In this document: in pieces, positions 1 to 64,000 of the stretch
Layout: each line of letters begins with the position of its first letter
Position numbering within the stretch: the stretch's first letter is position 1
Virus record (IMG/VR): IMGVR_UViG_2877826310_000002
Span: 19,922 to 83,921 of that record
From: a virus
Taxonomy: Duplodnaviria > Caudoviricetes
Length of the DNA stretch: 64,000 bases
Direction: 5' to 3' (one strand)
Notes under the pieces: model-generated
What the model was told of the DNA's origin: nothing
Database searches by the model: none
The model's input: only the letters and a program-made list of their open reading frames with translations
Program-made: the position numbers and the translations under genes

Positions 1-131
1 GGCGCGCAAAGCTGGGACATCCGGCTACCTGCGCGCCAGTTCCTCGGTGCCAGCGAAAGTGAAACCAGCCAGCTGGTGAATCTGGTGCTGCAACAAATCC
101 TTAATTCACCCCGCTAACGAGGCACCGCTTT

Positions 132-1244
132 ATGGCACTCGGCAAAGTCAGCGTAAACAATCTCAACCTCGGCCAGGGTGCCGTGACCGAGATCGAACGC
201 TATTTCCTGTTCATCGGTCCCGCCGCCAAGAACGTCGGCAAGCTGGTCCCGCTGGACACCCAGAGCGATCTGGACGTCCAGCTGGGCGTCCCGGACAGCG
301 ACCTGAAAACCCAGATTCTGGCAGCGCGCAGCAACGGCGGCGATCGCTGGGCGTGTGTGGCTGCTCCGATCGCGGACGACATCACCTGGCAACAGGCGCT
401 AGAAAGCGCTGCCCGCACGTATTCGTTTGAAGCGGTAGTGATCGTCAAGCCGTCGACCACCCAGGCCGAGCTGTCGGCTATGCACGTCGCCGCCACCGAC
501 CTGAGCAACAAACTGGGTCGACGCATCTTCGTAATGGCTGCCACTGCCGGCATCGCGCCGCAGCAGACCTGGGGCGCTTACGTCGTCGAGCAGAAAGCTA
601 TCGTCGACGGCCTGGCTGCGCCTCGGGTTCTGCCGGTACCGCAACTGCACGGCAACAACCTGGGCGTGCTGGCCGGTCGCCTGGCCAACGCTTCCGTGAG
701 CGTGGCGGACACCCCAATGCGTGTGGCCACTGGCGCAATAGTGGGCCTGGGCGCTGAGCCCAAGGATATGGACGGCATCCTGCTGACCTCCGCTGTGCTG
801 ACGCAGCTGGACGCAGCGCGCCTATCGGTGCCGCAGACCTATCCGGACTATCCCGGCACCTACTGGGGCGACGGCAACCTGCTGGACACCCCCGGCAGTG
901 ACTTCCAGGTGATCGAGAACCTGCGTGTCGTCGACAAGGCTGCCCGCCGCGTGCGGGTCCTGCTGATCCGCTACGTGGGCAATCGGAGCTTGAACAACTC
1001 GGCCAACAGCATGGCGACCACCACGTCCAAGCTGATGGCCCCGCTGCGCGCGATGGCCAAGTCCACCAAGTTCGCCGGCCAGGTATTTCCAGGCGAGATT
1101 GAGCAGCCCAAGGACGGCGACATCGTGCTGACCTGGACGAGCAAAACCTCTGTCGTGGCCTACCTCAAGCTGCGCCCCCTCAACTGCCCGAAAGACCTGA
1201 CCGCGAACATTGCGCTCGATCTTTCCGTTACGGATTCGGAGTAA
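132..1244 (+). CDS. Phage tail sheath protein (DUF2586-like, HP1/K139-type)
   Basis: 370-aa ORF starting MALGKVSVNNLNLGQG, first in the sheath-tube order. Confidence 0.8.
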   Translation: MALGKVSVNNLNLGQGAVTEIERYFLFIGPAAKNVGKLVPLDTQSDLDVQLGVPDSDLKTQILAARSNGGDRWACVAAPIADDITWQQALESAARTYSFEAVVIVKPSTTQAELSAMHVAATDLSNKLGRRIFVMAATAGIAPQQTWGAYVVEQKAIVDGLAAPRVLPVPQLHGNNLGVLAGRLANASVSVADTPMRVATGAIVGLGAEPKDMDGILLTSAVLTQLDAARLSVPQTYPDYPGTYWGDGNLLDTPGSDFQVIENLRVVDKAARRVRVLLIRYVGNRSLNNSANSMATTTSKLMAPLRAMAKSTKFAGQVFPGEIEQPKDGDIVLTWTSKTSVVAYLKLRPLNCPKDLTANIALDLSVTDSE

Positions 1245-1247
1245 CCC

Positions 1248-1700
1248 ATGGCCGCAAAAATTGGCGGTAAGAACTTCGACGTGAACCTGGGCGATCTGCT
1301 CGTTCACGTCGAGGCCGGCACCCTGGACATCACGGACAACAGTACCGTGGCCCAGACCAAGGGCGTGCCCAATGGGCACGTCGACGGCGATGTCTCAGCA
1401 GCCGGCGAGCTGGAGCTGGACACCACCAACTTCAACCTGCTGGTCGAGCAAGCCAAGACGGCGGGTAGTTTTCGCGAGCTGGAGCCGTTCGACATCGTGT
1501 TCTTTGCCAAGGCCGGCGAAGAAGAACTGCGCATCGAGGCGTTCGGCTGCAAGGTCCGCGTTTCCAGCCTGCTGAGCATCGATCCGAAGGGTGGGGCGAA
1601 GAACACCCACAAGGTGCCATACGACGTCACCAGTGCGGACTTCGTCAAGATCAACGGCGTGCCGTACCTGGCTGCCGCTGAGATCGAGGGCCTGACGTAA
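1248..1700 (+). CDS. Phage tail tube protein (DUF2597-like)
   Basis: 150 aa directly after the sheath; resembles HP1-type tube. Confidence 0.75.
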   Translation: MAAKIGGKNFDVNLGDLLVHVEAGTLDITDNSTVAQTKGVPNGHVDGDVSAAGELELDTTNFNLLVEQAKTAGSFRELEPFDIVFFAKAGEEELRIEAFGCKVRVSSLLSIDPKGGAKNTHKVPYDVTSADFVKINGVPYLAAAEIEGLT

Positions 1701-1909
1701 TGGTCTGCCCGTTCGATCGTGCGCAGGCTCTGGAGCAGCGTCAACGCGACCAGGCCATTGCGGCCCAGTTGGCCAAGCCGCGAGCGAGCGGGCCGAGCCT
1801 CACCCATTGCCAGGACTGCGGCAAGGAAATCCCATCGGCTCGCCAGGCGTTAGGCGGCATGACCCGTTGCGTGCCTTGCCAAACCCTGACCGAAAAAGGA
1901 ATTCGCTGA
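1700..1909 (+). CDS. TraR/DksA C4 zinc-finger protein
   Basis: CxDCGxEIPxARxxxxxxxxRCVxCQ motif. Confidence 0.9.
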   Translation: MVCPFDRAQALEQRQRDQAIAAQLAKPRASGPSLTHCQDCGKEIPSARQALGGMTRCVPCQTLTEKGIR

Positions 1910-2115
1910 TGAGCACCAATCCATTTGCTCAAGACACCGCCATTGCGCTGGCCAAGGCGTCTCCCGCCATCGGCGTCGCTGCCACGGGTGCGACCGGTGC
2001 CGTCGACTGGTCGACAGTGGCCTACATGCTGACCGCTTTCTACATGGTCCTGCAGATACTGCTGCTGATCCCCAAGTACCGCCAGATGCTGCGCGAGTGG
2101 GAGACCAAGGTATGA
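1909..2115 (+). CDS. Putative holin
   Basis: 68-aa hydrophobic ORF (ATG 1909) immediately before the endolysin. Confidence 0.6.
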   Translation: MSTNPFAQDTAIALAKASPAIGVAATGATGAVDWSTVAYMLTAFYMVLQILLLIPKYRQMLREWETKV

Positions 2116-2639
2116 GCCTGCGCGTCAAGATCACCGCCGGTCTCTTGCTGCTCTGCAGCGGCACATTGACCGCGTTTCTGGGCACCTGGGAAGGCAACGG
2201 CCAGAACGTGGTGTATGCCGACAAGCTGGCCGGCGGGTTGCCCACGGTCTGCATGGGTATCACCAGGCACACCAGCCCGGATCCGGTAGTGGTGGGTGAG
2301 TACTGGTCAGAAGCGCGCTGCGCCGAGGTCGAGAACCTGGTGATCGCCAAGGGTCAGCTGAGCCTGGCCGACTGCCTGACGAACCAGGCGATCGGGCAGA
2401 ACACGTTCGACGCCTTGAGCAGCCACGGCCACAACTTCGGCATGCCGACGACGTGCGCGAGCCGCGCCGTGGGCATGATCAATGCGGGCCGTATTGCCGA
2501 GGGCTGCAAGGCGCTGGCTTGGGCTTCCGACGGCACGACTCCCGTCTGGGCCTATGTAACGGGTGCCGATGGCCGCAAGACCTTTGTCCGTGGCCTGCAC
2601 AACCGCCGGCTGGCTGAAATGAGGCTGTGCCTGCAATGA
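2112..2639 (+). CDS. Phage lysozyme (GH24, probable SAR endolysin)
   Basis: Hydrophobic N-terminus, WEG..YAD..PTVCxGIT catalytic region, GLxNRRxAExxLC end. Confidence 0.88.
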   Translation: MSLRVKITAGLLLLCSGTLTAFLGTWEGNGQNVVYADKLAGGLPTVCMGITRHTSPDPVVVGEYWSEARCAEVENLVIAKGQLSLADCLTNQAIGQNTFDALSSHGHNFGMPTTCASRAVGMINAGRIAEGCKALAWASDGTTPVWAYVTGADGRKTFVRGLHNRRLAEMRLCLQ

Positions 2640-3115
2640 CCATCAGCCCGCTGCGCCTTGCCCTGTTTCTGCTGGTGGTCGGCTTGCTGACCTGGTGCGC
2701 TTTTGAGTACCAGGGCAACCAGCTCGATGTCGCCCGCGCTGATCTGGTCGACGCCGCTGCAGATCTGCACACCGAGCGAGAGGCTGCCCGCCTGGCCGGC
2801 GAACAGCTCGCAGCGCGGGACCAGCTCGACACCCACCATAGCCAGGAACTGAACCGTGCCCGCTCTCAAATCAATGCTCTGCAGCTGGCTGTTGCTGATG
2901 GCCGTTACCGGCTGCGCATCAAAGCCATCTGCCCCGCAATGCCCGGTGCCACCGGCACCGCCGGCCTGGCTGATGCAGGCAGCGCCGAACTCGCAGCAGA
3001 CGCTCGACCTGATTATTTCACCCTCCGAGATCAGCTTGCCCTCAGCCGGCAAATGATCCTCGGCCTGCAGGACTACATCCGCCAGGTCGTGCAACGCACG
3101 CCGGCACAACCCTGA
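2636..3115 (+). CDS. Rz-like inner-membrane spanin
   Basis: N-terminal TM plus coiled coil after the endolysin. Confidence 0.8.
   Translation: MTISPLRLALFLLVVGLLTWCAFEYQGNQLDVARADLVDAAADLHTEREAARLAGEQLAARDQLDTHHSQELNRARSQINALQLAVADGRYRLRIKAICPAMPGATGTAGLADAGSAELAADARPDYFTLRDQLALSRQMILGLQDYIRQVVQRTPAQP
2874..3056 (+). CDS. Rz1-like outer-membrane spanin lipoprotein nested in Rz
   Basis: Alternate frame; lipobox VTGC followed by Pro-rich segment; start approximate. Confidence 0.7.
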   Translation: MLCSWLLLMAVTGCASKPSAPQCPVPPAPPAWLMQAAPNSQQTLDLIISPSEISLPSAGK

Positions 3116-3148
3116 CCCCTTGCAACTCAACCTTACGGAAACACCGAC

Positions 3149-3439
3149 ATGAGCGAAGTAAACCGCAGCATCACCCTGGAAATGGGCAACTTGGAATTCA
3201 CCTTCAACCTGAGCCCTCAGGTGATCACCAAGTACTTCAATGCCACCACCCAGGCGAACAAGGTCGCCCCGGCGCACAACCTGTTGATGGGCACCGTAAA
3301 GCAGGAAGACAAAACAGCGCTCAAGCAATTGCTGGAAAACCCGGTCACCACCATGACCATGGCCGGTGCGTTGCTTGAAGAGTATTCGCCGGACGTTGAA
3401 GTGATCGTAAAAAAGTCCTCGGGCACGCTGAAGGCTTGA
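3149..3439 (+). CDS. Tail assembly chaperone; -1 frameshift extension to 3603
   Basis: Before tape measure; slippery A AAA AAG at 3409-3415; -1 frame open to TAA 3601-3603. Confidence 0.75.
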   Translation: MSEVNRSITLEMGNLEFTFNLSPQVITKYFNATTQANKVAPAHNLLMGTVKQEDKTALKQLLENPVTTMTMAGALLEEYSPDVEVIVKKSSGTLKA

Positions 3440-3608
3440 CCGAAGACGGGCTGGGCCAGCTGCTGGCCCTGACCCAACGCTGGCTGCCTGGCGCTGAGCC
3501 CACGATTGAAAGCATGGGCACCGCCAAGTGGCTTGAAGACGAATACTGGAGACGCATGGAAATTGCCGTCGCCAACGGCATTTCCACTGCCTTTAACGGA
3601 TAACCCTG

Positions 3609-5978
3609 ATGGCTGACCGTTCCGCCCGCCTGGCTTTCATCCTGAACCTGACCGACAAGGTCAGCGCCCCCCTGGGCAAGGTGAAAACCACGTTTAGCGA
3701 CCTTGCCGAGCAGAGCCAGCAGAACATCATTCAGATGGGTGCTGGCCTGGCCGGCATGGTGGGCGCGGGTAAGGCCATCACCGAATCACTGGAACCGGCG
3801 CTGGAGGTCAACCGGGCGCTGGGTGACATGCGCGCCCTGGGAACGGCCGAGGACGCACTGGCGTCGTTGAACCGCAAGGCTCTGGAGTTTTCCATCACCT
3901 ACGCCACCAGCGCCGCCGAATTCGTGGGGTCGTCACGGGTCATCGATGGCGCCATCAAGGGCCTGGTCGGCGGCCAACTGGCCGCCATCACCAGTTCCAG
4001 CAACCTGCTGGCCAAGGTCACCAAGGCCGATGCGGAAACGACCGGTGCGTACCTGGGCACCATGTACAACCTGTTCAAGACCGAAGCCGACAAGATGGGC
4101 AAGGTCGAATGGGTCGAGCAGTTGACCGGGCAAACGGCGCTGGCGGTGAAGCTGTTCCGCACAGACGGTGCCCAGCTCAAGGACGCCTTCAAGGAAGTGG
4201 GCGCGATTGCCACGCAGGCCGGTGTGGGCGTGGCCGAGCAAATGGCCGTGATCGGTACGCTGTCCAGCACCATGGAAGGCGGCGACGCCGGCGGGCGCTA
4301 CAAGGCGTTCTTTGAAAACATCGGCGCAGCGGCTGAGAAAACCGGCCTTTCGTTCACCGATGCCGCTGGCAATACGCTGCCGATGATCCAGATCCTGGAC
4401 AAGCTGCAGGGCAAGTATGGCGACCTGACCAGCGCCGCCGCCGGCACCAAGCTGGTGGAGGCTTTCGGCGGCGAAGGTGCCCAGGTGATCGGCGCGTTGG
4501 CCAAGGACACCGATCGGCTGCGCCACGGTATCAGCGAGCTGGGCAAGGTCCGAGGGCTTGAGAACGCCGAAAAGATGGCCAAGGCGATGGTCGATCCGTG
4601 GCAGCAGTTCGGTAAAGCCGTCGATGCGCTGCGCATTTCATTTGGCCAATCCCTGATTCCGACCCTGACGCCGCTGATGGAGCGTCTGGTGGGCATTGCC
4701 TCGACGCTGACGCGCTGGATGCAGCTGTTCCCCAACATTACGCGGGTCATCGGCATCACGACGCTGATCATTTTGGGCTTCGTCGCTGCCATGTCGTTGC
4801 TGACCCTTGTAGTGGGGGTCAGCAAGATGGTTTGGCTGGGCATGCTCACGGTCTGGAAACTGCTCAACTGGCAGGGTTTCAAGTCCATTGCCATGTTCCT
4901 GTTCCACACCGTGCTGGTCGCGGCCTTCGCTGCAGGCCTGGTGATCCTGTACACCTGGATGGGGCTGGTGCGGCTCGGCATGTTGCTGTGGCAGGGTGCG
5001 ATCTGGCTGGTCAACGCCGCCATGCTGGCCAACCCGGTGCTGCTGATCGTGGCTGGCATCGTTCTGCTGGTCGCCGCCGTGGTCGCCGCCGTCGTGTATT
5101 GGGACGAGCTGTGCGCCGCATTGATGAACACCACCGCGTTCCAGTGGATCAGTGATCAGTTGAGCACCTTGTCCAACTGGTTCGGTTCGATGGGCGGCTG
5201 GTCGGGTATCGCCAAAACAGCGTGGGACAGCATCCTGGCCACGGTGAAAGGTGCGATCAATGGCCTGATCGAGATGGCCAACAAGATTCCCGGCGTGAAC
5301 ATCGAAACCACGTTTGGCGATCTGCCCGAGCCGCCGAAGGTGCCCGACCTGCCCGGTCAGGTGGGTGCCCCGGTGCCGGGTCCTCAGTTGCCGGCAGTGG
5401 TGACCACACCGCCAGCGGGCACCGTGCAAGGGCCGAAAGTCGCATCGGCTGCCCCTGCACCGGCAAGCCAGCCACCCAAGCCTCTGGCCCTGGTGCCGGC
5501 TGCCGTCACCCGGTCAGCGCCGGCGCAGGTTCCCGCGCCTGCAGTCCAGGTTCAACCGGCACCGCCTATCAGTCTGCCGCAACCCAACGTGCTGCCCTTC
5601 AAACCGCTGCAGATGCCTGCCCCGCAGATCAAGCAGGCCGAGCCGATCATGCTGCCGCCGGCGTCCGCTGACCTGGCGTTTTCAATGCCGACCAAAGCGG
5701 CACTGCCGGCGCGCGTCGAGAAGGTCATCGAGATGCCCGCCAAATCGGACAAGGGCATCGAAGCCCGCAAGGCGATCAATGCCAACACGTCGATCAGCCC
5801 CACCAAACCCCAGGCCGTCCCGAAAGGAGGACTGATGCAAAGCTTCCAGAATCAGAGCAACGCCATGAACCCCAACCAGCGCGCCGGCACCCACGTCGAG
5901 ACGCTGAACATCAACACCGCCAAACCGATGACCCCGCTGGAGCTGGAAAACATGATGGCCATGGCGGTGGGCGGCTGA
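3609..5978 (+). CDS. Phage tail tape measure protein
   Basis: 789 aa, Ala/Gly-rich helical, TM block, position in tail operon. Confidence 0.85.
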   Translation: MADRSARLAFILNLTDKVSAPLGKVKTTFSDLAEQSQQNIIQMGAGLAGMVGAGKAITESLEPALEVNRALGDMRALGTAEDALASLNRKALEFSITYATSAAEFVGSSRVIDGAIKGLVGGQLAAITSSSNLLAKVTKADAETTGAYLGTMYNLFKTEADKMGKVEWVEQLTGQTALAVKLFRTDGAQLKDAFKEVGAIATQAGVGVAEQMAVIGTLSSTMEGGDAGGRYKAFFENIGAAAEKTGLSFTDAAGNTLPMIQILDKLQGKYGDLTSAAAGTKLVEAFGGEGAQVIGALAKDTDRLRHGISELGKVRGLENAEKMAKAMVDPWQQFGKAVDALRISFGQSLIPTLTPLMERLVGIASTLTRWMQLFPNITRVIGITTLIILGFVAAMSLLTLVVGVSKMVWLGMLTVWKLLNWQGFKSIAMFLFHTVLVAAFAAGLVILYTWMGLVRLGMLLWQGAIWLVNAAMLANPVLLIVAGIVLLVAAVVAAVVYWDELCAALMNTTAFQWISDQLSTLSNWFGSMGGWSGIAKTAWDSILATVKGAINGLIEMANKIPGVNIETTFGDLPEPPKVPDLPGQVGAPVPGPQLPAVVTTPPAGTVQGPKVASAAPAPASQPPKPLALVPAAVTRSAPAQVPAPAVQVQPAPPISLPQPNVLPFKPLQMPAPQIKQAEPIMLPPASADLAFSMPTKAALPARVEKVIEMPAKSDKGIEARKAINANTSISPTKPQAVPKGGLMQSFQNQSNAMNPNQRAGTHVETLNINTAKPMTPLELENMMAMAVGG

Positions 5979-6295
5979 TGAGCGAATACGTCGATCTGCT
6001 GATCATGAACAACGACCTGGTGCTCGATCCGGCCCGCCAGCCGCTGCTGGTGACTGACCGCGCCTCGATCGCCCAGGACATCGCGCACCTGATCCGGGAA
6101 AGCGGCCTGCTGATCACGCTGGTGGCCGAACGTGACCGGCTGCGCCAGCGTGACTGCATTCAGCAAATGGAGCTGCTGGTGGAAGCGGACGAGCGCCTGG
6201 TGCCAGGCACCGCGCAGATCGTTCAGAGCAGTCCGGGGCTGTACCTGGTCACCGCCACGACCGTGAAATTCGGCCTGCTGGAGATCACCCTGTGA
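5978..6295 (+). CDS. Baseplate wedge protein (DUF2590-like)
   Basis: 105 aa with SIAQDIAHLIRESGL; precedes baseplate J. Confidence 0.7.
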   Translation: MSEYVDLLIMNNDLVLDPARQPLLVTDRASIAQDIAHLIRESGLLITLVAERDRLRQRDCIQQMELLVEADERLVPGTAQIVQSSPGLYLVTATTVKFGLLEITL

Positions 6296-7461
6296 CCGTC
6301 GATTTTAAAAAGGCCCTCAGTGATTCCGGCGTGCCTACCACTGATGCGCAGCTCAAGCAGGCCTGGGAAAAGCTGGCCGTTGAGCAGGGCAGCACACTGA
6401 GCAACACCAGCGCTTACAGCCCGTTCTGGCGGATCATCACGGCGCTGGTCACCAAACCGGTGCTGTGGCTGCTGGAGTTCGTCAGCGGTACGGTGCTGCC
6501 GAACTTCTTCGTCAAGACCGCCGGCGCGCAGTGGCTGGATATGCTGGCCTGGGCAGTGAACATCGAGCGCAAGGCTGCCACGGTGGCCACCGGTGAACTG
6601 CTGTTCACCCGCGCCAATACCGGCGGCGAGCTGGAAGTGCCGATCGGCACGGTCGTCCAGTCACCGACCCTCAACGGTCATATCTATCAGTTGGTGACCA
6701 CCGAACCGCGCAGCTTTGAAGAGGGCCAGAGCCAGTTGGTGGTGCCGGTCAAGGCCGTGGGTGCCGGCAGCGGCTACAACCTGGCACCGGGTTACTACGC
6801 GGTGCTGCCCCAGTCAGTGCCTGGCATCGTCCAAGTGGTGAACAACACCGACTGGCTGCAGACGCCAGGCGCGGATTCCGAGCACGACGACCAGTTGCGC
6901 CTGCGTGTGCGCAACCAGTTCTCGGCGGTGAACCAGTGGCACACCGACGCGGTGTACCGGGCAATCATCACCGGGTTTCCTGGGGTAGCCGCTGACGGCG
7001 TGTACTTTGAACACGGTGCGCCTCGTGGCCCCGGCAGCGCCAATGCCTTTGTGCTGTTCGACGCCGGCGTGCCCGCCGATACGTTCCTGGAGCAGATCAA
7101 TACGCACATTCGTGACGGCGGCAATCATGGTCACGGCGATGATCTGTTGGCGATGGCCATGCCTGAAACGCTGAACGCGATCAGCCTCAAGGTCTGGCCC
7201 GTGGCCAACCTCACCGTGCTGCAGCTGCAGACGCTGCAGGCCGAGATCGGGCTGTTCATCCGCGCTGCTTTTCGCGAGAGCACCCAGAGTGACTACGCGC
7301 CGACCCGCACGTTTCCTCAGTCGCGGTTCAGTTTCAGCCGCTTGACCGAAGAGCTGCACGCTCAGTTTCCGAACATCAGCTCGTTGCGGTTTGCCAACAG
7401 CGACATCGTGTCAGCGCTGGACATCCCCCGGATCAGCACCCTGGCGGTGGTTCTGCAATGA
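6292..7461 (+). CDS. Baseplate J/gp47 family protein
   Basis: 389 aa; GAD.E.D..LR.R and PRGPGS motifs. Confidence 0.88.
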   Translation: MTVDFKKALSDSGVPTTDAQLKQAWEKLAVEQGSTLSNTSAYSPFWRIITALVTKPVLWLLEFVSGTVLPNFFVKTAGAQWLDMLAWAVNIERKAATVATGELLFTRANTGGELEVPIGTVVQSPTLNGHIYQLVTTEPRSFEEGQSQLVVPVKAVGAGSGYNLAPGYYAVLPQSVPGIVQVVNNTDWLQTPGADSEHDDQLRLRVRNQFSAVNQWHTDAVYRAIITGFPGVAADGVYFEHGAPRGPGSANAFVLFDAGVPADTFLEQINTHIRDGGNHGHGDDLLAMAMPETLNAISLKVWPVANLTVLQLQTLQAEIGLFIRAAFRESTQSDYAPTRTFPQSRFSFSRLTEELHAQFPNISSLRFANSDIVSALDIPRISTLAVVLQ

Positions 7462-7982
7462 TCAAGCTCAAGCTGCCGTTCTGGCTCGAAGGCCTGGAGC
7501 TGACCAAGCTGGTGGCCACCGCCCAGCTCTGGTGGGAGCAGGCCACCGAGTGGCTGCGCTGGCCTTACCTGCAGTTCGACGCTGACACCTGCCACCTGTC
7601 CATTCTGGAACTGTGGGCTTGGCAGCGCGACGTCACCCGCTTTGCCGCCGAGCCGGAAAGCCTGTTCCGGTTGCGGGTCAAGTACGCCTTTATCAACTCC
7701 GTCGACGCCGGCAGCACTGCCGGATTGAAACGCATCCTGGAGCGCCTCGGCGTCGGCTATGTCGAGATTCAGGAGCGTATGCCCGAACGCGACTGGGACG
7801 TCGTGCTGCTCACCCTGAGCGATTCCCAACTGTCCGAGAACCCCGACCTATTGCGTGTGCTGATTCGTCAGTACGGGCGCACCTGTCGCCGGTACGACTT
7901 CGTAACCATCACCCCGGTGCGGCTTGCTGTTGCCCTGGTGGATTTCAATGACGATCAGCAAACGCTGGTCGCCAGCCTTTAG
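7458..7982 (+). CDS. Phage tail protein (P2 gpI-like)
   Basis: LELWAWQRDV motif; lies between J and the fibre gene. Confidence 0.8.
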   Translation: MIKLKLPFWLEGLELTKLVATAQLWWEQATEWLRWPYLQFDADTCHLSILELWAWQRDVTRFAAEPESLFRLRVKYAFINSVDAGSTAGLKRILERLGVGYVEIQERMPERDWDVVLLTLSDSQLSENPDLLRVLIRQYGRTCRRYDFVTITPVRLAVALVDFNDDQQTLVASL

Positions 7983-7990
7983 GAGCCCTC

Positions 7991-10333
7991 ATGGCTGCAA
8001 GTATCACCATCGCCGGCGAAAAACTGATCGCCCAGAAACAAGCGGCCAACCTGCCGCTGACCGTTGCCCGATTCGTGCTGGCCAACGTGCCAGGCCTCAA
8101 CGTTTCCGGCCCGGTCAACCGTGCCGGCGTCAAGCCGCCAGCGGCTCAGATCGTCTATACCGCAAGCGTCACCCAGCAGGGCTTCGTCAATCCCAACCAA
8201 GTGGTGTACAGCCTGTTGATGGGCACCGATATCGGCGACTTCGACTGGAACTGGATCGGCATGGAGACCAGCGACGACGTGCTGCTGTCGGTCGCCTACG
8301 TGCCGTTGCAACAGAAGCGCAAGAACGTCCTGCCTGACCAGATCGGCAACAACGTGACTCGCAACTTCCTGGTGGTGTTCGACGGTGCACAGCAGTTGAC
8401 TGGCATCAAGATCGACGCCAGTACCTGGCAGTACGATTACACGGCGCGCATGAAGGGCATCGACGAGCGCGAGCGCATCAGCAACCGGGACATGTTCGGG
8501 CGTGCCTGCTTTTTCGGCGCAGGCCTGCAGTTGAAGAAGGTGGGCGCTGTCTACCAGCTCAACCCCGGCGTGGCGTATGTCGAAGGCATTCGCCTGCAGC
8601 TCGATGCCGTGTTGCCCGTGACCGTGCCGGCAGTGCCGACCAAAGCCTGGCTGGATGTGGTGCTGCAGCGCGAGCTGAGCGACGTCGTGGCCTCGTTCAA
8701 AGTTGTGTTCGGCCAGGACGCAAAGATCGATTACACCGACAGCGCATCGGCCAGGCACTACCTGGTGCCGCTGGCTGACATCACCGGCACCAGCAGCCTG
8801 ACCGACCTGCGTCCGATCGAGGCGATCGACATCGAGCTGGTGAAGCACTTCGCGGCGCGGGTTGGTGACTATCCAGATCTGCGCGCCCGTGCCACGACCA
8901 AGGAAGACGTGGACCTGGGCAACCTGCCCAATGCGATCAGCGACGATCCAAACAGCAACAGCGGCGTGGTGCTGGCCACCACCAGAATGGTCAATGCCGT
9001 GCGCTCGGCCATCAGCCAGGTTATGGCGCTGATCGTTGACGGCTCCACCCCGGTTGGCAGGGCCGTGCGCCTGGTTACGCCGCGAGCCATTCGATTCAAC
9101 GGCGCGGCCAGTGGCATCGGGACCTATGACGGCGCAAGCGACACCAATATCACCCTGACCCTGGCCGATAGCGGCGTTGCGGCAGGTACGTACACGCGAG
9201 TCGCCGTCAATTTGAAAGGCCTGGTGACCAGTGGCGGCAATCCCACGACGCTGGCCGGATACGGCATCACCGACGCATACAGCAAGGATGACGCGAACAG
9301 CAGCTTTGTGAAGCAAGGCGGTGGGCCTGGGATGCTGAGCAACAGAATCAACATCGGCTGGACCGGAGACAGGCTCAAAGTGAGTGTGGACGGCACAGAC
9401 GGGGGCAGGATCTGGACGGACACCAGCTTCAATCCCAATGACAAGGCCAATAAAGCCACCTCGCTGGCCGGCTACGGCATCACCGATGCCCACACCATCA
9501 CTCAGGTAAACGACCTGGTGGGCAGGCGGGTACTGGCTGACTCGATCATCCACGCCGGTTTTGCCAGCAACAACACCGACTACCCGTACTTCCGTCGGAG
9601 TTCTGATGACAAGGTGTATTACCTGCAGCCGCAGATCGGCTACACGCCGTTGCAGCAGGGCGGCGGTGCCGGCCAGAAGACTAACAAGGTGTATATCGGT
9701 TGGTCGGACGTTGGACTGAAATTGACGGTCGACGCAACAGACATGGGCCGTATCTGGACGGAGCAGTCGTTCAATCCCAACGAAAAGGCCAATAAGTCCA
9801 ACTCGATCGCCGGCTATGGCATCACTGACTGTTACACCGTTACCCAAGTCAATGCGTTGGTCTCCGCACGTGTCGCTGCTGACTCGATCACCGCAGCGGG
9901 TTTTGCCAGTGACAACCCGGAGTTTCCTTACTTTCGCCGTTCCTCAAACGGGGCCGTTCACTACCTGCAGAACCGCCTCGGCTTTGTGCCGGTGCAGCAG
10001 GGCGGTGGAGCCAACCAGGCCACCAACCAGTTGCGTCTGGGCTGGGCAACCAACGGCGCAGGCGTCCGGGCGCAAGTGGACGCCACTGACCTCGGCCTGC
10101 TGTGGGGCGAGCAGAACTTCTACCGCCCAGACAACAACAACTTTCTGGCGGTGTCCGTCACCGCGACCGAAGTACGACTGCCAGCAGGCGGCACCTGGTG
10201 TTACTCGCTGATGCATTACTACTCAGGTGGTGCGGGTGTGGTCGGTCGAAGTGGCCAGGCAGCCGGCGGCACCGTTATTTCATTCAGTGGCGGTAGCACC
10301 ATTTACGGCTTCGCCTGGAGGTACGCAGCATGA
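7991..10333 (+). CDS. Tail fibre protein with repeated modules
   Basis: N-terminal collar domain (GDFDWNWIG); repeated LAGYGITD / QGGG / IGW modules. Confidence 0.88.
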   Translation: MAASITIAGEKLIAQKQAANLPLTVARFVLANVPGLNVSGPVNRAGVKPPAAQIVYTASVTQQGFVNPNQVVYSLLMGTDIGDFDWNWIGMETSDDVLLSVAYVPLQQKRKNVLPDQIGNNVTRNFLVVFDGAQQLTGIKIDASTWQYDYTARMKGIDERERISNRDMFGRACFFGAGLQLKKVGAVYQLNPGVAYVEGIRLQLDAVLPVTVPAVPTKAWLDVVLQRELSDVVASFKVVFGQDAKIDYTDSASARHYLVPLADITGTSSLTDLRPIEAIDIELVKHFAARVGDYPDLRARATTKEDVDLGNLPNAISDDPNSNSGVVLATTRMVNAVRSAISQVMALIVDGSTPVGRAVRLVTPRAIRFNGAASGIGTYDGASDTNITLTLADSGVAAGTYTRVAVNLKGLVTSGGNPTTLAGYGITDAYSKDDANSSFVKQGGGPGMLSNRINIGWTGDRLKVSVDGTDGGRIWTDTSFNPNDKANKATSLAGYGITDAHTITQVNDLVGRRVLADSIIHAGFASNNTDYPYFRRSSDDKVYYLQPQIGYTPLQQGGGAGQKTNKVYIGWSDVGLKLTVDATDMGRIWTEQSFNPNEKANKSNSIAGYGITDCYTVTQVNALVSARVAADSITAAGFASDNPEFPYFRRSSNGAVHYLQNRLGFVPVQQGGGANQATNQLRLGWATNGAGVRAQVDATDLGLLWGEQNFYRPDNNNFLAVSVTATEVRLPAGGTWCYSLMHYYSGGAGVVGRSGQAAGGTVISFSGGSTIYGFAWRYAA

Positions 10334-10830
10334 CAGACGCACTTCTCGACACTCCCGAAGAGGTTTTGCCGCCCACGTTTGCGGCTCCCGAAGAACCGGT
10401 GACCTTGAGCGTAACGTTCTCCGATGTGGCCCTTAAAAACGACGGCTCGTTCGTGATAACCGTTGCTGGCAACCGTTGTCACGTTACCCAGGACTACAAT
10501 CCGCCGCTTTACCAAGCCGTTGTCGAGTACCTGGACGCCGGTGGCCACGCTACCGAGTACGCCGAGGACGTTGTTGTCCAGGCCGATCCTGCGTTGCTGG
10601 CCAAGCTCTGGGTAGAACTGCGTTTGAAGGTGTCGGATAACCTGGTATCGCAGTACCGCGATGCTCGCGATCTGGGCGGTGAACTGCCGATCACACCCGA
10701 ACAGTTCACCCAGTTGCTGACCTGGCGGCAAGCAGTGCGCGAATGGCCGCAGGTGCCTGGCTACCCGAAGCAGACAACACAGCCTGTTACCCCTGACTGG
10801 ATTGAAGCGGTCGTGCTCGATGGCGAATGA
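10330..10830 (+). CDS. Tail fibre assembly chaperone
   Basis: WRQAVREWPQ...P..P C-terminus, directly after the fibre. Confidence 0.75.
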   Translation: MTDALLDTPEEVLPPTFAAPEEPVTLSVTFSDVALKNDGSFVITVAGNRCHVTQDYNPPLYQAVVEYLDAGGHATEYAEDVVVQADPALLAKLWVELRLKVSDNLVSQYRDARDLGGELPITPEQFTQLLTWRQAVREWPQVPGYPKQTTQPVTPDWIEAVVLDGE

Positions 10831-11752
10831 ATGGGCACCGATCAAACTGCAGTGGCCGGTGCAGGCCACGCAGTGGATGGATCAGATGGCAGGTGCACGC
10901 GACCTGATCCAGAGCGAAATGGCAATCACCGGTCAGCGCGTCTCGATGCTGGCCGATATCGCCAAGACCAGTCCTGGTCTGATTGCGGGTGCCGCGAAGT
11001 CGGCCATTAGCGCTGGGCGCGATGCATTGGTCGCGCAGTTTGAAAACGTCCCGTCGTGCATCGTCGTGACGCCCTTTCAGCACGGTGTAGGGCAGGGCAG
11101 CGGTGGTCACCAGCGCTTTTTGTCTGCGCCGAACCTGCTGCAGCTACTAGCCGACAAGCTCACTGATACCACTGACGCTGTGCGGCCCCAAGGTCAGCAA
11201 AGCGCCCTGGTACTGATATTCCTCGCCACGCGCCTGGACCAGCTCGCCGCGACGTTGGGTCGGTTCAACGTGGTGTTGCCTATGCCTGACCTGGTGCGCG
11301 CCGAGCGCCGTGCCGAACACCTGGCCAAGCTGGAGGTGGAAAAGTGGGTGATGCCGATCGCCGGGCAAATGCCGCTCTGGAGCCAGTTGCCGCTGCAGCG
11401 CTGCCCGATCACCAAGCTGGCCAGCCAGTCCATGGCCGGCCAACTGGCGGTACTTGAGGGCTATGCCGCCGACAGTTCGCCGATGGCGGACCTGGCCGAT
11501 CTGCAGGCCCGAAAGAAGGCACAGGTACAAGAACGCGAGCAGCAGCTGGCCGACCTGAAAGCCCAGTTCATCAACAGTGCCGACGATGTATCGATCCAGT
11601 CCAGGATGCTGGGACCGGGTGACGTGGGCCAGCTCCGCCGCGAGCTCCTCGAGGGCGAAGCACCAGGTCATGAGTGGCCGCTCTGTGCCGGCGCACTGTT
11701 GGTGGGCTCTGCAGAGAGCCTGAGCTTTGTTCAGGAACTGGTGGGCCTATGA
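10820..11752 (+). CDS. Phage tail/baseplate protein
   Basis: Translationally coupled ORF in the tail operon. Confidence 0.6.
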   Translation: MANEWAPIKLQWPVQATQWMDQMAGARDLIQSEMAITGQRVSMLADIAKTSPGLIAGAAKSAISAGRDALVAQFENVPSCIVVTPFQHGVGQGSGGHQRFLSAPNLLQLLADKLTDTTDAVRPQGQQSALVLIFLATRLDQLAATLGRFNVVLPMPDLVRAERRAEHLAKLEVEKWVMPIAGQMPLWSQLPLQRCPITKLASQSMAGQLAVLEGYAADSSPMADLADLQARKKAQVQEREQQLADLKAQFINSADDVSIQSRMLGPGDVGQLRRELLEGEAPGHEWPLCAGALLVGSAESLSFVQELVGL

Positions 11753-12285
11753 CGCTGCTACTCAACGGCGAGCAGATCATCGGCCACCGCATGAAGCTGA
11801 CGGCCAACCTCAAGATCGAGGCCGACGAGCTGGGCGGTCAGACATCGGGCACCGACAAATCCCACAAGGGTTTCAAACCCAAGACGCTTACGGTGGCCCT
11901 GACGATCCCTTACAAGTCGCTCGAGAACCTGCGCACGATCATGCGCTTGGCCGAGGCGACTGCAGGCGGTGGCCAGCTGCAGACCTACCGGATCGTCAAT
12001 GACACGGCCAAGGCCTTTGGCATCCGGCAGGTGACGTTCTCCGACGGGGTCAGCGCCCGTGAAGACGACACACTGGCCCAATGGATCGTCCAGTTCACCC
12101 TGAGCGAGAAGCTATCCAACCCGGAGAAGGTCGAGAACCGACGCGCCGGCAACGGCGTGACATCCCAGTCAGCGCCTGGCGATGGTGTGGCGGGTAGTGG
12201 GTCCGGATCGGGCGCAGCCGAAGAACTGACCGGCTTTGAGGCCGTGCTCAAGAAGGTGGACACCTACCTGGGCGGCACGCCATGA
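11749..12285 (+). CDS. Baseplate complex protein
   Basis: Coupled ORF, ATG 11749. Confidence 0.6.
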   Translation: MTLLLNGEQIIGHRMKLTANLKIEADELGGQTSGTDKSHKGFKPKTLTVALTIPYKSLENLRTIMRLAEATAGGGQLQTYRIVNDTAKAFGIRQVTFSDGVSAREDDTLAQWIVQFTLSEKLSNPEKVENRRAGNGVTSQSAPGDGVAGSGSGSGAAEELTGFEAVLKKVDTYLGGTP

Positions 12286-12992
12286 GCATGAAACTGCACA
12301 AAGTGCTGACGATCGGCGGCGTGGCTACGCCGCTTATCAATGACGATGTTCGACTGGATCTCAAGAGTCCGGGCCGCGCCACGTTCACGATCAAGGCCGG
12401 TGCCACAGTCAAAGGTTTGGTCACGTTCGATATCGGCTACAACGAAGCGGTCCTGCAGCGTCACTTCATTGGCTATGTCGAGCGCTGCACTGCCACCAAC
12501 GGCATCGAGCAGGTGGTGCTGTGCCGCGAGTTAGCCGCGGTGCTGGCCAACCCTTTGCCCATGAACCTGCGTCATGTGGATCTGCGCGCGGTGCTGACCG
12601 ATATCGGCAGCAAGACCGGATTGCGCTTTCGGGTTCCGGATCAGGCCTACACACGCGTCAAGACACCGTTTTTCTACAACCTGGCCGCTGGGTACCAGGC
12701 TCTGGACAGCATGGCGCGGGTGTTTGGCATCAAGGACTTTATCTGGCAGCAACAGGGCGACGGCGAGATCTACGTCGGTGCCTGGGCTGACAGTTTCTTC
12801 GGCGCTCGGTCGCCGTTGCAGTTGCCGGTTAACCTTTTCGACGGTTACCAGGGCAGCCAGAGCGCAATGATCGCGGCCTTGCCGGGCTTGCGACCAGGCG
12901 TATCAATCAACCAGGGCGAGCGGATCACGAACGTGACGCTGGCCGGCACACAGATGGCCATCAAATGGACGACGCAATCAAGCGCAGCGTAG
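12282..12992 (+). CDS. Baseplate hub-like protein
   Basis: Coupled 236-aa ORF, HP1-like gene order. Confidence 0.55.
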   Translation: MSMKLHKVLTIGGVATPLINDDVRLDLKSPGRATFTIKAGATVKGLVTFDIGYNEAVLQRHFIGYVERCTATNGIEQVVLCRELAAVLANPLPMNLRHVDLRAVLTDIGSKTGLRFRVPDQAYTRVKTPFFYNLAAGYQALDSMARVFGIKDFIWQQQGDGEIYVGAWADSFFGARSPLQLPVNLFDGYQGSQSAMIAALPGLRPGVSINQGERITNVTLAGTQMAIKWTTQSSAA

Positions 12993-13936
12993 AACGACAA
13001 TTCCCTGAACTCACTGGCGGCTATCACTTGCCGCGCTTCGCCAAGGTCGTGGCCGTGGCGGATGCGCCGGCCAGCGCTGGACTGTGTGACGACTTCCGCC
13101 CGCGCTTCTCGGTCGACCTGCAGGTGATGGGGCCAGATGGTGAGATCGACACGACGTTGCCGGTGCTGGCCGGCGTGCCGCTGCCCATGCCGGTGGGCGG
13201 CGATGAGATGGGATTCTTTGCCTTTCCGGAGGAGGGCACCAGCGTGGTGGTGTGCTTCGCTTATGGCCTGCCGCACAAGCCCTACATCCAGACCATCCTG
13301 CCGCACGGACTGACACTGCCAAAGGTGCCCAAGGGTGACCAGGTGTGGCAGCACAGTGATGCGGTGCAACAGCGTGTCGACGCCGACGGCAACTGGCTGC
13401 GTAAGACTGACGGCAAGATCCAGGACCAGGCGATCGAGCGCGAAGTCGACGCCATGACGAACACTGAAAGCTTCCAGAGCCACACCAGGACGGTGGATGA
13501 CCATTCGACTGAGTCAGTGGGTGGCGTGAAGAAGATCGAGGCTCTGGGAGCGCTCAAGCTGCTGTCAGGCGGATCCGCGAGCCTGGCGGCAGTGGACGAC
13601 CTGCACCAGGCCACCGGGCGTGACCTGAACCTGGTGGTCGGCCAGAAGCACAACGCGACGGTGGGTGGCGACATGGTGGAGAGGATTCAGGGTCTGCGTG
13701 AGAGCATCACCAGTAAGAGTCAGCGTTTGCAGGCTCCTAAAAACTGGGTTGGGTCGGGCGGTGTTAACATCTTTCAGGTGGTGTGCGACTTGCTGGATCT
13801 GGTCCAGGAAATGAATACCCAGCTTGCCGCGCACCAGCATGGGCCATCCCCGATACCGAGTAACGCAGCTGCGTTTACGGCGGACGCAGCCAAGGCAGCG
13901 TTACTGTGCGCCAAACTCAAGTCAGTGACGCTTTGA
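12965..13936 (+). CDS. Baseplate spike (gpV/gp5-like)
   Basis: PEEGTxVxVxF OB-fold motif, beta-helix repeats, HxH tip (AHQHG). Confidence 0.7.
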   Translation: MDDAIKRSVERQFPELTGGYHLPRFAKVVAVADAPASAGLCDDFRPRFSVDLQVMGPDGEIDTTLPVLAGVPLPMPVGGDEMGFFAFPEEGTSVVVCFAYGLPHKPYIQTILPHGLTLPKVPKGDQVWQHSDAVQQRVDADGNWLRKTDGKIQDQAIEREVDAMTNTESFQSHTRTVDDHSTESVGGVKKIEALGALKLLSGGSASLAAVDDLHQATGRDLNLVVGQKHNATVGGDMVERIQGLRESITSKSQRLQAPKNWVGSGGVNIFQVVCDLLDLVQEMNTQLAAHQHGPSPIPSNAAAFTADAAKAALLCAKLKSVTL

Positions 13937-13985
13937 TGTCTAAACCCGGCGCCAGCAAAATTTTGGGGAATTATCTTATAAGCTT

Positions 13986-14014
13986 GGAACCGATCCGCTC
14001 CCTATGACCACTCA
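13986..14014 (+). promoter_or_regulatory. hrp box (HrpL-dependent promoter)
   Basis: GGAACC-N16-CCACTCA just upstream of avrPto. Confidence 0.95.
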
Positions 14015-14052
14015 AGTGGCGTCATAAATGCTGTACTAAAGAGGGTATACGA

Positions 14053-14547
14053 ATGGGAAATATATGTGTCGGCGGATCCAGGATGGCCCATCAGGTGAAC
14101 TCCCCAGACCGAGTTAGTAACAACTCGGGTGACGAAGATAACGTAACGTCCAGTCAACTGCTGAGCGTCAGACATCAACTTGCGGAGTCTGCTGGTCTAC
14201 CAAGAGATCAGCATGAATTTGTTAGTAGCCAAGCACCTCAAAGCCTGAGAAATCGCTACAACAATCTTTACTCACATACGCAAAGAACACTGGATATGGC
14301 GGACATGCAGCATAGGTACATGACGGGAGCGTCAGGAATCAATCCGGGAATGCTGCCACATGAGAATGTGGACGATATGCGTAGCGCTATAACTGATTGG
14401 AGTGACATGCGCGAAGCTCTGCAGCACGCAATGGGTATCCATGCCGACATCCCACCGTCTCCAGAGCGATTTGTTGCGACTATGAACCCGAGCGGATCAA
14501 TTCGAATGTCAACACTTTCTCCTAGCCCGTACCGTAACTGGCAATGA
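14053..14547 (+). CDS. avrPto: Type III effector AvrPto
   Basis: 164 aa, MGNICVGGSR myristoylation start, GINP loop; hrp box upstream. Confidence 0.98.
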   Translation: MGNICVGGSRMAHQVNSPDRVSNNSGDEDNVTSSQLLSVRHQLAESAGLPRDQHEFVSSQAPQSLRNRYNNLYSHTQRTLDMADMQHRYMTGASGINPGMLPHENVDDMRSAITDWSDMREALQHAMGIHADIPPSPERFVATMNPSGSIRMSTLSPSPYRNWQ

Positions 14548-14859
14548 TGTCAAGCCGTGTGTGGCGTCATAATGTCGACGCACACGGCCTGCATCTGTGA
14601 TGCAATCCGTTGTGATCGCCTGATCTAAAATTCTACGTATTTACAGGTGAGTGCAGAGGTTCTTCAGTGCGTCACAACGGTCGATAGACAAAACTAAAGA
14701 GCAGTTAATTATAAGATGTGTCTCTAGAAGAACTGGAGTGTAGCAGCGCTTAACAGCACTACGATTAAAAAAGTATCACCCCCTTTTAAGAGGGGGGTGT
14801 ATTCATTCAGTAATGTAATCTTTCCTTGTGAACCAAAATACTCCGCGTCGCAGCATGCT

Positions 14860-15156
14860 TCGATATTCTCAATAACACAAGCCTACGCGTATGCACAGCC
14901 GTCGACGCATTCAATACCACTGAGCACAAAACGTTGTGGGCCATTGGTGGCCAATGTGACGTCCACCAGCTCCGGAAGCCGCTGTTCCTCTTTTGGGCAT
15001 GCCTGCCTAAAGTCAGGCAATGTTTGCATGCCTGCCTAAATATTCGCAGTGAGTCGATCGGACTATCACGTTCCCTTGTATCGCTTCGTACCGCTCCCTC
15101 TCTCTCGGTTCCAACGCTATATCCTTGCGCCTCATAGGAATGACCAAGACCTGCAT
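14860..15156 (-). pseudogene. Decayed conserved Pseudomonas prophage SOS-operon gene
   Basis: Starts MQVLVIPMRRKDIAL overlapping the upstream stop; ends near VLSGIECVDGCAYA; internal stops; left end approximate. Confidence 0.5.
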
Positions 15157-15410
15157 CAGGCGGCACTTTCTGATGCAGGGAGGTATAGCTGCTCCTCAAT
15201 TGCATATGCGAGCGCTCCGTCACCGAGTTCCAGCATGTCGCTGTACTCCTCTGCGTTCACGATTTGCGAGGTATGCAGAGCGCAAGCACGTTGCAGCAGC
15301 AATTTGTGATGGACTCCGGGACAAGCGAGCAATGCGGTGATGTCCTCAAGCAACGCGACCCATGCATCAACCTCTGCTTTTTTCTCTGTGATAACCACTG
15401 CCATGACCAT
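15156..15410 (-). CDS. Conserved small prophage protein, LexA-regulated
   Basis: GGAGG RBS; EEYSDMLELxDxA motif; LexA box upstream. Confidence 0.7.
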   Translation of the reverse strand: MVMAVVITEKKAEVDAWVALLEDITALLACPGVHHKLLLQRACALHTSQIVNAEEYSDMLELGDGALAYAIEEQLYLPASESAA

Positions 15411-15427
15411 CTGTCCTCCAAATTTAA

Positions 15428-15443
15428 CTGTATGTGCGTACAG
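15428..15443. promoter_or_regulatory. LexA (SOS) box
   Basis: CTGTATGTGCGTACAG = CTGT-N8-ACAG. Confidence 0.8.
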
Positions 15444-15929
15444 TTCATTCGCGGGCTTTAGCTTCGCCACAACTCTCCGATGGAAGGGCTGATTCTCAGG
15501 TGATTCCGGGCTTGTGGGAAAATTGGCCTAGGAATAAAAAAACACGAGGAAAAGCACTTATCCCCCTCCCGCCGACGGGCTTCGCGTCCGTTTTTTTTGC
15601 AAGTCTCGATGCAGTGCAATAGGCCTTCAAGCCCAAGCGGGCCGTGGGCCTCTGCGGCTGATCAGCCATTTCACAGAGTGCAAAGTTTTGCAGAGGAATG
15701 CAGTGGGATTGCACTGTGGACCTTGGAAAGGCATCCAGGAGCACCGTGCAGAAGCCCCCGGTTTCGCTGGGTGAAAAACTAAAAAATACCCTGAGGCCAG
15801 GGTTTTCGAAATCAGGGTCGATCAAATCGCACATCGATTTCGGTCACAGCCTCGTTCGCAGTTGATGGGCTGGAAGCCTTGAGCGACAAGGCTTGTAGGT
15901 CAGTTTGGAGGTTTCACTGCGTTACACAG

Positions 15930-16400
15930 TTACTCACGGGCTTGAAAAACCATGCACCTGACTGTTTTCTTCAATAAAACACTGGCCACGTTCTTGTTTG
16001 CCTCGACGAATTTCGGCTTAACGGACTCGGTTAGAAATCTGCGGAGAGACGAGTCGACCTGTAGCCCGCAACCATGCTTGTCCAGACGTGATTGCAGATC
16101 TTTGAAGTTGATCGCGAGCAACGACTCGGGTGCCGCCGAATGGTTGTACTGTTCGCCTTTGCCATCCAGTAGGTCGAGTGCTGACCAGAATGGAATCAAT
16201 GCGTCCTCAGCTGACTGTTCGGGCAAGCCAATGGTATCGAGGGCTGGTACCGGCATGCAGAGCAGCGCAGAAAAATGGGCGAGCTGGTCATAGATCGCCG
16301 AACGAAGCGCGATGCTCCTGGTTCGATTCAACTCCCTCAGGAGGAAAACTCGATGGCGGGACAACGCGATCTGGTCAGTGACGCATAAATCCTCGGACAT
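15930..16400 (-). CDS. Hypothetical phage protein; C-terminus resembles P2/P4-type primase-helicase tail
   Basis: 156 aa with AGGAG RBS; NHS..LLAIN...V.S......VRC.VF pattern. Confidence 0.55.
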   Translation of the reverse strand: MSEDLCVTDQIALSRHRVFLLRELNRTRSIALRSAIYDQLAHFSALLCMPVPALDTIGLPEQSAEDALIPFWSALDLLDGKGEQYNHSAAPESLLAINFKDLQSRLDKHGCGLQVDSSLRRFLTESVKPKFVEANKNVASVLLKKTVRCMVFQARE

Positions 16401-16492
16401 GTTTATCTCCTATGCCCCGACCGGGTCGATGGCGCTGAAACGTGACCGGAACGTGGGATTTCGTTCTGAAAATAGGGGTGGGGTAAAAAAAA

Positions 16493-16771
16493 TAGCGATA
16501 TTAGCTAGATGTGAGGAAAAAGGGGTTGGAGGCCCCGGTTTTGCTGGGTCCTTCATATAGCAGGGGATAGCGATATGGTAGCTATATGGATAGCGATATT
16601 TTACCAAACCCCCGGAATCATTGGGTTTTAAGGAAGGTAAATATTACTGTTCATAAAGGTAATATTATCGCCTTCATATCGCTTCAATATCGCTATTTCC
16701 CGAAAACGCTGAGAGCCTTGATTTACAAGGGCTGTAGCCGTTTTCAGCAACGCATATTACTAATATCGCTC
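16493..16771. repeat. TAGCGATAT repeat cluster (direct and inverted), origin-like
   Basis: Direct copies at 16493, 16568, 16579 (1 mismatch), 16591; inverted copies at 16676, 16687, 16763; AT-rich centre. Confidence 0.6.
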
Positions 16772-16907
16772 TTTTTTTTTGCCCCAACAAATTTTGAGAC
16801 GCTGCCCTTGGGTGGGCTGCTTGGGGAGGTGCGGACGTGTGTTGGCGTGTGCGCTTTTACCGGCGCGAGTAATCACGTCTAAGGCCTGGTCAGGCGCAGT
16901 GAAAGGA

Positions 16908-16931
16908 TGGCTTGTTACGTGGCTTGTTACG
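16908..16931. repeat. Tandem 12-bp repeat TGGCTTGTTACG; probable integrase arm site of the left prophage
   Basis: Two exact copies ~45 bp from the att core. Confidence 0.55.
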
Positions 16932-16974
16932 TGTACCGCAAAAAACAAGGGCCTGCATCGCTGCAAGCCCTTGA

Positions 16975-17029
16975 TTTATATGGTGCCGGCACCAGGAGTC
17001 GAACCCGGGACCTACTGATTACAAGTCAG
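16975..17029. repeat. att core (left copy): 3' part of tRNA-Thr
   Basis: 55 bp identical to 61304-61358. Confidence 0.95.
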
Positions 17030-17213
17030 ACCCCTAAGTCAGTAAAGACCCTGCGCGCAGAGAACCTTTTGTACGCTCCATGTACGGGTTTGGCCCTTAT
17101 TTTGCGGCTATCGGCGGGGTTGATGTACGCGGAAAAGACTGGGGTTTTATCCAGCGCTCTCTAGCGTTTGACTGTGGATAAAGCTGTGGGCATCTTTCGG
17201 CTGAATCAGTTGC

Positions 17214-18362
17214 TCAATTACCGGACGGGTTCACGGTTGGCACGCTGAGGTCGTACACGTCCATCATGGATTCGTCCTTGTGGCCAGAGGCTTGTTGCTT
17301 GTCTGCCCGGGTGCCCACCGTGTCGGTGATTCCCTTGCGCTTGAAGTCGTGCATTCCGAATCGCTGCTCCTCGGTGAGGATTCCTTTGTCTATCGCTTGG
17401 ACGATCAGACGCTGGAAGGCTGTGTCGAGCCCTGACTTCGACAACTGCCTGCCGGTGGCCGAGATGATCAGGAAGCGCTGGTCTGCGCGGATCGGCACGG
17501 GAACACGCTTGTGCTCCCAGGTTTCCGTCCTGACGGACTTGGCTGCATCCCATGCGGCGCGCAGACGCGTCGACCAACGGACGATGTTGTCCCGGCTTCC
17601 CTTGCGGCGGTTGGTCAGCACACCTTCGGCGAGCTCGTTCTCGTCGGTGAGGGTAATCGTCTCGATACCGCGCAGACGGCAGAGGTAACCGATCTCCATC
17701 ACATACCAGAGGTAAGGTGAGCACGCCCCGGGCTGCCCGCTCTTGAGCTGGCCTTGGTGTTGCGCGAACCTGATCAGGTTGACCATGACCGTATCGTCTG
17801 GCAGCCGTCGCTGCTTGCGCTCTTTAGGCGACTCAATACCCTTGGCAGGGTTTTCTTTCACGAACCCCCGATTTCGGCCCCACTGCATCACGCGGCGTAG
17901 GTATCGCAGGGCGTGTGCGGCCTTCGATGGCTTGCCCTCCTGGGCGATCTTGTCGATCACCCGCTGGATCAGCGCCGGGGTGAACTTGAGCACTGCCAGC
18001 TCGCCCAGTGGTTTGCCGAGCTTTGTCGGAAACGCCAGCAGTACATCACGGGAATAGACGTAGTCGTCGTGGGTTTTCGCACTGAGCACCTTGTATTGGT
18101 CGCTCTTGTGGAATTCGTCGCAGAGGTACTGCAGGCTGTCACGATCTACGCCGTTGCGTTCCTCGATCAGCCGGTGAAGCTCTGACAGCGTCACATTACC
18201 CGCGCACAGGTTCTGTCGTTGGCGCCGGCCAGCTTCATTGAAATACAGGATGTACCAGCACCCAGCGCCCCGGTGGTCGAAATACACCGAGCGCGGCAGG
18301 GCCGCCTGGTCAATATGGCCAGGGATGTTCGGGTTATGCTGGCGCTTCCTTCCTCGCTTCAT
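17214..18362 (-). CDS. int: Tyrosine recombinase/integrase
   Basis: Next to att; R...HDFKRK...SGH...Y catalytic residues. Confidence 0.9.
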   Translation of the reverse strand: MKRGRKRQHNPNIPGHIDQAALPRSVYFDHRGAGCWYILYFNEAGRRQRQNLCAGNVTLSELHRLIEERNGVDRDSLQYLCDEFHKSDQYKVLSAKTHDDYVYSRDVLLAFPTKLGKPLGELAVLKFTPALIQRVIDKIAQEGKPSKAAHALRYLRRVMQWGRNRGFVKENPAKGIESPKERKQRRLPDDTVMVNLIRFAQHQGQLKSGQPGACSPYLWYVMEIGYLCRLRGIETITLTDENELAEGVLTNRRKGSRDNIVRWSTRLRAAWDAAKSVRTETWEHKRVPVPIRADQRFLIISATGRQLSKSGLDTAFQRLIVQAIDKGILTEEQRFGMHDFKRKGITDTVGTRADKQQASGHKDESMMDVYDLSVPTVNPSGN

Positions 18363-18565
18363 ACGATATCCGCGTCATACTTTTCTTGATCAATGGGCTT
18401 GAGCCCGCCCGCTTGGTTCACCAGATCAACAGTGGTCCAAGGCCCCTTCCTACCAAGGAATATCCTGATTCCTTCCCCACGTAACGCCTTCTCAACGTCA
18501 GCGCGCCGCGTATAGCCGGTGATCCGTTGCAACTCTTCGAACTCCAGCACTTTTGCTGCGCTCAT
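18359..18565 (-). CDS. Putative excisionase (DUF4224-like)
   Basis: 68 aa, EELQRITGY, overlaps the int start. Confidence 0.7.
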   Translation of the reverse strand: MSAAKVLEFEELQRITGYTRRADVEKALRGEGIRIFLGRKGPWTTVDLVNQAGGLKPIDQEKYDADIV

Positions 18566-18593
18566 CGCGCCCTGCCTTCCTGACTCATCAGGC

Positions 18594-18947
18594 TCAATTA
18601 CTTTTTGGCAGTGGCAAGTCTCGCCCCTGAATTACACGCACAGGGAAAGCCTCGCCCTCCCATTTGCCGGGTTTTCCCCGAATCCTCTCGCGCTCGCGGT
18701 AGAGGTGTGGGCGTTTGGCACTGAATGCCTGGGCGCACTCTTCAAAGCGCACGCTTTCTTCTTCGATTGCAATCAGACGCTGTCCAGCCTGCGAACCGAT
18801 CTGAACCCAGCCGGACTTGTCGCGCCCGAAGTTTTCCGTTTTGAACAGGCGGTACCGGTTGCGGTGGCCTGTTCCTGGGGAACTGGACTCTGTGTTCATA
18901 TAGAACTGCACGCCGTCTTGGCGGACGTGTAGGACTGTCTTAGCCAC
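18594..18947 (-). CDS. Hypothetical phage protein
   Basis: ORF in the PL operon, GTG start inferred. Confidence 0.5.
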   Translation of the reverse strand: MAKTVLHVRQDGVQFYMNTESSSPGTGHRNRYRLFKTENFGRDKSGWVQIGSQAGQRLIAIEEESVRFEECAQAFSAKRPHLYRERERIRGKPGKWEGEAFPVRVIQGRDLPLPKSN

Positions 18948-19203
18948 GGCGACCCCCTTGGGCTTCGATCGGTGGAAGCGCCGACTTTGATTCAATAAAG
19001 ACGCTGCTCTCAACCTGTCCGCCGACGTGACGGATGTAGTCGATTTCGACGCGCGCGGTATCGACGATCACCTTGGCCACATTGCTGACGGCGTCCGCTC
19101 TGCGCACGGCCATATCGAGTTTGTCACCGTCCGCCTCAACGAGGTTTTCCAGCGCAACGAACAGGTGATCACGCAGATCGGAAAGCTTATTTTTCATTGC
19201 CAC
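18940..19203 (-). CDS. Conserved phage protein (MKNKLSDLRDHLF family)
   Basis: Typical partner of phage HNH genes. Confidence 0.65.
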   Translation of the reverse strand: MAMKNKLSDLRDHLFVALENLVEADGDKLDMAVRRADAVSNVAKVIVDTARVEIDYIRHVGGQVESSVFIESKSALPPIEAQGGRRG

Positions 19204-19753
19204 GTTTCCTTTTGATGGTTTTTCGGATCTCGTTCTGCAGGTGCAGGACGTCGACGAGTTCGTCTGGCAGGTTCTGATAGTTTGGACAGGTGCGGACTAC
19301 ATGCTCGCTCACCGTGCGAAGGCACAGGTTGTCCAAGCTTATGTTCTTGCGGTTACTGTCCTTGGCGGCGACGATGTGCCCGTCTGGCACCGGCCCGTTG
19401 ACCAACTCCCATGCATGGATGTGCAGGCCTTTCCAGATATCGGGCTGGCCAAGCTTGATCAGTACCCTCGTTTGCTCATGTCGCAACGAACCCAGGGGTT
19501 TCTCCCAAAACTCCCGGCCGAGCCGTTCAGCGCCGGCTTGCATGTTTGCCGCGCCCAGGTCGCGCATGTAGGTGCTGCTTTTTTTCACTCCCAGCAGGTA
19601 CGCACGGTGTGTAATCGATGCATAGGACCGACCTGGGAGATGTGGAGACAGCGCGTCATGGCTGCTCTCGGGGTAGCGCTCCCGCAGAATCGCGTCCTCG
19701 GCCGAGGACCAGCTGACGCGCTTGGTCCTCGGCCGAGCGTTATCAGCTTTCAT
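19187..19753 (-). CDS. HNH endonuclease-like protein with N-terminal Myb-like helix
   Basis: WSxxEDxxLR start; HxxxWELxNGPVP..DxNxxNxxxDNL. Confidence 0.75.
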   Translation of the reverse strand: MKADNARPRTKRVSWSSAEDAILRERYPESSHDALSPHLPGRSYASITHRAYLLGVKKSSTYMRDLGAANMQAGAERLGREFWEKPLGSLRHEQTRVLIKLGQPDIWKGLHIHAWELVNGPVPDGHIVAAKDSNRKNISLDNLCLRTVSEHVVRTCPNYQNLPDELVDVLHLQNEIRKTIKRKRGNEK

Positions 19754-19943
19754 CGTCGCGCAGCCCTGACTCAGCGACCGTCCGCAACTTGAGTGCAATG
19801 CCGCAGGAATTGGCCAGGCCAGTCAATTGGCCCACGGTGGTGGCCGGGTCTTGAAGCGCCTGGCCAAAACGAATCAGGCGCTCGCCCAGGCTTTCGAACT
19901 CGGTGCGCAGGTGGAGGTGTGTTCCTTGCGTGAGCGTGCTCAT
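19743..19943 (-). CDS. Hypothetical phage protein
   Basis: Coupled small ORF. Confidence 0.55.
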   Translation of the reverse strand: MSTLTQGTHLHLRTEFESLGERLIRFGQALQDPATTVGQLTGLANSCGIALKLRTVAESGLRDDES

Positions 19944-20320
19944 GACTGCGGCTCCTGCGCTGTCACACATGGGTAAGCCTGCATAGCCCGATCAATCTCG
20001 GCATCGAGGTCACTATCGGTCAGCATGTTCTGGTGGCGATCACGCAGTGCCAGGTCCTGACGCGGAGTGTCCCACGCCACTTCGCGCAACCAGCGGTAAC
20101 GCCGGGCGTCTGCTGCGGCGCGCATGTGGTCTTCTATGTTGGCGCAAAGCCCTGTGTCGAGCAGCTGCTCAACAGCATTGCCCTCGGATACCGAGGCTAT
20201 GACGCCCAGTGCGCGCCCTACCGACACCGGCGCGCCGAGCTTTGAATGGAACTGCAGGCCGTCCAACGTTTCGCCTTCGCGAGGACGCAGCACCAGCGTG
20301 ATTCGATTATCATCTGGCAT
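19940..20320 (-). CDS. Hypothetical phage protein (DARRYRWLR motif)
   Basis: DARRYRWLR and DLDAEID motifs common in early phage genes. Confidence 0.6.
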   Translation of the reverse strand: MPDDNRITLVLRPREGETLDGLQFHSKLGAPVSVGRALGVIASVSEGNAVEQLLDTGLCANIEDHMRAAADARRYRWLREVAWDTPRQDLALRDRHQNMLTDSDLDAEIDRAMQAYPCVTAQEPQS

Positions 20321-20591
20321 GGCCGTCACCTCCGTCACATGAGCTGTCCAGGCTCTCGACGCCGCCATTGCCCAACTGCCCTGCGTAGGCAAAGACATCT
20401 TCACCGAGCTTGTGGGCTGCCTCACGGGCTTCATTCGCGGCCTTCTCAGCGAGAATCATCCGCTCACGGGCTTGCTTTGCCTCGTTGGTGGTGCGGCTCT
20501 GATTGGCGAGAGCGATCGACAGGGACAGCAGAAGACGCTCTCCATGCGAAAGGCTTTTGGGCTGGGTAATGCTCTGGTTAGGCACTGACAT
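20310..20591 (-). CDS. Hypothetical phage protein
   Basis: Coupled ORF with coiled coil. Confidence 0.5.
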   Translation of the reverse strand: MSVPNQSITQPKSLSHGERLLLSLSIALANQSRTTNEAKQARERMILAEKAANEAREAAHKLGEDVFAYAGQLGNGGVESLDSSCDGGDGHAR

Positions 20592-20775
20592 GGCGAGAGT
20601 CCTCGTTACGTGGGTTGACCAGCTTGGCGGTACGGATTTCGGAGCGGTCGACGGCCAGCTCGGCCGGAGCATCAATGCCCAGGCGGATCTGGCCGTCCCG
20701 ACCAGAGATCACGGTGATTTTGATGTTGTCGCCGATGACAATTGATTCGCCGAAGCGACGGGATAGACACAGCAT
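20578..20775 (-). CDS. csrA: Phage-encoded CsrA/RsmA-family RNA-binding protein
   Basis: 65 aa: MLCLSRRFGESIVIGDNIKITVI..IRLGIDAP..VDRSEI; AGGAG RBS. Confidence 0.9.
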   Translation of the reverse strand: MLCLSRRFGESIVIGDNIKITVISGRDGQIRLGIDAPAELAVDRSEIRTAKLVNPRNEDSRHVSA

Positions 20776-20818
20776 GGTGGCTCCTTGCAGGCGCTGCGCG
20801 CCCAAAGCAATTAATGAA

Positions 20819-21421
20819 TCAGCGAATGAATCTGCGGACGGGGCGGACGCGAAGCTCGTAGCCCTTGGCGTAGCGGAACTGATAGCCACCACCGAAGTTC
20901 TGATAGAATGCGAGGTAGGCGGAGCGCTGCGTGCTCGACCAGTAGCTGCCCTCTTCAAAGCGGTCGGAAAGGTATGCCCAACCGTGATTCAGCTCGGCGG
21001 CGGAGGGCAGGTAGAAGTCGCTTTGACCGTCTGCCGTGTACTGACTCGCATAGAAAGCTGCAGGAAAGTCAGCGTTCAGAGTAAGCAGTGCCTGGGTATT
21101 GGTGCGTCCATCGAACCTGCTCGTCGCACCAGTTTCAGTGCCGCTCGGACCCCATTTGAAATTCCCGGCATCCTCTTGCGCGTAGATCACATGGCACAGC
21201 CCTTCGGGATACTGGCGCACGCCGCCGTAGATGCCGCCCTGGCCAGCCCAATACGCGCCGATCTCAGGGGTTACCAGTGTTTCCGAGTGCGCATCCTTCG
21301 CCGACTCTGGCCGGGTTGTTCCGCTTGCCAGAAAACCGCGCACAAGACGGGCCGCGAGAGGGGATAACACTTCGACGGAAATGTTCAAGTTCAGCGTTTT
21401 GATCAGTGGTGCCTTCTTCAT
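20819..21421 (-). CDS. DUF1566 (Lcl C-terminal, lectin-like) protein
   Basis: DFYLPSxxEL..YWSSTQ..VRPVRR. Confidence 0.8.
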   Translation of the reverse strand: MKKAPLIKTLNLNISVEVLSPLAARLVRGFLASGTTRPESAKDAHSETLVTPEIGAYWAGQGGIYGGVRQYPEGLCHVIYAQEDAGNFKWGPSGTETGATSRFDGRTNTQALLTLNADFPAAFYASQYTADGQSDFYLPSAAELNHGWAYLSDRFEEGSYWSSTQRSAYLAFYQNFGGGYQFRYAKGYELRVRPVRRFIR

Positions 21422-21499
21422 TTCACTTTCTCCAGGCCAAATGCTTCCCGGCCGCGATTGTTGGCTTTCGTTCAGTGTTGTGGAGTTACTTGGGGTAAG

Positions 21500-21979
21500 T
21501 TACGACTTGAACAGTCCGAACACTTCCCGCTTGCCTTTACCTATCATTCCTGTTATCGCAGATACTTTGACTTGCGCATCCGTGTGTCGCTTCGCTTGAT
21601 CCGCGTCAAGTTCTCCGAGGCGCGTGTGCTTCATCACCTCTTTGCATTTTGAGAACTCTCGCCGCACTCCACGCATTGCTGTATCTATTGCAATGAATGC
21701 TTGATCAGATGGTGGAACTATTCGATATCCCTTGCCGCGCACGCTCACGATATAAATCTGATACTGCGTGAGCAGGGCCTCTTTGAACTGCTCCACACGG
21801 TCCAGAATAACGAACTGGCAGTTGACCATTTCAGCTGCAGTCGTTGGCTTGGGTAGATTTAGCGCCCAGGTCAGCCAGTCGTGGCTGATCAGCTGGCCGT
21901 CCGCAAACTTGTCTTCGTGGAAAAGCTCGAGCGCCTTATCCAGCGACCAGCTATTTGGCTTGAGAGGAACGACGCTCAT
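21500..21979 (-). CDS. Accessory protein of the RAMP-like cassette (possible winged helix)
   Basis: 159 aa; ATGA overlap with the upstream gene; SVRGKGYRI wing-like motif. Confidence 0.7.
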   Translation of the reverse strand: MSVVPLKPNSWSLDKALELFHEDKFADGQLISHDWLTWALNLPKPTTAAEMVNCQFVILDRVEQFKEALLTQYQIYIVSVRGKGYRIVPPSDQAFIAIDTAMRGVRREFSKCKEVMKHTRLGELDADQAKRHTDAQVKVSAITGMIGKGKREVFGLFKS

Positions 21980-22545
21980 TGCAGAACCTCAACGGTGAAA
22001 CGGCCGAATTTCGGGCGGTAGTCGCCTACGCCGCAGTATTGGCCAGCGTCTTCCAGGCATTTCAGAACCTGGGCGCGGTCGATTGATTCTTGGTCGAATG
22101 CGATCTCGCAGATGGTTGACCACTCGCGGAACAGAGGGCGGTACCGGGTGATGCGTGCGGTGCCAACCTTTACCGAGCGAGCGTCATAGAACGCCTCATC
22201 CCACAGACCTTCAACGGTGCGCGGGCCTTCATAGATGATCGGGCAGCGGGAGTCCATGATTTCAACCGAGCGCTTGAGTTGAGTGCCCATCTTTGAAAGC
22301 TTGCCGCCTGCCACCAACGACGATTCGATATTGATTCCCGGCAAGTAAGGCCCGATATCATCAGAGAAGTACAGACCGCCGCGCCATTCGCTGCGCGCGA
22401 TAAGTTCGTGGTCTTCGTCGGACTTCTTGCGTTTTGAAGTCAAGACTTTGTGCGCCTTGGTCAACTTGTTCAGCGGATCGGCGAAAACGTCGGCGTGAAT
22501 TAAAAGCGGACGGGTGCCGATGATCTTAACTTTCAAAGTTTGCAT
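21976..22545 (-). CDS. Stand-alone RAMP/Cas7-like protein
   Basis: N-terminal strand LKVKIIGTRPLLIH; PYLPGINIESSL (cf. RAMP PxIPGSSxKG); C-terminal Gly loop GVGDYRPKFGRF; GAGG RBS. Confidence 0.75.
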   Translation of the reverse strand: MQTLKVKIIGTRPLLIHADVFADPLNKLTKAHKVLTSKRKKSDEDHELIARSEWRGGLYFSDDIGPYLPGINIESSLVAGGKLSKMGTQLKRSVEIMDSRCPIIYEGPRTVEGLWDEAFYDARSVKVGTARITRYRPLFREWSTICEIAFDQESIDRAQVLKCLEDAGQYCGVGDYRPKFGRFTVEVLQ

Positions 22546-22687
22546 GGTGATGCCTCGTAGTTTCGCTGCGTGTGCCTATTCGCCTAATGCGATGCACGTT
22601 GCTTTGCGTGTTGAACTTGAAAGCAGCCTCGGTGAAGTTGCTTTCAAGTTGCCACCAGATACGCTGATGGCCCCGTGCGGATTACCG

Positions 22688-22752
22688 CCCATGCCTTGCC
22701 CCGCCTCGCCATACCACGCCGTACCCCGCCACACCATGCCTCGCCCAGCCTC
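22688..22752 (-). repeat. Array B: 13 x (NN-GGY) pentamers, probable guide-like ncRNA
   Basis: Minus strand: gaGGC tgGGC gaGGC atGGT gtGGC ggGGT acGGC gtGGT atGGC gaGGC ggGGC aaGGC atGGG. Confidence 0.9.
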
Positions 22753-22861
22753 GGGTGGTTTTACTGGATCGACCCAGAGGGACCGGACTCCTGCCAGCTT
22801 TCGCTGGTGACTATCGCCACCGGAAAGCCCGCTCATAGAACGGGCAGACCGCTGTAAACAG

Positions 22862-22916
22862 CCCTCGCCTTGCCCCGCCACACCATGCCAGGCCTCGCCG
22901 TGCCACATCCCGCCGC
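22862..22916 (-). repeat. Array A: 11 x (NN-GGY) pentamers, probable guide-like ncRNA
   Basis: Minus strand: gcGGC ggGAT gtGGC acGGC gaGGC ctGGC atGGT gtGGC ggGGC aaGGC gaGGG. Confidence 0.9.
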
Positions 22917-22974
22917 GTGATGCTTCCGCACCGGACAGCATCCTCTGCCGAAGATGCTCGCCGCTGCCAAGCAG

Positions 22975-23283
22975 TCAGGCAAGGAACACGCCTTGGTGGC
23001 TTTGATCTTGATCATGCTGCTGGTCCGGATCTGCTGGAGCTGCGCAGGCAAAGCTGATGATCCCTTGCGCGAACGCAGCTGCGACCATTGCTGCCTGACG
23101 TTTTACGCCCAGCTTGAACATCGCGCTCGCGATACGCTTAGCGGTGGTGGATGGCGCCATTCCCAAAATTTGAGCGGCCTCCTTAACTGTCTTGCCGTTG
23201 GCTACAGCCAAAACGCATTGAAGTTCGCGAGGTGCCAGGCCTTGCCCTAAGAATCCTTTCCAACTACCAAGCTCAATGTTCAT
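22975..23283 (-). CDS. LuxR-type HTH phage regulator, first gene of the PL operon
   Basis: LAPRELQCVLAVANGKTVKEAAQILG..KLGV; GGAG RBS. Confidence 0.85.
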   Translation of the reverse strand: MNIELGSWKGFLGQGLAPRELQCVLAVANGKTVKEAAQILGMAPSTTAKRIASAMFKLGVKRQAAMVAAAFAQGIISFACAAPADPDQQHDQDQSHQGVFLA

Positions 23284-23295
23284 GTAGCTCTCCAA

Positions 23296-23366
23296 ATAAC
23301 CGCAGGTGTTAACTCGTTGAGTGGAATCTAGACCTGAAAGCGAACCGAGTCAACACCTGCGGTTAT
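23296..23366 (-). promoter_or_regulatory. PL promoter with two operators
   Basis: ATAACCGCAGGTGTTR at 23296-23311 and inverted at 23351-23366; TTGACT-17-TAGATT on minus strand (23353-23325). Confidence 0.8.
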
Positions 23367-23407
23367 ATATCTTGCGTTTTTTTTATGGCTCTTCATTTTC
23401 AAGGCGC

Positions 23408-23436
23408 AAAAAAAACCCGCTCATGGCGGGTGTTTT
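23408..23436 (-). terminator. Intrinsic terminator after cI
   Basis: ACCCGC/GCGGGT hairpin with T-run on the minus strand. Confidence 0.7.
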
Positions 23437-23462
23437 GCGGTAAATGGGCGGTCAGATGTCGG

Positions 23463-24302
23463 TTAAAAGCTGCGACCGTTCCACCAGTAAATCACTTGGG
23501 CGAGGATGTGAATGTCATTAGCGCGTGCCGCAGGAATGGGCAGATCTCGGTACTGAGCATTGTCAGAAATGATGGAGAATCCGTCCAAATTCCTCTGTAT
23601 GCGCTTTATCAAGAGCTGACCCTGCAGCTGAAAAAAATAGATCGCATCCGACTCCACCGTAGTGACCCCGATATCTATCATCACCGCGTCGCCATTCCGG
23701 ATGGTTGGGGACATGCTATCTCCGCGACCACAAATTAGCCTGAGGTTTTCCAGCGCAGAAAACGTGAGATTTTGTCGAACCCAGCGAGCATCCAGGCTCA
23801 TGTTCTCAACAACCATGTTCATTTCGGGCATGTCTATGCCAGGCCCCATCGAAGCACTTACGTCGTAGCGAGGAACCAGAACAACTGGCTTGTAGTCGCG
23901 GATCTTCTGGGCCAGAGCAGACGGCAGTCCTTGGATATCCACAACCTGTTCAGCTTCGGATACATCGCTTGGTAGGCGGATGCTGGTCAAGGATCTTTGC
24001 AGGGATTCGTCCCATATAGCGCCAACCACCTTTCCCGCCCCGCCAGGGCCATTTATTTCAGCGGCGATCCGAGGGCTGAATTCGCCCACTGCCACTTCAA
24101 GCAGCCGGGAAATCTTGAAGGCGAACTCGAGGTTGATGGCATTACGACCATTCAGGTACATGGATAGGCCAGCCTGAGACATGTTCAATTGCTCAGCCAG
24201 TGCTTCCTGCGTCAATCCGAGATCAGCACGCTTGCGCATGTAGATGCTCTTGAGCCGAGCGCACTCGGCTTTCTCTTCGGGGGTTAGATCACGTTTTTTC
24301 AT
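23463..24302 (-). CDS. cI: cI-like repressor (HTH + S24 peptidase)
   Basis: LTQEALAEQLNMSQ HTH; GDSMSPTI and IKR catalytic motifs. Confidence 0.93.
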   Translation of the reverse strand: MKKRDLTPEEKAECARLKSIYMRKRADLGLTQEALAEQLNMSQAGLSMYLNGRNAINLEFAFKISRLLEVAVGEFSPRIAAEINGPGGAGKVVGAIWDESLQRSLTSIRLPSDVSEAEQVVDIQGLPSALAQKIRDYKPVVLVPRYDVSASMGPGIDMPEMNMVVENMSLDARWVRQNLTFSALENLRLICGRGDSMSPTIRNGDAVMIDIGVTTVESDAIYFFQLQGQLLIKRIQRNLDGFSIISDNAQYRDLPIPAARANDIHILAQVIYWWNGRSF

Positions 24303-24308
24303 ACGGCA

Positions 24309-24378
24309 ACTCTATAACCGTGGGTGATCACAATCAAAAACCGCAGGTGTTGATTTTTCAATCACCAGCGGTTATTTT
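24309..24378. promoter_or_regulatory. OR region: three operators, PR and PRM
   Basis: Operators at 24314, 24337, 24360 (23-bp period); PR TTGATT-17-TATTTT (+); PRM TTGATT-17-TAGAGT (-). Confidence 0.85.
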
Positions 24379-24407
24379 GTGTCGCAATAGCCATTTCAGG
24401 TGAGCGT

Positions 24408-24704
24408 ATGACGCCTATCCCCCTGAGCGTATTCGTCCAAGACAAAGGCCAAGACGAAGCCGCTAAGTTACTCGGCTCTAGCCAAGCTGCAATCTGCAAA
24501 GCCCTCAAGTCTGGTCGATTGATACTCGTTCACGAAGATCATCCAGGGATTTTCTCCGCGATTGAGCTTAAGGGGTTCCCTTCCAGCGGGCTTAGTCAGA
24601 AGGCTCGGCCAAATCTTGAGCAAATTGTGGAACAGATATCTCGCTTCGGAAAGGGGCTTGGCGTAGCTGTTCAAGCATCCAGTACTGCGCAGGCCTCCCG
24701 GTGA
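24408..24704 (+). CDS. cro: Cro-like protein
   Basis: GQDEAAKLLGSSQAAICKALKSGR..ELKGFPS, similar to lambda Cro. Confidence 0.88.
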   Translation: MTPIPLSVFVQDKGQDEAAKLLGSSQAAICKALKSGRLILVHEDHPGIFSAIELKGFPSSGLSQKARPNLEQIVEQISRFGKGLGVAVQASSTAQASR

Positions 24705-24838
24705 CCGCCTGCCAATCCCAATTTTTGCTGTCTGGCTGACTTTCCTCCAGGCAACAAAAAGCCCGCTTCGTAGGCGGGCCCTTTAACCACTCCTGCCAGG
24801 GAGTGTTTCGAAACTTCTCGTTCCAGGAGAACGAATCA

Positions 24839-25246
24839 ATGCACGCAGAAAATACCACCGCACCCCCAGCAACGCAAGAACCATCGGAAATCACGTTCAC
24901 TGCTGAGCAGAAGCGTTTTATCGCGGACCTTCTGATAGCTGAAAGGAAGCACGCATCCCGCTGGTGGACCTATCTGAACGAGATGCGCCTCGCCAAGCAG
25001 CTGCCGGAATGGTGCTCGGACAGAAAAGACGTAGGCAACGCTCTGGATTACGACAACTGGGCCAAGGATTGCAGCGCTACAAGCTGGGCACTCCTTGGGT
25101 TCAGCGGGCATCTGAATCGTTTTGAAGCGGCATCGGGCAAGGACGCGCTCGATCTCGCTGATAGCAAGTGGGCGACGCTTGACGACAAGCGCGCGCCACG
25201 AAACGTGACCCCTCTGAATCGTGGCGCGCACGGTGACGACCAATGA
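24839..25246 (+). CDS. Hypothetical phage protein
   Basis: AGGAG RBS, coupled to the next ORF. Confidence 0.6.
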   Translation: MHAENTTAPPATQEPSEITFTAEQKRFIADLLIAERKHASRWWTYLNEMRLAKQLPEWCSDRKDVGNALDYDNWAKDCSATSWALLGFSGHLNRFEAASGKDALDLADSKWATLDDKRAPRNVTPLNRGAHGDDQ

Positions 25247-25770
25247 AAGCCGTCATCCCGAAGTCACCGCGTCGCGTACCTAAGCGCAAGCAGATCGGCT
25301 TGCGTGAGAAGCCAGAGCAGGCCACCGCGTGGGATCGCCTGCCTTTTGTGGGTCGCGACCACAGCAAGCATCACTCCAGCTGGGACGTGCCCCTGTCGGG
25401 TGGGTACTTCGCTGGCATTGATATTGGAAAGCTCGTGTTCCGCATGTATCTGAAATACGTTCGCGACGAGCAAAACAATCCCATTGCCCTGTGCAGCGTT
25501 CACCTTACCGGGATGTTGCACTCGCTGGAAAACAGGAACCCGGTCACCGACGAAGAAATCGATTCTGTTCGGGGCCAGAAGGTCGGCTTCTTCGGTGAGC
25601 TTTCCACGTGGCTTGAAGCCTCTGCATGCAGGCTGGGCAGCAGCCTTGATGCGATACCACACCGTTCTTTCGTTCAGTCCGCAAACGAAGCGCTGCAGCG
25701 TGACGATGCGTCGCTCATGGATGCGGTTGAGGCTGCCGGGCGCAAGAAGCAAGTGGAGGCCGCGCAATGA
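25243..25770 (+). CDS. Hypothetical phage protein
   Basis: Coupled 175-aa ORF. Confidence 0.6.
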   Translation: MKAVIPKSPRRVPKRKQIGLREKPEQATAWDRLPFVGRDHSKHHSSWDVPLSGGYFAGIDIGKLVFRMYLKYVRDEQNNPIALCSVHLTGMLHSLENRNPVTDEEIDSVRGQKVGFFGELSTWLEASACRLGSSLDAIPHRSFVQSANEALQRDDASLMDAVEAAGRKKQVEAAQ

Positions 25771-26489
25771 GCTTGATCACCAGCACCGCCCCGACAATGT
25801 CATCCCAAGAAATCGCCGATCTTGTCGGCTCGCGTCATGACAATGTCAAAACCGCAATTGATCGACTCGTAGCCAGGCGAGTGATTTCCCAACCTGCAAT
25901 GCAGGATGGGCCAAGGTCTGCCAATGGTGTGGTTGTTCAGGAATACCTGCTCATCAAGCGCGACAGTTTCATCGTGGTTGCCCAGCTCAGCCCAGAGTTC
26001 ACAGCAGCGCTGGTTGACCGGTGGCAGGAACTGGAAGACGTCGCTCGCCCGATGACCCAGGCCGAAATCACCGCGGCGAACGCCAATCACCTGGTGGAAA
26101 TGGAGCGTCAGCAGCGTGAGCAGCAGGTGGCCATCGACCGGATCGAGCGCCGGGTTGAGGTGATCGCCGAACAGAGGGTCTGGGATCACTGCCCGCAGAA
26201 CTGTATCCCGCTCGGGCGCATTCAGGCGGAAATGAACAAGACCTATGGCATGTCCGGACCGATGGTTTCATTCGTGCTGCGCCAGTGGCCGAACCAGCCC
26301 AATCACGCAGGCATGGTCCGTAACGGCCACGAGGAAGCGAAGGGCAGCCAGTACATCGTCTGGTCCAAGAGCCTCGTCACCGCCGCGTTCAAGCGCTTCG
26401 TTTCAGAATGCCTGATGGTCAGCGCCACCCAGGCCACACACCCCTATTTTGAAGGCCGGTTCCGACTGGTGCAGAAGGTCAAGTCATGA
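25767..26489 (+). CDS. Rha-family regulatory/antirepressor protein
   Basis: TMSSQEIADLVGSRHDNVK..AALVDRWQELE. Confidence 0.85.
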   Translation: MSLITSTAPTMSSQEIADLVGSRHDNVKTAIDRLVARRVISQPAMQDGPRSANGVVVQEYLLIKRDSFIVVAQLSPEFTAALVDRWQELEDVARPMTQAEITAANANHLVEMERQQREQQVAIDRIERRVEVIAEQRVWDHCPQNCIPLGRIQAEMNKTYGMSGPMVSFVLRQWPNQPNHAGMVRNGHEEAKGSQYIVWSKSLVTAAFKRFVSECLMVSATQATHPYFEGRFRLVQKVKS

Positions 26490-27067
26490 GCGATTCCAAA
26501 CCAATCATCACAACGGACGGCATTGTTCTCGACGTCGACCATTACAAGAAGTACGCCGATGGGCCATTGATATTCAAGTGCTTTGAGGTCATAGACGAAG
26601 CCATTGATGCCGTGGAGGAAGGCGCAAAAATCCAGCTTCACGACGACACCCATTTTGGCCTAATCGCTGCGTACTGGGCGTTGACGGCACTTTTCGAAAG
26701 GCATACCGGAGCCAACGCCAAAGAGGTGTCGGACAAGCGTATCGATAATCTTCGTGCGCAGTTGCTTGGCGGTGCGCAGCAATCTATGTCGATGCCCGCA
26801 AGCAAGCCTCTGGAAAAGCCTGTGATCCTCAGCAAGGAATATCTCGACGAGTTGGACGACTACACGCTGGCCAGCCTTGCGTTGACTGATTGCGATAACA
26901 GCCAGGTGAGCTTGCTCGCGGCCGACCACAGTCTGTCAGCCGGTGACTTCCGACGCACGATCGTGCCGATGGCAAACGCCCAGACGGCCTTACGCCTACT
27001 GTGCCGCCGCTTGCTGAACGATGGAGGTAGCGCCTCTCACCTGCCTGCCGGGGAGACGCTTCAATGA
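26486..27067 (+). CDS. Hypothetical phage protein
   Basis: Coupled 193-aa ORF. Confidence 0.6.
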   Translation: MSDSKPIITTDGIVLDVDHYKKYADGPLIFKCFEVIDEAIDAVEEGAKIQLHDDTHFGLIAAYWALTALFERHTGANAKEVSDKRIDNLRAQLLGGAQQSMSMPASKPLEKPVILSKEYLDELDDYTLASLALTDCDNSQVSLLAADHSLSAGDFRRTIVPMANAQTALRLLCRRLLNDGGSASHLPAGETLQ

Positions 27068-27891
27068 GCGTTCAAGCAATGTCCTGGGCGCTGTCACAGC
27101 AGATCGTCACGGAGTCTCACGGTCGCCATGTCCTGCTGTGCCTGGCCAACTATGCGGATCAGGATGGACGGGCTGCATTCCCTTCAATATCAAGCCTGTC
27201 GCGCGATACTGGCCTGTCTCCGCGCACTGTGCAGTATCGCATTCGCGACCTCGAAAATTTGGGTGTGATCAAACGCGGAAATCAGGCCATTCCAGCGGCC
27301 TATATCAACCAGAGAGACCGCATTCCTGTGTGCTACGACATCGACCTTAAACGGGGTGCACAGCATGCACCCGGTGCACACGAAGACGTAACGGGGTGCA
27401 CGCCAGAACAGAACGGGGTGCACGCCACGACAGAACGGGGTGCACAGCATGCACCCAATCCACCCATTAACCACCCATTAACCATCCATAACCATAAAGA
27501 GGGCGATAACGCCTCTGATAAGGATGAGCAGAAAGGAAAATCTATTCGCAAAAATCCAAAGTTCGACCCTGCATCGGTGAAGCCTGCTAACGCTTCGGAA
27601 AAGGCATGGGCTGACTTCTGTGATATGCGGAAAACCAAACGGGCACCACTGACGCTTCGTGCATGCGAAATGATCGCCGCCAAGCTGGCAAATCATGCTG
27701 ACCCAGACGCGGTGCTGGATAAGTCCACCGCCAGCAGTTGGAGCGACGTGTACCCCGAGTCTGTTCTGCCAGGCACCAGCGCCAAGAGCGGGAAGCCGTC
27801 CCGTCACACCCAGCTCGATCAGGTGGACCACACCGACGGCCTGGAGCTGGACGGCAATGGCAACTACCGGATTTCTGGGGGTAGCCAATGA
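27064..27891 (+). CDS. Replication initiator (O-like, N-terminal HTH)
   Basis: VLLCLANYAD..FPSISSLSRDTGLSPRTVQ; internal iterons. Confidence 0.85.
   Translation: MSVQAMSWALSQQIVTESHGRHVLLCLANYADQDGRAAFPSISSLSRDTGLSPRTVQYRIRDLENLGVIKRGNQAIPAAYINQRDRIPVCYDIDLKRGAQHAPGAHEDVTGCTPEQNGVHATTERGAQHAPNPPINHPLTIHNHKEGDNASDKDEQKGKSIRKNPKFDPASVKPANASEKAWADFCDMRKTKRAPLTLRACEMIAAKLANHADPDAVLDKSTASSWSDVYPESVLPGTSAKSGKPSRHTQLDQVDHTDGLELDGNGNYRISGGSQ
27350..27495 (+). repeat. Replication origin iterons
   Basis: AACGGGGTGCAC at 27350, 27390, 27412, 27434, then CCACCCATTAA-like repeats. Confidence 0.8.
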
Positions 27892-28676
27892 CCACTCAAC
27901 CACGCTATGCCGTCGAAAACCGCTCGGGCGTTTGCTCGATCCACGGTCAGTACACCAACGCGCTCGTCGAGCAGTTCGGCGCAGGCCCGATCTGGTACGG
28001 CTGCCCGCGCTGCGAGTTTGATAGCCGCCACTCGCCTGACATCAGCGTCCGCGCTGGGGGCACGCTTCTACACACTGACCGCCTGTTGAACGCTCGCCTG
28101 CTCGATACATGCATCCCGGCCCGCTTCCAGCAGGCCACCCTTGAAAATTGGGTTGCTGGGAGTGACGACGCCAAGACGAAGGCATGGAACGTCGCCACGA
28201 GCTTCGTGGAGGCCTTCGCCGAAAACTATCAGGCCGGCCGCTGCGTGATGCTGCTGGGGCAGGTCGGCACCGGCAAGACCCACCTTGCCGCTGCCGTTTT
28301 GCAACAGGTCATCAGGTACTTCGGCAATCAGGGCGTGACTGGCCTGTACACAACAGCCAGCGCAATCATCAGATCGGTCAAAGGCACGTTCGGCAATCCT
28401 GCCAAAACCGAGTCGCAGGTCTACGCCGATCTGATCGCCCCGCACCTACTGGTGATCGATGAGGTGGGCCTACAGAACGGAACTGACTTCGAGCGCGCAA
28501 CATTGTTCGAGGTGATCAACGGCCGATACGAGCAGCTCAAGCCGACAATCATCGTCAGCAACCTGAGCATCACCGACCTGAAGCTGAGCATGGGTGATCG
28601 CACTGTGGACCGCCTGCGCGATCGTGGCGGGCTGGTCTGCCTGTTCCGCTGGCCGTCGGCGCGAGGTGCCGCATGA
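27888..28676 (+). CDS. DnaC/IstB-like helicase loader ATPase
   Basis: GQVGTGKTHLA Walker A; LLVIDEVG Walker B. Confidence 0.9.
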   Translation: MTTQPRYAVENRSGVCSIHGQYTNALVEQFGAGPIWYGCPRCEFDSRHSPDISVRAGGTLLHTDRLLNARLLDTCIPARFQQATLENWVAGSDDAKTKAWNVATSFVEAFAENYQAGRCVMLLGQVGTGKTHLAAAVLQQVIRYFGNQGVTGLYTTASAIIRSVKGTFGNPAKTESQVYADLIAPHLLVIDEVGLQNGTDFERATLFEVINGRYEQLKPTIIVSNLSITDLKLSMGDRTVDRLRDRGGLVCLFRWPSARGAA

Positions 28677-30004
28677 GCCGCGAACTTTACAGCCTTGAGG
28701 CTGAGCATGGCCTTCTGGGCGCACTGCTGCTGGACGCCTCCCTGTTCGACGCCATCACCGCCCGGATCACGACGGCCGACTTTGCCTACGACGATAACGC
28801 TGCGATGTATCAGGCGATCATCAACACGCACGCCACCGGCCAGCCTGTAGATGTGGTGACGGTGGGTATCGAATACCCGGACCTGCCAAGTGGCGCGCGA
28901 ACCCTGGCCTACGCATCAGAGATCGCCAAGAACATCCCCAGCACCGCGAACTGGGCCGGATATCAACGCATCGTGCTGGAGCGTTCCGCGCTGCGCCGAG
29001 TGGTTGAGGCGGCGGAGGTGATCAAGGATTCGGCCAGTGAAAGCTTGCCGGTCGCTGACATCATCGCACTGGCCCAGCAGGCAACGGCGGATCTGCGCGA
29101 CCTGGGCGCACTAGACCGGAAGGATTACTACAAGTACAGCGAGGTGCTGACTCCCGTAATCGATGGCATAGACAGTCGATTCAACGGAGCAAAACAGCTC
29201 GGCCACTCAACCGGCTTAAAGGATCTGGACGAGCTGATCCGAGGCCTTCGCAACAAAAACATGATCGTTATCGCCGGTCTGCCGGGCTCAGGCAAAACAA
29301 CGCTGGGCGTTCAGATCGCTCAGAAGATTGCATGCGTCGACAACGGTGTCGGTCTCATCGTCTCGATGGAAATGACCAAGGAAGAGCTGGTCACGCGCGG
29401 CATTGCATCCGTGGGCGGCGTGAGCCTGACGCGTCTTGATGAGGGGCACACGCTTCAGGACGAAGACTGGCCGAAGATCACCAGTGCCGTGAACGTGCTG
29501 CACAAGTCCAAGCTGTTCGTCTGCGATGAGGAAGGCATGACCGCCGCCCGCATTCGTTCGACAGCCAGGCAGGTGCAGCGCAAGGAAGGGCTGAGCATTG
29601 TGGTGGTGGACTACATCGGCCTGATCGCCGCCGAGGGCGCCGGGCAAAACCGAACGCTCGAGCTGGGCAAGATATCCACTGCGCTCAAGAACATGGCCAA
29701 AGAGCTGGACGTGCCTGTCGTTGTGCTCGCGCAGCTCAACCGTGGATCAACCAACCGCACCGACAAGAAGCCACGCCCGAGCGACCTGCGGGACTCAGGC
29801 CAGATCGAGGCCGACGCTGACGTCGTGATCCTCGTTCACCGGGATGCAGACAGCGAGGAAGGCCAGAACGGAGTGGTTGAATTGATCGTTGGCAAGTGCC
29901 GACACGCCAAAACAGGGTCGTGCATGGTCCAGCAGCAGGGGCAGTTCGTCCGCTTTGTGGACTTTGCCGGGAATCCATATGAGGGTGTAGACAAAATCAT
30001 GTAG
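28673..30004 (+). CDS. dnaB: DnaB-like helicase; last 26 aa displaced by an IS (native end 31242)
   Basis: GLPGSGKT, QLNR, SDLRDSGQIE motifs; frame resumes after the IS at 31162. Confidence 0.9.
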   Translation: MSRELYSLEAEHGLLGALLLDASLFDAITARITTADFAYDDNAAMYQAIINTHATGQPVDVVTVGIEYPDLPSGARTLAYASEIAKNIPSTANWAGYQRIVLERSALRRVVEAAEVIKDSASESLPVADIIALAQQATADLRDLGALDRKDYYKYSEVLTPVIDGIDSRFNGAKQLGHSTGLKDLDELIRGLRNKNMIVIAGLPGSGKTTLGVQIAQKIACVDNGVGLIVSMEMTKEELVTRGIASVGGVSLTRLDEGHTLQDEDWPKITSAVNVLHKSKLFVCDEEGMTAARIRSTARQVQRKEGLSIVVVDYIGLIAAEGAGQNRTLELGKISTALKNMAKELDVPVVVLAQLNRGSTNRTDKKPRPSDLRDSGQIEADADVVILVHRDADSEEGQNGVVELIVGKCRHAKTGSCMVQQQGQFVRFVDFAGNPYEGVDKIM

Positions 30005-31158
30005 TGAGTCGGCGCGCGAGTATTCGAGCCTCGGCCAACCAAACCCATGCCTCGCTTACCGCAAAAAGGCGATCATGATGCATGATCAGTCGCCGAGCTC
30101 TCTCATTCCAGGCATGAGTTCGCTCCACTACCCATCGCTTGGGCATGACCACAAATCCAGTCTGAACAGGCTCCACGGAAAATAGATCGCCTTGTTCAGA
30201 GTGCCATTGCCCTGTTCTTCTGTTATTCGGGCCACGGATCACTTGAACATCGATAGCGTGCAGTTGATGGGTGCGCTGTGCCCATTTTCCTGCGTACGCA
30301 CTATCAACAAAAAGCGTGCTCAGTGACGGATATTTTTCCTTCGAGTACGCCACCGCATCATCCGCCGCGTCACGATCCTGCACGCTTGCAGCACTGATAC
30401 TGACAGCCAGCAGCAGGCCCAATGTATCGACAATCAGACTTCGTTTACGCCCCTTCACTTTTTTGCCTGCGTCGTAGCCGCTGTCACCGCCTTGAGGAGA
30501 ACTGCGGGTCGACTGTGAATCCAGGATCGCTGCTGACGGGCTGTCAGCGCGTTCTTCCCGCTCACGCCATTGAGCTCGCAAGCGATCATGCATTTGCTCG
30601 AACTTGCCTTGAGCGCTCCACCGGCGGAACGTTTTGTAGACATTGTCCCAATGAGGAAAATCGCGGGGTAGCATTCGCCATGAGCACCCCGTGCGTACGA
30701 CATAGCAACAGGCTTCCAGCAACGTGCGCCGAGAGTGAAGCGGTGGCACTCCTCGTCCGCCCTGGCTTTCAAACAGGTCGGCGACCAGTGCCCACTCGGT
30801 ATCTGTCAAGCAACTCGGATATAGCTGCTCCGGCAGTTGGCGGCGGTGGGTTTCATTGTAGCCATAGGCTTTATTAGGTTCAGGTGACTGAAAACTTCCC
30901 TTGGCCCGCTGCTTTACACGCGTAATCCCTGCCATTTTCAACGCTTTTGCAAAGGTGTCGGGATGCGCAGTGATACCGGTTTCGGCGAAGAATACGAGCG
31001 CCAATTCGGCCTGGCTGGAATAGGGCTGTGCATGAGCGAGTTTCACCAGCACGGGATAGTGCTCGGCGGCAATCGAGCGAGGACGTCCGGTTTTAGGCAT
31101 GGCTTGAGGGCTATTCAGACAAGGGAGTGAAAGTTTAATTTATTTTGTCTACACCCTC
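29981..31158 (-). mobile_element. IS5-family insertion sequence (1178 bp)
   Basis: 17-bp IR GAGGGTGTAGACAAAAT; 3-bp TSD TAT. Confidence 0.92.
29997..31100 (-). CDS. IS5-family transposase
   Basis: YVVRTGCSWRMLP, GYDAGKKVKGRKR, RWVVERTHAW. Confidence 0.92.
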   Translation of the reverse strand: MPKTGRPRSIAAEHYPVLVKLAHAQPYSSQAELALVFFAETGITAHPDTFAKALKMAGITRVKQRAKGSFQSPEPNKAYGYNETHRRQLPEQLYPSCLTDTEWALVADLFESQGGRGVPPLHSRRTLLEACCYVVRTGCSWRMLPRDFPHWDNVYKTFRRWSAQGKFEQMHDRLRAQWREREERADSPSAAILDSQSTRSSPQGGDSGYDAGKKVKGRKRSLIVDTLGLLLAVSISAASVQDRDAADDAVAYSKEKYPSLSTLFVDSAYAGKWAQRTHQLHAIDVQVIRGPNNRRTGQWHSEQGDLFSVEPVQTGFVVMPKRWVVERTHAWNERARRLIMHHDRLFAVSEAWVWLAEARILARRLTT

Positions 31159-31228
31159 TATGCAACAGACGAAGAGGTCGAAATGGGCCGTTCTTCATTC
31201 GCCAGTCGTTCGAAGGGGAGAAGCAGTT

Positions 31229-31792
31229 ATGAGGGTTTTTGATTGGCTCTGGCCTCGCAAGACAATCACGCCGTCAGCCCTGGCTGAACTGCTGGAGCGT
31301 GGACAGCACGTCGTTCTGGGCGAAACGCAGACGCTCACGGATTCGGCGGTAGCTGAATACTCCGAGGCGCAGCGCATCGCTGAATCGCTCCGTGAGTTCC
31401 CGGAGGACTGGGCGTGGAGAGTGAAGGGCTACGAGCTGCAGCACGTCCCCACCGGTTTCGTCATGTGGGTCGCGAATAAAGCCTATGGCCTCGAAGAGAT
31501 CATCAGTAGCGGTGGCAGAAGCGGGTTTTCTGAGCACGAGCAGGCGGTCATCTGGCCAGCGGTAGAGGCGTGGCTGGCGCGTTGCAAGTTGGGTTTCACA
31601 GGGCGACTGCCGAAGGTGAAAATCCACTGTAGCAAGGGCGTGTGGTGGTGCTTCGCCAATGGGCATCCGTGGGCCGGGGCCGGCAATTCGCCCGCTGAAG
31701 CCTATGAGTCGTGGGCGCGAGCTGTATCGATTCAAGAACGCAAAGACAAGAACCCCGATAAACCGCTGCAGGTCTGGAGCCGCGCGCTATGA
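31229..31792 (+). CDS. Hypothetical phage protein
   Basis: ATG 31229 with GGAG RBS. Confidence 0.6.
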   Translation: MRVFDWLWPRKTITPSALAELLERGQHVVLGETQTLTDSAVAEYSEAQRIAESLREFPEDWAWRVKGYELQHVPTGFVMWVANKAYGLEEIISSGGRSGFSEHEQAVIWPAVEAWLARCKLGFTGRLPKVKIHCSKGVWWCFANGHPWAGAGNSPAEAYESWARAVSIQERKDKNPDKPLQVWSRAL

Positions 31793-32073
31793 ACAATGTG
31801 AATGCGGCACTGCCGCGCAAGAGCCTGACAGCCGTCGAGTGCAAGTTTCTCAAGATCGGCAACCGTCAGCTGCTCGAATCCAACAACGGCCGAATGGCAT
31901 CGGCAGCCCTGATGGATATCGTCTGCGACTGGCATGCATCCAGATCAAGCGCCGGTTTCGAGGCTTTCGCCAGAACCTGGATTGCCGAGGGCAATGCCAA
32001 AAGCTCCATAGCCAACAAACTGCTGAAAGAACTCTTCGGCATGAATGAACCAGATCCGAGGAAGGCAGCATGA
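31789..32073 (+). CDS. Hypothetical phage protein
   Basis: Coupled ORF before Q. Confidence 0.65.
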   Translation: MNNVNAALPRKSLTAVECKFLKIGNRQLLESNNGRMASAALMDIVCDWHASRSSAGFEAFARTWIAEGNAKSSIANKLLKELFGMNEPDPRKAA

Positions 32074-32456
32074 AAAAGCGTACATACGTCGATAAGCCCC
32101 TGGGCGACACCGAATACCTGCTGGAAAACTGGGGCTCGTGGCGGATGTCTGGCATGGGCGTTCCGCGCTACGTATCCCCGCTGGCTGCCTTGAAGAACCA
32201 GTGCTTCCCGGAGCCGAGCGCAACGACCTATATGATCACTGACGACACGGCAATGCTTGTGGACGCCACTATCGCCAGGCTGATTACGCGCAACCAGCAG
32301 ATGGGGGATTTCATCTGGTGGTACTTCGGCTCCAAGTGGACGATGGTCCGGATTGCCGAGACTCACAAGATGTCGGAGCGATCCGCGCGCGAAATCATCC
32401 GGCAGGGAGTGGCTTGGATCGATGGTGCTTTAGGAGATATTTCCGAGGTTGCGTAA
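32070..32456 (+). CDS. Antitermination protein Q family
   Basis: YLLENWGSW..ITDDTAMLVD..GVAWIDG; precedes late genes. Confidence 0.85.
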   Translation: MKKRTYVDKPLGDTEYLLENWGSWRMSGMGVPRYVSPLAALKNQCFPEPSATTYMITDDTAMLVDATIARLITRNQQMGDFIWWYFGSKWTMVRIAETHKMSERSAREIIRQGVAWIDGALGDISEVA

Positions 32457-32535
32457 AAAGTTCTTTCAGGCCTGATAAACACCTGTTTTTATAGCACGGT
32501 GTTCAGCTGTTTCAGCGCGACACGATGACTATCAG

Positions 32536-32561
32536 ACCCCAGCCAAGTGCTGGGGTTTTTC
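32536..32561 (+). terminator. tR'-like intrinsic terminator
   Basis: ACCCCAGC/GCTGGGGT hairpin followed by Ts. Confidence 0.75.
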
Positions 32562-32567
32562 GTTTCT

Positions 32568-32653
32568 GGAAGGTGGCGCTCAGTGGTGGGCAAACCGGTT
32601 TGAACCCGGTGCTATCGGTAACGGTAAGAGTTCGACTCTTTCACCTTCCGCCA
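32568..32653 (+). tRNA. tRNA-Ser(TGA), non-canonical 8/4 fold
   Basis: GGAAGGTG/CACCTTCC 8-bp acceptor, 4-bp T stem, TTCGACT loop, long variable arm, G discriminator, CCA. Confidence 0.82.
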
Positions 32654-32658
32654 ATTAA

Positions 32659-32742
32659 GCCGACTGAGAGTGCGCTGGGACGCACGCTGGACTGTAAATC
32701 CGGTACTTAGGTTATGTGGTTCGATTCCATCAGGCGGCACCA
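32659..32742 (+). tRNA. tRNA-Tyr(GTA)-like, 8/4 or 9/3 fold
   Basis: GCCGACTG(A)/(T)CAGGCGGC acceptor with one mismatch, CTGGA-CTGTAAA-TCCGG arm, A discriminator, CCA. Confidence 0.72.
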
Positions 32743-32746
32743 ATTT

Positions 32747-32833
32747 GGAATTTAACAAGCCTGCGGAGGCTTGACGGTTTGCTAAACCGATCGATCGGCA
32801 ACGGTTGTGGTTCGACTCCACTGCATTCCGCCA
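32747..32833 (+). tRNA. tRNA-Ser(GCT)-like, 8/4 fold with 7-bp D stem
   Basis: GGAATTTA/TGCATTCC acceptor, CAAGCCT-GCGG-AGGCTTG D arm, GTGG/CCAC T stem, G discriminator, CCA. Confidence 0.75.
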
Positions 32834-32880
32834 TTTTTGTATAGCCATAGTCAGGGTGGGCCTCATTCAGCAACAAGTCT

Positions 32881-33210
32881 TCATAAAGGCCTTTTACCGC
32901 TACTCACGTCGGCTAAGTCGTGAATCAGAAACTTCAAGAATTCTAGGCCGAGTAAAGCGTAATAAACGGCCTCCAAGATTTCCCATCGGTTGATCGGGTC
33001 GCCGCTCAGGCCGAAGTCCAAAATCTTAGATAGGCAAAAGGCCATGAGCAGAACGCCGATTCCGAATCTCGCGATCATCCTAATCAACACCCTGATCAAC
33101 TTCCCAGTTTTTTGGCTGATGGTTTCGATCAGGGCTGACTTATTGATCTGGTGCGCCGTGACACCCGCGATAATTGCCACCAACATTGTTATCCATAGAT
33201 CCTTTGGCAT
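32881..33210 (-). CDS. Small membrane protein (moron)
   Basis: 109 aa, ~3 TM segments, antisense to late operon, AT-richer. Confidence 0.6.
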   Translation of the reverse strand: MPKDLWITMLVAIIAGVTAHQINKSALIETISQKTGKLIRVLIRMIARFGIGVLLMAFCLSKILDFGLSGDPINRWEILEAVYYALLGLEFLKFLIHDLADVSSGKRPL

Positions 33211-33324
33211 CCGACATTCCTTGTAATTTTATTGATGTGAGAGTCAACGAGATTAGACGAAGGGCTAACGGGCGCTTTTCTTTTTGCTTAGCCACGCGGC
33301 TTACCTAAATTCCCCGGAGTAAAG

Positions 33325-33696
33325 ATGGACCCAACCGATCTCGGCCCAGGCACAGCTACCTGGCTGGGCGGTACGGGCACAATCCTGTTGGGTGGCTTCC
33401 TGTGGTTGAGGAAATTCCTCTCCAGGGATGCGACCGACCGCGCCATGGACAACGCCGATATCGGCACGGTCCGCCGACTGAACGAGCTGCTCGACTCTGA
33501 ACGCATTGCACGGAAAGAGGCCGAGGCCCGCGCCGATCAGTTCGCCAAAGAACGCAACGAACTCGCCGCTGCTGTCGGCAGGATGGAAGGGCGAATTGAC
33601 GCCCTCACCAGCCAGGTCGCGCAGCTCACCGACAAAGTGACATCGCAGAGCTCGGAGATCTCCCGCCTGCGCACTCAACTCGGAGGAAACAGCTGA
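33325..33696 (+). CDS. Putative holin-like protein
   Basis: N-terminal TM plus coiled coil; first late gene. Confidence 0.55.
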   Translation: MDPTDLGPGTATWLGGTGTILLGGFLWLRKFLSRDATDRAMDNADIGTVRRLNELLDSERIARKEAEARADQFAKERNELAAAVGRMEGRIDALTSQVAQLTDKVTSQSSEISRLRTQLGGNS

Positions 33697-34034
33697 TGGA
33701 AAAATGCGCAATCAATTTCATGGCCCGCCACTGGTGGAGGCGGGTAGAGGTTTGGCTGATCGCAATCGTGCTGCTGGCCGGGGGCGCAATGCTGGGCTTT
33801 CAGGTTGCCCAATGGCAGCTCGCAAGCTGGTACAGCGTCCAGCTTGCCGAGGCCCGCCGTGGTTACGACGAGGCCACCATCCAGCGTGATATGCGCCTGA
33901 ACAAGCTGGCCAAGTCCGCCACCGAGGCAGCCGTAAAGGTTGAGGGTGCAGCCGGCAAGGCTACCGAAGCGGCAGAGGTGGCCAGCAAGGCCGCTGACAA
34001 GGTCAACGAGGCGGTAGAGCGGCAGACGCCGTAA
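33696..34034 (+). CDS. Phage membrane protein
   Basis: TM plus Ala/Lys-rich helix, coupled. Confidence 0.6.
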   Translation: MEKCAINFMARHWWRRVEVWLIAIVLLAGGAMLGFQVAQWQLASWYSVQLAEARRGYDEATIQRDMRLNKLAKSATEAAVKVEGAAGKATEAAEVASKAADKVNEAVERQTP

Positions 34035-34086
34035 CCGAACACGTCACCCAAACCCGCCGGCGACGGCACAACCTGAGGCAACAATC

Positions 34087-34188
34087 ATGGCATCGAATAC
34101 CAACTCATCGAAGGCTGTATCAGCGCTCGGCTACTCCGCACTCGCAGTAATCGTGGCTGTTGCCGTGCTGATCTACCTGCTGGCCTGA
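34087..34188 (+). CDS. 33-aa single-TM peptide
   Basis: MASNTNSSKAVSALGYSALAVIVAVAVLIYLLA; GAGG RBS. Confidence 0.5.
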   Translation: MASNTNSSKAVSALGYSALAVIVAVAVLIYLLA

Positions 34189-34228
34189 CGTGCCGCAACC
34201 TCATCCGGGCGAAAATGTGGAGCGATAG

Positions 34229-34459
34229 ATGGATCGCAATCAGATCAGCGTTGCGCAGCAGATGTTCTGGGAGCGCGACAAGCTCCAGGCGCTGCTCGAT
34301 ACCGTGGTATCGGGCAAGGGCGTTGCCGTCTCGATAAGCGGGACTTGGCAGGATGCAGAGGTAGTAACGGCAGTGCAGCGTCCGTTGCGGGATTACTACC
34401 AGCAAAAGGTCAACGCCATAAACGCGCAGCTCAAGCAGCTTGGCTGGAGTGGAAAGTAA
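34229..34459 (+). CDS. Hypothetical phage protein
   Basis: GGAG RBS, 76 aa. Confidence 0.6.
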   Translation: MDRNQISVAQQMFWERDKLQALLDTVVSGKGVAVSISGTWQDAEVVTAVQRPLRDYYQQKVNAINAQLKQLGWSGK

Positions 34460-34545
34460 CGCGCCACAAATTCAGACACTGCCATTTCGTGGCGCGAACA
34501 CTCACAGCCCTGGCTTACGCCGGGGCTTTTGCATTGGAGCGGTAC

Positions 34546-34797
34546 ATGAGCGAATCACAGACAAGCCCCTGTATGACGGTTGAGCCGACGCTCACTGCGA
34601 CACCCAGCGTATTCCAGCCGTCACCAGGCGATCTCATCGTACTCAAGTACGACGGGTTCCTCGGCGAGGCGCAGCGTCAGAAGGTCAAGGACATCTATGG
34701 GCAGGTGTTTGAAGAGTTGGGCTGCAAGTTTTTGGTGATCGAAGGCGGTGCCGATCTGATGCTGATCAAGAAGGCAGCCAGTCATGACAGACGCTAA
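34546..34797 (+). CDS. Hypothetical phage protein
   Basis: GGAG RBS; ATG 34546. Confidence 0.55.
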   Translation: MSESQTSPCMTVEPTLTATPSVFQPSPGDLIVLKYDGFLGEAQRQKVKDIYGQVFEELGCKFLVIEGGADLMLIKKAASHDRR

Positions 34798-35134
34798 AAC
34801 ACTGAAGGTGGCCACGATCGTTCCTGGCCCCCAGTCGCACCCCGATAGCCCACACCTTGCAAGAGGCACCAAGGTCATTCTGTCTGATGGCAGTGAGCTA
34901 AGCGGTGTAACCAGCGTCACCCTGCGTGCAGACGCTGGCGGCCTTTGGAAGGCGACCATTGAAGTATATCCGCGCGAAATCCCCACCATCACGGTAGAGG
35001 TCACCGCGCTGGCGGACGAGGAACGTCAGTACGCATCCGGCGGGAGCTTGGCGACTGAAGGCTGTGCCAATGTCCCGTCGGACGGCACGTACCTTCTTGA
35101 GGGTGGCGAACGGGTCATACCTCATGGCGTGTAG
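34784..35134 (+). CDS. Hypothetical phage protein
   Basis: 116-aa overlapping ORF. Confidence 0.55.
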   Translation: MTDAKTLKVATIVPGPQSHPDSPHLARGTKVILSDGSELSGVTSVTLRADAGGLWKATIEVYPREIPTITVEVTALADEERQYASGGSLATEGCANVPSDGTYLLEGGERVIPHGV

Positions 35135-35184
35135 TGGCTGCGAAGCCAGACGCGAATGGGTGAAGAAGTGGAGCAAGGTGGCAT

Positions 35185-35364
35185 ATGAACGAGCACAGCA
35201 ACTCCTTGCTCAGCCAGATCCTGGCCGAGCAGATGAAGCAGACCGAGCTGCTCCGGCTGATGACCGAGCAACAGACGCTGCTGATCGAAGCGATGAGTGA
35301 AGACGATCCGGAAGACCCCGATACCCAGCCTCTCACTTACCTGGACGGCAAACCATGCCGCTAA
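35185..35364 (+). CDS. Small phage protein before HNH
   Basis: 59 aa MNEHSNSLLSQILAEQ..TYLDGKPCR. Confidence 0.55.
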   Translation: MNEHSNSLLSQILAEQMKQTELLRLMTEQQTLLIEAMSEDDPEDPDTQPLTYLDGKPCR

Positions 35365-35771
35365 GGCCGCAGAAGCCATGCAATGCCCAAGGCTGCAACA
35401 CACTGACCCGCAACCCTCGGTACTGTGAAGCCCATAAGGATGTAGGCAAGCAGTTCGAAGTGAAGCAGCGTGAGAAGCAACGCGAGACCAGTACACAGCG
35501 CGGCTACAGCTACAAGTGGCAGCAGGCTCGCAAGTCGTATCTTGCGAAGCATCCGCTGTGTGCTGAGTGCGAACGCCAAGGGTTGGTGGTTGTTGCTACC
35601 GATCTCGATCACATCGTGCCTCACGGCGGCGATAAGGATGCGTTCTGGGTTCGATCTAACTGGCAAGGCCTGTGTCACCCCTGTCATAGCAGGAAGACGG
35701 CGGCAGAGGATGGTGGGTGGGGCAATGCAACCAAGCCCAAAGGTAGACCTGCCGCGCCAGATCTTGAATGA
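35355..35771 (+). CDS. Packaging-associated HNH endonuclease
   Basis: HPLCAEC..DHIVPH..NWQGLCHPCHSRKT. Confidence 0.9.
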   Translation: MPLRPQKPCNAQGCNTLTRNPRYCEAHKDVGKQFEVKQREKQRETSTQRGYSYKWQQARKSYLAKHPLCAECERQGLVVVATDLDHIVPHGGDKDAFWVRSNWQGLCHPCHSRKTAAEDGGWGNATKPKGRPAAPDLE

Positions 35772-35939
35772 TAATAATTATCATCCTTGCAAAATTTATG
35801 CTCTAAATCGGTGCGCGCACTATTTTGGTGCTTCTGGCTGGGAGGGGGGGTGGGTAAAAACTTCACCGGTTCGCGTTTATAGACCGCGCCCTCAATCGTT
35901 TTTTTACACCCGCGAAATTAAAAATTCTGGAGTTGCGCG

Positions 35940-36425
35940 ATGGGAGGTACCGCCACGGTCGCCGGCCGTGGTCGCAAACCCAAGCCGACCGCCAAGAAAG
36001 CACTAGCCGGTAATCCCGGCAAACGCGCGCTGAATAAGGCCGAGCCCGCTTTTTCGAAGATCACAAATGTTGATCCGCCCGAATGGCTCAGCAACCGCGC
36101 TTCGCAGATGTGGAAGATGATTGTTCCTGAGCTTCTTCGCGAAAACGTGGTTGCGATAACTGATTTACACAACGTCGAAGCGTTCTGCGTTGCATACGAC
36201 AACTGGCGAATGGCGCAGGAGTCAGTCCAGGCCCACGGCATCGTAGTTACTGGTGCCACCGGCGGCCCGATGAAAAACCCGGCGCTCACCGCTGCGAACG
36301 AAACGATGCGTCAAATGGTGACGTTCGGTTCGATGCTGGGCCTGGACCCTGCCAGCAGGACACGCCTTATCGGCGGCAACAAGGAAAAAGAAACCAACGA
36401 ATTCGCCCAACTACTGAGATCGTAA
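35940..36425 (+). CDS. Terminase small subunit (P27 family)
   Basis: GRKPKPT..GNPGKR..KNPAL..LGLDPASR. Confidence 0.9.
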   Translation: MGGTATVAGRGRKPKPTAKKALAGNPGKRALNKAEPAFSKITNVDPPEWLSNRASQMWKMIVPELLRENVVAITDLHNVEAFCVAYDNWRMAQESVQAHGIVVTGATGGPMKNPALTAANETMRQMVTFGSMLGLDPASRTRLIGGNKEKETNEFAQLLRS

Positions 36426-38153
36426 ATGGCCAAGTCCGCCCACCCCAACGTCGATAAGGCGATGGTTTGGGGACGGTCTCTGTTGCGAGGGAAGGTCCCG
36501 GCCTGCCGCTACATTCATCAGGCCGTGCAGCGTCACTTCGACGATCTGGCAGCCAGTCGCAAGCGCGGGTTCAGATTCAAGTTCGATCCGGCGAAGGCTG
36601 AGAAAAAACTCAAGCTGATCCAGCTATTGCCGCATACCAAGGGCGAATGGGCGTTCAAGCGCCAGTTGATCACGCTTGAGGGATGGCAGCTCTTCGGCCT
36701 GGCTGTGACCTTCGGCTGGGTCAAGAAGAAGGGCGGGCACCGTAGGTTCCGCGAAAGCTACTGGGAGGTGCCGCGCAAGAACGGCAAGTCGGTTGTCGCC
36801 GGTGGTGTAGGCATTGGCATGTTCGTGGCCGACGATGAGTTCGGCGCCGAAGTCTATTCAGGCGCGACAACCGAGAAGCAGGCTTGGGAGGTCTTCAGGC
36901 CTGCAAAGCTGATGGTGACGAAATCGCCGATGCTGATCCAGGCTGCTGGCATTGAGGTTAATGCCTCAAACATGAACATCCCCTCAGACTTCAGCCGGTT
37001 TGAACCGCTGATCGGCAACCCTGGCGACGGTGCGTCACCCAGTTGTGCCATCGTCGATGAATATCACGAACACCCGACCTCGGCTCAGTACGACACGATG
37101 CTTACCGGCATGGGGGCTCGGCGTCAGCCGCTTATGTTCATTATCACCACAGCCGGCGCTGACATCGAAGGGCCTTGTTACGACAAGCGCCGCCAGGTCA
37201 TCGAGATGCTGGCTGGCACGGTTCCAGACGACGAGCTGTTCGGCTGGATCTGGACGCTTGATGAGGGGGACGACTGGACAGACCCCAAGATGCTGGCCAA
37301 GGCCAACCCGAACCACGGGGTATCCGTGTTTCAGGAGTATCTGGAGAGCCAGCAGGCTCGAGCGATTCGGTCTGCGCGTTTCACCAACACGTTTAAGACC
37401 AAGCATCTAAACCTTTGGGTGAGCGCCAAGTCCGGCTTTTTCAACATGGAGGACTGGAAGTCCTGCGAGGACACCTCGCTTACGCTCGATCAATTCGAGG
37501 GCCAGGAGTGGATAGCTGGTTTCGACCTTGCGCGAAAGCTGGACATGAACTCAAGGGCTCGCCTGTTTTGGCGGGTGATCGATGGAAAGACTCACTACTA
37601 CAGCGTGGCTCCCAAGTTTTGGGTGCCATACGACACCGCTTATGACAGCGACAACAAGCGGATGTCCGAGCGCTTCCAAGCCTGGCTGAACTCGAAACAC
37701 CTTGAGGTCACCGATGGTGCCGAGATCGATTACCGCGAAATTCTCGAAGACACCAAAGAGGCGAACAAGCACGCACCGCTGCGCGAGTCGCCGATTGACC
37801 CACACGGCGCTACTGGGTTGAGCCATGACCTCGACGACGAGGGTTTCAATCCGATCACCACCACCCAGAACTACACCAACATGTCCGACCCCATGAAGGA
37901 ACTGGAAGCGGCTATCACGGCTGGACGGTTCCACCATGACGGCAACCCGATCATGACCTGGTGTATTGCCAACGTGATTGGCAAGAACATGCCCGGTAAC
38001 GACGACGTAGTACGGCCCATTAAGCAGGGCGATGACAACAAGATCGACGGCGCAGTGGCGCTCATCATGGCCATAGGTCGGGTGCTGATCTTGGCAAACG
38101 ACGGCAGCGGAAATATCAGCGAGTTTTTCTCGCAACCAATCATCGTTGGATAA
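36426..38153 (+). CDS. Terminase large subunit
   Basis: [24 protein letters not shown]. Confidence 0.95.
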
Positions 38154-38164
38154 CTGGAATGCTC

Positions 38165-38329
38165 ATGAATACTGGCCTGCTCATTTTCTTATTAGCGGCG
38201 GCGGCAGGGCTGTGCTTGCTCGTTGGGGGCGTGTTCGTTCTGGCTGGCGCAGGCTGGTGCCTGGTCGCTGCCGGGATCGCTTGCCTTGCATCGGCGGGTT
38301 TCATTCGGAAGGGGCTGACCAGTGAGTAG
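38165..38329 (+). CDS. Small membrane protein before portal
   Basis: 54-aa hydrophobic ORF. Confidence 0.55.
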   Translation: MNTGLLIFLLAAAAGLCLLVGGVFVLAGAGWCLVAAGIACLASAGFIRKGLTSE

Positions 38330-39659
38330 ACCTCTCAAGGCGGTGTTACAGCAGGCTATGTTTAAGTCTGCGGAGCCCGGACTGGTCAAGTCCTCTCTGG
38401 CGGGTTGGGTTGGCCGCCGTATTGGCCTCGGCGACTCTGCATTCTGGAATGGGTTTCACGGCACAGACTCAGCCTCCGGAAAGACTGTCAGCCAGCAGAC
38501 AGCCCTCCAGCTCTCAACAGTATGGGCATGCGTTCGCTTGATTGCCGAGACGTTGGCCACGCTCCCTATTGCTCTGTACGAAGACAAGAACGCCGTGCCC
38601 GCAGTTGCTTCAATGCATCCGGTGCACCGCGTGATCAGCCAGCAACCCAATGCTGACCAGACGCCGGTCGAGTTTTGGGAGTGTGTGGTCGCAAGCCTTC
38701 TTCTCAACGGTAACAGTTTCAATGAGCCGCACTTTGTAGGTAACGACCTATCTGCGCTGGAATTCTTGCTGCCCCAGTCGGTTTCACCGCCCAGGCGGAT
38801 AGCCGGGGGCGCGATTGAATACCGGTTCATCGATAGCGACGGCAAGCCTCATACGCTTCTTGATGAGCAAATGATGCACACCCGCGGCTTCGGAACAGAT
38901 CCTCTTTGCGGTCTAAGCCCGCTTGCCATGGGGCGGAACGTCTTCGGTGCTGCGATGGCCGCCGATGAGTCGGCCAGCAAAATGTTCGCCAACGGAATGA
39001 AGCTTGGCGGCGTTCTGTCGACTGACCAGATACTGAACAAGGTTCAGCGCGAAGACATTCGCGAGGACATGGCCGCCAAGTTTGCAGGCGCGGTCAACAC
39101 CGGTAAGACGATGGTGCTGGAAGCTGGCATGAAATATCAGCAGGTGTCCATGACACCTGAAGATGCGCAGATGCTTCAAACCCGCGCCTTCAACGTAGAA
39201 GAGATCTGCCGATGGTTCCGGGTGCCGCCTTGGATGGTGGGGCACACCTCAAACAGCACCAGCTGGGGCACCGGAATGGAACAGCAGATGCTCGGCTTTC
39301 TGAGCTTCACCCTGCTGCCTTGGATGAAGCGAATTGAACAAAGCATAAACCGTAGGCTGCTGCGGCCTGATGAGCGTCGGCGCTTCTACGCCAAGTTCAA
39401 TCCTGAAGGCCTGCTTCGAGCAGACAGTGCTGCAAGAGCCGCCTTCTATAGCTCGATGACGCAAAACGGCATCTACACCCGTGACGAATGCCGAACTAAA
39501 GAAAACCTGGCGCCCATGGGCGGAAATGCAGCCCAGCTCACCGTCCAGTCGAACATGCTTCCTATCGACAAGCTCGGCGAGGGCTCTGGCGATGCTCAAC
39601 AGGCGCGATCCGCGCTAATCGACTGGCTTAATGACAAGCCCAAAGGAAATTCCGAATGA
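38322..39659 (+). CDS. Portal protein (HK97 family)
   Basis: VWACVRLIAE..GLSPL..EEICRWFRVPP. Confidence 0.95.
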   Translation: MSRPLKAVLQQAMFKSAEPGLVKSSLAGWVGRRIGLGDSAFWNGFHGTDSASGKTVSQQTALQLSTVWACVRLIAETLATLPIALYEDKNAVPAVASMHPVHRVISQQPNADQTPVEFWECVVASLLLNGNSFNEPHFVGNDLSALEFLLPQSVSPPRRIAGGAIEYRFIDSDGKPHTLLDEQMMHTRGFGTDPLCGLSPLAMGRNVFGAAMAADESASKMFANGMKLGGVLSTDQILNKVQREDIREDMAAKFAGAVNTGKTMVLEAGMKYQQVSMTPEDAQMLQTRAFNVEEICRWFRVPPWMVGHTSNSTSWGTGMEQQMLGFLSFTLLPWMKRIEQSINRRLLRPDERRRFYAKFNPEGLLRADSAARAAFYSSMTQNGIYTRDECRTKENLAPMGGNAAQLTVQSNMLPIDKLGEGSGDAQQARSALIDWLNDKPKGNSE

Positions 39660-40357
39660 ACCGAAAAGACCAGGTGATGGCGGTCAAGTACCGTTCATTT
39701 GACTATGACGTGAAGGCTGTCGGAGAAGACGGCCTTTTTTCTGGCTACGGCTCCGTGTTCGGCGTCGTGGACAGTTACAACGAGGTTGTCGCCCCCGGCG
39801 CTTTCCTTGAGTCAATCGCAGACGCCAAATCGAAAGGCAGGACCTTTCCGGTTCTCTGGCAGCACCGGACTGGCGAGCCCATCGGTAGCTGGAATATCGA
39901 GAGCCTGAAGGAAGACGATCGGGGTCTTTTCGGATCAGGCGAGCTCTGGCTGGAGGATGCCCCTTACGCCCGTATTGCTCAGCGCGGTATGAAAACCCGC
40001 TCGATCACCGGGCTTTCCATCGGTTACTACGTTCGCGCTTCTACCCGCGACGAAAAGACCGGGGTTCGCACACTGACCAAGCTTGATCTGGTCGAGATTT
40101 CAATCGTCACGGTACCGGCCAACGACGAGGCCCGAACCGACACTATCAAGTCGAAGCTGGCCCACGGCGGCCTGCCTTCACTACCTGAATTTGAGCTGCT
40201 CCTGCGCGAGGCAGGCTTCTCGAAAACTCAATCTGCGGTGATTGCCAACCGTGGATTGCAGCATTTGCTCCGGAGCGAGTCCGCGGGCGACCTGGCAGAC
40301 ACCGAACTTGTCGAGGCGATCAAGAAGCGCCCCGCACTGTCTCTCCCATCGTTTTGA
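39656..40357 (+). CDS. Prohead protease (HK97 family)
   Basis: LWQH, GLSIGY, EISIVTVPAN. Confidence 0.93.
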   Translation: MNRKDQVMAVKYRSFDYDVKAVGEDGLFSGYGSVFGVVDSYNEVVAPGAFLESIADAKSKGRTFPVLWQHRTGEPIGSWNIESLKEDDRGLFGSGELWLEDAPYARIAQRGMKTRSITGLSIGYYVRASTRDEKTGVRTLTKLDLVEISIVTVPANDEARTDTIKSKLAHGGLPSLPEFELLLREAGFSKTQSAVIANRGLQHLLRSESAGDLADTELVEAIKKRPALSLPSF

Positions 40358-40366
40358 GGATTCATC

Positions 40367-41620
40367 ATGCATAACGCACTGAGCAATGGCGCGCGCGCCG
40401 AAACCCGTCAAATGGAGCGCAAAGAGCGCGTCAATGATCAGATCGAGCTGAAAGCAGTCAACGAACTGCTGGACGAGCGCGACAAGGAAATCAAAGCCTT
40501 CGCCGAGAAAGCGAGCGCCGAGATCAAGGAGCACGGCTCTATCCTCGCGGATACCAAGACCGTCCTCGATGGCTTGGTTAAAAATGGTCTCGGCCTGCAG
40601 GATCGCCTGCAAGACATCGAGCAGAAGATGGCGCGCCGTTTTGCCGCCAACGACCCCACCGACCAGAAGTCGGCCGGTGAAGAGCTTTCCGAGTCCGAAG
40701 ACTTCCAAGCCCTCCAGGCTCGTGGCCGCGGTATCGCTCGGATCGGTCGCAAGGCAGTGACGAACATCACCAGCGGCTTGACGGGTACAGGCGGTGTTGG
40801 CGCGGCGATCCAGGCAACCCGTGTGCCAGGTATCGTCACCTCGCCTGATCGTGAGTTCACCATCCGCGACCTAATCATGCCTGGGCGCACTGCGTCCAAT
40901 GCGATTGAGTACGTTCGTGAGACAGGCTTCCAGAACATGGCTGCCGCTCAGGCTGGCGAGGGTGCCGCCAAGGCCCAATCCGACATTTCGTTCGGCCTGG
41001 TGACCACAACCGTCAAGACTATCGCTCACTGGTTCCGCGCTTCCAAGCAGGTGCTGTCTGATATTCCCCTGCTTCAGAGCTACATCAACGGTCGGGCAAT
41101 CTACGGCCTGAAATACAAGGAAGAGGAGCAACTGCTCGCTGGCGACGGCACTGGCCAGAACCTGCTGGGCCTGATCCCGCAAGCCACCTTGTTCAACGAA
41201 GCGCTGCGCAAGACTGGCGACACGAAGATCGACACCCTGCGCCGCGCCATCCTGCAGGTGCGTATCGCTGAATACCGTGCCTCGGCAATTGCGCTGAACC
41301 CTATCGACTGGGCGGACATCGAGCTGACCAAAGATGCAAACGGCTCGTACATCTGGGTCAATGTTCAGGAAGGTGGTGCGCAGCGTCTGTGGAAATTGCC
41401 GGTTGTGGACAGCAACGCTGTGCCAGAAGGCGAGTTCCTCGTTGGCGCAATGAACATCGCTGCCCAGGTGTTCGACCGCGAAGACGCTGCTGTGGAGGTC
41501 TCGACCGAAGACGGTGACAACTTCCGCACCAACATGGTGACCATCCGCGCTGAAGAGCGCTTGGCGCTGGCAGTTTACCGTCCCGAGTCGTTCGTGCACG
41601 GCGAGTTCGACGAAGCCTAA
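40367..41620 (+). CDS. Major capsid protein (HK97 fold)
   Basis: EGAAKAQSD..LLAGDGTG..AEERLALAVYRPESF. Confidence 0.95.
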   Translation: MHNALSNGARAETRQMERKERVNDQIELKAVNELLDERDKEIKAFAEKASAEIKEHGSILADTKTVLDGLVKNGLGLQDRLQDIEQKMARRFAANDPTDQKSAGEELSESEDFQALQARGRGIARIGRKAVTNITSGLTGTGGVGAAIQATRVPGIVTSPDREFTIRDLIMPGRTASNAIEYVRETGFQNMAAAQAGEGAAKAQSDISFGLVTTTVKTIAHWFRASKQVLSDIPLLQSYINGRAIYGLKYKEEEQLLAGDGTGQNLLGLIPQATLFNEALRKTGDTKIDTLRRAILQVRIAEYRASAIALNPIDWADIELTKDANGSYIWVNVQEGGAQRLWKLPVVDSNAVPEGEFLVGAMNIAAQVFDREDAAVEVSTEDGDNFRTNMVTIRAEERLALAVYRPESFVHGEFDEA

Positions 41621-41670
41621 GGCGAAAGCCACACAAAGGAGCGCACCCGGGAGACTGGGTGCGATCAGCT

Positions 41671-41904
41671 ATGCCAGATATTCAAGTGAAAACCATCAAG
41701 GGTTTCGATAGCGAAGGCCATTACGTCAAGCGTGGTTCAACGATCACTGTCGACGAGTTCCGCGCCTCGGACCTGCACGCTAACGGCCTGATCGAGGATT
41801 ACAAGGTGAAGAAGAGCGAAGAACTCAGCAACAAAAAGGCACCAGAGCCCGACAACAAGTCGCTCAACAAGCCGAAACAGGAACCAGTAAAAAAGGCCGG
41901 GTGA
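41671..41904 (+). CDS. Hypothetical head protein
   Basis: Small Lys-rich ORF after capsid. Confidence 0.55.
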   Translation: MPDIQVKTIKGFDSEGHYVKRGSTITVDEFRASDLHANGLIEDYKVKKSEELSNKKAPEPDNKSLNKPKQEPVKKAG

Positions 41905-41905
41905 T

Positions 41906-42382
41906 ATGAGCGTGATCAGCATTGATCTGGCGATGAACCACCTAGTGGCCGAGTCCGCAGATAAGCCGCTCATCCAGGCTCATCTGGATGGTGCAGAAGA
42001 CTCTGCGATGATGTTTTTACAGCGCAGATTCTTCGGCGATCAAGGGGATCTGGCCATGGCGAGAGCGGACGTCAAAGACCGCCTAAAGTCTAGCCGCGTT
42101 GCCTTCCAAGCTGCCAAGGACGCCGCAGCGTTAGTTGAGGATGAAGGTGATCGATGCCGATTACTTGCTCACGCGAAAAGCGAGTTGACCAGCGCTATAG
42201 ATGATATCGAAATGGACGCCTATGGAATTGTCATCAATCCCTCTATTACCGCTGCCTGCCTGCTGGCGCTTGGCAGCCTCTATGCCAACCGAGAAGACGT
42301 GGTGATCGGCACTACTGCTATTGAGCTGCCCAATGGCGCGAAGTATTTGCTGATGCCATATCGCATCCGGATGGGTGCGTGA
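41906..42382 (+). CDS. Head-tail connector (gp6-like)
   Basis: LYANRE..LP...LLMPYR. Confidence 0.85.
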   Translation: MSVISIDLAMNHLVAESADKPLIQAHLDGAEDSAMMFLQRRFFGDQGDLAMARADVKDRLKSSRVAFQAAKDAAALVEDEGDRCRLLAHAKSELTSAIDDIEMDAYGIVINPSITAACLLALGSLYANREDVVIGTTAIELPNGAKYLLMPYRIRMGA

Positions 42383-42720
42383 TGCGTGCTGGTCGATTGA
42401 GGCACCGAATAACGTTCCAGGCGCTGGGCCGACAGCAGGATCCTGCAACCGGTGAAGAGCTGGAGAGCTGGCAAACGGTGTGGGATAAGGTGCCCGCAGC
42501 GGTCGAGCCTCTCAGCTCCAGGGATTTGATGGCGGCGCAGGCGGGCCAGTCAGAGGCCACCGGCCGGATGGTGATTCGCTACCGCGCCGGTGTACTGCCC
42601 ACAATGCGAATTCTCTACCGCGGCGAGATCTACGGCATCAAAGGGCCGGCGCTGCCCGACCCGGATTCAGGTCTCGACTATCTCACCATTCTGGTGGCCA
42701 AGGGGGTCAGCGATGGCTGA
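42382..42720 (+). CDS. Head closure protein
   Basis: MRAGRLRHRITFQ. Confidence 0.85.
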   Translation: MRAGRLRHRITFQALGRQQDPATGEELESWQTVWDKVPAAVEPLSSRDLMAAQAGQSEATGRMVIRYRAGVLPTMRILYRGEIYGIKGPALPDPDSGLDYLTILVAKGVSDG

Positions 42721-43198
42721 CTCAGTGGATTTCCAGCTCGAGGGAATTGACTCTCTCGTTGGCAAGCTCGAATCGATCACTCAGGACATGAAGCGTAAGG
42801 GCGGTCGGTCGGCGCTGCGTAAGGCCGCCCAGCTGGTGGCCAACAAGATGAAAGAAGGCGCGCAGCGGATAGACGACCCTGAAACAGGCCGATCCATCGC
42901 GGACAACATCGCGCTTCGCTGGAACGGGAAATTGTTCAAGTCGAGCGGGGACCTGGGTTTCCGGGTTGGTGTTTTGCAAGGCGCTGTCCTCAAGAAGGGC
43001 GGCGACAAATCTGCGAACGCTGCGACGCCTCATTGGCGCCTGATCGAATTCGGTACTTCCAAAATGCGTGCAGATCCATTCGCGCGAAAAGCCTTGGCCG
43101 ACAACATAGCCGAGGCAACCAACACATTCATCACTGAATATGAGAAAGCCATTGACCGCGCGATTAAACGAGCGGCCAAGGCCTCAGGGGGGGCGTGA
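42713..43198 (+). CDS. HK97 gp10-like protein
   Basis: HWRLIEFGTSKMRADPF. Confidence 0.85.
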   Translation: MADSVDFQLEGIDSLVGKLESITQDMKRKGGRSALRKAAQLVANKMKEGAQRIDDPETGRSIADNIALRWNGKLFKSSGDLGFRVGVLQGAVLKKGGDKSANAATPHWRLIEFGTSKMRADPFARKALADNIAEATNTFITEYEKAIDRAIKRAAKASGGA

Positions 43199-43566
43199 TG
43201 CCATATGCACCCATATTCGCCGTATGCGCTGCTGACGAAGGGGTAACGGCACTACTTGGCGTCAACCCCACCAGGCTCTATCCGTTCGGAGAGGCACCGG
43301 AAGGCGTGGCGAATCCGTATGCAGTTTGGCAGGTCATCACAGGCCGCCCAGAAAACTACCTCGCAGGCCGCCCAGATGTCGATGGGTTCACGTTGCAGGT
43401 TGATGTCTATGCCGCCACAGGCGCGCAGGCAAGGGCAGTGACTGACGCGATCAGTCACGCCATTGAGCTCAAAGCGTATGTAGTCCGCTGGGGCGGCGAG
43501 AGCAAAGACACCGAAACAAAGCTGTACCGGTCCAGCTTCGATATCGACTGGCTTGTGCCCAGATAG
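43198..43566 (+). CDS. Tail terminator (DUF3168-like)
   Basis: [16 protein letters not shown]. Confidence 0.75.
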
Positions 43567-43630
43567 CCGAAACCCATTTATCCGGCCCGCCATGTGCGGG
43601 CTTTTTTATGTCCGACATTTGGAGAAAGCC

Positions 43631-44128
43631 ATGTCGATTCTTACCCAAGGCACTCAGGTTTTCGCGCTGGTGCCTTCCGCTGCCAATCCGGCGGTTCTCG
43701 AGATCCTCGAGATCGAATGCGCCACCGCATTCAGCCCGGGCGGCAACCCTGCCGACCAGATCGAAGTCACGTGCCTGAGCGATAAAGTCCGTCGTTACAT
43801 GCGCGGCCTTCGTACTCCGGGGCAAGCTTCCCTGACCCTGAACGCTGATCCTCGCAGCGCTTCTCACGTTCGTCTTCATCAGATTTCCGAAGACGACACT
43901 ATCGAGAGCGTGGCATGGGCTGTTGGCTGGGCTGATGGAACGGCTGCTCCGACACTGAACGTTGCCGGTGACGACTTTGAGCTGCCGACGAGTCGGACAT
44001 GGTTTATTTTCGATGGCTACGTTTCTGACTTCCCGTTCGACTTCGCAGCCAACACTGTGGTGACTACGGCCGCCACCATCCAGCGTTCGGGCGGCTCCGC
44101 CTGGGTTCGCAAGACAGCCAGCGCATAA
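43631..44128 (+). CDS. Major tail tube protein
   Basis: [14 protein letters not shown]. Confidence 0.85.
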
Positions 44129-44137
44129 GGTATTTCC

Positions 44138-44575
44138 ATGAAACTAAGCCTTGAAAGCTTGAGGGGCGTCGGTGCATTTACCGGCCGCCCTGTTGAGAAA
44201 GAAATCAGATGGCAGCAGGGTGAAAAAGAGATCGTCGCCACGGTCTACGTCAGGCCGCTCGGGTTTCAAACGGCGATCAATGACGCGCTTTCGGCTGCCG
44301 GCAAGGTGCAGGTCCATGCGGGCCGAATTGCTGCAAGCATTTGCGATGAGGAAGGGAAGCCAGTCTTCACGGCTGAAGATATCACTGGCGAAGCTGATCC
44401 AACGCGTGGCTCGCTCGAACCCAGCCTGACTTTCGCGTTGCTGACAGTCATCGGCCAGGTCAACAGCATGGGAAAGACGACGCCCTCTCCGACGACGAAG
44501 AGTTCTGGCACGAGCTCGTCCTCGCCGGCATCGGCGGGCGCACGATCGCGGAAGCCAAAGAAACCCTCAGCCTGA
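44138..44575 (+). CDS. Tail assembly chaperone G; -1 frameshift product G-T ends at 44778
   Basis: G GGA AAG at 44470-44476; -1 frame open to TGA 44776-44778. Confidence 0.8.
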   Translation: MKLSLESLRGVGAFTGRPVEKEIRWQQGEKEIVATVYVRPLGFQTAINDALSAAGKVQVHAGRIAASICDEEGKPVFTAEDITGEADPTRGSLEPSLTFALLTVIGQVNSMGKTTPSPTTKSSGTSSSSPASAGARSRKPKKPSA

Positions 44576-44816
44576 TCGAGTTCAGGTCGTGGCGTAAATA
44601 CCGAGACCTGCGCGGCTCCCTGAATACAGGCATGCGGGTGGAGCGCGGCTCGGCCATGCTCGCCATGATGTACGCCAACGTGAACTACAAGGACGGTCCG
44701 TACAAGATTTTCGATTTCATGCCGCATGAGGTCGAGCAGCCCATCAGCCTTGAACAGGCGATGGAAAGCTGGGCGTGACATTGATAGAGTCGAGCCTTTC
44801 CAGCGGAGGACAGGAT

Positions 44817-45005
44817 ATGCGGCCAGTTGTTACGGAACAGACAAGCAAGCGTTATAAAGGATTCATGCTGATAGGAGGGCTCTTCTGTTGTGTGGGCGTC
44901 ATCGCTTTTTTTGGTGAAAACCCTATCGCAGGTGCATTTTTGTTCTTGGGTGGTCTTGTGACCTACCTATGGGCCAGAGCCGCTGCGTGGTGGAATCACG
45001 GTTAA
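44817..45005 (+). CDS. 62-aa two-TM moron protein
   Basis: GGAGG/AGGA RBS; downstream terminator; AT-richer. Confidence 0.6.
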   Translation: MRPVVTEQTSKRYKGFMLIGGLFCCVGVIAFFGENPIAGAFLFLGGLVTYLWARAAAWWNHG

Positions 45006-45542
45006 CAGCAAAATTTCAAAGACCCGCAAGCGCGGGTTTTTTTTCGCCTGGAGAAAGATGAATGAGCAAGTCGCTGGGCACGCTAACACTGGATTTGGTG
45101 GCCAGGATTGGATCGTTCACCGGGCCACTGGACCGGGCGAGCCAAGAGGCAAAGAAGCGCAACGCAGAAATCGCCAAGTCCTTTGAAAGCCTAGCCAAAG
45201 GTGTGGGGGTCGCCATTGCTGGAGTCCCTGCAGCTCTGACAGGGCTGGTCGCCTTCACGGCCGGCAGCGCTAAGGAAATTTCCAACCTTGCAGCGCTGGC
45301 TGGTCTCGGAACAACCGAGTTCCAGAAGTACGCGGCGGGCGCGAAGACCGTTGGCGTTGAACAGGACAAGCTCGCGGACATCTTCAAGGACACCAACGAC
45401 AAGCTGGGTGATTTCTTCAATACCGGCGGCGGCGAGCTGAAAGACTTCTTTGAGGTCATCGCGCCGAAAGTAGGTGTGACGGCGGAAAGCTTCAAAAAAT
45501 TAAACAGTGCAGAAGCACTTCAGTTGTATGTTTCTAGCCTAG

Positions 45543-46752
45543 GGAGACGCTGAAAAATTAACCCGTTCGCACCGTCTTCATTTCCAAGCCGGTTTTTTTC
45601 AACCTGCCGGCCTTGCTTTGCGTTTCTCGGGCAGATTTCTGCCCTCCTTTTGCTGATTGGCGGGCCAGTCCCGCCTTTCAGACGGATTTATCCTGCCGCC
45701 TGTTGCAAATACCGCTTGGCCAGCATCAGATTGGCCAACCCAAACAAACTGAACAACTGCGCTGTATTCTTTTCCAGCCCACGGTAGCGAACCTTGCGAT
45801 GATTGAAGCGCACCTTGATTACCTGGAAGGGGTGCTCGACCTTGGCGCGCAGTTGCGCCTTGGCATATTCAATTTTACGCTTGACCCGATACAGCACGCT
45901 GCCTTCGCCGTGCTGCTTGTAACTGCTTGGCCGTGCTGCAATCGACCAGATAACGTCCCGTTCAGCATGCTCCGGTCGCTTGGCCGCACCGGTGTATCCA
46001 GCGTCACCCGAAACATAGGTTTCGTCACCGTGCAGCAACTGGCCAACCTGGGTGACATCCGCCACGTTAGCGGCCGTCCCTACTACGCTGTGCACCAGCC
46101 CCGACGTGGCGTCTACACCAATGTGGGCCTTCATCCCGAAGTGCCATTGATTGCCTTTCCTGGCCTGATGCATCTCAGGATCACGCTTGCCTTCTCGGTT
46201 CTTGACCGAGGGCGGCGCGGCGATCAGGGTAGCGTCGACGATAGTGCCTTCCTTGAGCAGCAGCCCCCGGCTGGCCAGATGCTGGTTAATCGTTTCAAAC
46301 AGCAGCCGCGTTAGCTGATGGGTTTCCAGCAAGCGGCGAAAACGCAGCAAGGTGGTGGCATCCGGTGCCGACTCGCGACCCAGGTCGATACCCATAAAAC
46401 CGCGGATGGCCTGGCTGTCGTAGACGGCATCTTCGCAACCTTCATCGGAGAAACCGAAACACTGCTGCACGACGTACATGCGCAACATGCGCGACACCCC
46501 TATCGCAGGGCGTCCGCGCTTGCCTGCGGTGTTGCTATAAAACGGCGCCACTTGCGCCTCCAGCTGGGCCCAGGGCACCAACTGTTCAAGGTCAGCCAGG
46601 AAGCGATCTCGGCGAGTCTGCTTTTTCTTGCCGGTATATTCGAGTTCGGAGAAGGTTTTCTGCACGCGCGTAACGCTCACGGAGAGGGAGGCTGGTTGAA
46701 GGAACTTAGTGTGCCAAGGGTGGGGACAGTTGGCTATTTTTGCAGCGCCTCC
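45543..46752 (-). mobile_element. IS5-family element (IS52-like, 1210 bp)
   Basis: Imperfect IR GGAGRCGCTG; CTAG TSD at 45539 and 46753. Confidence 0.9.
45688..46680 (-). CDS. IS5-family transposase
   Basis: PDATTLLRFR, GTIVDAT, FGMKAHIGVD, RAKVEHPF. Confidence 0.93.
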   Translation of the reverse strand: MSVTRVQKTFSELEYTGKKKQTRRDRFLADLEQLVPWAQLEAQVAPFYSNTAGKRGRPAIGVSRMLRMYVVQQCFGFSDEGCEDAVYDSQAIRGFMGIDLGRESAPDATTLLRFRRLLETHQLTRLLFETINQHLASRGLLLKEGTIVDATLIAAPPSVKNREGKRDPEMHQARKGNQWHFGMKAHIGVDATSGLVHSVVGTAANVADVTQVGQLLHGDETYVSGDAGYTGAAKRPEHAERDVIWSIAARPSSYKQHGEGSVLYRVKRKIEYAKAQLRAKVEHPFQVIKVRFNHRKVRYRGLEKNTAQLFSLFGLANLMLAKRYLQQAAG

Positions 46753-48848
46753 CTAGAGAAGGCTAATGTATCTCAGGCCGAAATGACCTTCTACATGGAA
46801 GGGATCGCTGACGAAGCCAGCGCGCTTGTTCCATTGTTGCGCAACGGGGGCAAGGAGTTTAAACAACTCGGCGACGCTGCCGAGTCAGCGGGCGCTATTC
46901 TCAGCATTCAAACCATCGCCGTCTCGAAACAGTTTTCGGGTGAGCTCGTAGAACTTGTTCAGAACCTACAGGGCGCGAAAAACAAGATCGCCGAAGACTT
47001 TATGCCTGTAGTTCAGCAACTGACCAAAGATCTTAATGACACCGTAAAAGCGGGAGGCGGTGTCACGAAGGTAGTAGGGGAAATTGGCGAAACGCTTGTT
47101 ACCGCTACTGCATTCATTGTTAATGCTGGTGATGGCGTTGTTCGAGTTTTTAAAATCGTATCTGATACCTTGGTTGGAATGTTCTCTACCGCTGTAGGGT
47201 ACATTCAAACGCTGGACTCATCCGGACAGGCAGCTCTATCCCAGCTCAGCTTTGGTGATGCTTCCAAAGAATTCGCTGCAAATGCAAAGGCGATGGAAGA
47301 GGCAGCCAAGATCAGTTTCGGGGTCGCTGCACAAGCTGCAGCAGGGCTTAAGGCGTCTGTAGAAGCTCCGATGGCGGGAGATACGATCCAGAAATACGTT
47401 GCCGATGCGCGCGCCGCCGCCACCGAGTATCAGCGCTTGTTCGGCGGTACCGGCTTCAGCGATCAAAGTGGAAAGGGCAGTGGCGTCGATCCAAAAGCGC
47501 TGGAAGCGGCCAAGCAGGCTGCAAAGGACGCGGAGTCAGCAGCTAAAAAGTTGAGCGATACCGTAAAGGGGTCAGAGACCGACCTGCAACGCCAAATCGC
47601 GCTGATCAACACCAGCACCGATGCCCAGAAAAACGCGACCGAAGTGGACAAAATCCGCTTTGAGGTCGCGTCGGGCAAGCTGGTCGGGATCAACGCTGTT
47701 CAGCAAAAGCGCCTGGAGGGTTTGGCGTCAGAGCTGGATGCTCTACAGAAACTCAAGATTGCAAACGAGGAAGAGGCCAAGGCCGTCAGCTTTCTCGCAA
47801 CCCTCAAGGATGAAAACGCTTCCGTCGGTGCAGGCTTCGACATGGAGCTTGCTGGCGCCGGGATGGGGGACAAGGCGCGGGACCGCCTGAAACAGGACAT
47901 GGCCATTCAGGAGGATTACACCCGCAAGGCTGCAGACCTCCAGGCTCAACGTAACTCCGGTGATATCAGCGCTGAACTGTATGCCAAAGAGACCGGCATG
48001 CTCTCCGAGGCGCTGGCCGAGCGCATGCTCAAGCAGCAGGACTATTACAATCAGGTCGATGAAGCCCAGTCCAGATGGATGGATGGCGTAAGTGATGCCT
48101 GGCAGAACTACGTAGACGCCGCTGAAAATTACTCGGCTATCGCAGCCGATTTCGTCTTTGGCAGCCTGGATGATTTGAATGGTGGTCTGGGCAACGTGTT
48201 CTCCGATGTGGTTACCGGCGCAAAGGATGCCGGTGATGCAATCGCGGACTTTGCCAGCAACATGGGCAAGTCAGTGATTAACGCGCTCTCCGACATGGCC
48301 GCTCAGTGGTTGATCTATCAGGGCATTCAGTTGCTTGTAGGGAAAAGCGGCCAGTCAGCTGCGGCGACCGGACTGATCGCCAACGCGCAGGCTGCGTCGG
48401 CTCAGGCTGCGCTCAACGCTTATGCGTCGACCGCCGGTATTCCCCTAATCGGTCCTGCTGCGGCTCCTGCCGCTGCACTGGCTGCAGCAGCTGCAACAGC
48501 ACCAATGGTCGCTTCTGTTTCCGCTTCCGCGCTGATGGGTATGGCGCACAACGGTATAGACAACATCCCGAAGGAAGGCACCTGGCTGCTTGATGGTGGT
48601 GAGCGCGTGCTCAACCCGAACCAGAACCGCGACCTGACCAAGTACCTGGCTGACAAGTCTGGCGGTGGCGGCGTCGGGTCTACGCCGATCAGCATCAGCG
48701 TGCCGGTGACCGTCCAAGGCCAGCCGGGTATGAGCGATGCCGAGGCCGCCAGCCAGGGCAGGGCCATAGGCGAGAGTGCCGCCCAGCAAGTGCGCCAGGT
48801 TCTCCAACAAGAGATGCGACAGGGCGGATTGCTCTGGAGGCGCACTTA

Positions 48849-49193
48849 ATGGCTGAGACATTCGATTTTGATGTACAGGTCGGCGCTTCCGGTGACGTGA
48901 AGCAGCGCACGTGGTCGAACGACTTCGGCGACGGTTACACCCAGGCTGGCGGTGTCGGTATCAACACCAAGTCGCAGGCATGGGACGTGACCGTGATCGG
49001 GCGTTACGGCGTTGGCCAGAAGCTCCAGCAGGTACAGGACTTTCTGGACCGACATGAGGGATTCAAGTCGTTCCTCTGGACACCGCCAGGCAGCGGGGAG
49101 GGCCGGTACACCGCCAACGGTTACAAACTGTCGACCCTCGGCGGTGGCCTGCACTCGTTGTCCACGAACTTCAAACAAACATTCAAACCATGA
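48849..49193 (+). CDS. Minor tail protein M-like
   Basis: FGDGYTQ..GIN..SFLWTPP. Confidence 0.85.
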   Translation: MAETFDFDVQVGASGDVKQRTWSNDFGDGYTQAGGVGINTKSQAWDVTVIGRYGVGQKLQQVQDFLDRHEGFKSFLWTPPGSGEGRYTANGYKLSTLGGGLHSLSTNFKQTFKP

Positions 49194-49313
49194 AACAACA
49201 TGACGCGGCTGGGCCGCTTAGGAGAAGGCTATGCACTTACCATTCTATTTTGATGAAAGCGGAAAGCTGCGCATTGCCGGGGCGCAAGTCCGCGACAATG
49301 CGCTTGCGATGGG

Positions 49314-49559
49314 TTAGCGGGGCTGCGCACCTACCCCATTCTTTATGGCGTCCAAAAGTGGCTTGGGATCGCCGCCCAATGCATCTAGCGCCAGGTTAAA
49401 ACCTTCCGGGTCGGCTCCATCTTGTCTGGTGTTTTTGAAAAAATGCACGTATTTGAGCAGCTCTTTCTCGTCGAAGTCAGGGCGAGAGCGCAAATACATC
49501 GAGATAGCGCCTATAGCCGAGATAATTCCCGCTTCGGTTGAACTGATACCTGTAGCCAT
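49314..49559 (-). CDS. Hypothetical moron protein
   Basis: AGGAGG RBS, antisense within the tail operon. Confidence 0.55.
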   Translation of the reverse strand: MATGISSTEAGIISAIGAISMYLRSRPDFDEKELLKYVHFFKNTRQDGADPEGFNLALDALGGDPKPLLDAIKNGVGAQPR

Positions 49560-49751
49560 TTTGACCTCCTAGGTCACTTGATACCCCGGTCCGTGGGTTT
49601 GAAGGCAACGGACCGAGGCGGTTCGTTGGAGGCGTAACGCTACTACGTGAGCTGATGACTGCGTTACTGGCCTTTTGTCCACGCTGTACAACCAATCAGC
49701 TCCTTTCAAACCTGACCCCGCCGAGTGCGGGGTTTTTCGTAGGTAACCACC

Positions 49752-50450
49752 ATGATTTACAGCGCGGACATCCAGAAACTGGAGCCCGGCAACCAGATTC
49801 GTTTGTACGAACTGGATGCCACGCGGCTTGGCGCAACGCTCTGGCGCTTCCACGGGCACGAGCATGAGGGCGACATTATCTGGCAGGGCCAGCTGTATTC
49901 CCCGATCCAGATCGAGGCCAGCGGCTTCGACATTCGCGGCGATGGCCGGCCAGCTACTCCAAAACTCACCCTGGCCAACGAACTGTCGGGCATTCGCGGT
50001 GCCGTCTCAGCGCTTTGCCTTCAGTACCGCGATCTTGCTGGTGCGAGTTTCAAGGTGATCGAGACGTTCAAACACTTCCTCGATGCCGCGAACTTCGATG
50101 GCGGCAACCCGGACGCTGCCGATCAGAGCCGCATCAGTCTTTGGAAAATCGAGCAGAAGACCGAAGAGAACTTTTCGTCGGTCGGTTTCGAGCTTTCCAG
50201 TCCCATCGATATGGAAGGCCAGCAATTGCCGTCCCAGCAGATCACCAAGCTGTGCCGCTGGGCCATGCGCGGCCAATACCGACAGGAGGCGTGTGCGTAC
50301 ACCGGCACCGCGTATTTCGACAAGAAGAACGAGCCAACCGACAACCCGGCGCTGGACCGCTGCGGTGGCTGGTGGAGCAGCTGCAAGTTGCGCGGCAATA
50401 CCCGCCGGTTCGGCGGCTCAATGGGCGCAAGCCTGATCGCCAAGGGATAA
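49752..50450 (+). CDS. Minor tail protein L
   Basis: Cys-rich C-terminus C..YR..C.Y.G..DRC..CKLR..FGG. Confidence 0.9.
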   Translation: MIYSADIQKLEPGNQIRLYELDATRLGATLWRFHGHEHEGDIIWQGQLYSPIQIEASGFDIRGDGRPATPKLTLANELSGIRGAVSALCLQYRDLAGASFKVIETFKHFLDAANFDGGNPDAADQSRISLWKIEQKTEENFSSVGFELSSPIDMEGQQLPSQQITKLCRWAMRGQYRQEACAYTGTAYFDKKNEPTDNPALDRCGGWWSSCKLRGNTRRFGGSMGASLIAKG

Positions 50451-50452
50451 CC

Positions 50453-51235
50453 ATGCGAATCAATCAAAAGCTTCAGGACGACATGAGGGCGCACGCCGAG
50501 CAGTCACACCCGGCCGAGGCCTGCGGGCTGCTGATCAAGACCGAGGCCGGGCGTGAATACGTGCCGTGCGGCAATGTGGCCACCAACCCGCTGCAGCACT
50601 TCCTGATCGACAAGCACGACGCTGCGGCGGCAGAGGACCGGGGCGAGGTGCTGGCGATCGTGCACAGCCACCCGGACCGCGCCGCAACACCGAGCATGAC
50701 CGATCTGGTCAGCTGCGAACTGCATGAATTGCCCTGGGCGATTGTGGGCTGGCCTGGCGGTGACATTCAGTGGTTCAAACCGACCGGGTTCCAGGCGCCG
50801 CTGCTGGGCCGGGATTTCTCGCATGGCCTGCTCGATTGCTGGTCGGCCTGCCGGGACTGGTACGCCCGCGAGGCGTCATTGCCGCTGCCAAACTTCGAAC
50901 GCAAGGAGCTGTGGTGGGAAGATCCGGACAGCCCAAGCCATTACGAAGAGAACTACGAGGCCTGCGGGTTCGTCCGGGTCGAGCAGCCCCAGCGCGGCGA
51001 CATGTTGATTTTTCAGATACCAACTGTAGGCCGTCCCTGCCATTTCCCGAACCACGCCGCGATCTATCTCGGGGCCGATGCCAGGCTGCACAGCGAAGAC
51101 GCGCCGGCGCTCGGTGGCGCTGGGCCATTCATCTACCACCACATGCCCGGTCGCCTGGCTGCCCGTGAGGTTTACGGCTGGTCGATGGCCAACCGCGTGA
51201 AACTGATCCTGCGCCACAAGGAATACACCCCATGA
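50453..51235 (+). CDS. Tail assembly protein K (JAB + NlpC/P60)
   Basis: EACG..HSHPD; DCW..NHAAIYLG. Confidence 0.9.
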   Translation: MRINQKLQDDMRAHAEQSHPAEACGLLIKTEAGREYVPCGNVATNPLQHFLIDKHDAAAAEDRGEVLAIVHSHPDRAATPSMTDLVSCELHELPWAIVGWPGGDIQWFKPTGFQAPLLGRDFSHGLLDCWSACRDWYAREASLPLPNFERKELWWEDPDSPSHYEENYEACGFVRVEQPQRGDMLIFQIPTVGRPCHFPNHAAIYLGADARLHSEDAPALGGAGPFIYHHMPGRLAAREVYGWSMANRVKLILRHKEYTP

Positions 51236-51575
51236 CCATGCGCACCATCAAGTTGTACGGCGTGCTGCGCAAGCATTTCGGCCGTGAGTACCGCATCGAC
51301 GTGCACAGCGTGCGCGACGCCGTGAATGCCCTGTGTGCGATGAAGCCAGGTTTCGAGAAGTTTCTGCGGACCGGCGAAGAGCGCGGCCTGGTGTTCAGCG
51401 TGTTCTGCGGCAAGCGCAACGCCGGCGAGGGCGAGTTCGACATGCAGGGCAGCGACAACACCGATATCCGCATCGTGCCGCTGATTCAAGGCAGCAAGCA
51501 GGCCGGTCTGTTTCAGGTGGTGCTGGGCGTGGCGCTTGTGGTCGCCGGTGCATTCACCTACGGCACCAGCGCCGG

Positions 51576-53007
51576 TGGACTGCCCCCAAGAAGTTGGACA
51601 CCAATCCGACCTAATGGGGGTGTTCAAATGGCCAAGTATTCAGAGCAATTCAAGCTCACCGTCGTTAAAGCCTATCTTGCAGGCAACATAGGCTTTCGCA
51701 AGGTGGCCAGCCAGTTCTCGATCGATTTCAGCCTGCTTCGACGCTGGGTCGCCAATTACAAGAGCCATGGGCACACAGGCCATCGTAAGCCTGGTCTTCG
51801 GTACAGCGAAGCCTTCAAACGCTCAGTGCTGGAGCACAAGCGCGAGCACGGGCTGTCCCTTCGTCAGACCGCAGCGCATTTTGGTATTGGTGATCCTGGC
51901 CAAATAGTCATTTGGGAACAGCAGCATTACAGTAACGATCTAGCCCCCTACGTTCCCAAGAGAAGAAAGTCTGTTGCCATGCCCAAGAAGCCTTATCCCA
52001 CCGCACCAGTAATCGACGACGATACGCAGAAGACGCGTGACCAGTTAATGGCCGAGCTCGAATACCTGCGCATGGAGAACGCTTACCTAAAAAAGTTGGA
52101 AGAGTTGAAGGAGCAGCAACGACGGCAAAAGAAAAAGCCCTGATCGTCAAACAACTGAGGAGCCGCTTCTCGCTCTGCGCCCTTCTGACGCTGGCGGGCT
52201 TGGCGCGCAGTACGTTCTACTATCAGGTTCAGGTGCAATCCAGACCCGATCCAGATGCTGCTCTAAAGCAGGAGGTAGAGCGGATTTATCACGAGGAGAG
52301 AGGTCTTTATGGGGCTCGGCGCATCACGGCGGTTATCCGCAACTCAGGCACGCTGGTCAACAAGAAGGTTGTGGAGAGATTGATGGCTGAACTGGGTCTG
52401 CGCTCCGTTGTTCGACCAAAAAAATACCGTTCCTATAAGGGCACCGTCGGAAAAATTGCACCGAATTTGCTGGAGCGCAATTTCACGGCGCAACGCCCGA
52501 ACCAGAAATGGGTGACCGATGTGACCGAGTTTAAAGTGGCCAATCGAAAGCTGTATCTCTCGCCTGTGATGGACCTGTACAACGGTGAGATCGTGGCGTA
52601 CGAATTGTCTACCAGGCCGTGCTTTGAGCTGGTCACCAGTATGCTGGACAAGGCGTTGCAGCAGTTGCAAGACGAGCCGAAGCTTGTGATGCACTCGGAT
52701 CAAGGCTGGCAGTATCAACACGCGCAGTACCGTCAGAAACTGGCGGTAAAGGGTGTGAAGCAAAGCATGTCTCGTAAGGGAAATTGCCTGGACAACGCTG
52801 CGATGGAAAGCTTTTTTGGTACGCTTAAGTCCGAGTTTTTCTACTTGAAACGATTTGAAAGCATAGAAGAGCTGACGGCAGGTCTGGAGGAGTACATCCG
52901 CTACTACAACCATGACCGCATTAAGCTGAAGCTAGGCGGCCTGAGCCCCGTAAAATACAGGACTCAGGCGGCAAGCTAAAACTGTCCAACTTCCGGGGGG
53001 CAGTCCA
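51576..53007 (+). mobile_element. IS3-family element (IS150-like, 1432 bp)
   Basis: IR TGGACTGCCCC..GAAGTTGGACA; CCGG TSD; orfA/orfB with A6G at 52089-52095. Confidence 0.92.
51628..52979 (+). CDS. IS3 transposase OrfA (51628-52143) / OrfB by -1 frameshift
   Basis: HTH OrfA; WVTDVTE, HSDQGWQY, DNAAMESFF DDE motifs. Confidence 0.9.
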
Positions 53008-53309
53008 CCGGTGTGGGCATGGCGTTGATAGCTGGCGGCGCTGCTTCGGGCCTGGGCGGCGTCGTACAGATGCTGTCACCGACGACCACTGCAAGCACCG
53101 GCAACAACAACGATGACGGCAACAACCCGAGCTACGGTTTCGGCGGCGCAGTGACCACTGTTGCCCAGGGCAACCCATACCCCGTGCTCTACGGCGAACG
53201 CGAGATCGGCGGGGCCGTCGAGTCAGGCGGCATCTACACACAAGATCAGATTTGATCATCAGGTAACACCAGACCCGCTTCGGCGGGTTTTCTTTTTTCT
53301 GGGGGCGGT

Positions 53310-56300
53310 ATGGGAAGTGCGGTAGCAGCGCGAAGCATTCGCGGTAGCAAGGGCGGCGAGGCAACACAGAAGCAGCCAACGATTGCGCTAAACAGCACAG
53401 CTTCGATTGCTACCGCGCGCATCGTCTATCTGTGGAGCTGGGGGCCTATCGTTGGGCCGGTGAACGGTCGTCGGTCGATCAAGCTTGACGGCACACCTTT
53501 GGAGGCCGAGGACGGCACAGATAATTTTCCGGCCGTGAAGTGGCAGTTCCGCAATGGCGAACTGAATCAGCAGCGCCTCGAGGGCATTGCCGAGTCGAGC
53601 AATGAAGTTGACGTAAACTAGCAACTGCTCAGCACCACGCCCTACCTGCGCACCGTCACCAATCCCGTCCTGGACGCGCTGCGCGTGCGGTTCAGCTGGC
53701 CGCAGCTCCAGTCTCAGGACCAGAGCAACAATATCGATGGCGTGCGCATCGATTACGCCATTGACCTGGCCACTGACGGCGGTCCGTTTGTTCAGATGCT
53801 GTCGGACTACGTAGACCGCAAGAACATCACCAAGTACGAGCGCAGTCACCGCATCAACTTGCCTGCGGGTAGCCGGTGGACTATGCGCGTGCGCCGCATC
53901 ACGCCGGAAGCGAATAGCTCTCTGGTTCAGGACGGCATGTATATCGAGGCGGTGGCCGAGGTCGTAGACAGCGATCAGGAGTTTCCGCTCACCGCCGTGG
54001 GCTGTGTCGAATATGACGCCCAGCAGTTCGGCGGCGATATCGCCAAGATCGCGGTACTGATGCGCGGGCGCATCGTGCGCGTGCCATCCAACTACGACCC
54101 GGAGACGCGGACCTATGCCACGTCTGGCGCAGGCACCAGCAACGGCATTTGGGATGGTACGTTCAAAGAGGCTTACACCAACAACCCAGCTTGGGTGTGC
54201 TACGACCTGGCGCTGCACCCGTATTACGGCCTTGGGCACCGGATCGATGCCACGATGGTGGACCGCTGGAACCTGTACCGCATCGCGCAGTATTGCGACC
54301 AGATGGTGCCGAACGGCGTGGGCGGTGTGCATCCGCGCTTGACCTGCAACATCTACCTGCAAAAGCAGGCGGATGCCTACGCCGTGTTGCAGGACCTTTC
54401 GGCCATTTTCCACGGCATGAGCACCTGGGACGGAAGCCAGATCACGTTCACCGCCGACATGCCTGGCGATCCCGTTTACACCTACAACCCTTCGCAGATC
54501 CTGAACAACGGTGAAATCCAGTATTCGGGCACCCGGGAGCGCGACCGCCACAACCTGGCAATGGTGACGTGGGACAACCCGGACCAGAGTTTTACGACGG
54601 ACAAAGAGCCTGTCTTTGATGATGTGGCGATGGCTGAATCTGGATCGGTCAATGAACTTTCGGTGGACGCCTACGGCTGCACTTCACTCGGGCAGGCGCA
54701 GCGCGCTGGCCAGTACGCGCTGATCACCGAGCAGACGCAGACAAGGCCCGCGACCTTCCGTGTGGGCCTGGACGGCGGCATTCCTAAGACCGGGCAGATC
54801 ATCGCCGTGGCCGACCCGATGCTGGCCGGCCGCGCGAATGGCGGGCGTATCAGCTCGGTGGCGGGGCGGGTGATTACCGTTGACCGTGACATCGATCTTT
54901 CGACCGGTGCCAAGCTGCGCGTGAACCTGCCCAGCGGCAAGACCGAGGCGCGTGTGATCAGCTCGCTGGATGGGCGTCGCGTCACCCTCGCGGCCAGCTT
55001 TAGCGAGGTGCCGGAAGCCGAATGCGGCTGGATTCTCGAATACGACGACCTGAAAACCATGCAGTTTCTGGTGCGCAACATCACGCGCCCGGAATGGCAC
55101 CAGTACCAGCTCGAGTGCATCCAGCACGAGCCGAGCAAGTTTGACGCCATCGACTTCGGTGCCGTGGTTGATATCCGGCCCATCAGCGGCATACCGGTGG
55201 GCGTGCAGGCTGCGCCGGGCGCGGTGTTCGTGACTCAGCACGTTGTGATCGAGCAGGGTATCGCCGTCACCAACATGACCATCAGTTGGGATGCAGCGCC
55301 AGGCGCGGTTTCGTATGACGTGGAATGGCGCTGGGGCTCGCGTGAGTGGGTCAAGATGCCACGCACGGGCGAGCAGTCGGTTGATGTGCCCGGAATCTAC
55401 TCCGGCCAGTACATGGCCAGGGTCCGCGCGGTCAGCGCCCTGAACGTCTCGTCTCTGCCGGTCACGTCGCTGCTGACGAACCTGCAGGGCAAGACCAGCT
55501 TGCCACCTGCTGTCACCTCGCTGACTGCCGCTTCTCTGATCTTCGGCATCAAGTTGAAATGGACCTTCCCACCAGGCGCAGAGGACACGCAGCGCACTGA
55601 AATCTGGTACGGCCCGACGACCGATCTGGCCAAGGCCACGAAGCTGAGCGACCTGGCTTACCCACAGTCGGAACACGTCATGCAGGGTCTGCTGGCGGGT
55701 GTCACGTTCTTCTTCTGGGCGCGGCTCGTGGACCGGACCGGCAACGTGGGGCCGTGGTATCCAACGGGTGTCGGCGTAATGGGGCAGGCCAGCAGTGATG
55801 CTGGGGCAATCCTTGAAATGATTGCCGACCAGATTTCGGAAACGGAGCTGGCCAAGAACTTACTGGACCGTATCGACCTCATTGACGGCAGCGGACCTGG
55901 CTCTGTGAACGAACGCCTGGACGAGCTCAAGGCCGAGATCGGAGAAATCACTGACGCGCTGGTGTACGTGCCGACTGACGCCTATGTCCGCGACAACACC
56001 GTGCGCGTGGGCGACAACCTCTGGACGGCCATTGCAGCGGTGCCTGCGGCTGCCAATGGATCGAACGGCCCGCCGAACCCGGCTTACTGGGTCAACAGTG
56101 GACAGTCGATCCGAACTGCAAATGCTCTGGCCGCTCAGGTAACGAAGAACACCACTGACATCACCACGGTTGACGGTAAGACCACTGCGACTGCCACACA
56201 GATGCAGGCCGTGCAGGCGCAGTACCGGGCCGACAGCGGGGAAGGCGATCTGCTCGATGCGCTTAGAGGATGGGACAGTGCCGCCAGCGCAGCACAGGAA

Positions 56301-57149
56301 GTAAAGATCAGGGCGGAAGAGAACTTCGCACAGGCCGAGCGAACGACGTCGCTTCAGGCGCGTGTCGGCACCACCGAGGCGCGGATCACCACCGTCGAGA
56401 CGACGACTGCCACGGACCGTGAGGCAACTGCCCAGCGGATTACGGCAATCGATTCTCGTGTTGGTGCGAGCGAATCGAAGATCACCACCATCGAGTCGAC
56501 CGCGAACACGGACAGGCAGGCCGCCGCTCAACAGATACAGACGCTGACCTCGTCCGTCGGTAGCAATCAGGCCGCCATCCAGTCTGAAGCAACCACCAGA
56601 GCCAACGCAGACGGCGCGCTGTCCATGCGAGTGGATGGGGTTCAAACAACTGCTAATAACGCCAGTGCTGCGGTTCAGACCGTAAGCACAGCCCAGGCGA
56701 GCACTGACGGCAAGCTGACGGCGATGTATACCGTCAAATTGCAAGTCAACTCCAACGGCCAGTACGTCATGGCCGGGATAGGCGCAGGGATTGAGAATGT
56801 AGGCGGGGTTCTGCAAAGCCAGATCCTCATGTCGGCTGATCGGTTTGCGCTGGTGAACACGTTAGCGGGTGGTGCTATTTCGACGCCTTTCGTTGCACAG
56901 AACGGCCAGTTGTTCCTTGGTCCGACGTTCATCCAAGACGGCACGATCACCAACGCCAAGATTGGGAGTTACATCAGTTCGACCAATTACCTGGCCGGGC
57001 AGAGCGGTTGGATTCTGAGCAAAGACGGTACGTTCGAAATCAACTCACCACTTGCCGGGGGAGGCAGGCAGGTCATTAACGGTCAAGGCGGCAAGGTTTA
57101 TGACGAGCGAGGCCAGTTGCGCTACCAGTGGGGGAATTTAGCCGCATGA
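53310..57149 (+). pseudogene. Central tail tip protein J with in-frame amber stop at 53619-53621
   Basis: ORFs 53310-53621 and 53685-57149 are in the same frame: EVDVN*QLLST. Confidence 0.88.
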
Positions 57150-57514
57150 GTTACGGAGCCAGAGTTTGGGACGAAAACGGGAATTTGGTCATGGATACGA
57201 CCACGTTCACTTATCAGGTGATTTGGCAGGGGGTAGTGGATTTCAGCGATACAACCGGATCAACAGCCAAGGTAATCACGCTGAGCATTCCGGGTTTCGA
57301 CCCGGCCAATTGCGTTTTCATGATTATTCCCACCCGAGCCCAAGATATCCAGAACGCTGAATCCGACCCTCTCGGAAACATAAAGTCCTACCCGTACGTA
57401 ACAACGGCAAAAGACCAAGTAGTCATCCGCTCAGCAAATCCATCAGCAAATCTCGGTAACACCAACCAGACACGGATTGTTGCCAAGGGTTACGCAGTGA
57501 GGTTTAAGGTATGA
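57146..57514 (+). CDS. Tail tip-associated protein
   Basis: MSYGARVWDENG; coupled to J. Confidence 0.65.
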   Translation: MSYGARVWDENGNLVMDTTTFTYQVIWQGVVDFSDTTGSTAKVITLSIPGFDPANCVFMIIPTRAQDIQNAESDPLGNIKSYPYVTTAKDQVVIRSANPSANLGNTNQTRIVAKGYAVRFKV

Positions 57515-58173
57515 GCTTTGGCGTCATCAGTATCAATGAAAGCTCTTTCGTGCAGATTGATTCGGAAACGCCTAGGCTTTGCGTACTCACGAAGGGCACT
57601 TATTCAGGAACCACAAACGCAAACGTCACGTTTCCACGCGCGGTAACAAGTGCAGATCCTCCAATAGTGTTCATCAGGCCCGATCAAAACGGCATCGTCC
57701 AGGTGCCGATATCAGTATGGTTTACAGGTGGTCCGGGCAATTGGACAGGCTTCGCAATGAAGGCCTCAAACGTACAGAGTACGCTGAGCGGTCAATATTT
57801 TATTGCCGCATGGGCAGCCATGAGTACAGCCTCTTTTGGGATGCGTATTTGGGGAGCTGGCGGCGAGCTTGTATACGACAGCGGTGCACCTCCAGTTGTC
57901 GTAACGTTTGCTGCGGGTAACTGGACATACGTCGGGAGCGATCAGCTTAGCGTCGGTCGTCGGTATATATGGAGCATCGATAAATTGCTTGGGGCCGGCG
58001 AGTTTATATCAATAAATTCATTTGCTATGAGTTGTCACAACGGCGCAAGCGGTGGAGGCTGCGGAATAGCAGTTGATTACACCAATTCAAAAATAATGAT
58101 GTATAGCCTCGCTACAACGGCGTGGACAGATCAGGGCCACCGGCCATTTCTCTGCGCAAAACTAACCGCCTGA
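57511..58173 (+). CDS. Tail tip-associated protein
   Basis: MSFGV..QIDSE; FGMRIW..YDSG. Confidence 0.65.
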   Translation: MSFGVISINESSFVQIDSETPRLCVLTKGTYSGTTNANVTFPRAVTSADPPIVFIRPDQNGIVQVPISVWFTGGPGNWTGFAMKASNVQSTLSGQYFIAAWAAMSTASFGMRIWGAGGELVYDSGAPPVVVTFAAGNWTYVGSDQLSVGRRYIWSIDKLLGAGEFISINSFAMSCHNGASGGGCGIAVDYTNSKIMMYSLATTAWTDQGHRPFLCAKLTA

Positions 58174-58200
58174 ATCAAGGCATATAATTAGGAGAATTCA

Positions 58201-59634
58201 ATGCCTTGGTATAAAACCGGGACGGTTTCCGTTACCCAAAATTCAAACGCCGTTATTGGCAGTGGTACGGCATTCATTGCAAACAGCCGCGTCGGCGATG
58301 GCTTTCGTGGCCCGGATGGCGGCTGGTACGAGGTGACGAACATCGCCAGTGACACGGCCATGTCGATATCGCCAAACTATCAGGGTGCTACCAACGGCGC
58401 TGGCGGGTATGCGCTGGCTCCGCTGCAGGGCTACGTCAAGGAATCTGCTGACCGGCTGCGCGCTTTGGTTTTGCAGTACGGCGAAAAGCTGGCCGCGCTG
58501 GGCACGACCGGGAACTACGACATCCTGCCGGTGGCCAAGGGCGGGACTGGCGCTACTGATAGCGCTTCAGCGCTTACAAGTCTCGGCATGAAGGGCGGCG
58601 CTTACGACGCCCTGATCAAGAGCATCGGTTTTCGTGGTGCCCCGGTCGGTTACAACGTGCAAGGCCTTTACATGGGCTGGAATGGTAACAACGATGGCGG
58701 GGCGAATTATATATGCAACCGTGGCGGCGGCCTCGGCGGGCATGCCTGGTGGTCCGTTAACTCGGACAATACGGCGGCCGGCCCGGTAATGACGTACTCC
58801 TACAGCGGGGTCCTTTCTGTTGCTCAGCTGAGCGTCGTCGGCAGCCCAATTGCCCTCTCGTCAGGAGGGACAAGCGCCACTACAGCCGCGGGGGCCAGAA
58901 CAAATCTCGGGCTTGGGAGTGCAGCGATTGAAAATACAGTGCCGATCACAAAAGGTGGTACTGGCGGCACGGATGGCCCCAGCGCGCGCGCAGGATTGGG
59001 TTTGGGCGCGACCGATGCCGTTACCATCAGGGCGCTGGAGCTCACCCACACAACCCCTTGGGTAGATTTTCACTACAACAACACAGCCGCTGACTATGAC
59101 GTCCGCCTGATCAATGATTCGGCCGGGACGCTGACCCTCGATGGTCGCTTCGGATCGAAAGCAACTTGGTGCCGGACCGGCCTTAACGGATCGAGAGGCA
59201 CGACCGGTTATAACTTCAACTGGACCGGCTCATATGTGGACGTCTATATCGACGCAACCTACATCGGTTCAATGACGCTCTTCCAATCGGATTACCGCCT
59301 CAAGAAGTACATAAAGGAATTTTCCGCACCGTCTTTTCTGGATCGTATCGACGCGTACCGAATTGTCACCTACCAGCGCAAGAACTTTGGAGACGTATTT
59401 AAAGGAGGCAGTGACGTTTATCAGGGCCTGATCGCCCACGAAGCCAAAGAAGTGAACCCGCTGGCCGCATCGGGCGAGAAGGACGGCGTCGATGAAAACG
59501 GCAACCCGCGTATTCAGCAACTCGACCCGATGGCGCTGATCACCGATCTGATGGGTGCCGTCAAAGAGCTGCGCGCCGAACTGGCCGCGCTCAAGGCGTC
59601 GATTCAGCCAGCACCAGAACCTGTCACCGCATAA
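58201..59634 (+). CDS. Side tail fibre with C-terminal peptidase S74 chaperone domain
   Basis: MPWYKTGTV; GGTGAT repeats; SDYRLKK..GLIAHE. Confidence 0.88.
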   Translation: MPWYKTGTVSVTQNSNAVIGSGTAFIANSRVGDGFRGPDGGWYEVTNIASDTAMSISPNYQGATNGAGGYALAPLQGYVKESADRLRALVLQYGEKLAALGTTGNYDILPVAKGGTGATDSASALTSLGMKGGAYDALIKSIGFRGAPVGYNVQGLYMGWNGNNDGGANYICNRGGGLGGHAWWSVNSDNTAAGPVMTYSYSGVLSVAQLSVVGSPIALSSGGTSATTAAGARTNLGLGSAAIENTVPITKGGTGGTDGPSARAGLGLGATDAVTIRALELTHTTPWVDFHYNNTAADYDVRLINDSAGTLTLDGRFGSKATWCRTGLNGSRGTTGYNFNWTGSYVDVYIDATYIGSMTLFQSDYRLKKYIKEFSAPSFLDRIDAYRIVTYQRKNFGDVFKGGSDVYQGLIAHEAKEVNPLAASGEKDGVDENGNPRIQQLDPMALITDLMGAVKELRAELAALKASIQPAPEPVTA

Positions 59635-59698
59635 CACCTGCACAGCAACACCCGCACCCCGCCATCGAGCGGGTATTTTTTTGCCTGGAGAAACCCAA

Positions 59699-60232
59699 AT
59701 GCCGATCACCGCGCAGCAGCTGCTGCAGATACTCCCGAGCGCCGGCCAGAAAGCCGGCGTTTTTGCACCCGTCCTCAACACGGCGATGAGCAAGTACCAG
59801 ATCGTGACGCCGCTGCGCATCGCGGCTTTCATCGCCCAGGTCGGTCATGAGTCCGGCCAACTGCGCTACGTCCGCGAGATTTGGGGGCCGACTCCGCAGC
59901 AGTTGGGATACGAGGGGCGCAAAGACCTGGGCAATACCGTGCCGGGCGATGGCTCCAAATACCGTGGGCGCGGCCTGATCCAGATCACTGGGCGGGCGAA
60001 CTATGCCGAGTGCGCCGAAGCGCTGGGCCTGGATCTGATCAACCATCCCGAATTGCTCGAGCTGCCGCAGCATGCCGCGATGTCGGCAGCGTGGTTTTGG
60101 GGCAAGAGTGGGCTCAATACGCTGGCAGACAAGGGCGAATTTATCCAAATCACCCGCAAAATCAACGGCGGCACGAACGGTCTGGCCGATCGGCAGGCGC
60201 TGTACGCCCGAGCGCTTGAGGTGTTGGCATGA
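59699..60232 (+). CDS. Endolysin, glycoside hydrolase 19
   Basis: AAFIAQVGHESG..YRGRGLIQITGR..INGG. Confidence 0.93.
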   Translation: MPITAQQLLQILPSAGQKAGVFAPVLNTAMSKYQIVTPLRIAAFIAQVGHESGQLRYVREIWGPTPQQLGYEGRKDLGNTVPGDGSKYRGRGLIQITGRANYAECAEALGLDLINHPELLELPQHAAMSAAWFWGKSGLNTLADKGEFIQITRKINGGTNGLADRQALYARALEVLA

Positions 60233-60642
60233 GCGCTATTAAAGCGATAGGCCGCTGCTTGGGTATGGGGGCGGATGGTTCGGTCTGGTTCTTCTGCAAC
60301 GGTTGCAACGGTCCGCACAGCATAAAGGTCAACTCCCCGGGAACGCCGGGACCGAACTGGGGATACAACGGCAACCCCGATACGCCAACCTTTACGCCTT
60401 CTGTGCTGGCTCGAACGACAGGTGCGCCGGATGGGCGCAGCGTGATGACACCAGAAGAAGAGGCCGAGTACGACGCGATTTACGCGAAAGGCGGTCGAGA
60501 GGCGGTTTTCACCAGCCGATTCGGAAAAGTCTGCCACTCATTCGTAACAGACGGTCGCATCCAATATCTCGGTGACTGTACGCACGCACTTGCTGGTCAA
60601 ACGGTCGATCTTCCGAATTGGGAGGAGTCATGGGCGCGCTGA
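60229..60642 (+). CDS. DUF6527-like Cys/His protein
   Basis: CxGC..H, WGYNGN..PTFTPSV, CHSFVTDGRIQYLGDCTH. Confidence 0.7.
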   Translation: MSAIKAIGRCLGMGADGSVWFFCNGCNGPHSIKVNSPGTPGPNWGYNGNPDTPTFTPSVLARTTGAPDGRSVMTPEEEAEYDAIYAKGGREAVFTSRFGKVCHSFVTDGRIQYLGDCTHALAGQTVDLPNWEESWAR

Positions 60643-61160
60643 TGGGTGGATTCGCATACCGGCTCGGCGGCGTGCTGCTGATCCTTCTGGCTGTGGCCGG
60701 TGCGCTGTACGGCGCATACCGGCACGGCGTGAGCGTGACTGACAGCCAGTGGCAGGCGAAGTGGTCCGATCAGGTCAGCGCCCAGTCGCAGGCCGTGGCC
60801 ACCACCACGACCGAATACCGAACCGAAGAGCAACGCCGCCAGAGTGCGGCCAACCAGGTGGCAAACAATGCGAGACAAGAACAGGCCGTTGCGATTGCTG
60901 ATGCTGCTGGCGCTGACGCTGCTGGCGACCGGCTGCGCATCGAAGCAGGAAAGCTGGCAGCCACAGCAGGTTGTGTGCCCGGCGATACCGGAGCTTCCGA
61001 GCGAGGCAAGAATGCCACCCGTGCCGCAATGGTGCTCTCCGACCTGCTCAGCCGGGCTGACGCGCGAGCGGGAGACCTGGCGCGCCACGCTGACCGACTG
61101 ACCGTGTCGCTGCAGGCGTGCGAGGCTGCGTATCGTTCACTACTTATAAAAAGTGGGTGA
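60630..61160 (+). CDS. Rz-like inner spanin (DUF2514-like)
   Basis: N-terminal TM; RTEEQRRQ; ACEAAY end. Confidence 0.8.
   Translation: MGALMGGFAYRLGGVLLILLAVAGALYGAYRHGVSVTDSQWQAKWSDQVSAQSQAVATTTTEYRTEEQRRQSAANQVANNARQEQAVAIADAAGADAAGDRLRIEAGKLAATAGCVPGDTGASERGKNATRAAMVLSDLLSRADARAGDLARHADRLTVSLQACEAAYRSLLIKSG
60868..61101 (+). CDS. Rz1-like lipoprotein nested in the spanin gene
   Basis: Alternate frame; LLALTLLATGC lipobox, Pro/Cys-rich; start approximate. Confidence 0.65.
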   Translation: MRDKNRPLRLLMLLALTLLATGCASKQESWQPQQVVCPAIPELPSEARMPPVPQWCSPTCSAGLTRERETWRATLTD

Positions 61161-61303
61161 TTGTGATCGTCATCAGACCCTCACGAATACCCACCAAAAA
61201 CTGCATCATAGCTGTGGATAACTCTCCAGCCGCATAAAACAATGTACGTCTATTTGTACGTTTGGCAGAAACAACAAGGCCCCGCATCGCTGCGAGGCCT
61301 TGT

Positions 61304-61385
<82 letters not shown>

Positions 61386-61398
61386 GTAATGGGCTGCG

Positions 61399-61426
61399 AG
61401 TATATAGCTTCTGATGCGCTTGTAAA
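61399..61426 (-). promoter_or_regulatory. sigma70 promoter of tRNA-Thr
   Basis: TTTACA-16-TATACT followed by a GC-rich discriminator. Confidence 0.65.
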
Positions 61427-62144
61427 CCCTAGCTGTCTGATTCAGTTGAAAAAAATTGACCGTTGGTGCTCCAGGTAGGATGTGGGCGGGTGGTGGTGCA
61501 GGACGTTTCCTTCGGTTTAGGGGGATTGGTCTGTTTGATGTGTGTGAGCTCTGCGCTTTTGAACGCTGATTTTGCTTCTGCTGCGGGCGGCTTGAGCGTC
61601 AAGGGAGGCTGGATTTTTAACCTGGCCTTGCAAACCGATGCTTCCAGCGTTGATGGCTATCTGGCGTATGAAAAGGCGCTGGGCGGGGCTGATGGTTTTG
61701 GGGGTGTTGCAGGGCGGGGGGGCTTTGCATAGGCTTGTTCTCAACGGCCCAGGCTACTGAGTCAGCAGCACAGGCCGTTAGCTTTTCAGCCATGCAGACA
61801 AAGGATTGTCTGGTGAGTGATGCGATGGATCGTAACCGGGCTTGGGGTGTTGTGTGCCGCAGGCGGGTCATTCGCTGAGGAGTTGTTGAAGAATAGGTGT
61901 CATTGCGTCTGGCCTGTTGGGTCTTGCGCAAGGTGGGGCCGAGGATTGCTGTCTGAATCGCATGAATGTGCGTCTGGATGGTGGCGAAGGTTTCATCGAT
62001 GTTTCAAGAAATGCCCGAATCCTCTGGATTCGGGCATTTTCTTGTGGGCTGGTTCCTGTTGCGTGGCATTTGCACTGGAGCTATGGGCTTTTTGGCCGAT
62101 ATAGCTGTATCGAAAATGGCAGTCGGCCATGGACAGCTAGTGCA

Positions 62145-63158
62145 ATGCAGAGAACGCCTACGCATTACGAGCTGCTGAGTGTTGCTCGCGATGCCTCTCC
62201 TGAGCAGATCAAGAAGGCTTATCGCAAGCTGGCGCAGAAGCTGCACCCGGACAGGAATCCCGATCCTTATGCCTCGGACATGATGGGCGTGGTCAACGCG
62301 TCTCATGATGTGCTGGCTGACCCCGGACGGCGGGCGGCTTATGACGCGCAGCTGGCTGCCGATGAGCACAAGGCCCGTATCGAGGCGCAGCGTCGCAAGC
62401 AGGCGCATGCGGCGAAAGGGCAGGCGGTTCATGTTTATGCTGCAACCTCTGCCGCCGCGACTGTGACGCCTGCTCGGGCGGCTCAGGCAGGCCCGGCTCA
62501 CAAGGCGGCTCCTTCCCCTGCTTCACCTTCCAGTGGCAAGCGGCGTCGCAATGCGTGGCGCTGGGCGCTGGTGTTTGTGGTGTTCTGCGCAGGAGGGGCG
62601 TGGATGGGGTATGACCCGGAGGCGGGCAAGGCGTTTGTGCCGGCTGAACCGGTGCCTGTGGCGCAGACGTGGGCCAAACCTGCGCCCGCCGCACCGGTTG
62701 AAGAGCCTGTGGTCAGCCAGGCAAAGCCTGTTGAGGCGGTGGCGTCGGAGTGTGAGGTGCCCGCGCTGGATCCGATGGGCGCGCCGTGGTCGGACAAGGC
62801 GGGGTATGTGAAGGACATGCCGTTGCTCAAGGACAACGGCTGGTCGCAGATCACTGTGGATAACTCGGCGGGTGAGTCGGCGGTGTATGCCAAGGTCACG
62901 GATGCGGTGGGGCGCAGGGCGTTTCGGCATGCGTTCGTGCCGGCCGGGGCGGTGTTCAGTTTCGCCAAGATGGACCCGGGGCTGTATCTGCTCAAGTACA
63001 AGATGCTCAATACCGGCTGCGCCTTTGCGTCGGGGCGTATTTTGCTGGAGGAGACGCCGATGGGCAGTCAGATCAAGTCGAGTGCCTACAAGCTGACGTT
63101 GCGTAAGCTGCAGAATCGCAGCGTGCCGTTTACGCGGTTGAAGGATGATCAGTTTTAG
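62145..63158 (+). CDS. DnaJ-domain membrane protein
   Basis: HYELLSV..AYRKLAQKLHPDRN; central TM segment. Confidence 0.88.
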   Translation: MQRTPTHYELLSVARDASPEQIKKAYRKLAQKLHPDRNPDPYASDMMGVVNASHDVLADPGRRAAYDAQLAADEHKARIEAQRRKQAHAAKGQAVHVYAATSAAATVTPARAAQAGPAHKAAPSPASPSSGKRRRNAWRWALVFVVFCAGGAWMGYDPEAGKAFVPAEPVPVAQTWAKPAPAAPVEEPVVSQAKPVEAVASECEVPALDPMGAPWSDKAGYVKDMPLLKDNGWSQITVDNSAGESAVYAKVTDAVGRRAFRHAFVPAGAVFSFAKMDPGLYLLKYKMLNTGCAFASGRILLEETPMGSQIKSSAYKLTLRKLQNRSVPFTRLKDDQF

Positions 63159-63554
63159 AGGGCATTGTCTGTTTGTGCTCTGATAGCCGGAATCTGACGC
63201 AGAGTCACGGTGCTCCTATTTTGCTGTCGGTTCCCGACAGATCGTGGACAAGTCCACTCCCACGGCCTTCGGCCAGAATCCCAGGCATCGTGTGTGCCGG
63301 TATCATCTCCTACGGCCTTTGGTCAGCATCAAGAGCTGCGTGCGCAGAGATCATCTTTTGCAACGCTTTCAGGCCGGTTTTTGCAGGCATGGTCTCTTTC
63401 TTTTGAAGGACATTTCCGAGAGAATCCCCGACCGCTTGCGTCCCTCGATTTGTGCTTCTACTCTCCGCCCGTCGCTGCCCATCAGCGATCGGGTTTAGTA
63501 GCCCGCAGTGAGTTAAGGCGCAACACAGCCGTGTTTCATCAGGTTTTGTCCCGA

Positions 63555-63670
63555 TGCTATGGCGACTGTGCGCTTGGCACCTTCGGGTGCGCCGGTTCTT
63601 AGCTCACCGGTCTACTAACTTGCGTACAGTTGCCGCCTTTCGTTTAGTAGCGAACAGGCAGCGACTTCAT
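63555..63670 (+). ncRNA. Possible C4-antisense-like structured RNA
   Basis: GGCGACTGTGCGC/GCGTACAGTTGCC long stem, CACC-TTCG-GGTG hairpin, CTACTAA/TTAGTAG pairing; bounds approximate. Confidence 0.4.
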
Positions 63671-63685
63671 AGAAGGAGCTAAAAC

Positions 63686-64000
63686 ATGGTCAAAATAACC
63701 CCCGATCCACCCAACACCACTCCGGTCTTCGACAAGGCCGTCGTCAAACGCGCCATGGCGTGCTACCTGCCAGTCCCTCGGTCTCCCCGAGAACCCCACG
63801 ACAGCAAGTTCGACTTCATCAGCCTGGAAGCGACGTTGGTGCATGCGCTGGATTTCCTGCGTTGCGCATCGGCCACCGCTTACGAGCTCGGCGATGAATT
63901 GACCGGCTCACAACGCGATCTGGCCTTCGCCTCCATGCACATGGTGGAGATGGCCAAAGTGATGATCGAGCGCTCGGTGGAGTGTGTCGAAGAGGTCTGA
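63686..64000 (+). CDS. Small Pseudomonas protein (DUF3077/DUF6124-like)
   Basis: MVKITPDPP..TAYELGDELTGSQR; AGGAG RBS. Confidence 0.7.
   Translation: MVKITPDPPNTTPVFDKAVVKRAMACYLPVPRSPREPHDSKFDFISLEATLVHALDFLRCASATAYELGDELTGSQRDLAFASMHMVEMAKVMIERSVECVEEV

Follow-up and report, generated by a model that had tools for sequence, protein, structure and literature searches.

How can a prophage maintain a guide against a gene that it carries itself? This question is raised by the 64,000-nt stretch of DNA analyzed here (the window), which belongs to an IMG/VR provirus record of 83.9 kb and whose dnaB gene nearly matches a short repeat array located elsewhere in the same prophage. The initial annotation had read the array as a guide that skips the wobble base of each target codon, and had read the remaining differences as self/non-self discrimination by recoding of the target. 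We consider it probable that the locus is a VIPR system in which one guide RNA, vrRNA-A, is directed against dnaB of rival prophages and a second, vrRNA-B, against rival cI, and that the carrier's own dnaB is spared by a patch derived from a pre-existing minority allele.

Two vrRNA arrays and a vipr gene in a leftward early operon

The prophage is a lambdoid Pseudomonas element whose gene set includes CI, Cro, an O-like gene with iterons, a DnaC-like gene, and DnaB, and both arrays are located in its leftward early operon. The arrays lie in the 430 nt that separate a small LuxR-type gene (23283..22975) from a 189-aa ORF (22545..21976). The features of this region are:

22914..22795, minus strand: vrRNA-A as a whole, a 10-unit tract with a structured tail
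22865..22914, minus strand: vrRNA-A repeat tract (array A of the initial annotation), 10 GGY-NN units, read directly
22795..22864, minus strand: structured 3′ tail of vrRNA-A, GGGCUGUUUACAGCGG...
22750..about 22640, minus strand: vrRNA-B as a whole, a 12-unit tract with a tail
22691..22750, minus strand: vrRNA-B repeat tract, 12 GGY-NN units followed by the tail GGGCGGUAAUCCGC...
21976..22545, minus strand: vipr (P0001, 189 aa), RAMP-like effector with Vipr homology
21500..21979, minus strand: candidate vap (P0002, 159 aa), overlapping the vipr stop

The arrays are vrRNAs of a real and already published system, VIPR (Viral Interference Programmable Repeat), described in three 2026 bioRxiv preprints (10.64898/2026.04.26.720920; 10.64898/2026.04.26.720927; 10.64898/2026.10.15.759431). 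According to the text of the first of these, vrRNAs consist of 9–16 GGY/NN repeats and a conserved tail, and the Vipr protein is a RAMP homologue (10.64898/2026.04.26.720920). With 10 and 12 units, respectively, vrRNA-A and vrRNA-B lie inside the VIPR range of 9–16 tandem GGY/NN (YNNGG) units. The units of vrRNA-A read GGC-GG GAT-GT GGC-AC GGC-GA GGC-CT GGC-AT GGT-GT GGC-GG GGC-AA GGC-GA, giving the NN series GG GT AC GA CT AT GT GG AA GA; unit 2 has GAT instead of GGY, which could impair the guide. The NN series of vrRNA-B is TG GA AT GT GG AC GT AT GA GG AA AT.

Ahead of the shared tail the NN dinucleotides are hypervariable among related loci, with ∼20 distinct strings in 41 rows, and GGY and the flanks are conserved. 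One relative, L004, has flanks near-identical to those of the window and entirely different NN. The final NN before the tail is AA in 34 of the 41 rows and GA in five, and the last NN unit of vrRNA-A thus probably belongs to the handle; because this dinucleotide is near-invariant, we took units 1–9 as the variable guide of vrRNA-A. The tail motif together with three preceding GGYNN units was found in 34 IMG/VR stretches and two GTDB contigs. The vrRNA-A tail folds at -36 kcal/mol (z = -4.3), a stability equaled by 0/200 shuffles, and the fold of the 300-nt array region as a whole was not more stable than those of shuffled sequences (z = -1.5 and +1.1). By eye, the inner tail hairpin covaries with that of LESphi2. 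In IMG/VR, at least 120 contigs contain a run of eight GGYNN units; among the matches listed, array-bearing contigs range from 40 to 71% G+C, and they usually contain several modules of ∼9–16 units.

The 189-aa ORF beside the arrays aligned over its full length with the PDB entry 36pp_D, "SUSP1 Vipr protein" (E = 6.1e-51, residues 1–188 on 1–190). It has H17, R136, D175, and Y176 in the numbering of the P. fulva Vipr, the residues given as the G1/G2 contacts of that protein in the structural preprint (10.64898/2026.04.26.720927). P0001 is a member of phrog_4652 without a Pfam match, the protein atlas returned unnamed viral clusters only, and a single-sequence AlphaFold model was of low confidence (mean pLDDT 36.9). 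The neighbors of the arrays are vipr and small unknown genes. The Vipr protein cluster, which includes the 189-aa ORF of the window, adjoins the arrays on the same strand in 97 of 155 array-bearing loci. A cluster with a median of 166 aa follows the arrays in 39 of the 155 loci and was equated with P0002 by position and size; P0002 belongs to phrog_5926 and gave no Pfam or PDB sequence match. By analogy with the published two-gene plan of the locus, P0002 is a candidate vap. With two vrRNAs, vipr, and the candidate vap, the locus is type-II-like, resembling type II VIPR in the setting of a Pseudomonas lambdoid prophage. The upstream LuxR-type gene is also present in F10, MD8, LESphi3, and PseuP_224, in which the array scan found no arrays. 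In L005 and L007 a csrA-like gene replaces the LuxR-type gene at its position.

Several other readings of the arrays were considered. A protein-coding reading was rejected since the 121-aa ORF is not conserved and every frame is broken in L003 (LESphi2) and L004. Rfam returned nothing for the arrays, whether the gathering threshold or an E-value threshold was applied, and a search for CRISPR-type repeats was likewise negative, the array period being 5 nt. The literature on pentanucleotide repeats and antitermination yielded nothing relevant. TRAP-type ring proteins bind (G/U)AG-NN repeats that also have a 5-nt period, with a triplet and a 2-nt spacer in ∼11 units, and TRAP spacers carry no information. 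In the family of the window, by contrast, the NN agree with rival genes much more often than chance would produce (see below). Readings of the arrays as TRAP-like spacers, antitermination elements, G-quadruplexes, or rut sites were discarded because the NN proved informative.

A near-match to vrRNA-A in the carrier's own dnaB

The gene at issue and its site are:

28673..30004, plus strand: dnaB-type replicative helicase (443 aa; Pfam DnaB_C 6e-78, DnaB 3e-19; phrog_19)
29870..29896, plus strand: near-target of vrRNA-A, own dnaB codons 400–408 (GVVELIVGK), 7/9 NN units

Codons 400–408 read GGA GTG GTT GAA TTG ATC GTT GGC AAG. The site begins 1197 nt into dnaB, so the NN fall on codon positions 1 and 2. 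It agrees with vrRNA-A at 7/9 dinucleotides, as the initial annotation had noticed, and at 15/18 bases; no other position on either strand of the window reaches 6/9. When up to three mismatches were allowed, GGAGTGGTTGAATTGATCGTTGGCAA at 29870–29895 (plus strand) was the sole match in the window to GGNGTNACNGANCTNATNGTNGGNAA; the expectation for this search was 0.02, and a match appeared in 2/100 shuffles. The guide joined into a contiguous 18-mer had no match in the window. The two mismatched units, which had been described correctly, are codon 402, GTT (Val) where the guide has AC (Thr), and codon 404, TTG where the guide has CT, a silent first-position change of Leu (CTN vs TTG).

Permutation of the nine dinucleotides of vrRNA-A gave a window match of at least 7/9 in 58/2000 trials (0.029), in agreement with the chance figure of ∼0.02 estimated earlier. 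When all 9-unit windows of both arrays were considered, such matches appeared in 48/400 trials (0.12) at gap 1 and in 116/400 (0.29) over gaps 0–3. By itself the own-genome match is weak and not significant, with P ∼0.03 for one guide and 0.12–0.29 after correction for arrays and gaps. The meaning of the own dnaB match was drawn from relatives rather than from the window alone.

A 1-nt-skip code in related arrays

In the published description, the NN of a vrRNA pair with double-stranded DNA under a 1-nt skip rule, and the skipped bases are mostly wobble bases; targets may lie on either strand, a PAM is unnecessary, binding leads to repression of transcription, and the natural targets are competing phages and satellites (10.64898/2026.04.26.720920). 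Our tests of the code on family sets were made independently of the VIPR preprints. At gap 1, comparison of 56 unique Pseudomonas-family arrays with related loci totaling 526 kb yielded 42, 11, and 2 diagonals matching at 7, 8, and 9 of 9 units, as against means of 17.4, 0.25, and 0 (maxima 29, 3, and 0) in twenty permutations. Gaps of 0, 2, and 4 gave 0–1 matches at 8 or more of 9. A smaller set of eight arrays behaved in the same way at gap 1, and with reversed unit order or swapped NN it gave no match of 7 or more. Of 13 matches, covering both strands, 9 had the skipped base on a wobble position or the complement of one; the phase was assigned by the longest ORF, which is a rough guide in G+C-rich DNA. 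The early proposal of a wobble-skipping guide was thus borne out: the array is a VIPR vrRNA, the excess is specific to gap 1, and a cognate target was found, as described in the following section.

When 327 arrays were compared globally with 2.56 Mb of loci, most of them unrelated, gap 1 gave no excess: diagonals at 7, 8, and 9 of 9 numbered 412, 7, and 1, compared with 348–412, 7–12, and 0–1 in four permutations. The outcome of this global scan is negative; we read it as reflecting targets that are missing from that set. A homologue of the target in the guide's own locus could be compared for two of ten guide-target pairs, and in each it matched less well than the target (7 vs 9 in G000, 5 vs 8 in L004); two pairs are too few to generalize.

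Perfect targets in rival prophages

The pattern of nine dinucleotides in vrRNA-A is present in 50 IMG/VR contigs, of which 48 have it in a dnaB homologue, always at the site NGVTELIVGK. The 48 homologues are 60–97% identical, and every wobble base varies among them. In L004, whose DnaB is 91% identical to that of the window, the site reads GGC GTC ACC GAG CTG ATC GTT GGC AAG and matches at 9/9; the homologous site matches at 8/9 in L005 and L007, at 7/9 in F10, and at 7/9 in the window. The best 120 cluster representatives of this DnaB include 87 with GVTELIVGK and three with GVVELIVGK. The common dnaB allele of related prophages is therefore the predicted perfect target of vrRNA-A.

For vrRNA-B, a match at 10/12 units was found in L179, L193, and L212, where it lies at the 3′ end of a gene for a cI-type repressor (S24 peptidase). 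These three proviruses also carry the 9/9 dnaB site, so both guides converge on the same rivals. Such convergence fits the guides of the published P. fulva clade, which are directed against resident prophages.

That the array is unrelated to dnaB, and the match pure coincidence, might be argued from the corrected P values for the own-genome match and from the global scan without excess. We give this reading next to no chance, since it is already contradicted by the excess in the family sets and by the dnaB census: the 9/9 match recurs in 48 dnaB homologues, 9/9 matches appeared in 0/200 and 0/20 permutation sets of the family databases, and the code itself has been established experimentally in print (10.64898/2026.04.26.720920).

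It is also highly improbable that vrRNA-A is a decaying, inactive guide, which would make the question of self versus non-self moot. The GAT at unit 2 is the kind of lesion that this reading calls for, perturbation of the GGY motifs having abolished silencing in the reporter assay described in the preprint text (10.64898/2026.04.26.720920), and a search of IMG/VR and GTDB genomes, with the window's own record excluded, found no second carrier of the guide. Yet the match to rival dnaB is preserved at every one of the nine variable NN, those on either side of the GAT included, which would not be expected after decay, and the tail and vipr are intact.

The own allele is a patch shared with a provirus record that shows no array

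Alignment of 13 dnaB genes localized the difference between the carrier and its relatives:

29873..29884, plus strand: 12-nt patch GTG GTT GAA TTG

In 11 close relatives the corresponding sequence is GTC ACN GAG CTG/CTC. The patch disrupts guide units 3 and 5 and alters two wobble bases besides. It is common to the window and one other gene of the alignment, L222. The own-allele pattern (Val + TTN) was found in six IMG/VR contigs, of which L222 has the only close dnaB (94% identical). The dnaB-type sites in IMG/VR comprise 48 Thr/CTN, seven Thr/TTG, and one close Val/TTG besides the window, and the Val + TTG allele is rare. TTG occurs at the Leu codon of the site in 7/55 dnaB sites with the Thr allele, and it makes up 10% of Leu codons in early right genes; the frequency of TTG at this codon does not exceed that predicted from codon usage. 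The change from CTN to TTG had been singled out as a silent route of escape, and it is indeed the sole silent NN change available among the nine codons.

An active origin of the patch would have a Thr/CTG ancestor silenced by its own guide and the two escape changes fixed in place. Three of the four private internal differences at codon positions 1 and 2 of the window's dnaB (divergent C-terminal tail excluded) lie inside the patch and thus inside the 9-codon site, one of the two changes is the only silent NN change open to it, and Thr/CTN, the most frequent state, is probably also the ancestral one. We nevertheless judge recoding in place unlikely. The identical 12-nt patch, including the two wobble changes that are irrelevant to VIPR, is present in L222, and the L222 provirus record (38.9 kb, 80% complete) contains no vipr gene and no array. 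The allele is thus not specific to carriers of the array, and its probable origin is inheritance or recombination, not recoding within this phage. GVVELIVGK is also found in two DnaB representatives just 60–61% identical to that of the window. Moreover, the dnaB genes are mosaic: when the gene is followed in 90-nt windows, the closest relative changes, L173 giving way to L222 and L185. Given this mosaicism and a shared patch that includes wobble changes, import by recombination is the simpler account.

What had been proposed as self/non-self discrimination by target recoding can accordingly be kept in part. A rare allele does differ from the guide at two units, and the mismatch of this allele likely spares the carrier; recoding within this phage is the part that did not hold, the patch being shared with L222, whose record shows no VIPR. 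The comparison of dnaB alleles with and without the array that had been suggested gives a similarly divided result. Val/TTG is rare, but it also occurs in L222, in whose record no array was found, and since no further carrier of the guide was found, comparison across carriers has n = 1.

A model for targeting of rivals and sparing of self

We infer from the sequences, and by analogy with the published system, that the vrRNAs are expressed, that rivals are silenced, and that the two mismatched units spare the carrier. Following the published mechanism, Vipr protomers would polymerize along the vrRNA and bury each GGY. Each NN would be presented to double-stranded DNA with every third target base skipped, and binding would repress transcription. 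vrRNA-A would target codons 400–408 of rival dnaB in the allele GVTELIVGK with CTN for Leu. Because the skipped bases are at wobble positions, silent changes there in rival dnaB would give no escape. The target of vrRNA-B would be a cI-type repressor present in some of these rivals. The DnaB protein of the carrier is 90–97% identical to those of the rivals. Its own gene is most likely spared, as Thr to Val at codon 402 and CTG to TTG at codon 404 would remove pairing at units 3 and 5 and leave 7/9. The probable source of the patch, by inheritance or recombination, is a minority allele that already existed, not stepwise construction in this phage, and a dnaB-directed guide may persist only in a genome with such an allele.

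The sparing may be incomplete. The Vipr filament is described as sequestering the GGY and engaging DNA beginning at the vrRNA 3′ end (10.64898/2026.04.26.720927), and units 6–9, which are nearest the 3′ tail where engagement starts, pair fully with the own site; some self-binding could therefore occur. Retention of the 7/9 match might even be functional, with weak VIPR binding tuning the expression of the carrier's dnaB or the timing of replication. The self-match is borderline in this respect: 15/18 bases amount to 83% over nine units, close to the published 80% search cut-off, whereas by units the best self-match of the nine-unit guide is 7/9 (78%), or 7/10 with the last unit included, and is below 80%. 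We consider functional self-targeting quite improbable, because residual similarity is expected from the homology of own and rival dnaB alone, and the published target search, as its text reports it, gave no self hits at its cut-off of 80% of NN (10.64898/2026.04.26.720920). Sparing of self by the imported allele remains our preferred reading, and avoidance of autoimmunity through a self-match lower than the non-self match has been described for vrRNA-targeting vrRNAs (10.64898/2026.10.15.759431), so the principle proposed for this locus is already known.

Relation to known systems

Type II VIPR, known from SUSP1 and prophage clades of Pseudomonas fulva, shares with the window a Vipr with the four RNA-contacting residues, GGY/NN vrRNAs with hypervariable NN and a conserved structured tail, and a wobble-aligned 1-nt-skip code with targets on both strands. 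It also shares residence in a prophage and targets in rival Pseudomonas prophages that include a cI-type regulator. The layouts differ, SUSP1 having one vrRNA upstream and three downstream of vipr, whereas both vrRNAs of the window are upstream. The chief targets of the P. fulva clades are, according to the main text, lysis-lysogeny regulators; in the window, one guide is directed against the replicative helicase. In addition, the carrier in the window holds a near-self site at 78%, unlike type II VIPR as its published text presents it.

A parallel to that near-self site is provided by the vrRNA-targeting vrRNAs, which in the published account likewise target a locus that the carrier owns and match self less well than the rival (10.64898/2026.10.15.759431). 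As described there, they hit the vrRNA/vipr locus of Enterobacteriaceae phages, whereas the guide in the window is directed at an essential replication gene, and the difference here consists of a single 12-nt patch containing a silent change and a Thr/Val change. Class 1 CRISPR-Cas systems (Cascade, with its Cas7 RAMP filament) resemble VIPR in that a polymer of RAMP fold assembles on a guide RNA with bases flipped at a fixed period, and in the RNA-guided targeting of double-stranded DNA of mobile elements. VIPR, in contrast, has no repeat-spacer array, adaptation genes, or PAM; it pairs in 2-nt steps with a 5-nt period in the guide and a 3-nt period in the target, and its published action is repression rather than cleavage.

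Implications

The noncontiguous, wobble-skipping code of VIPR, published in 2026, was rediscovered here by a reading of sequence alone. The locus offers a clean natural case of a guide against an essential replication gene that the carrier owns, in which self and non-self differ by one 12-nt patch. The VIPR preprint text consulted here gave no value for the number of mismatched NN units that the system tolerates, and the locus is a ready test of both the number and the position of tolerated mismatches. It also makes the replicative helicase, beyond regulators, a likely target of silencing between prophages.

A more speculative view, which we think rather unlikely, is that the dnaB guide and the mismatch patch 7 kb away constitute a two-locus poison-antidote pair. 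If so, any recombinant that combined the VIPR locus with a rival Thr/CTG dnaB would shut off its own helicase gene. The early-left and replication modules would then have to be inherited together, creating a barrier to recombination between otherwise mosaic prophages, and together with the cI-directed vrRNA-B the pair could both induce a resident rival and prevent it from replicating.

RNA and replication elements in the prophage

Outside the VIPR arrays, the window contains the following elements:

63458-63640 (+), a C4 antisense RNA and its a1b1 target motif (Rfam, 70 bits and 61 bits)
32568-32653 (+), tRNA-Ser(TGA), inside the prophage
27350-27463 (+), three to four copies of a 22-nt iteron (GGTGCAC...AACGG), within the O-like replication initiator gene 27064-27891

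The C4/a1b1 pair, close to the end of the window, is an immunity element of the P1/P4 type. Direct repeats of families D4 and D20 at 32715-32836, near the tRNA gene, resemble its T-arm region and may be additional tRNA-like pieces. The iteron cluster is likely the phage origin.

Array number and length in other loci

Three unannotated vrRNA arrays are present in Pseudomonas phage LESphi2 (OQ594955.1, 2941-3235), where they are flanked by a 'sigma factor' gene and a gene for a 194-aa hypothetical protein. The third of these matches locus L165 at 9/9 units and, by eye, an F10 gene annotated as a partition protein ATPase at 9 of 11. VIPR arrays are absent beside the LuxR-type gene (80% identical) in two relatives, L005 and L007; in their place is a csrA/rsmA-like ORF (10443-10640 in L005), a call made by eye from its translation, MLILTRRPGETI... 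Among the matches listed, four IMG/VR contigs (L033, L048, L089 and L030) stand out for the great length or number of their GGYNN tracts, far above what is seen in type II vrRNAs, which typically have 9-16 units: L033 contains 140 units in one run (6311-7010), L089 20 pattern matches, and L030 18 modules.

VIPR carriers as predicted targets

The complete 9/9 dnaB target for the window's array vrRNA-A is present in L216 (IMGVR_UViG_3300004233_000047), which also encodes a vipr homologue (53% identical) and an array of its own. With target and system both present in L216, a VIPR-bearing phage can be a target too. The window itself contains a predicted VIPR target site:

26181-26203 (-), inside ORF 25767-26489

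Eight consecutive NN units at this site are matched by arrays in the GTDB Pseudomonas contig L133 and in L136 from IMG/VR. The gene there codes for an Ant-like anti-repressor (phrog_63); the match runs antisense to it, and the skipped base falls on the wobble position. These sequence matches predict that the window's prophage is a VIPR target in its own turn.

Follow-up and report, generated by a model that had tools for sequence, protein, structure and literature searches.

The window analyzed here, a 64,000-nucleotide stretch of viral DNA, contains three adjacent tRNA genes, tRNA-Ser(UGA), tRNA-Tyr(GUA) and tRNA-Ser(GCU), referred to below as tRNA1, tRNA2 and tRNA3. Based on comparisons with sequences from other phages, these are probably (a probability of roughly 0.7) genuine, late-expressed elongator tRNA genes that are carried as cargo in a prophage late operon and that retain the usual 12-bp acceptor and T branch but divide it into an 8-bp acceptor and a 4-bp T stem (8/4) rather than 7/5. 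Phage relatives support this division for tRNA1 and tRNA2, and more weakly for tRNA3. To all appearances, three tRNA lineages carried by phages have inherited the 8/4 fold, and it did not arise as a local accident. The initial annotation of this DNA had described three CCA-ended tRNAs (Ser-TGA, Tyr-GTA and Ser-GCT) lying 4-5 nt apart, and it was right about their coordinates, order, anticodons and CCA ends.

Organization of the locus

The carrier of the tRNA trio is a lambdoid prophage of the Pseudomonas syringae group. The features of the region are collected in Table 1. Spacers of 5 nt (32654-32658) and 4 nt (32743-32746) separate tRNA1 from tRNA2 and tRNA2 from tRNA3, respectively.

Table 1. 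Features of the tRNA locus and its surroundings, in window coordinates, with the tRNAs folded as 8/4
Feature	Positions	Strand	Description
Q-like late antiterminator gene	32070..32456	+	128 aa; Pfam PF06530 Phage_antitermQ, 45.8 bits (cut-off 26)
Intergenic block between Q and terminator	32457..32533	+	Putative late-promoter and Q-utilisation segment
Terminator-like GC-rich hairpin (32534-32558) with T-rich tail	32534..32567	+	Directly 5' of tRNA1
tRNA1, tRNA-Ser(UGA)	32568..32653	+	86 nt; G73; CCA encoded; ARAGORN default; acceptor 8 bp, T stem 4 bp, D stem 4 bp with 6-nt loop, variable arm 5 bp
tRNA2, tRNA-Tyr(GUA)	32659..32742	+	84 nt; A73; CCA encoded; ARAGORN at relaxed threshold only; acceptor 8 bp with A5.G mismatch, T stem 4 bp (9/3 also possible), D stem 5 bp with loop CUGGGA, variable arm short
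tRNA3, tRNA-Ser(GCU)	32747..32833	+	87 nt; G73; CCA encoded; ARAGORN at relaxed threshold only; acceptor 8 bp with private U6.C mismatch and U7-G wobble, T stem 4 bp, tRNA-Sec-like D arm of 6-7 bp with tetraloop GCGG, variable arm 5 bp, A.A mismatch in anticodon stem
ORF, function unassigned	32881..33210	-	109 aa; variable slot 3' of the tRNAs; phrog_26906, E 3.6e-72
First gene of presumed lysis/late region	33325..33696	+	phrog_2658 'hol-like chemotaxis', E 8.7e-49
Terminase small subunit	35940-36425		PF05119; downstream of the tRNAs
Terminase large subunit	36426-38153		phrog_9; downstream of the tRNAs

The initial annotation placed the cluster behind the Q late promoter. The Q gene is indeed there, with a match to PHROG 79 (phrog_79, 'anti-termination protein Q-like', E 2.7e-31) in addition to the Pfam family PF06530. 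The terminator-like hairpin has a stem of 10 pairs (6 of them GC) and is followed by a run of T. The promoter itself was not borne out as a sigma-70 consensus: a consensus scan of the block between Q and tRNA1 found 0 sites, and the late promoter is therefore assigned from position. Relatives without tRNAs (L001, L036 and L005) are homologous to the window throughout the 32457..32533 block and as far as 32568. Three other loci (L117, L119 and L120) have a hairpin and T run at the same place, with different letters in the stem as judged by eye.

Compared to relatives that lack it, the cassette has borders at 32568 and at about 32863. One genome (G078) has the cassette at 98% identity. Its content varies: of 112 loci that have a relative of Q, 13 contain tRNA1 (one partial), 3 contain tRNA2 and 3 contain a full tRNA3. 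The trio lies in a moron slot of the lambdoid late operon, 3' of Q and the late terminator and 5' of the genes for lysis and packaging, with contents that differ from one relative to another. It is most likely cargo in the prophage late operon, with Q-dependent transcription predicted. An attachment-site remnant was considered and rejected, because the genes are complete and within the late operon, and because the cassette border falls at the 5' end of tRNA1. The ORF on the other strand just beyond the tRNAs has no match in Pfam or PADLOC.

Lambdoid Stx phages, 933W among them, also have tRNA genes that follow Q and precede the cargo and lysis genes. This is the same slot, 3' of Q and the late terminator and 5' of lysis, and it is likewise presumed to be Q-dependent; however, the Stx-phage tRNAs are canonical and serve rare Ile and Arg codons, whereas the trio is class II and folds as 8/4.

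In two sets of RNA-seq contigs and one untyped run, only the flanks of this region are shared (the left one as far as 32508, the right one from 32851 on), and the sequence diverges over the cassette. A small-RNA run with the same organism label gave 0 reads on the region. These samples speak neither for nor against tRNA expression.

Relatives and alignments

A blastn search with tRNA3 against 50,697 phage records gave no match at E <= 0.01, and relatives were recovered by pattern scans only. Because the search patterns fixed the T arm in the Tyr search and the anticodon arm in both Ser searches, invariance in the Tyr T arm and in the Ser anticodon arms is there by construction. MAFFT put the length difference at the 5' end and misaligned the acceptor strands, both for 19 Tyr sequences (A1) and for 14 Ser-GCU sequences (A4). 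The Tyr counts given below use alignment A2, which is without L153, L158 and L163, and the Ser-GCU pairs were counted by script from both ends and not from A4. Taken separately, L153 and L163 form 8 of 8 acceptor pairs including G8-C, while L158 has G8.G together with U49-G and looks 7/5. Sequences left out were L288 (cut at a contig end), L067 (similar over the 5' 57 nt only) and L324, a non-tRNA sequence that happens to match the 18-nt pattern. The 20 Ser-GCU sequences include L326, despite an aberrant T loop.

Evidence for the 8/4 division

Evidence for an 8-bp acceptor comes from the family of tRNA1. Pair 8 is formed in all 23 Ser-UGA sequences (GC in 19, UA in 3, AU in 1) with 4 double changes, while the rival fifth T-stem pair of a 7/5 fold is formed in only 1 of 23. 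Position 59 instead pairs with the variable arm in 23/23 sequences, with 3 double changes. The Tyr family (n=16) gives a similar picture, with pair 8 formed in every member (GC in 15, AU in 1) and the 7/5 alternative in none. In the Ser-GCU family (20 unique sequences), A8-U is present in 17/20 and U.U occupies the alternative pair in 17/20, and pair 8 never covaries; for that reason the tRNA3 family is consistent with 8/4 but does not prove it. The proposal of 8/4 in place of 7/5 for all three genes, as originally made, holds up for tRNA1 and tRNA2 and is compatible with the data for tRNA3, and the covariation among homologues on which it was to be judged is found at pair 8 in the Ser-UGA and Tyr families and is absent there in the Ser-GCU family.

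One might suppose that these are ordinary 7/5 tRNAs with a mismatch at the last T-stem pair and that 8/4 is an artefact of how they are drawn. ARAGORN's own drawing of tRNA1 is indeed 7/5, leaving G8 unpaired and placing an A.C mismatch in the T stem, and the missing covariation in the Ser-GCU family would fit. The family counts and the pairing of position 59 argue the other way, as does the base at position 8, which is G or A in the trio but mostly U or C in 87 control 7/5 phage Tyr tRNAs (U 53, C 22, A 9, G 3). The tRNA-Sec covariance model also outscores the general tRNA model for all three genes (see below). The artefact is largely refuted for tRNA1 and tRNA2, and as an account of the trio it is hardly tenable.

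The fold is uncommon among unselected phage tRNAs of the Tyr and Ser-GCU specificities. A control set of 115 unique phage Tyr tRNAs contained 87 with 7/5 and 0 that are strictly 8/4. Of the Ser-GCU tRNAs from phages that share their anticodon arm with tRNA3 (112 unique sequences), 96 are 7/5 and 3 are 8/4. The host's own tRNA-Tyr, tRNA-Ser(UGA) and tRNA-Ser(GCU) are all canonical 7/5.

A 9/3 division, also raised in the initial annotation, is disfavoured for tRNA1, where pair 9 is formed in 18/23 sequences and the competing fourth T-stem pair in 23/23 with 9 double changes. It is similarly disfavoured for tRNA3, where A9.C is unpaired in 16/20. For tRNA2 both candidate pairs are invariant in the Tyr family, and the gene fits either 8/4 or 9/3.

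The remaining stems are also supported by comparison. In the Tyr and Ser-UGA family alignments, the paired counts for the whole structure exceed those of all 500 shuffles, and 93-98% of cells are paired, compared to 31-60% in slid controls. Double changes are present in the D, anticodon and variable stems. The D arm of tRNA3 has the 7-bp stem and tetraloop that had been noticed in the window, with a seventh pair that is lineage-specific; relatives have stems of 5-6 bp and loops of 4-5 nt.

Are the genes intact?

Several features of the trio could indicate decay. The U6.C mismatch of tRNA3 is absent from all 19 other unique relatives, each of which is paired at position 6, and its location next to the U7-G wobble may weaken the tRNA3 of this window. 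There are mismatches as well in tRNA2 (A.G) and in the anticodon stem of tRNA3 (A.A). Single-sequence folding scores are weak for tRNA2 and tRNA3, that of tRNA2 being no better than shuffles (z -0.27), and all three genes score under the curated thresholds of the tRNA models. In addition, Mukai et al. (PMC5389517) report allo-tRNA groups that are inactive in translation. On this basis the genes, or maybe tRNA3 alone, might be decaying or non-translational relics, either hitch-hiking remnants or marks for RNase P or RNase E in the late leader.

This explanation appears improbable. Compensatory changes are found in every stem and among distant phages, and all three genes keep the standard anatomy of a tRNA, with T loops of the form UUCGAYU, the D-loop GG, a 7-nt anticodon loop with U33, and an encoded CCA. 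The A5.G mismatch of tRNA2 is kept in 13/16 members of the Tyr family beside pairs 3 and 4 that covary, which points to tolerance or selection and not to decay. Finally, members of the same families are the only tRNAs of their kind in the lytic-phage sets examined. The 8/4 gene is the sole Tyr tRNA listed by ARAGORN in the large tRNA sets of the lytic phage PE09 and of L113, and the sole UGA-anticodon Ser tRNA that it lists in the lytic Schitoviridae L114 and L115. These sole copies argue for use in translation.

Detection by standard scanners

The suspicion that standard scanners may miss such genes was well founded. ARAGORN at default settings found 1/3 (tRNA1), and with -ps80 it found 3/3, at exactly the coordinates of Table 1. 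Rfam at gathering thresholds reported 0/3, while a tRNA-Thr of the same window scored 74 bits. None of the three reaches the curated threshold of the general model for canonical 7/5 tRNAs (RF00005). In a permissive Rfam run, the tRNA-Sec model (RF01852; gathering threshold 47) scored above RF00005 and was the best model for each of them, with 27.6 bits for tRNA1, 34.9 for tRNA2 and 28.8 for tRNA3. Other sub-threshold Rfam matches (AdoCbl-II, mir-7385, PsrR1 and others) were attributed to chance or to the terminator hairpin. Since default scanners miss genes of this type (2/3 here), phage tRNA inventories and codon-supply analyses are biased by under-calling.

The likeness to bacterial tRNA-Sec is limited. 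The 8-bp acceptor is shared, and over its last 30 nt at the 3' side tRNA3 has about 90% identity with tRNA-Sec genes of the host genus. However, tRNA-Sec has a 13-bp branch (8/5) and a UCA anticodon, whereas the trio has 12 bp, with 12 nt from the T loop to the discriminator, and the anticodons UGA, GUA and GCU. A tRNA-Sec or suppressor reading was rejected on the anticodons, the 12-bp branch and the scores below 47 bits.

Identity and probable use in translation

Both serine genes carry the discriminator (G73 or U73) and anticodon expected for serine (G73 with UGA in tRNA1, G73 with GCU in tRNA3). tRNA2 is not a tRNA-Ser, because it has A73 and GUA. The identity elements of bacterial tRNA-Tyr are the GUA anticodon, A73, G1-C72 and a class II variable arm; tRNA2 carries all four, and among its relatives A73 is invariant and G1-C72 is present in 15/16. 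The class II variable arm has 5-bp stems in tRNA1 and tRNA3 and is short in tRNA2, where 2 pairs were counted and 84% of cells are paired.

Based on these features, a simple pathway can be proposed. After induction, Q would carry RNA polymerase past the terminator at 32534-32558 and into the cassette, and the resulting tricistronic precursor would be cut by RNase P and then trimmed at the 3' ends down to the encoded CCA. Host SerRS would charge tRNA1 and tRNA3 by way of G73 and the long variable arm, and host TyrRS would charge tRNA2 by way of A73, G1-C72 and GUA. The charged tRNAs would then join late-gene translation, with tRNA1 supplying the decoding of UCU and UCA.

Codon usage, counted in prophage and host with crude ORF picking and a GC3 filter, fits a supply role for tRNA1, because the prophage uses UCU and UCA (7.0 and 7.3 per 1000) roughly twice as often as the host (2.8 and 3.9). 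For tRNA2 and tRNA3 codon supply is no explanation, because UAY (25.0 per 1000 in the prophage, 23.7 in the host) and AGY (27.3 and 29.7) are not enriched.

A possible role in counter-defence

The presence of tRNA2 and tRNA3 without matching codon enrichment would fit another use, along the lines of the nuclease- or toxin-resistant replacements or decoys proposed in the initial annotation, namely that the cassette provides divergent class II spare copies that sustain translation when host tRNA-Tyr or tRNA-Ser is destroyed or blocked. The spare copies might escape recognition through the variable arm or the 8/4 geometry, or they might simply add to the supply; either route is compatible with the elongator reading. 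All three tRNAs are class II, with a fold unlike that of the host's 7/5 versions, the variable region of tRNA2 differs from the host's in both sequence and length, and the cassette occupies a variable cargo slot. Phage tRNA-Tyr counters the PtuAB nucleases of Retron-Eco7 and Septu in T5-, T6- and SP15-type E. coli phages, according to two reports (PMC11555353 and PMC13096335), and both those tRNAs and tRNA2 differ from the host tRNA-Tyr in the variable arm; the passages concerned make no mention of an 8/4 fold. DUF1814 toxins (MenT3, kin of AbiEii) are reported to prefer tRNA-Ser.

Against this, tRNA2 and the host tRNA-Tyr have the same anticodon loop, so tRNA2 would remain open to any enzyme that recognizes its target there. 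PADLOC found no defence or toxin gene in 5 neighbouring ORFs, and tRNA1 has an ordinary explanation in the UCU/UCA enrichment. A counter-defence role is on balance unlikely. A more specific version, in which phages re-shaped class II Tyr and Ser tRNAs to 8/4 with altered variable arms and so evade shape-recognizing enzymes (PtuAB-type nucleases for tRNA-Tyr, AbiEii/MenT-type nucleotidyltransferases for tRNA-Ser), is somewhat less likely still. If the 8/4 fold does protect against tRNA-targeting defences, phages would have a way to evade immunity through tRNA structure, one that differs from mutating the anticodon loop; phage 8/4 would then be an immune-evasion trait, with the natural (8/4) tRNA-Tyr as its first tyrosine example.

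Relationship to known 8/4 tRNAs

Returning to elongator tRNAs, 8/4 folds as such were known, as the initial annotation said. Mukai et al. (Nucleic Acids Res 2017, PMC5389517) describe (8/4) tRNA-Ser in bacteriophages and proteobacteria, and E. coli can process and charge 8/4 and 9/3 tRNAs and use them on its ribosomes. The (8/4) tRNA-Ser resembles tRNA1 and tRNA3 in its 12-bp branch split 8/4, long variable arm, G73 and serine anticodons, and it too surfaced as a tRNA-Sec-like false positive. The main text of that paper deals with Ser and His tRNAs and not with Tyr, whereas tRNA2 is a tRNA-Tyr, and the phage clusters named there are alpha-proteobacterial, whereas the trio sits in a presumably Q-dependent late operon of a Pseudomonas prophage.

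The allo-tRNAs of Acidobacteria, Clostridia and Proteobacteria, which are 8/4 or 9/3 (PMC5389517 and PMC7609411), have the 8/4 branch in common with the trio. tRNA3 further resembles them in its long, tRNA-Sec-like D stem of 6-7 bp closed by the tetraloop GCGG and in its 6-position anticodon stem, which contains the A.A mismatch. Unlike tRNA3, tRNA1 (D stem 4 bp, loop 6 nt, anticodon stem 5 bp) and tRNA2 (D stem 5 bp, loop 6 nt, with a sixth anticodon pair formed in 7/16 relatives) have D and anticodon stems of ordinary length and no tRNA-Sec-like D arm. Most allo-tRNAs combine serine identity with a non-serine anticodon and are possible suppressors, whereas anticodon and identity agree throughout the trio (Ser, Tyr and Ser, in gene order).

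A natural (8/4) tRNA-Tyr seems not to have been described before. No description was found in the main texts of the openly readable literature searched, including passages of PMC5389517, PMC7609411 and PMC7590224, and tyrosine allo-tRNAs in the literature searched were synthetic versions only. With this locus, the 8/4 cloverleaf would extend beyond serine and histidine tRNAs and beyond unusual soil bacteria. If accepted by bacterial TyrRS, a natural 8/4 tRNA-Tyr would also be of interest for orthogonal-tRNA engineering. The fold recurs in tyrosine tRNAs of Pseudomonas prophages and of lytic phages such as Otagovirus of P. syringae pv. actinidiae; in GenBank the gene is recorded as an ordinary tRNA-Tyr in PE09 and is unannotated in PN09 and phiPsa315.

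Gene content around the tRNA cassette

The window belongs to an 83.9-kb virus record, and the gene content around the three tRNA genes is that of a lambdoid prophage. Relatives of its Q protein are encoded at 32 loci, almost all in Pseudomonas, with the P. syringae group closest. A 77-nt conserved block directly 3' of the Q stop codon leads into the terminator-like hairpin and then the tRNAs, which are separated by spacers of 5 nt (tRNA1/tRNA2) and 4 nt (tRNA2/tRNA3). The transposase gene, which has the DnaB-like helicase gene on one side and genes upstream of Q on the other, apparently marks an insertion sequence within the prophage. G+C is about 0.61-0.63 over window positions 1-14000 and 0.50-0.58 thereafter, and the step at about 14000 is probably the left prophage end. 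Past the tRNA-Thr(UGU) gene, at the window's extreme right, lie a C4 antisense RNA and the a1/b1 element that it targets (63458-63640); this is the immunity module of the P1/P7 type.

Features of the tRNA locus and of one related contig (window coordinates unless stated)
Feature	Position	Strand	Remarks
Replication initiator, DnaC-like loader, DnaB-like helicase	27064-30004		
367-aa IS4/IS5-family DDE transposase	29997-31100	-	PF13340 + PF01609
Q-like antiterminator	32070-32456		
GC-rich hairpin + T run	32534-32558		after 77-nt conserved block
tRNA1 (Ser)	32568-32653		anticodon UGA, CCA encoded
tRNA2 (Tyr)	32659-32742		anticodon GUA, CCA encoded
tRNA3 (Ser)	32747-32833		anticodon GCU, CCA encoded
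Holin-like gene	starts 33325		
Terminase subunits	35940-38153		
tRNA-Thr(UGU)	61310-61385	-	canonical
C4 antisense RNA and a1/b1 target element	63458-63509 and 63555-63640	+	Rfam above threshold
8/4 tRNA pair (Ser-GCU, Tyr) of L163	3108-3191 and 7251-7334	-	L163 coordinates

Of the 112 loci that encode a Q relative, 13 have the Ser-UGA tRNA (one partial only), 3 the Tyr tRNA and 3 the full Ser-GCU tRNA. The entire Tyr plus Ser-GCU stretch occurs in one of 401 sampled Pseudomonas genomes (98% identity), and a Tyr relative in three more. In close relatives without the tRNAs, homology extends to 32568, where tRNA1 begins, and divergence follows; in relatives with the cassette, divergence begins after about 32863. 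The cassette is therefore cargo, and the variable slot that it occupies directly follows the late terminator. In other relatives this slot holds Ser(UGA), Met(CAU) and Thr(UGU) genes at locus L075 (3074-3354), and Gly(UCC), Ser(UGA) and Tyr(GUA) genes at locus L118 (about 1500-1770).

Detection by standard tools

The initial annotation described three CCA-ended tRNAs 4-5 nt apart with anticodons UGA, GUA and GCU. This observation is confirmed. ARAGORN with a relaxed threshold recovers all three genes with exactly the coordinates and anticodons given in that annotation. The accompanying warning that standard scanners may miss them was justified: ARAGORN by default reports only tRNA1 of the three, and with its curated thresholds Rfam misses all three, while finding the tRNA-Thr of the same window at 74 bits. 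In a permissive Rfam run the selenocysteine-tRNA model is the top match for each (27.6, 34.9 and 28.8 bits for tRNA1, tRNA2 and tRNA3, versus a threshold of 47). Single-sequence folding gives cloverleaf-like structures with z-scores of -2.9, -0.3 and -1.7, respectively, so folding energy by itself is no proof. In GenBank, the tRNA2 homologue of phage PE09 is labelled simply tRNA-Tyr, and those of PN09 and phiPsa315 are unannotated.

Evidence for the 8/4 fold

In all three tRNAs the T loop and the discriminator are 12 nt apart, and the issue is whether these 12 nt are split 7+5, as in canonical tRNAs, or 8+4. An 8/4 fold has an eighth acceptor pair (pair 8); a 7/5 fold needs a fifth T-stem pair instead. 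Relatives were gathered from the loci with a related Q gene, from GenBank phages and by pattern scans of IMG/VR. The search patterns held fixed the T arm (Tyr set) and the anticodon arms (both Ser sets), so invariance there is partly by construction, including the A.A mismatch of the Ser-GCU anticodon stem. Total pair counts are higher than in any of 500 shuffles, and sliding the partners makes them collapse.

The Ser-UGA family comprises 23 distinct sequences from Pseudomonas prophages, Salmonella and Shigella Schitoviridae phages and metagenomic phages. Pair 8 forms in all 23 (G-C in 19, U-A in 3, A-U in 1), versus 1/23 for the pair demanded by 7/5, whose position pairs with the variable arm in every member. 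A 9/3 split is disfavoured for this family: pair 9 forms in 18/23, and the fourth T-stem pair in 23/23, with nine double changes. In the 16 distinct Tyr sequences pair 8 is again always formed (G-C in 15, A-U in phage PE09), and the 7/5 alternative never; the pairs discriminating 8/4 from 9/3 are both invariant, and the counts fit either. An extra linker base that MAFFT misaligned led to the exclusion of three further Tyr members, of which two have G8-C and one appears to be 7/5. Among 20 unique Ser-GCU sequences, A8-U is present in 17, and the bases of the 7/5 pair are a mismatched U.U in 17. Because this pair is invariant, it is compatible with 8/4 and does not amount to covariation. The acceptor and D stems of this family are wholly unlike in sequence among lineages with pairing kept, and support for a structured RNA is still good. 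Stem covariation among homologues, proposed as a check on the 8/4 reading of all three tRNAs, is thus seen at pair 8 of the Ser-UGA and Tyr families but not of Ser-GCU; overall, covariation largely confirms the 8/4 structure.

The same script was applied to two control sets. Of 112 unique phage Ser-GCU tRNAs with the same anticodon arm, 96 are 7/5 and three are 8/4; two of the three are variants from the window's lineage and the third is a distant relative. Phage Tyr tRNAs (115 unique) include 87 that are 7/5, none strictly 8/4 and 13 ambiguous. In 12 phage tRNA clusters scanned with relaxed ARAGORN, class II tRNAs divide into 8 as 8/4 and 17 as 7/5, and class I are mostly 7/5 (72 to 1); these counts cover anchored rows, many rows being unanchorable and hence unclassified. 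The tRNA-Tyr, Ser-UGA and Ser-GCU of a P. syringae genome are all canonical 7/5. Ser-GCU and Tyr tRNAs of the window's families, both 8/4, occur together on one 94-kb IMG/VR phage contig with a large tRNA array (L163), for which ARAGORN further reports Ser(UGA) and Ser(CGA) genes whose T loops are unusual.

As the initial annotation stated, such folds were already known. Mukai et al. 2017 (PMC5389517) described 8/4 and 9/3 tRNAs, among them an (8/4) tRNA-Ser of bacteriophages and proteobacteria and an (8/4) tRNA-His of bacteriophages, and showed that both forms function in E. coli translation. Therefore, tRNA1 and tRNA3 join a known kind as new members. No natural (8/4) tRNA-Tyr appears in the main texts searched, a provisional statement, and the tyrosine allo-tRNAs in this literature are engineered only. 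For serine the 8/4 kind is already known; for tyrosine it is apparently new.

Codon usage and possible function

Codons were counted in ORFs picked crudely by length and GC3 >= 0.6: 46 prophage ORFs (11,458 codons) and 90 host ORFs (32,648 codons) from 120 kb of P. syringae genome. UCU and UCA are enriched in the prophage (7.0 versus 2.8 and 7.3 versus 3.9 per 1000, respectively), and AGU, AGC, UAU and UAC show no meaningful difference between the two ORF sets. Codon supply therefore explains tRNA1, and not tRNA2 or tRNA3. GGA and ACA, also among the most enriched prophage codons, match the Gly(UCC) and Thr(UGU) genes that relatives carry. The most likely function of the cassette is ordinary support of late translation. 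The proposed resistance to anticodon nucleases or tRNA-modifying toxins has precedents in PtuAB of Septu and Retron-Eco7 for tRNA-Tyr (PMC11555353, PMC13096335) and, more loosely, in MenT3 of the AbiEii family for tRNA-Ser; a counter-defence role is possible.

Anatomy of the individual tRNAs

The D arm of tRNA1 is ordinary (4 bp, loop AGUGGU), and its anticodon stem measures 5 bp. In tRNA2 the D stem is 5 bp long with loop CUGGGA, the variable arm is short, and the anticodon stem is again 5 bp, extended by a sixth pair in no more than 7/16 of the family. Acceptor pairs 3 and 4 of tRNA2 covary within the family (C-G/U-A/A-U/G-C and G-C/A-U/U-A), and its A5.G mismatch (32663 with 32734), kept in 13/16 relatives, might serve as an identity element or as an anti-determinant.

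The tRNA-Sec-like D arm originally ascribed to tRNA3 is present; its seventh pair is confined to the window's lineage, relatives having 5-6 bp. The window's tRNA3 alone has a U at position 6 opposite C, a position paired in all 19 other unique relatives, including near-identical copies (L033-L035, L117); this copy may be weakened, or U6 may be an error. The 3'-terminal 29-32 nt of tRNA3 (32802-32833), which comprise its T arm, the 3' strand of the acceptor and GCCA, recur at 90-93% identity in 18 of the 401 sampled Pseudomonas genomes (L121-L138), and at 16 of these 18 sites ARAGORN calls a tRNA-Sec gene, a hint that tRNA-Sec and the Ser-GCU 8/4 lineage share ancestry. The 8/4 Ser-UGA tRNA of Salmonella phage vB_SenP_UTK0002 (L115) is directly followed by a tRNA-like element that lacks annotation and spans about 105 nt (about 1596-1700). 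Inspected by eye, this element looks 7/5, with UCA in the anticodon position, a tetraloop on a 6-bp D stem and a variable region that is very long.
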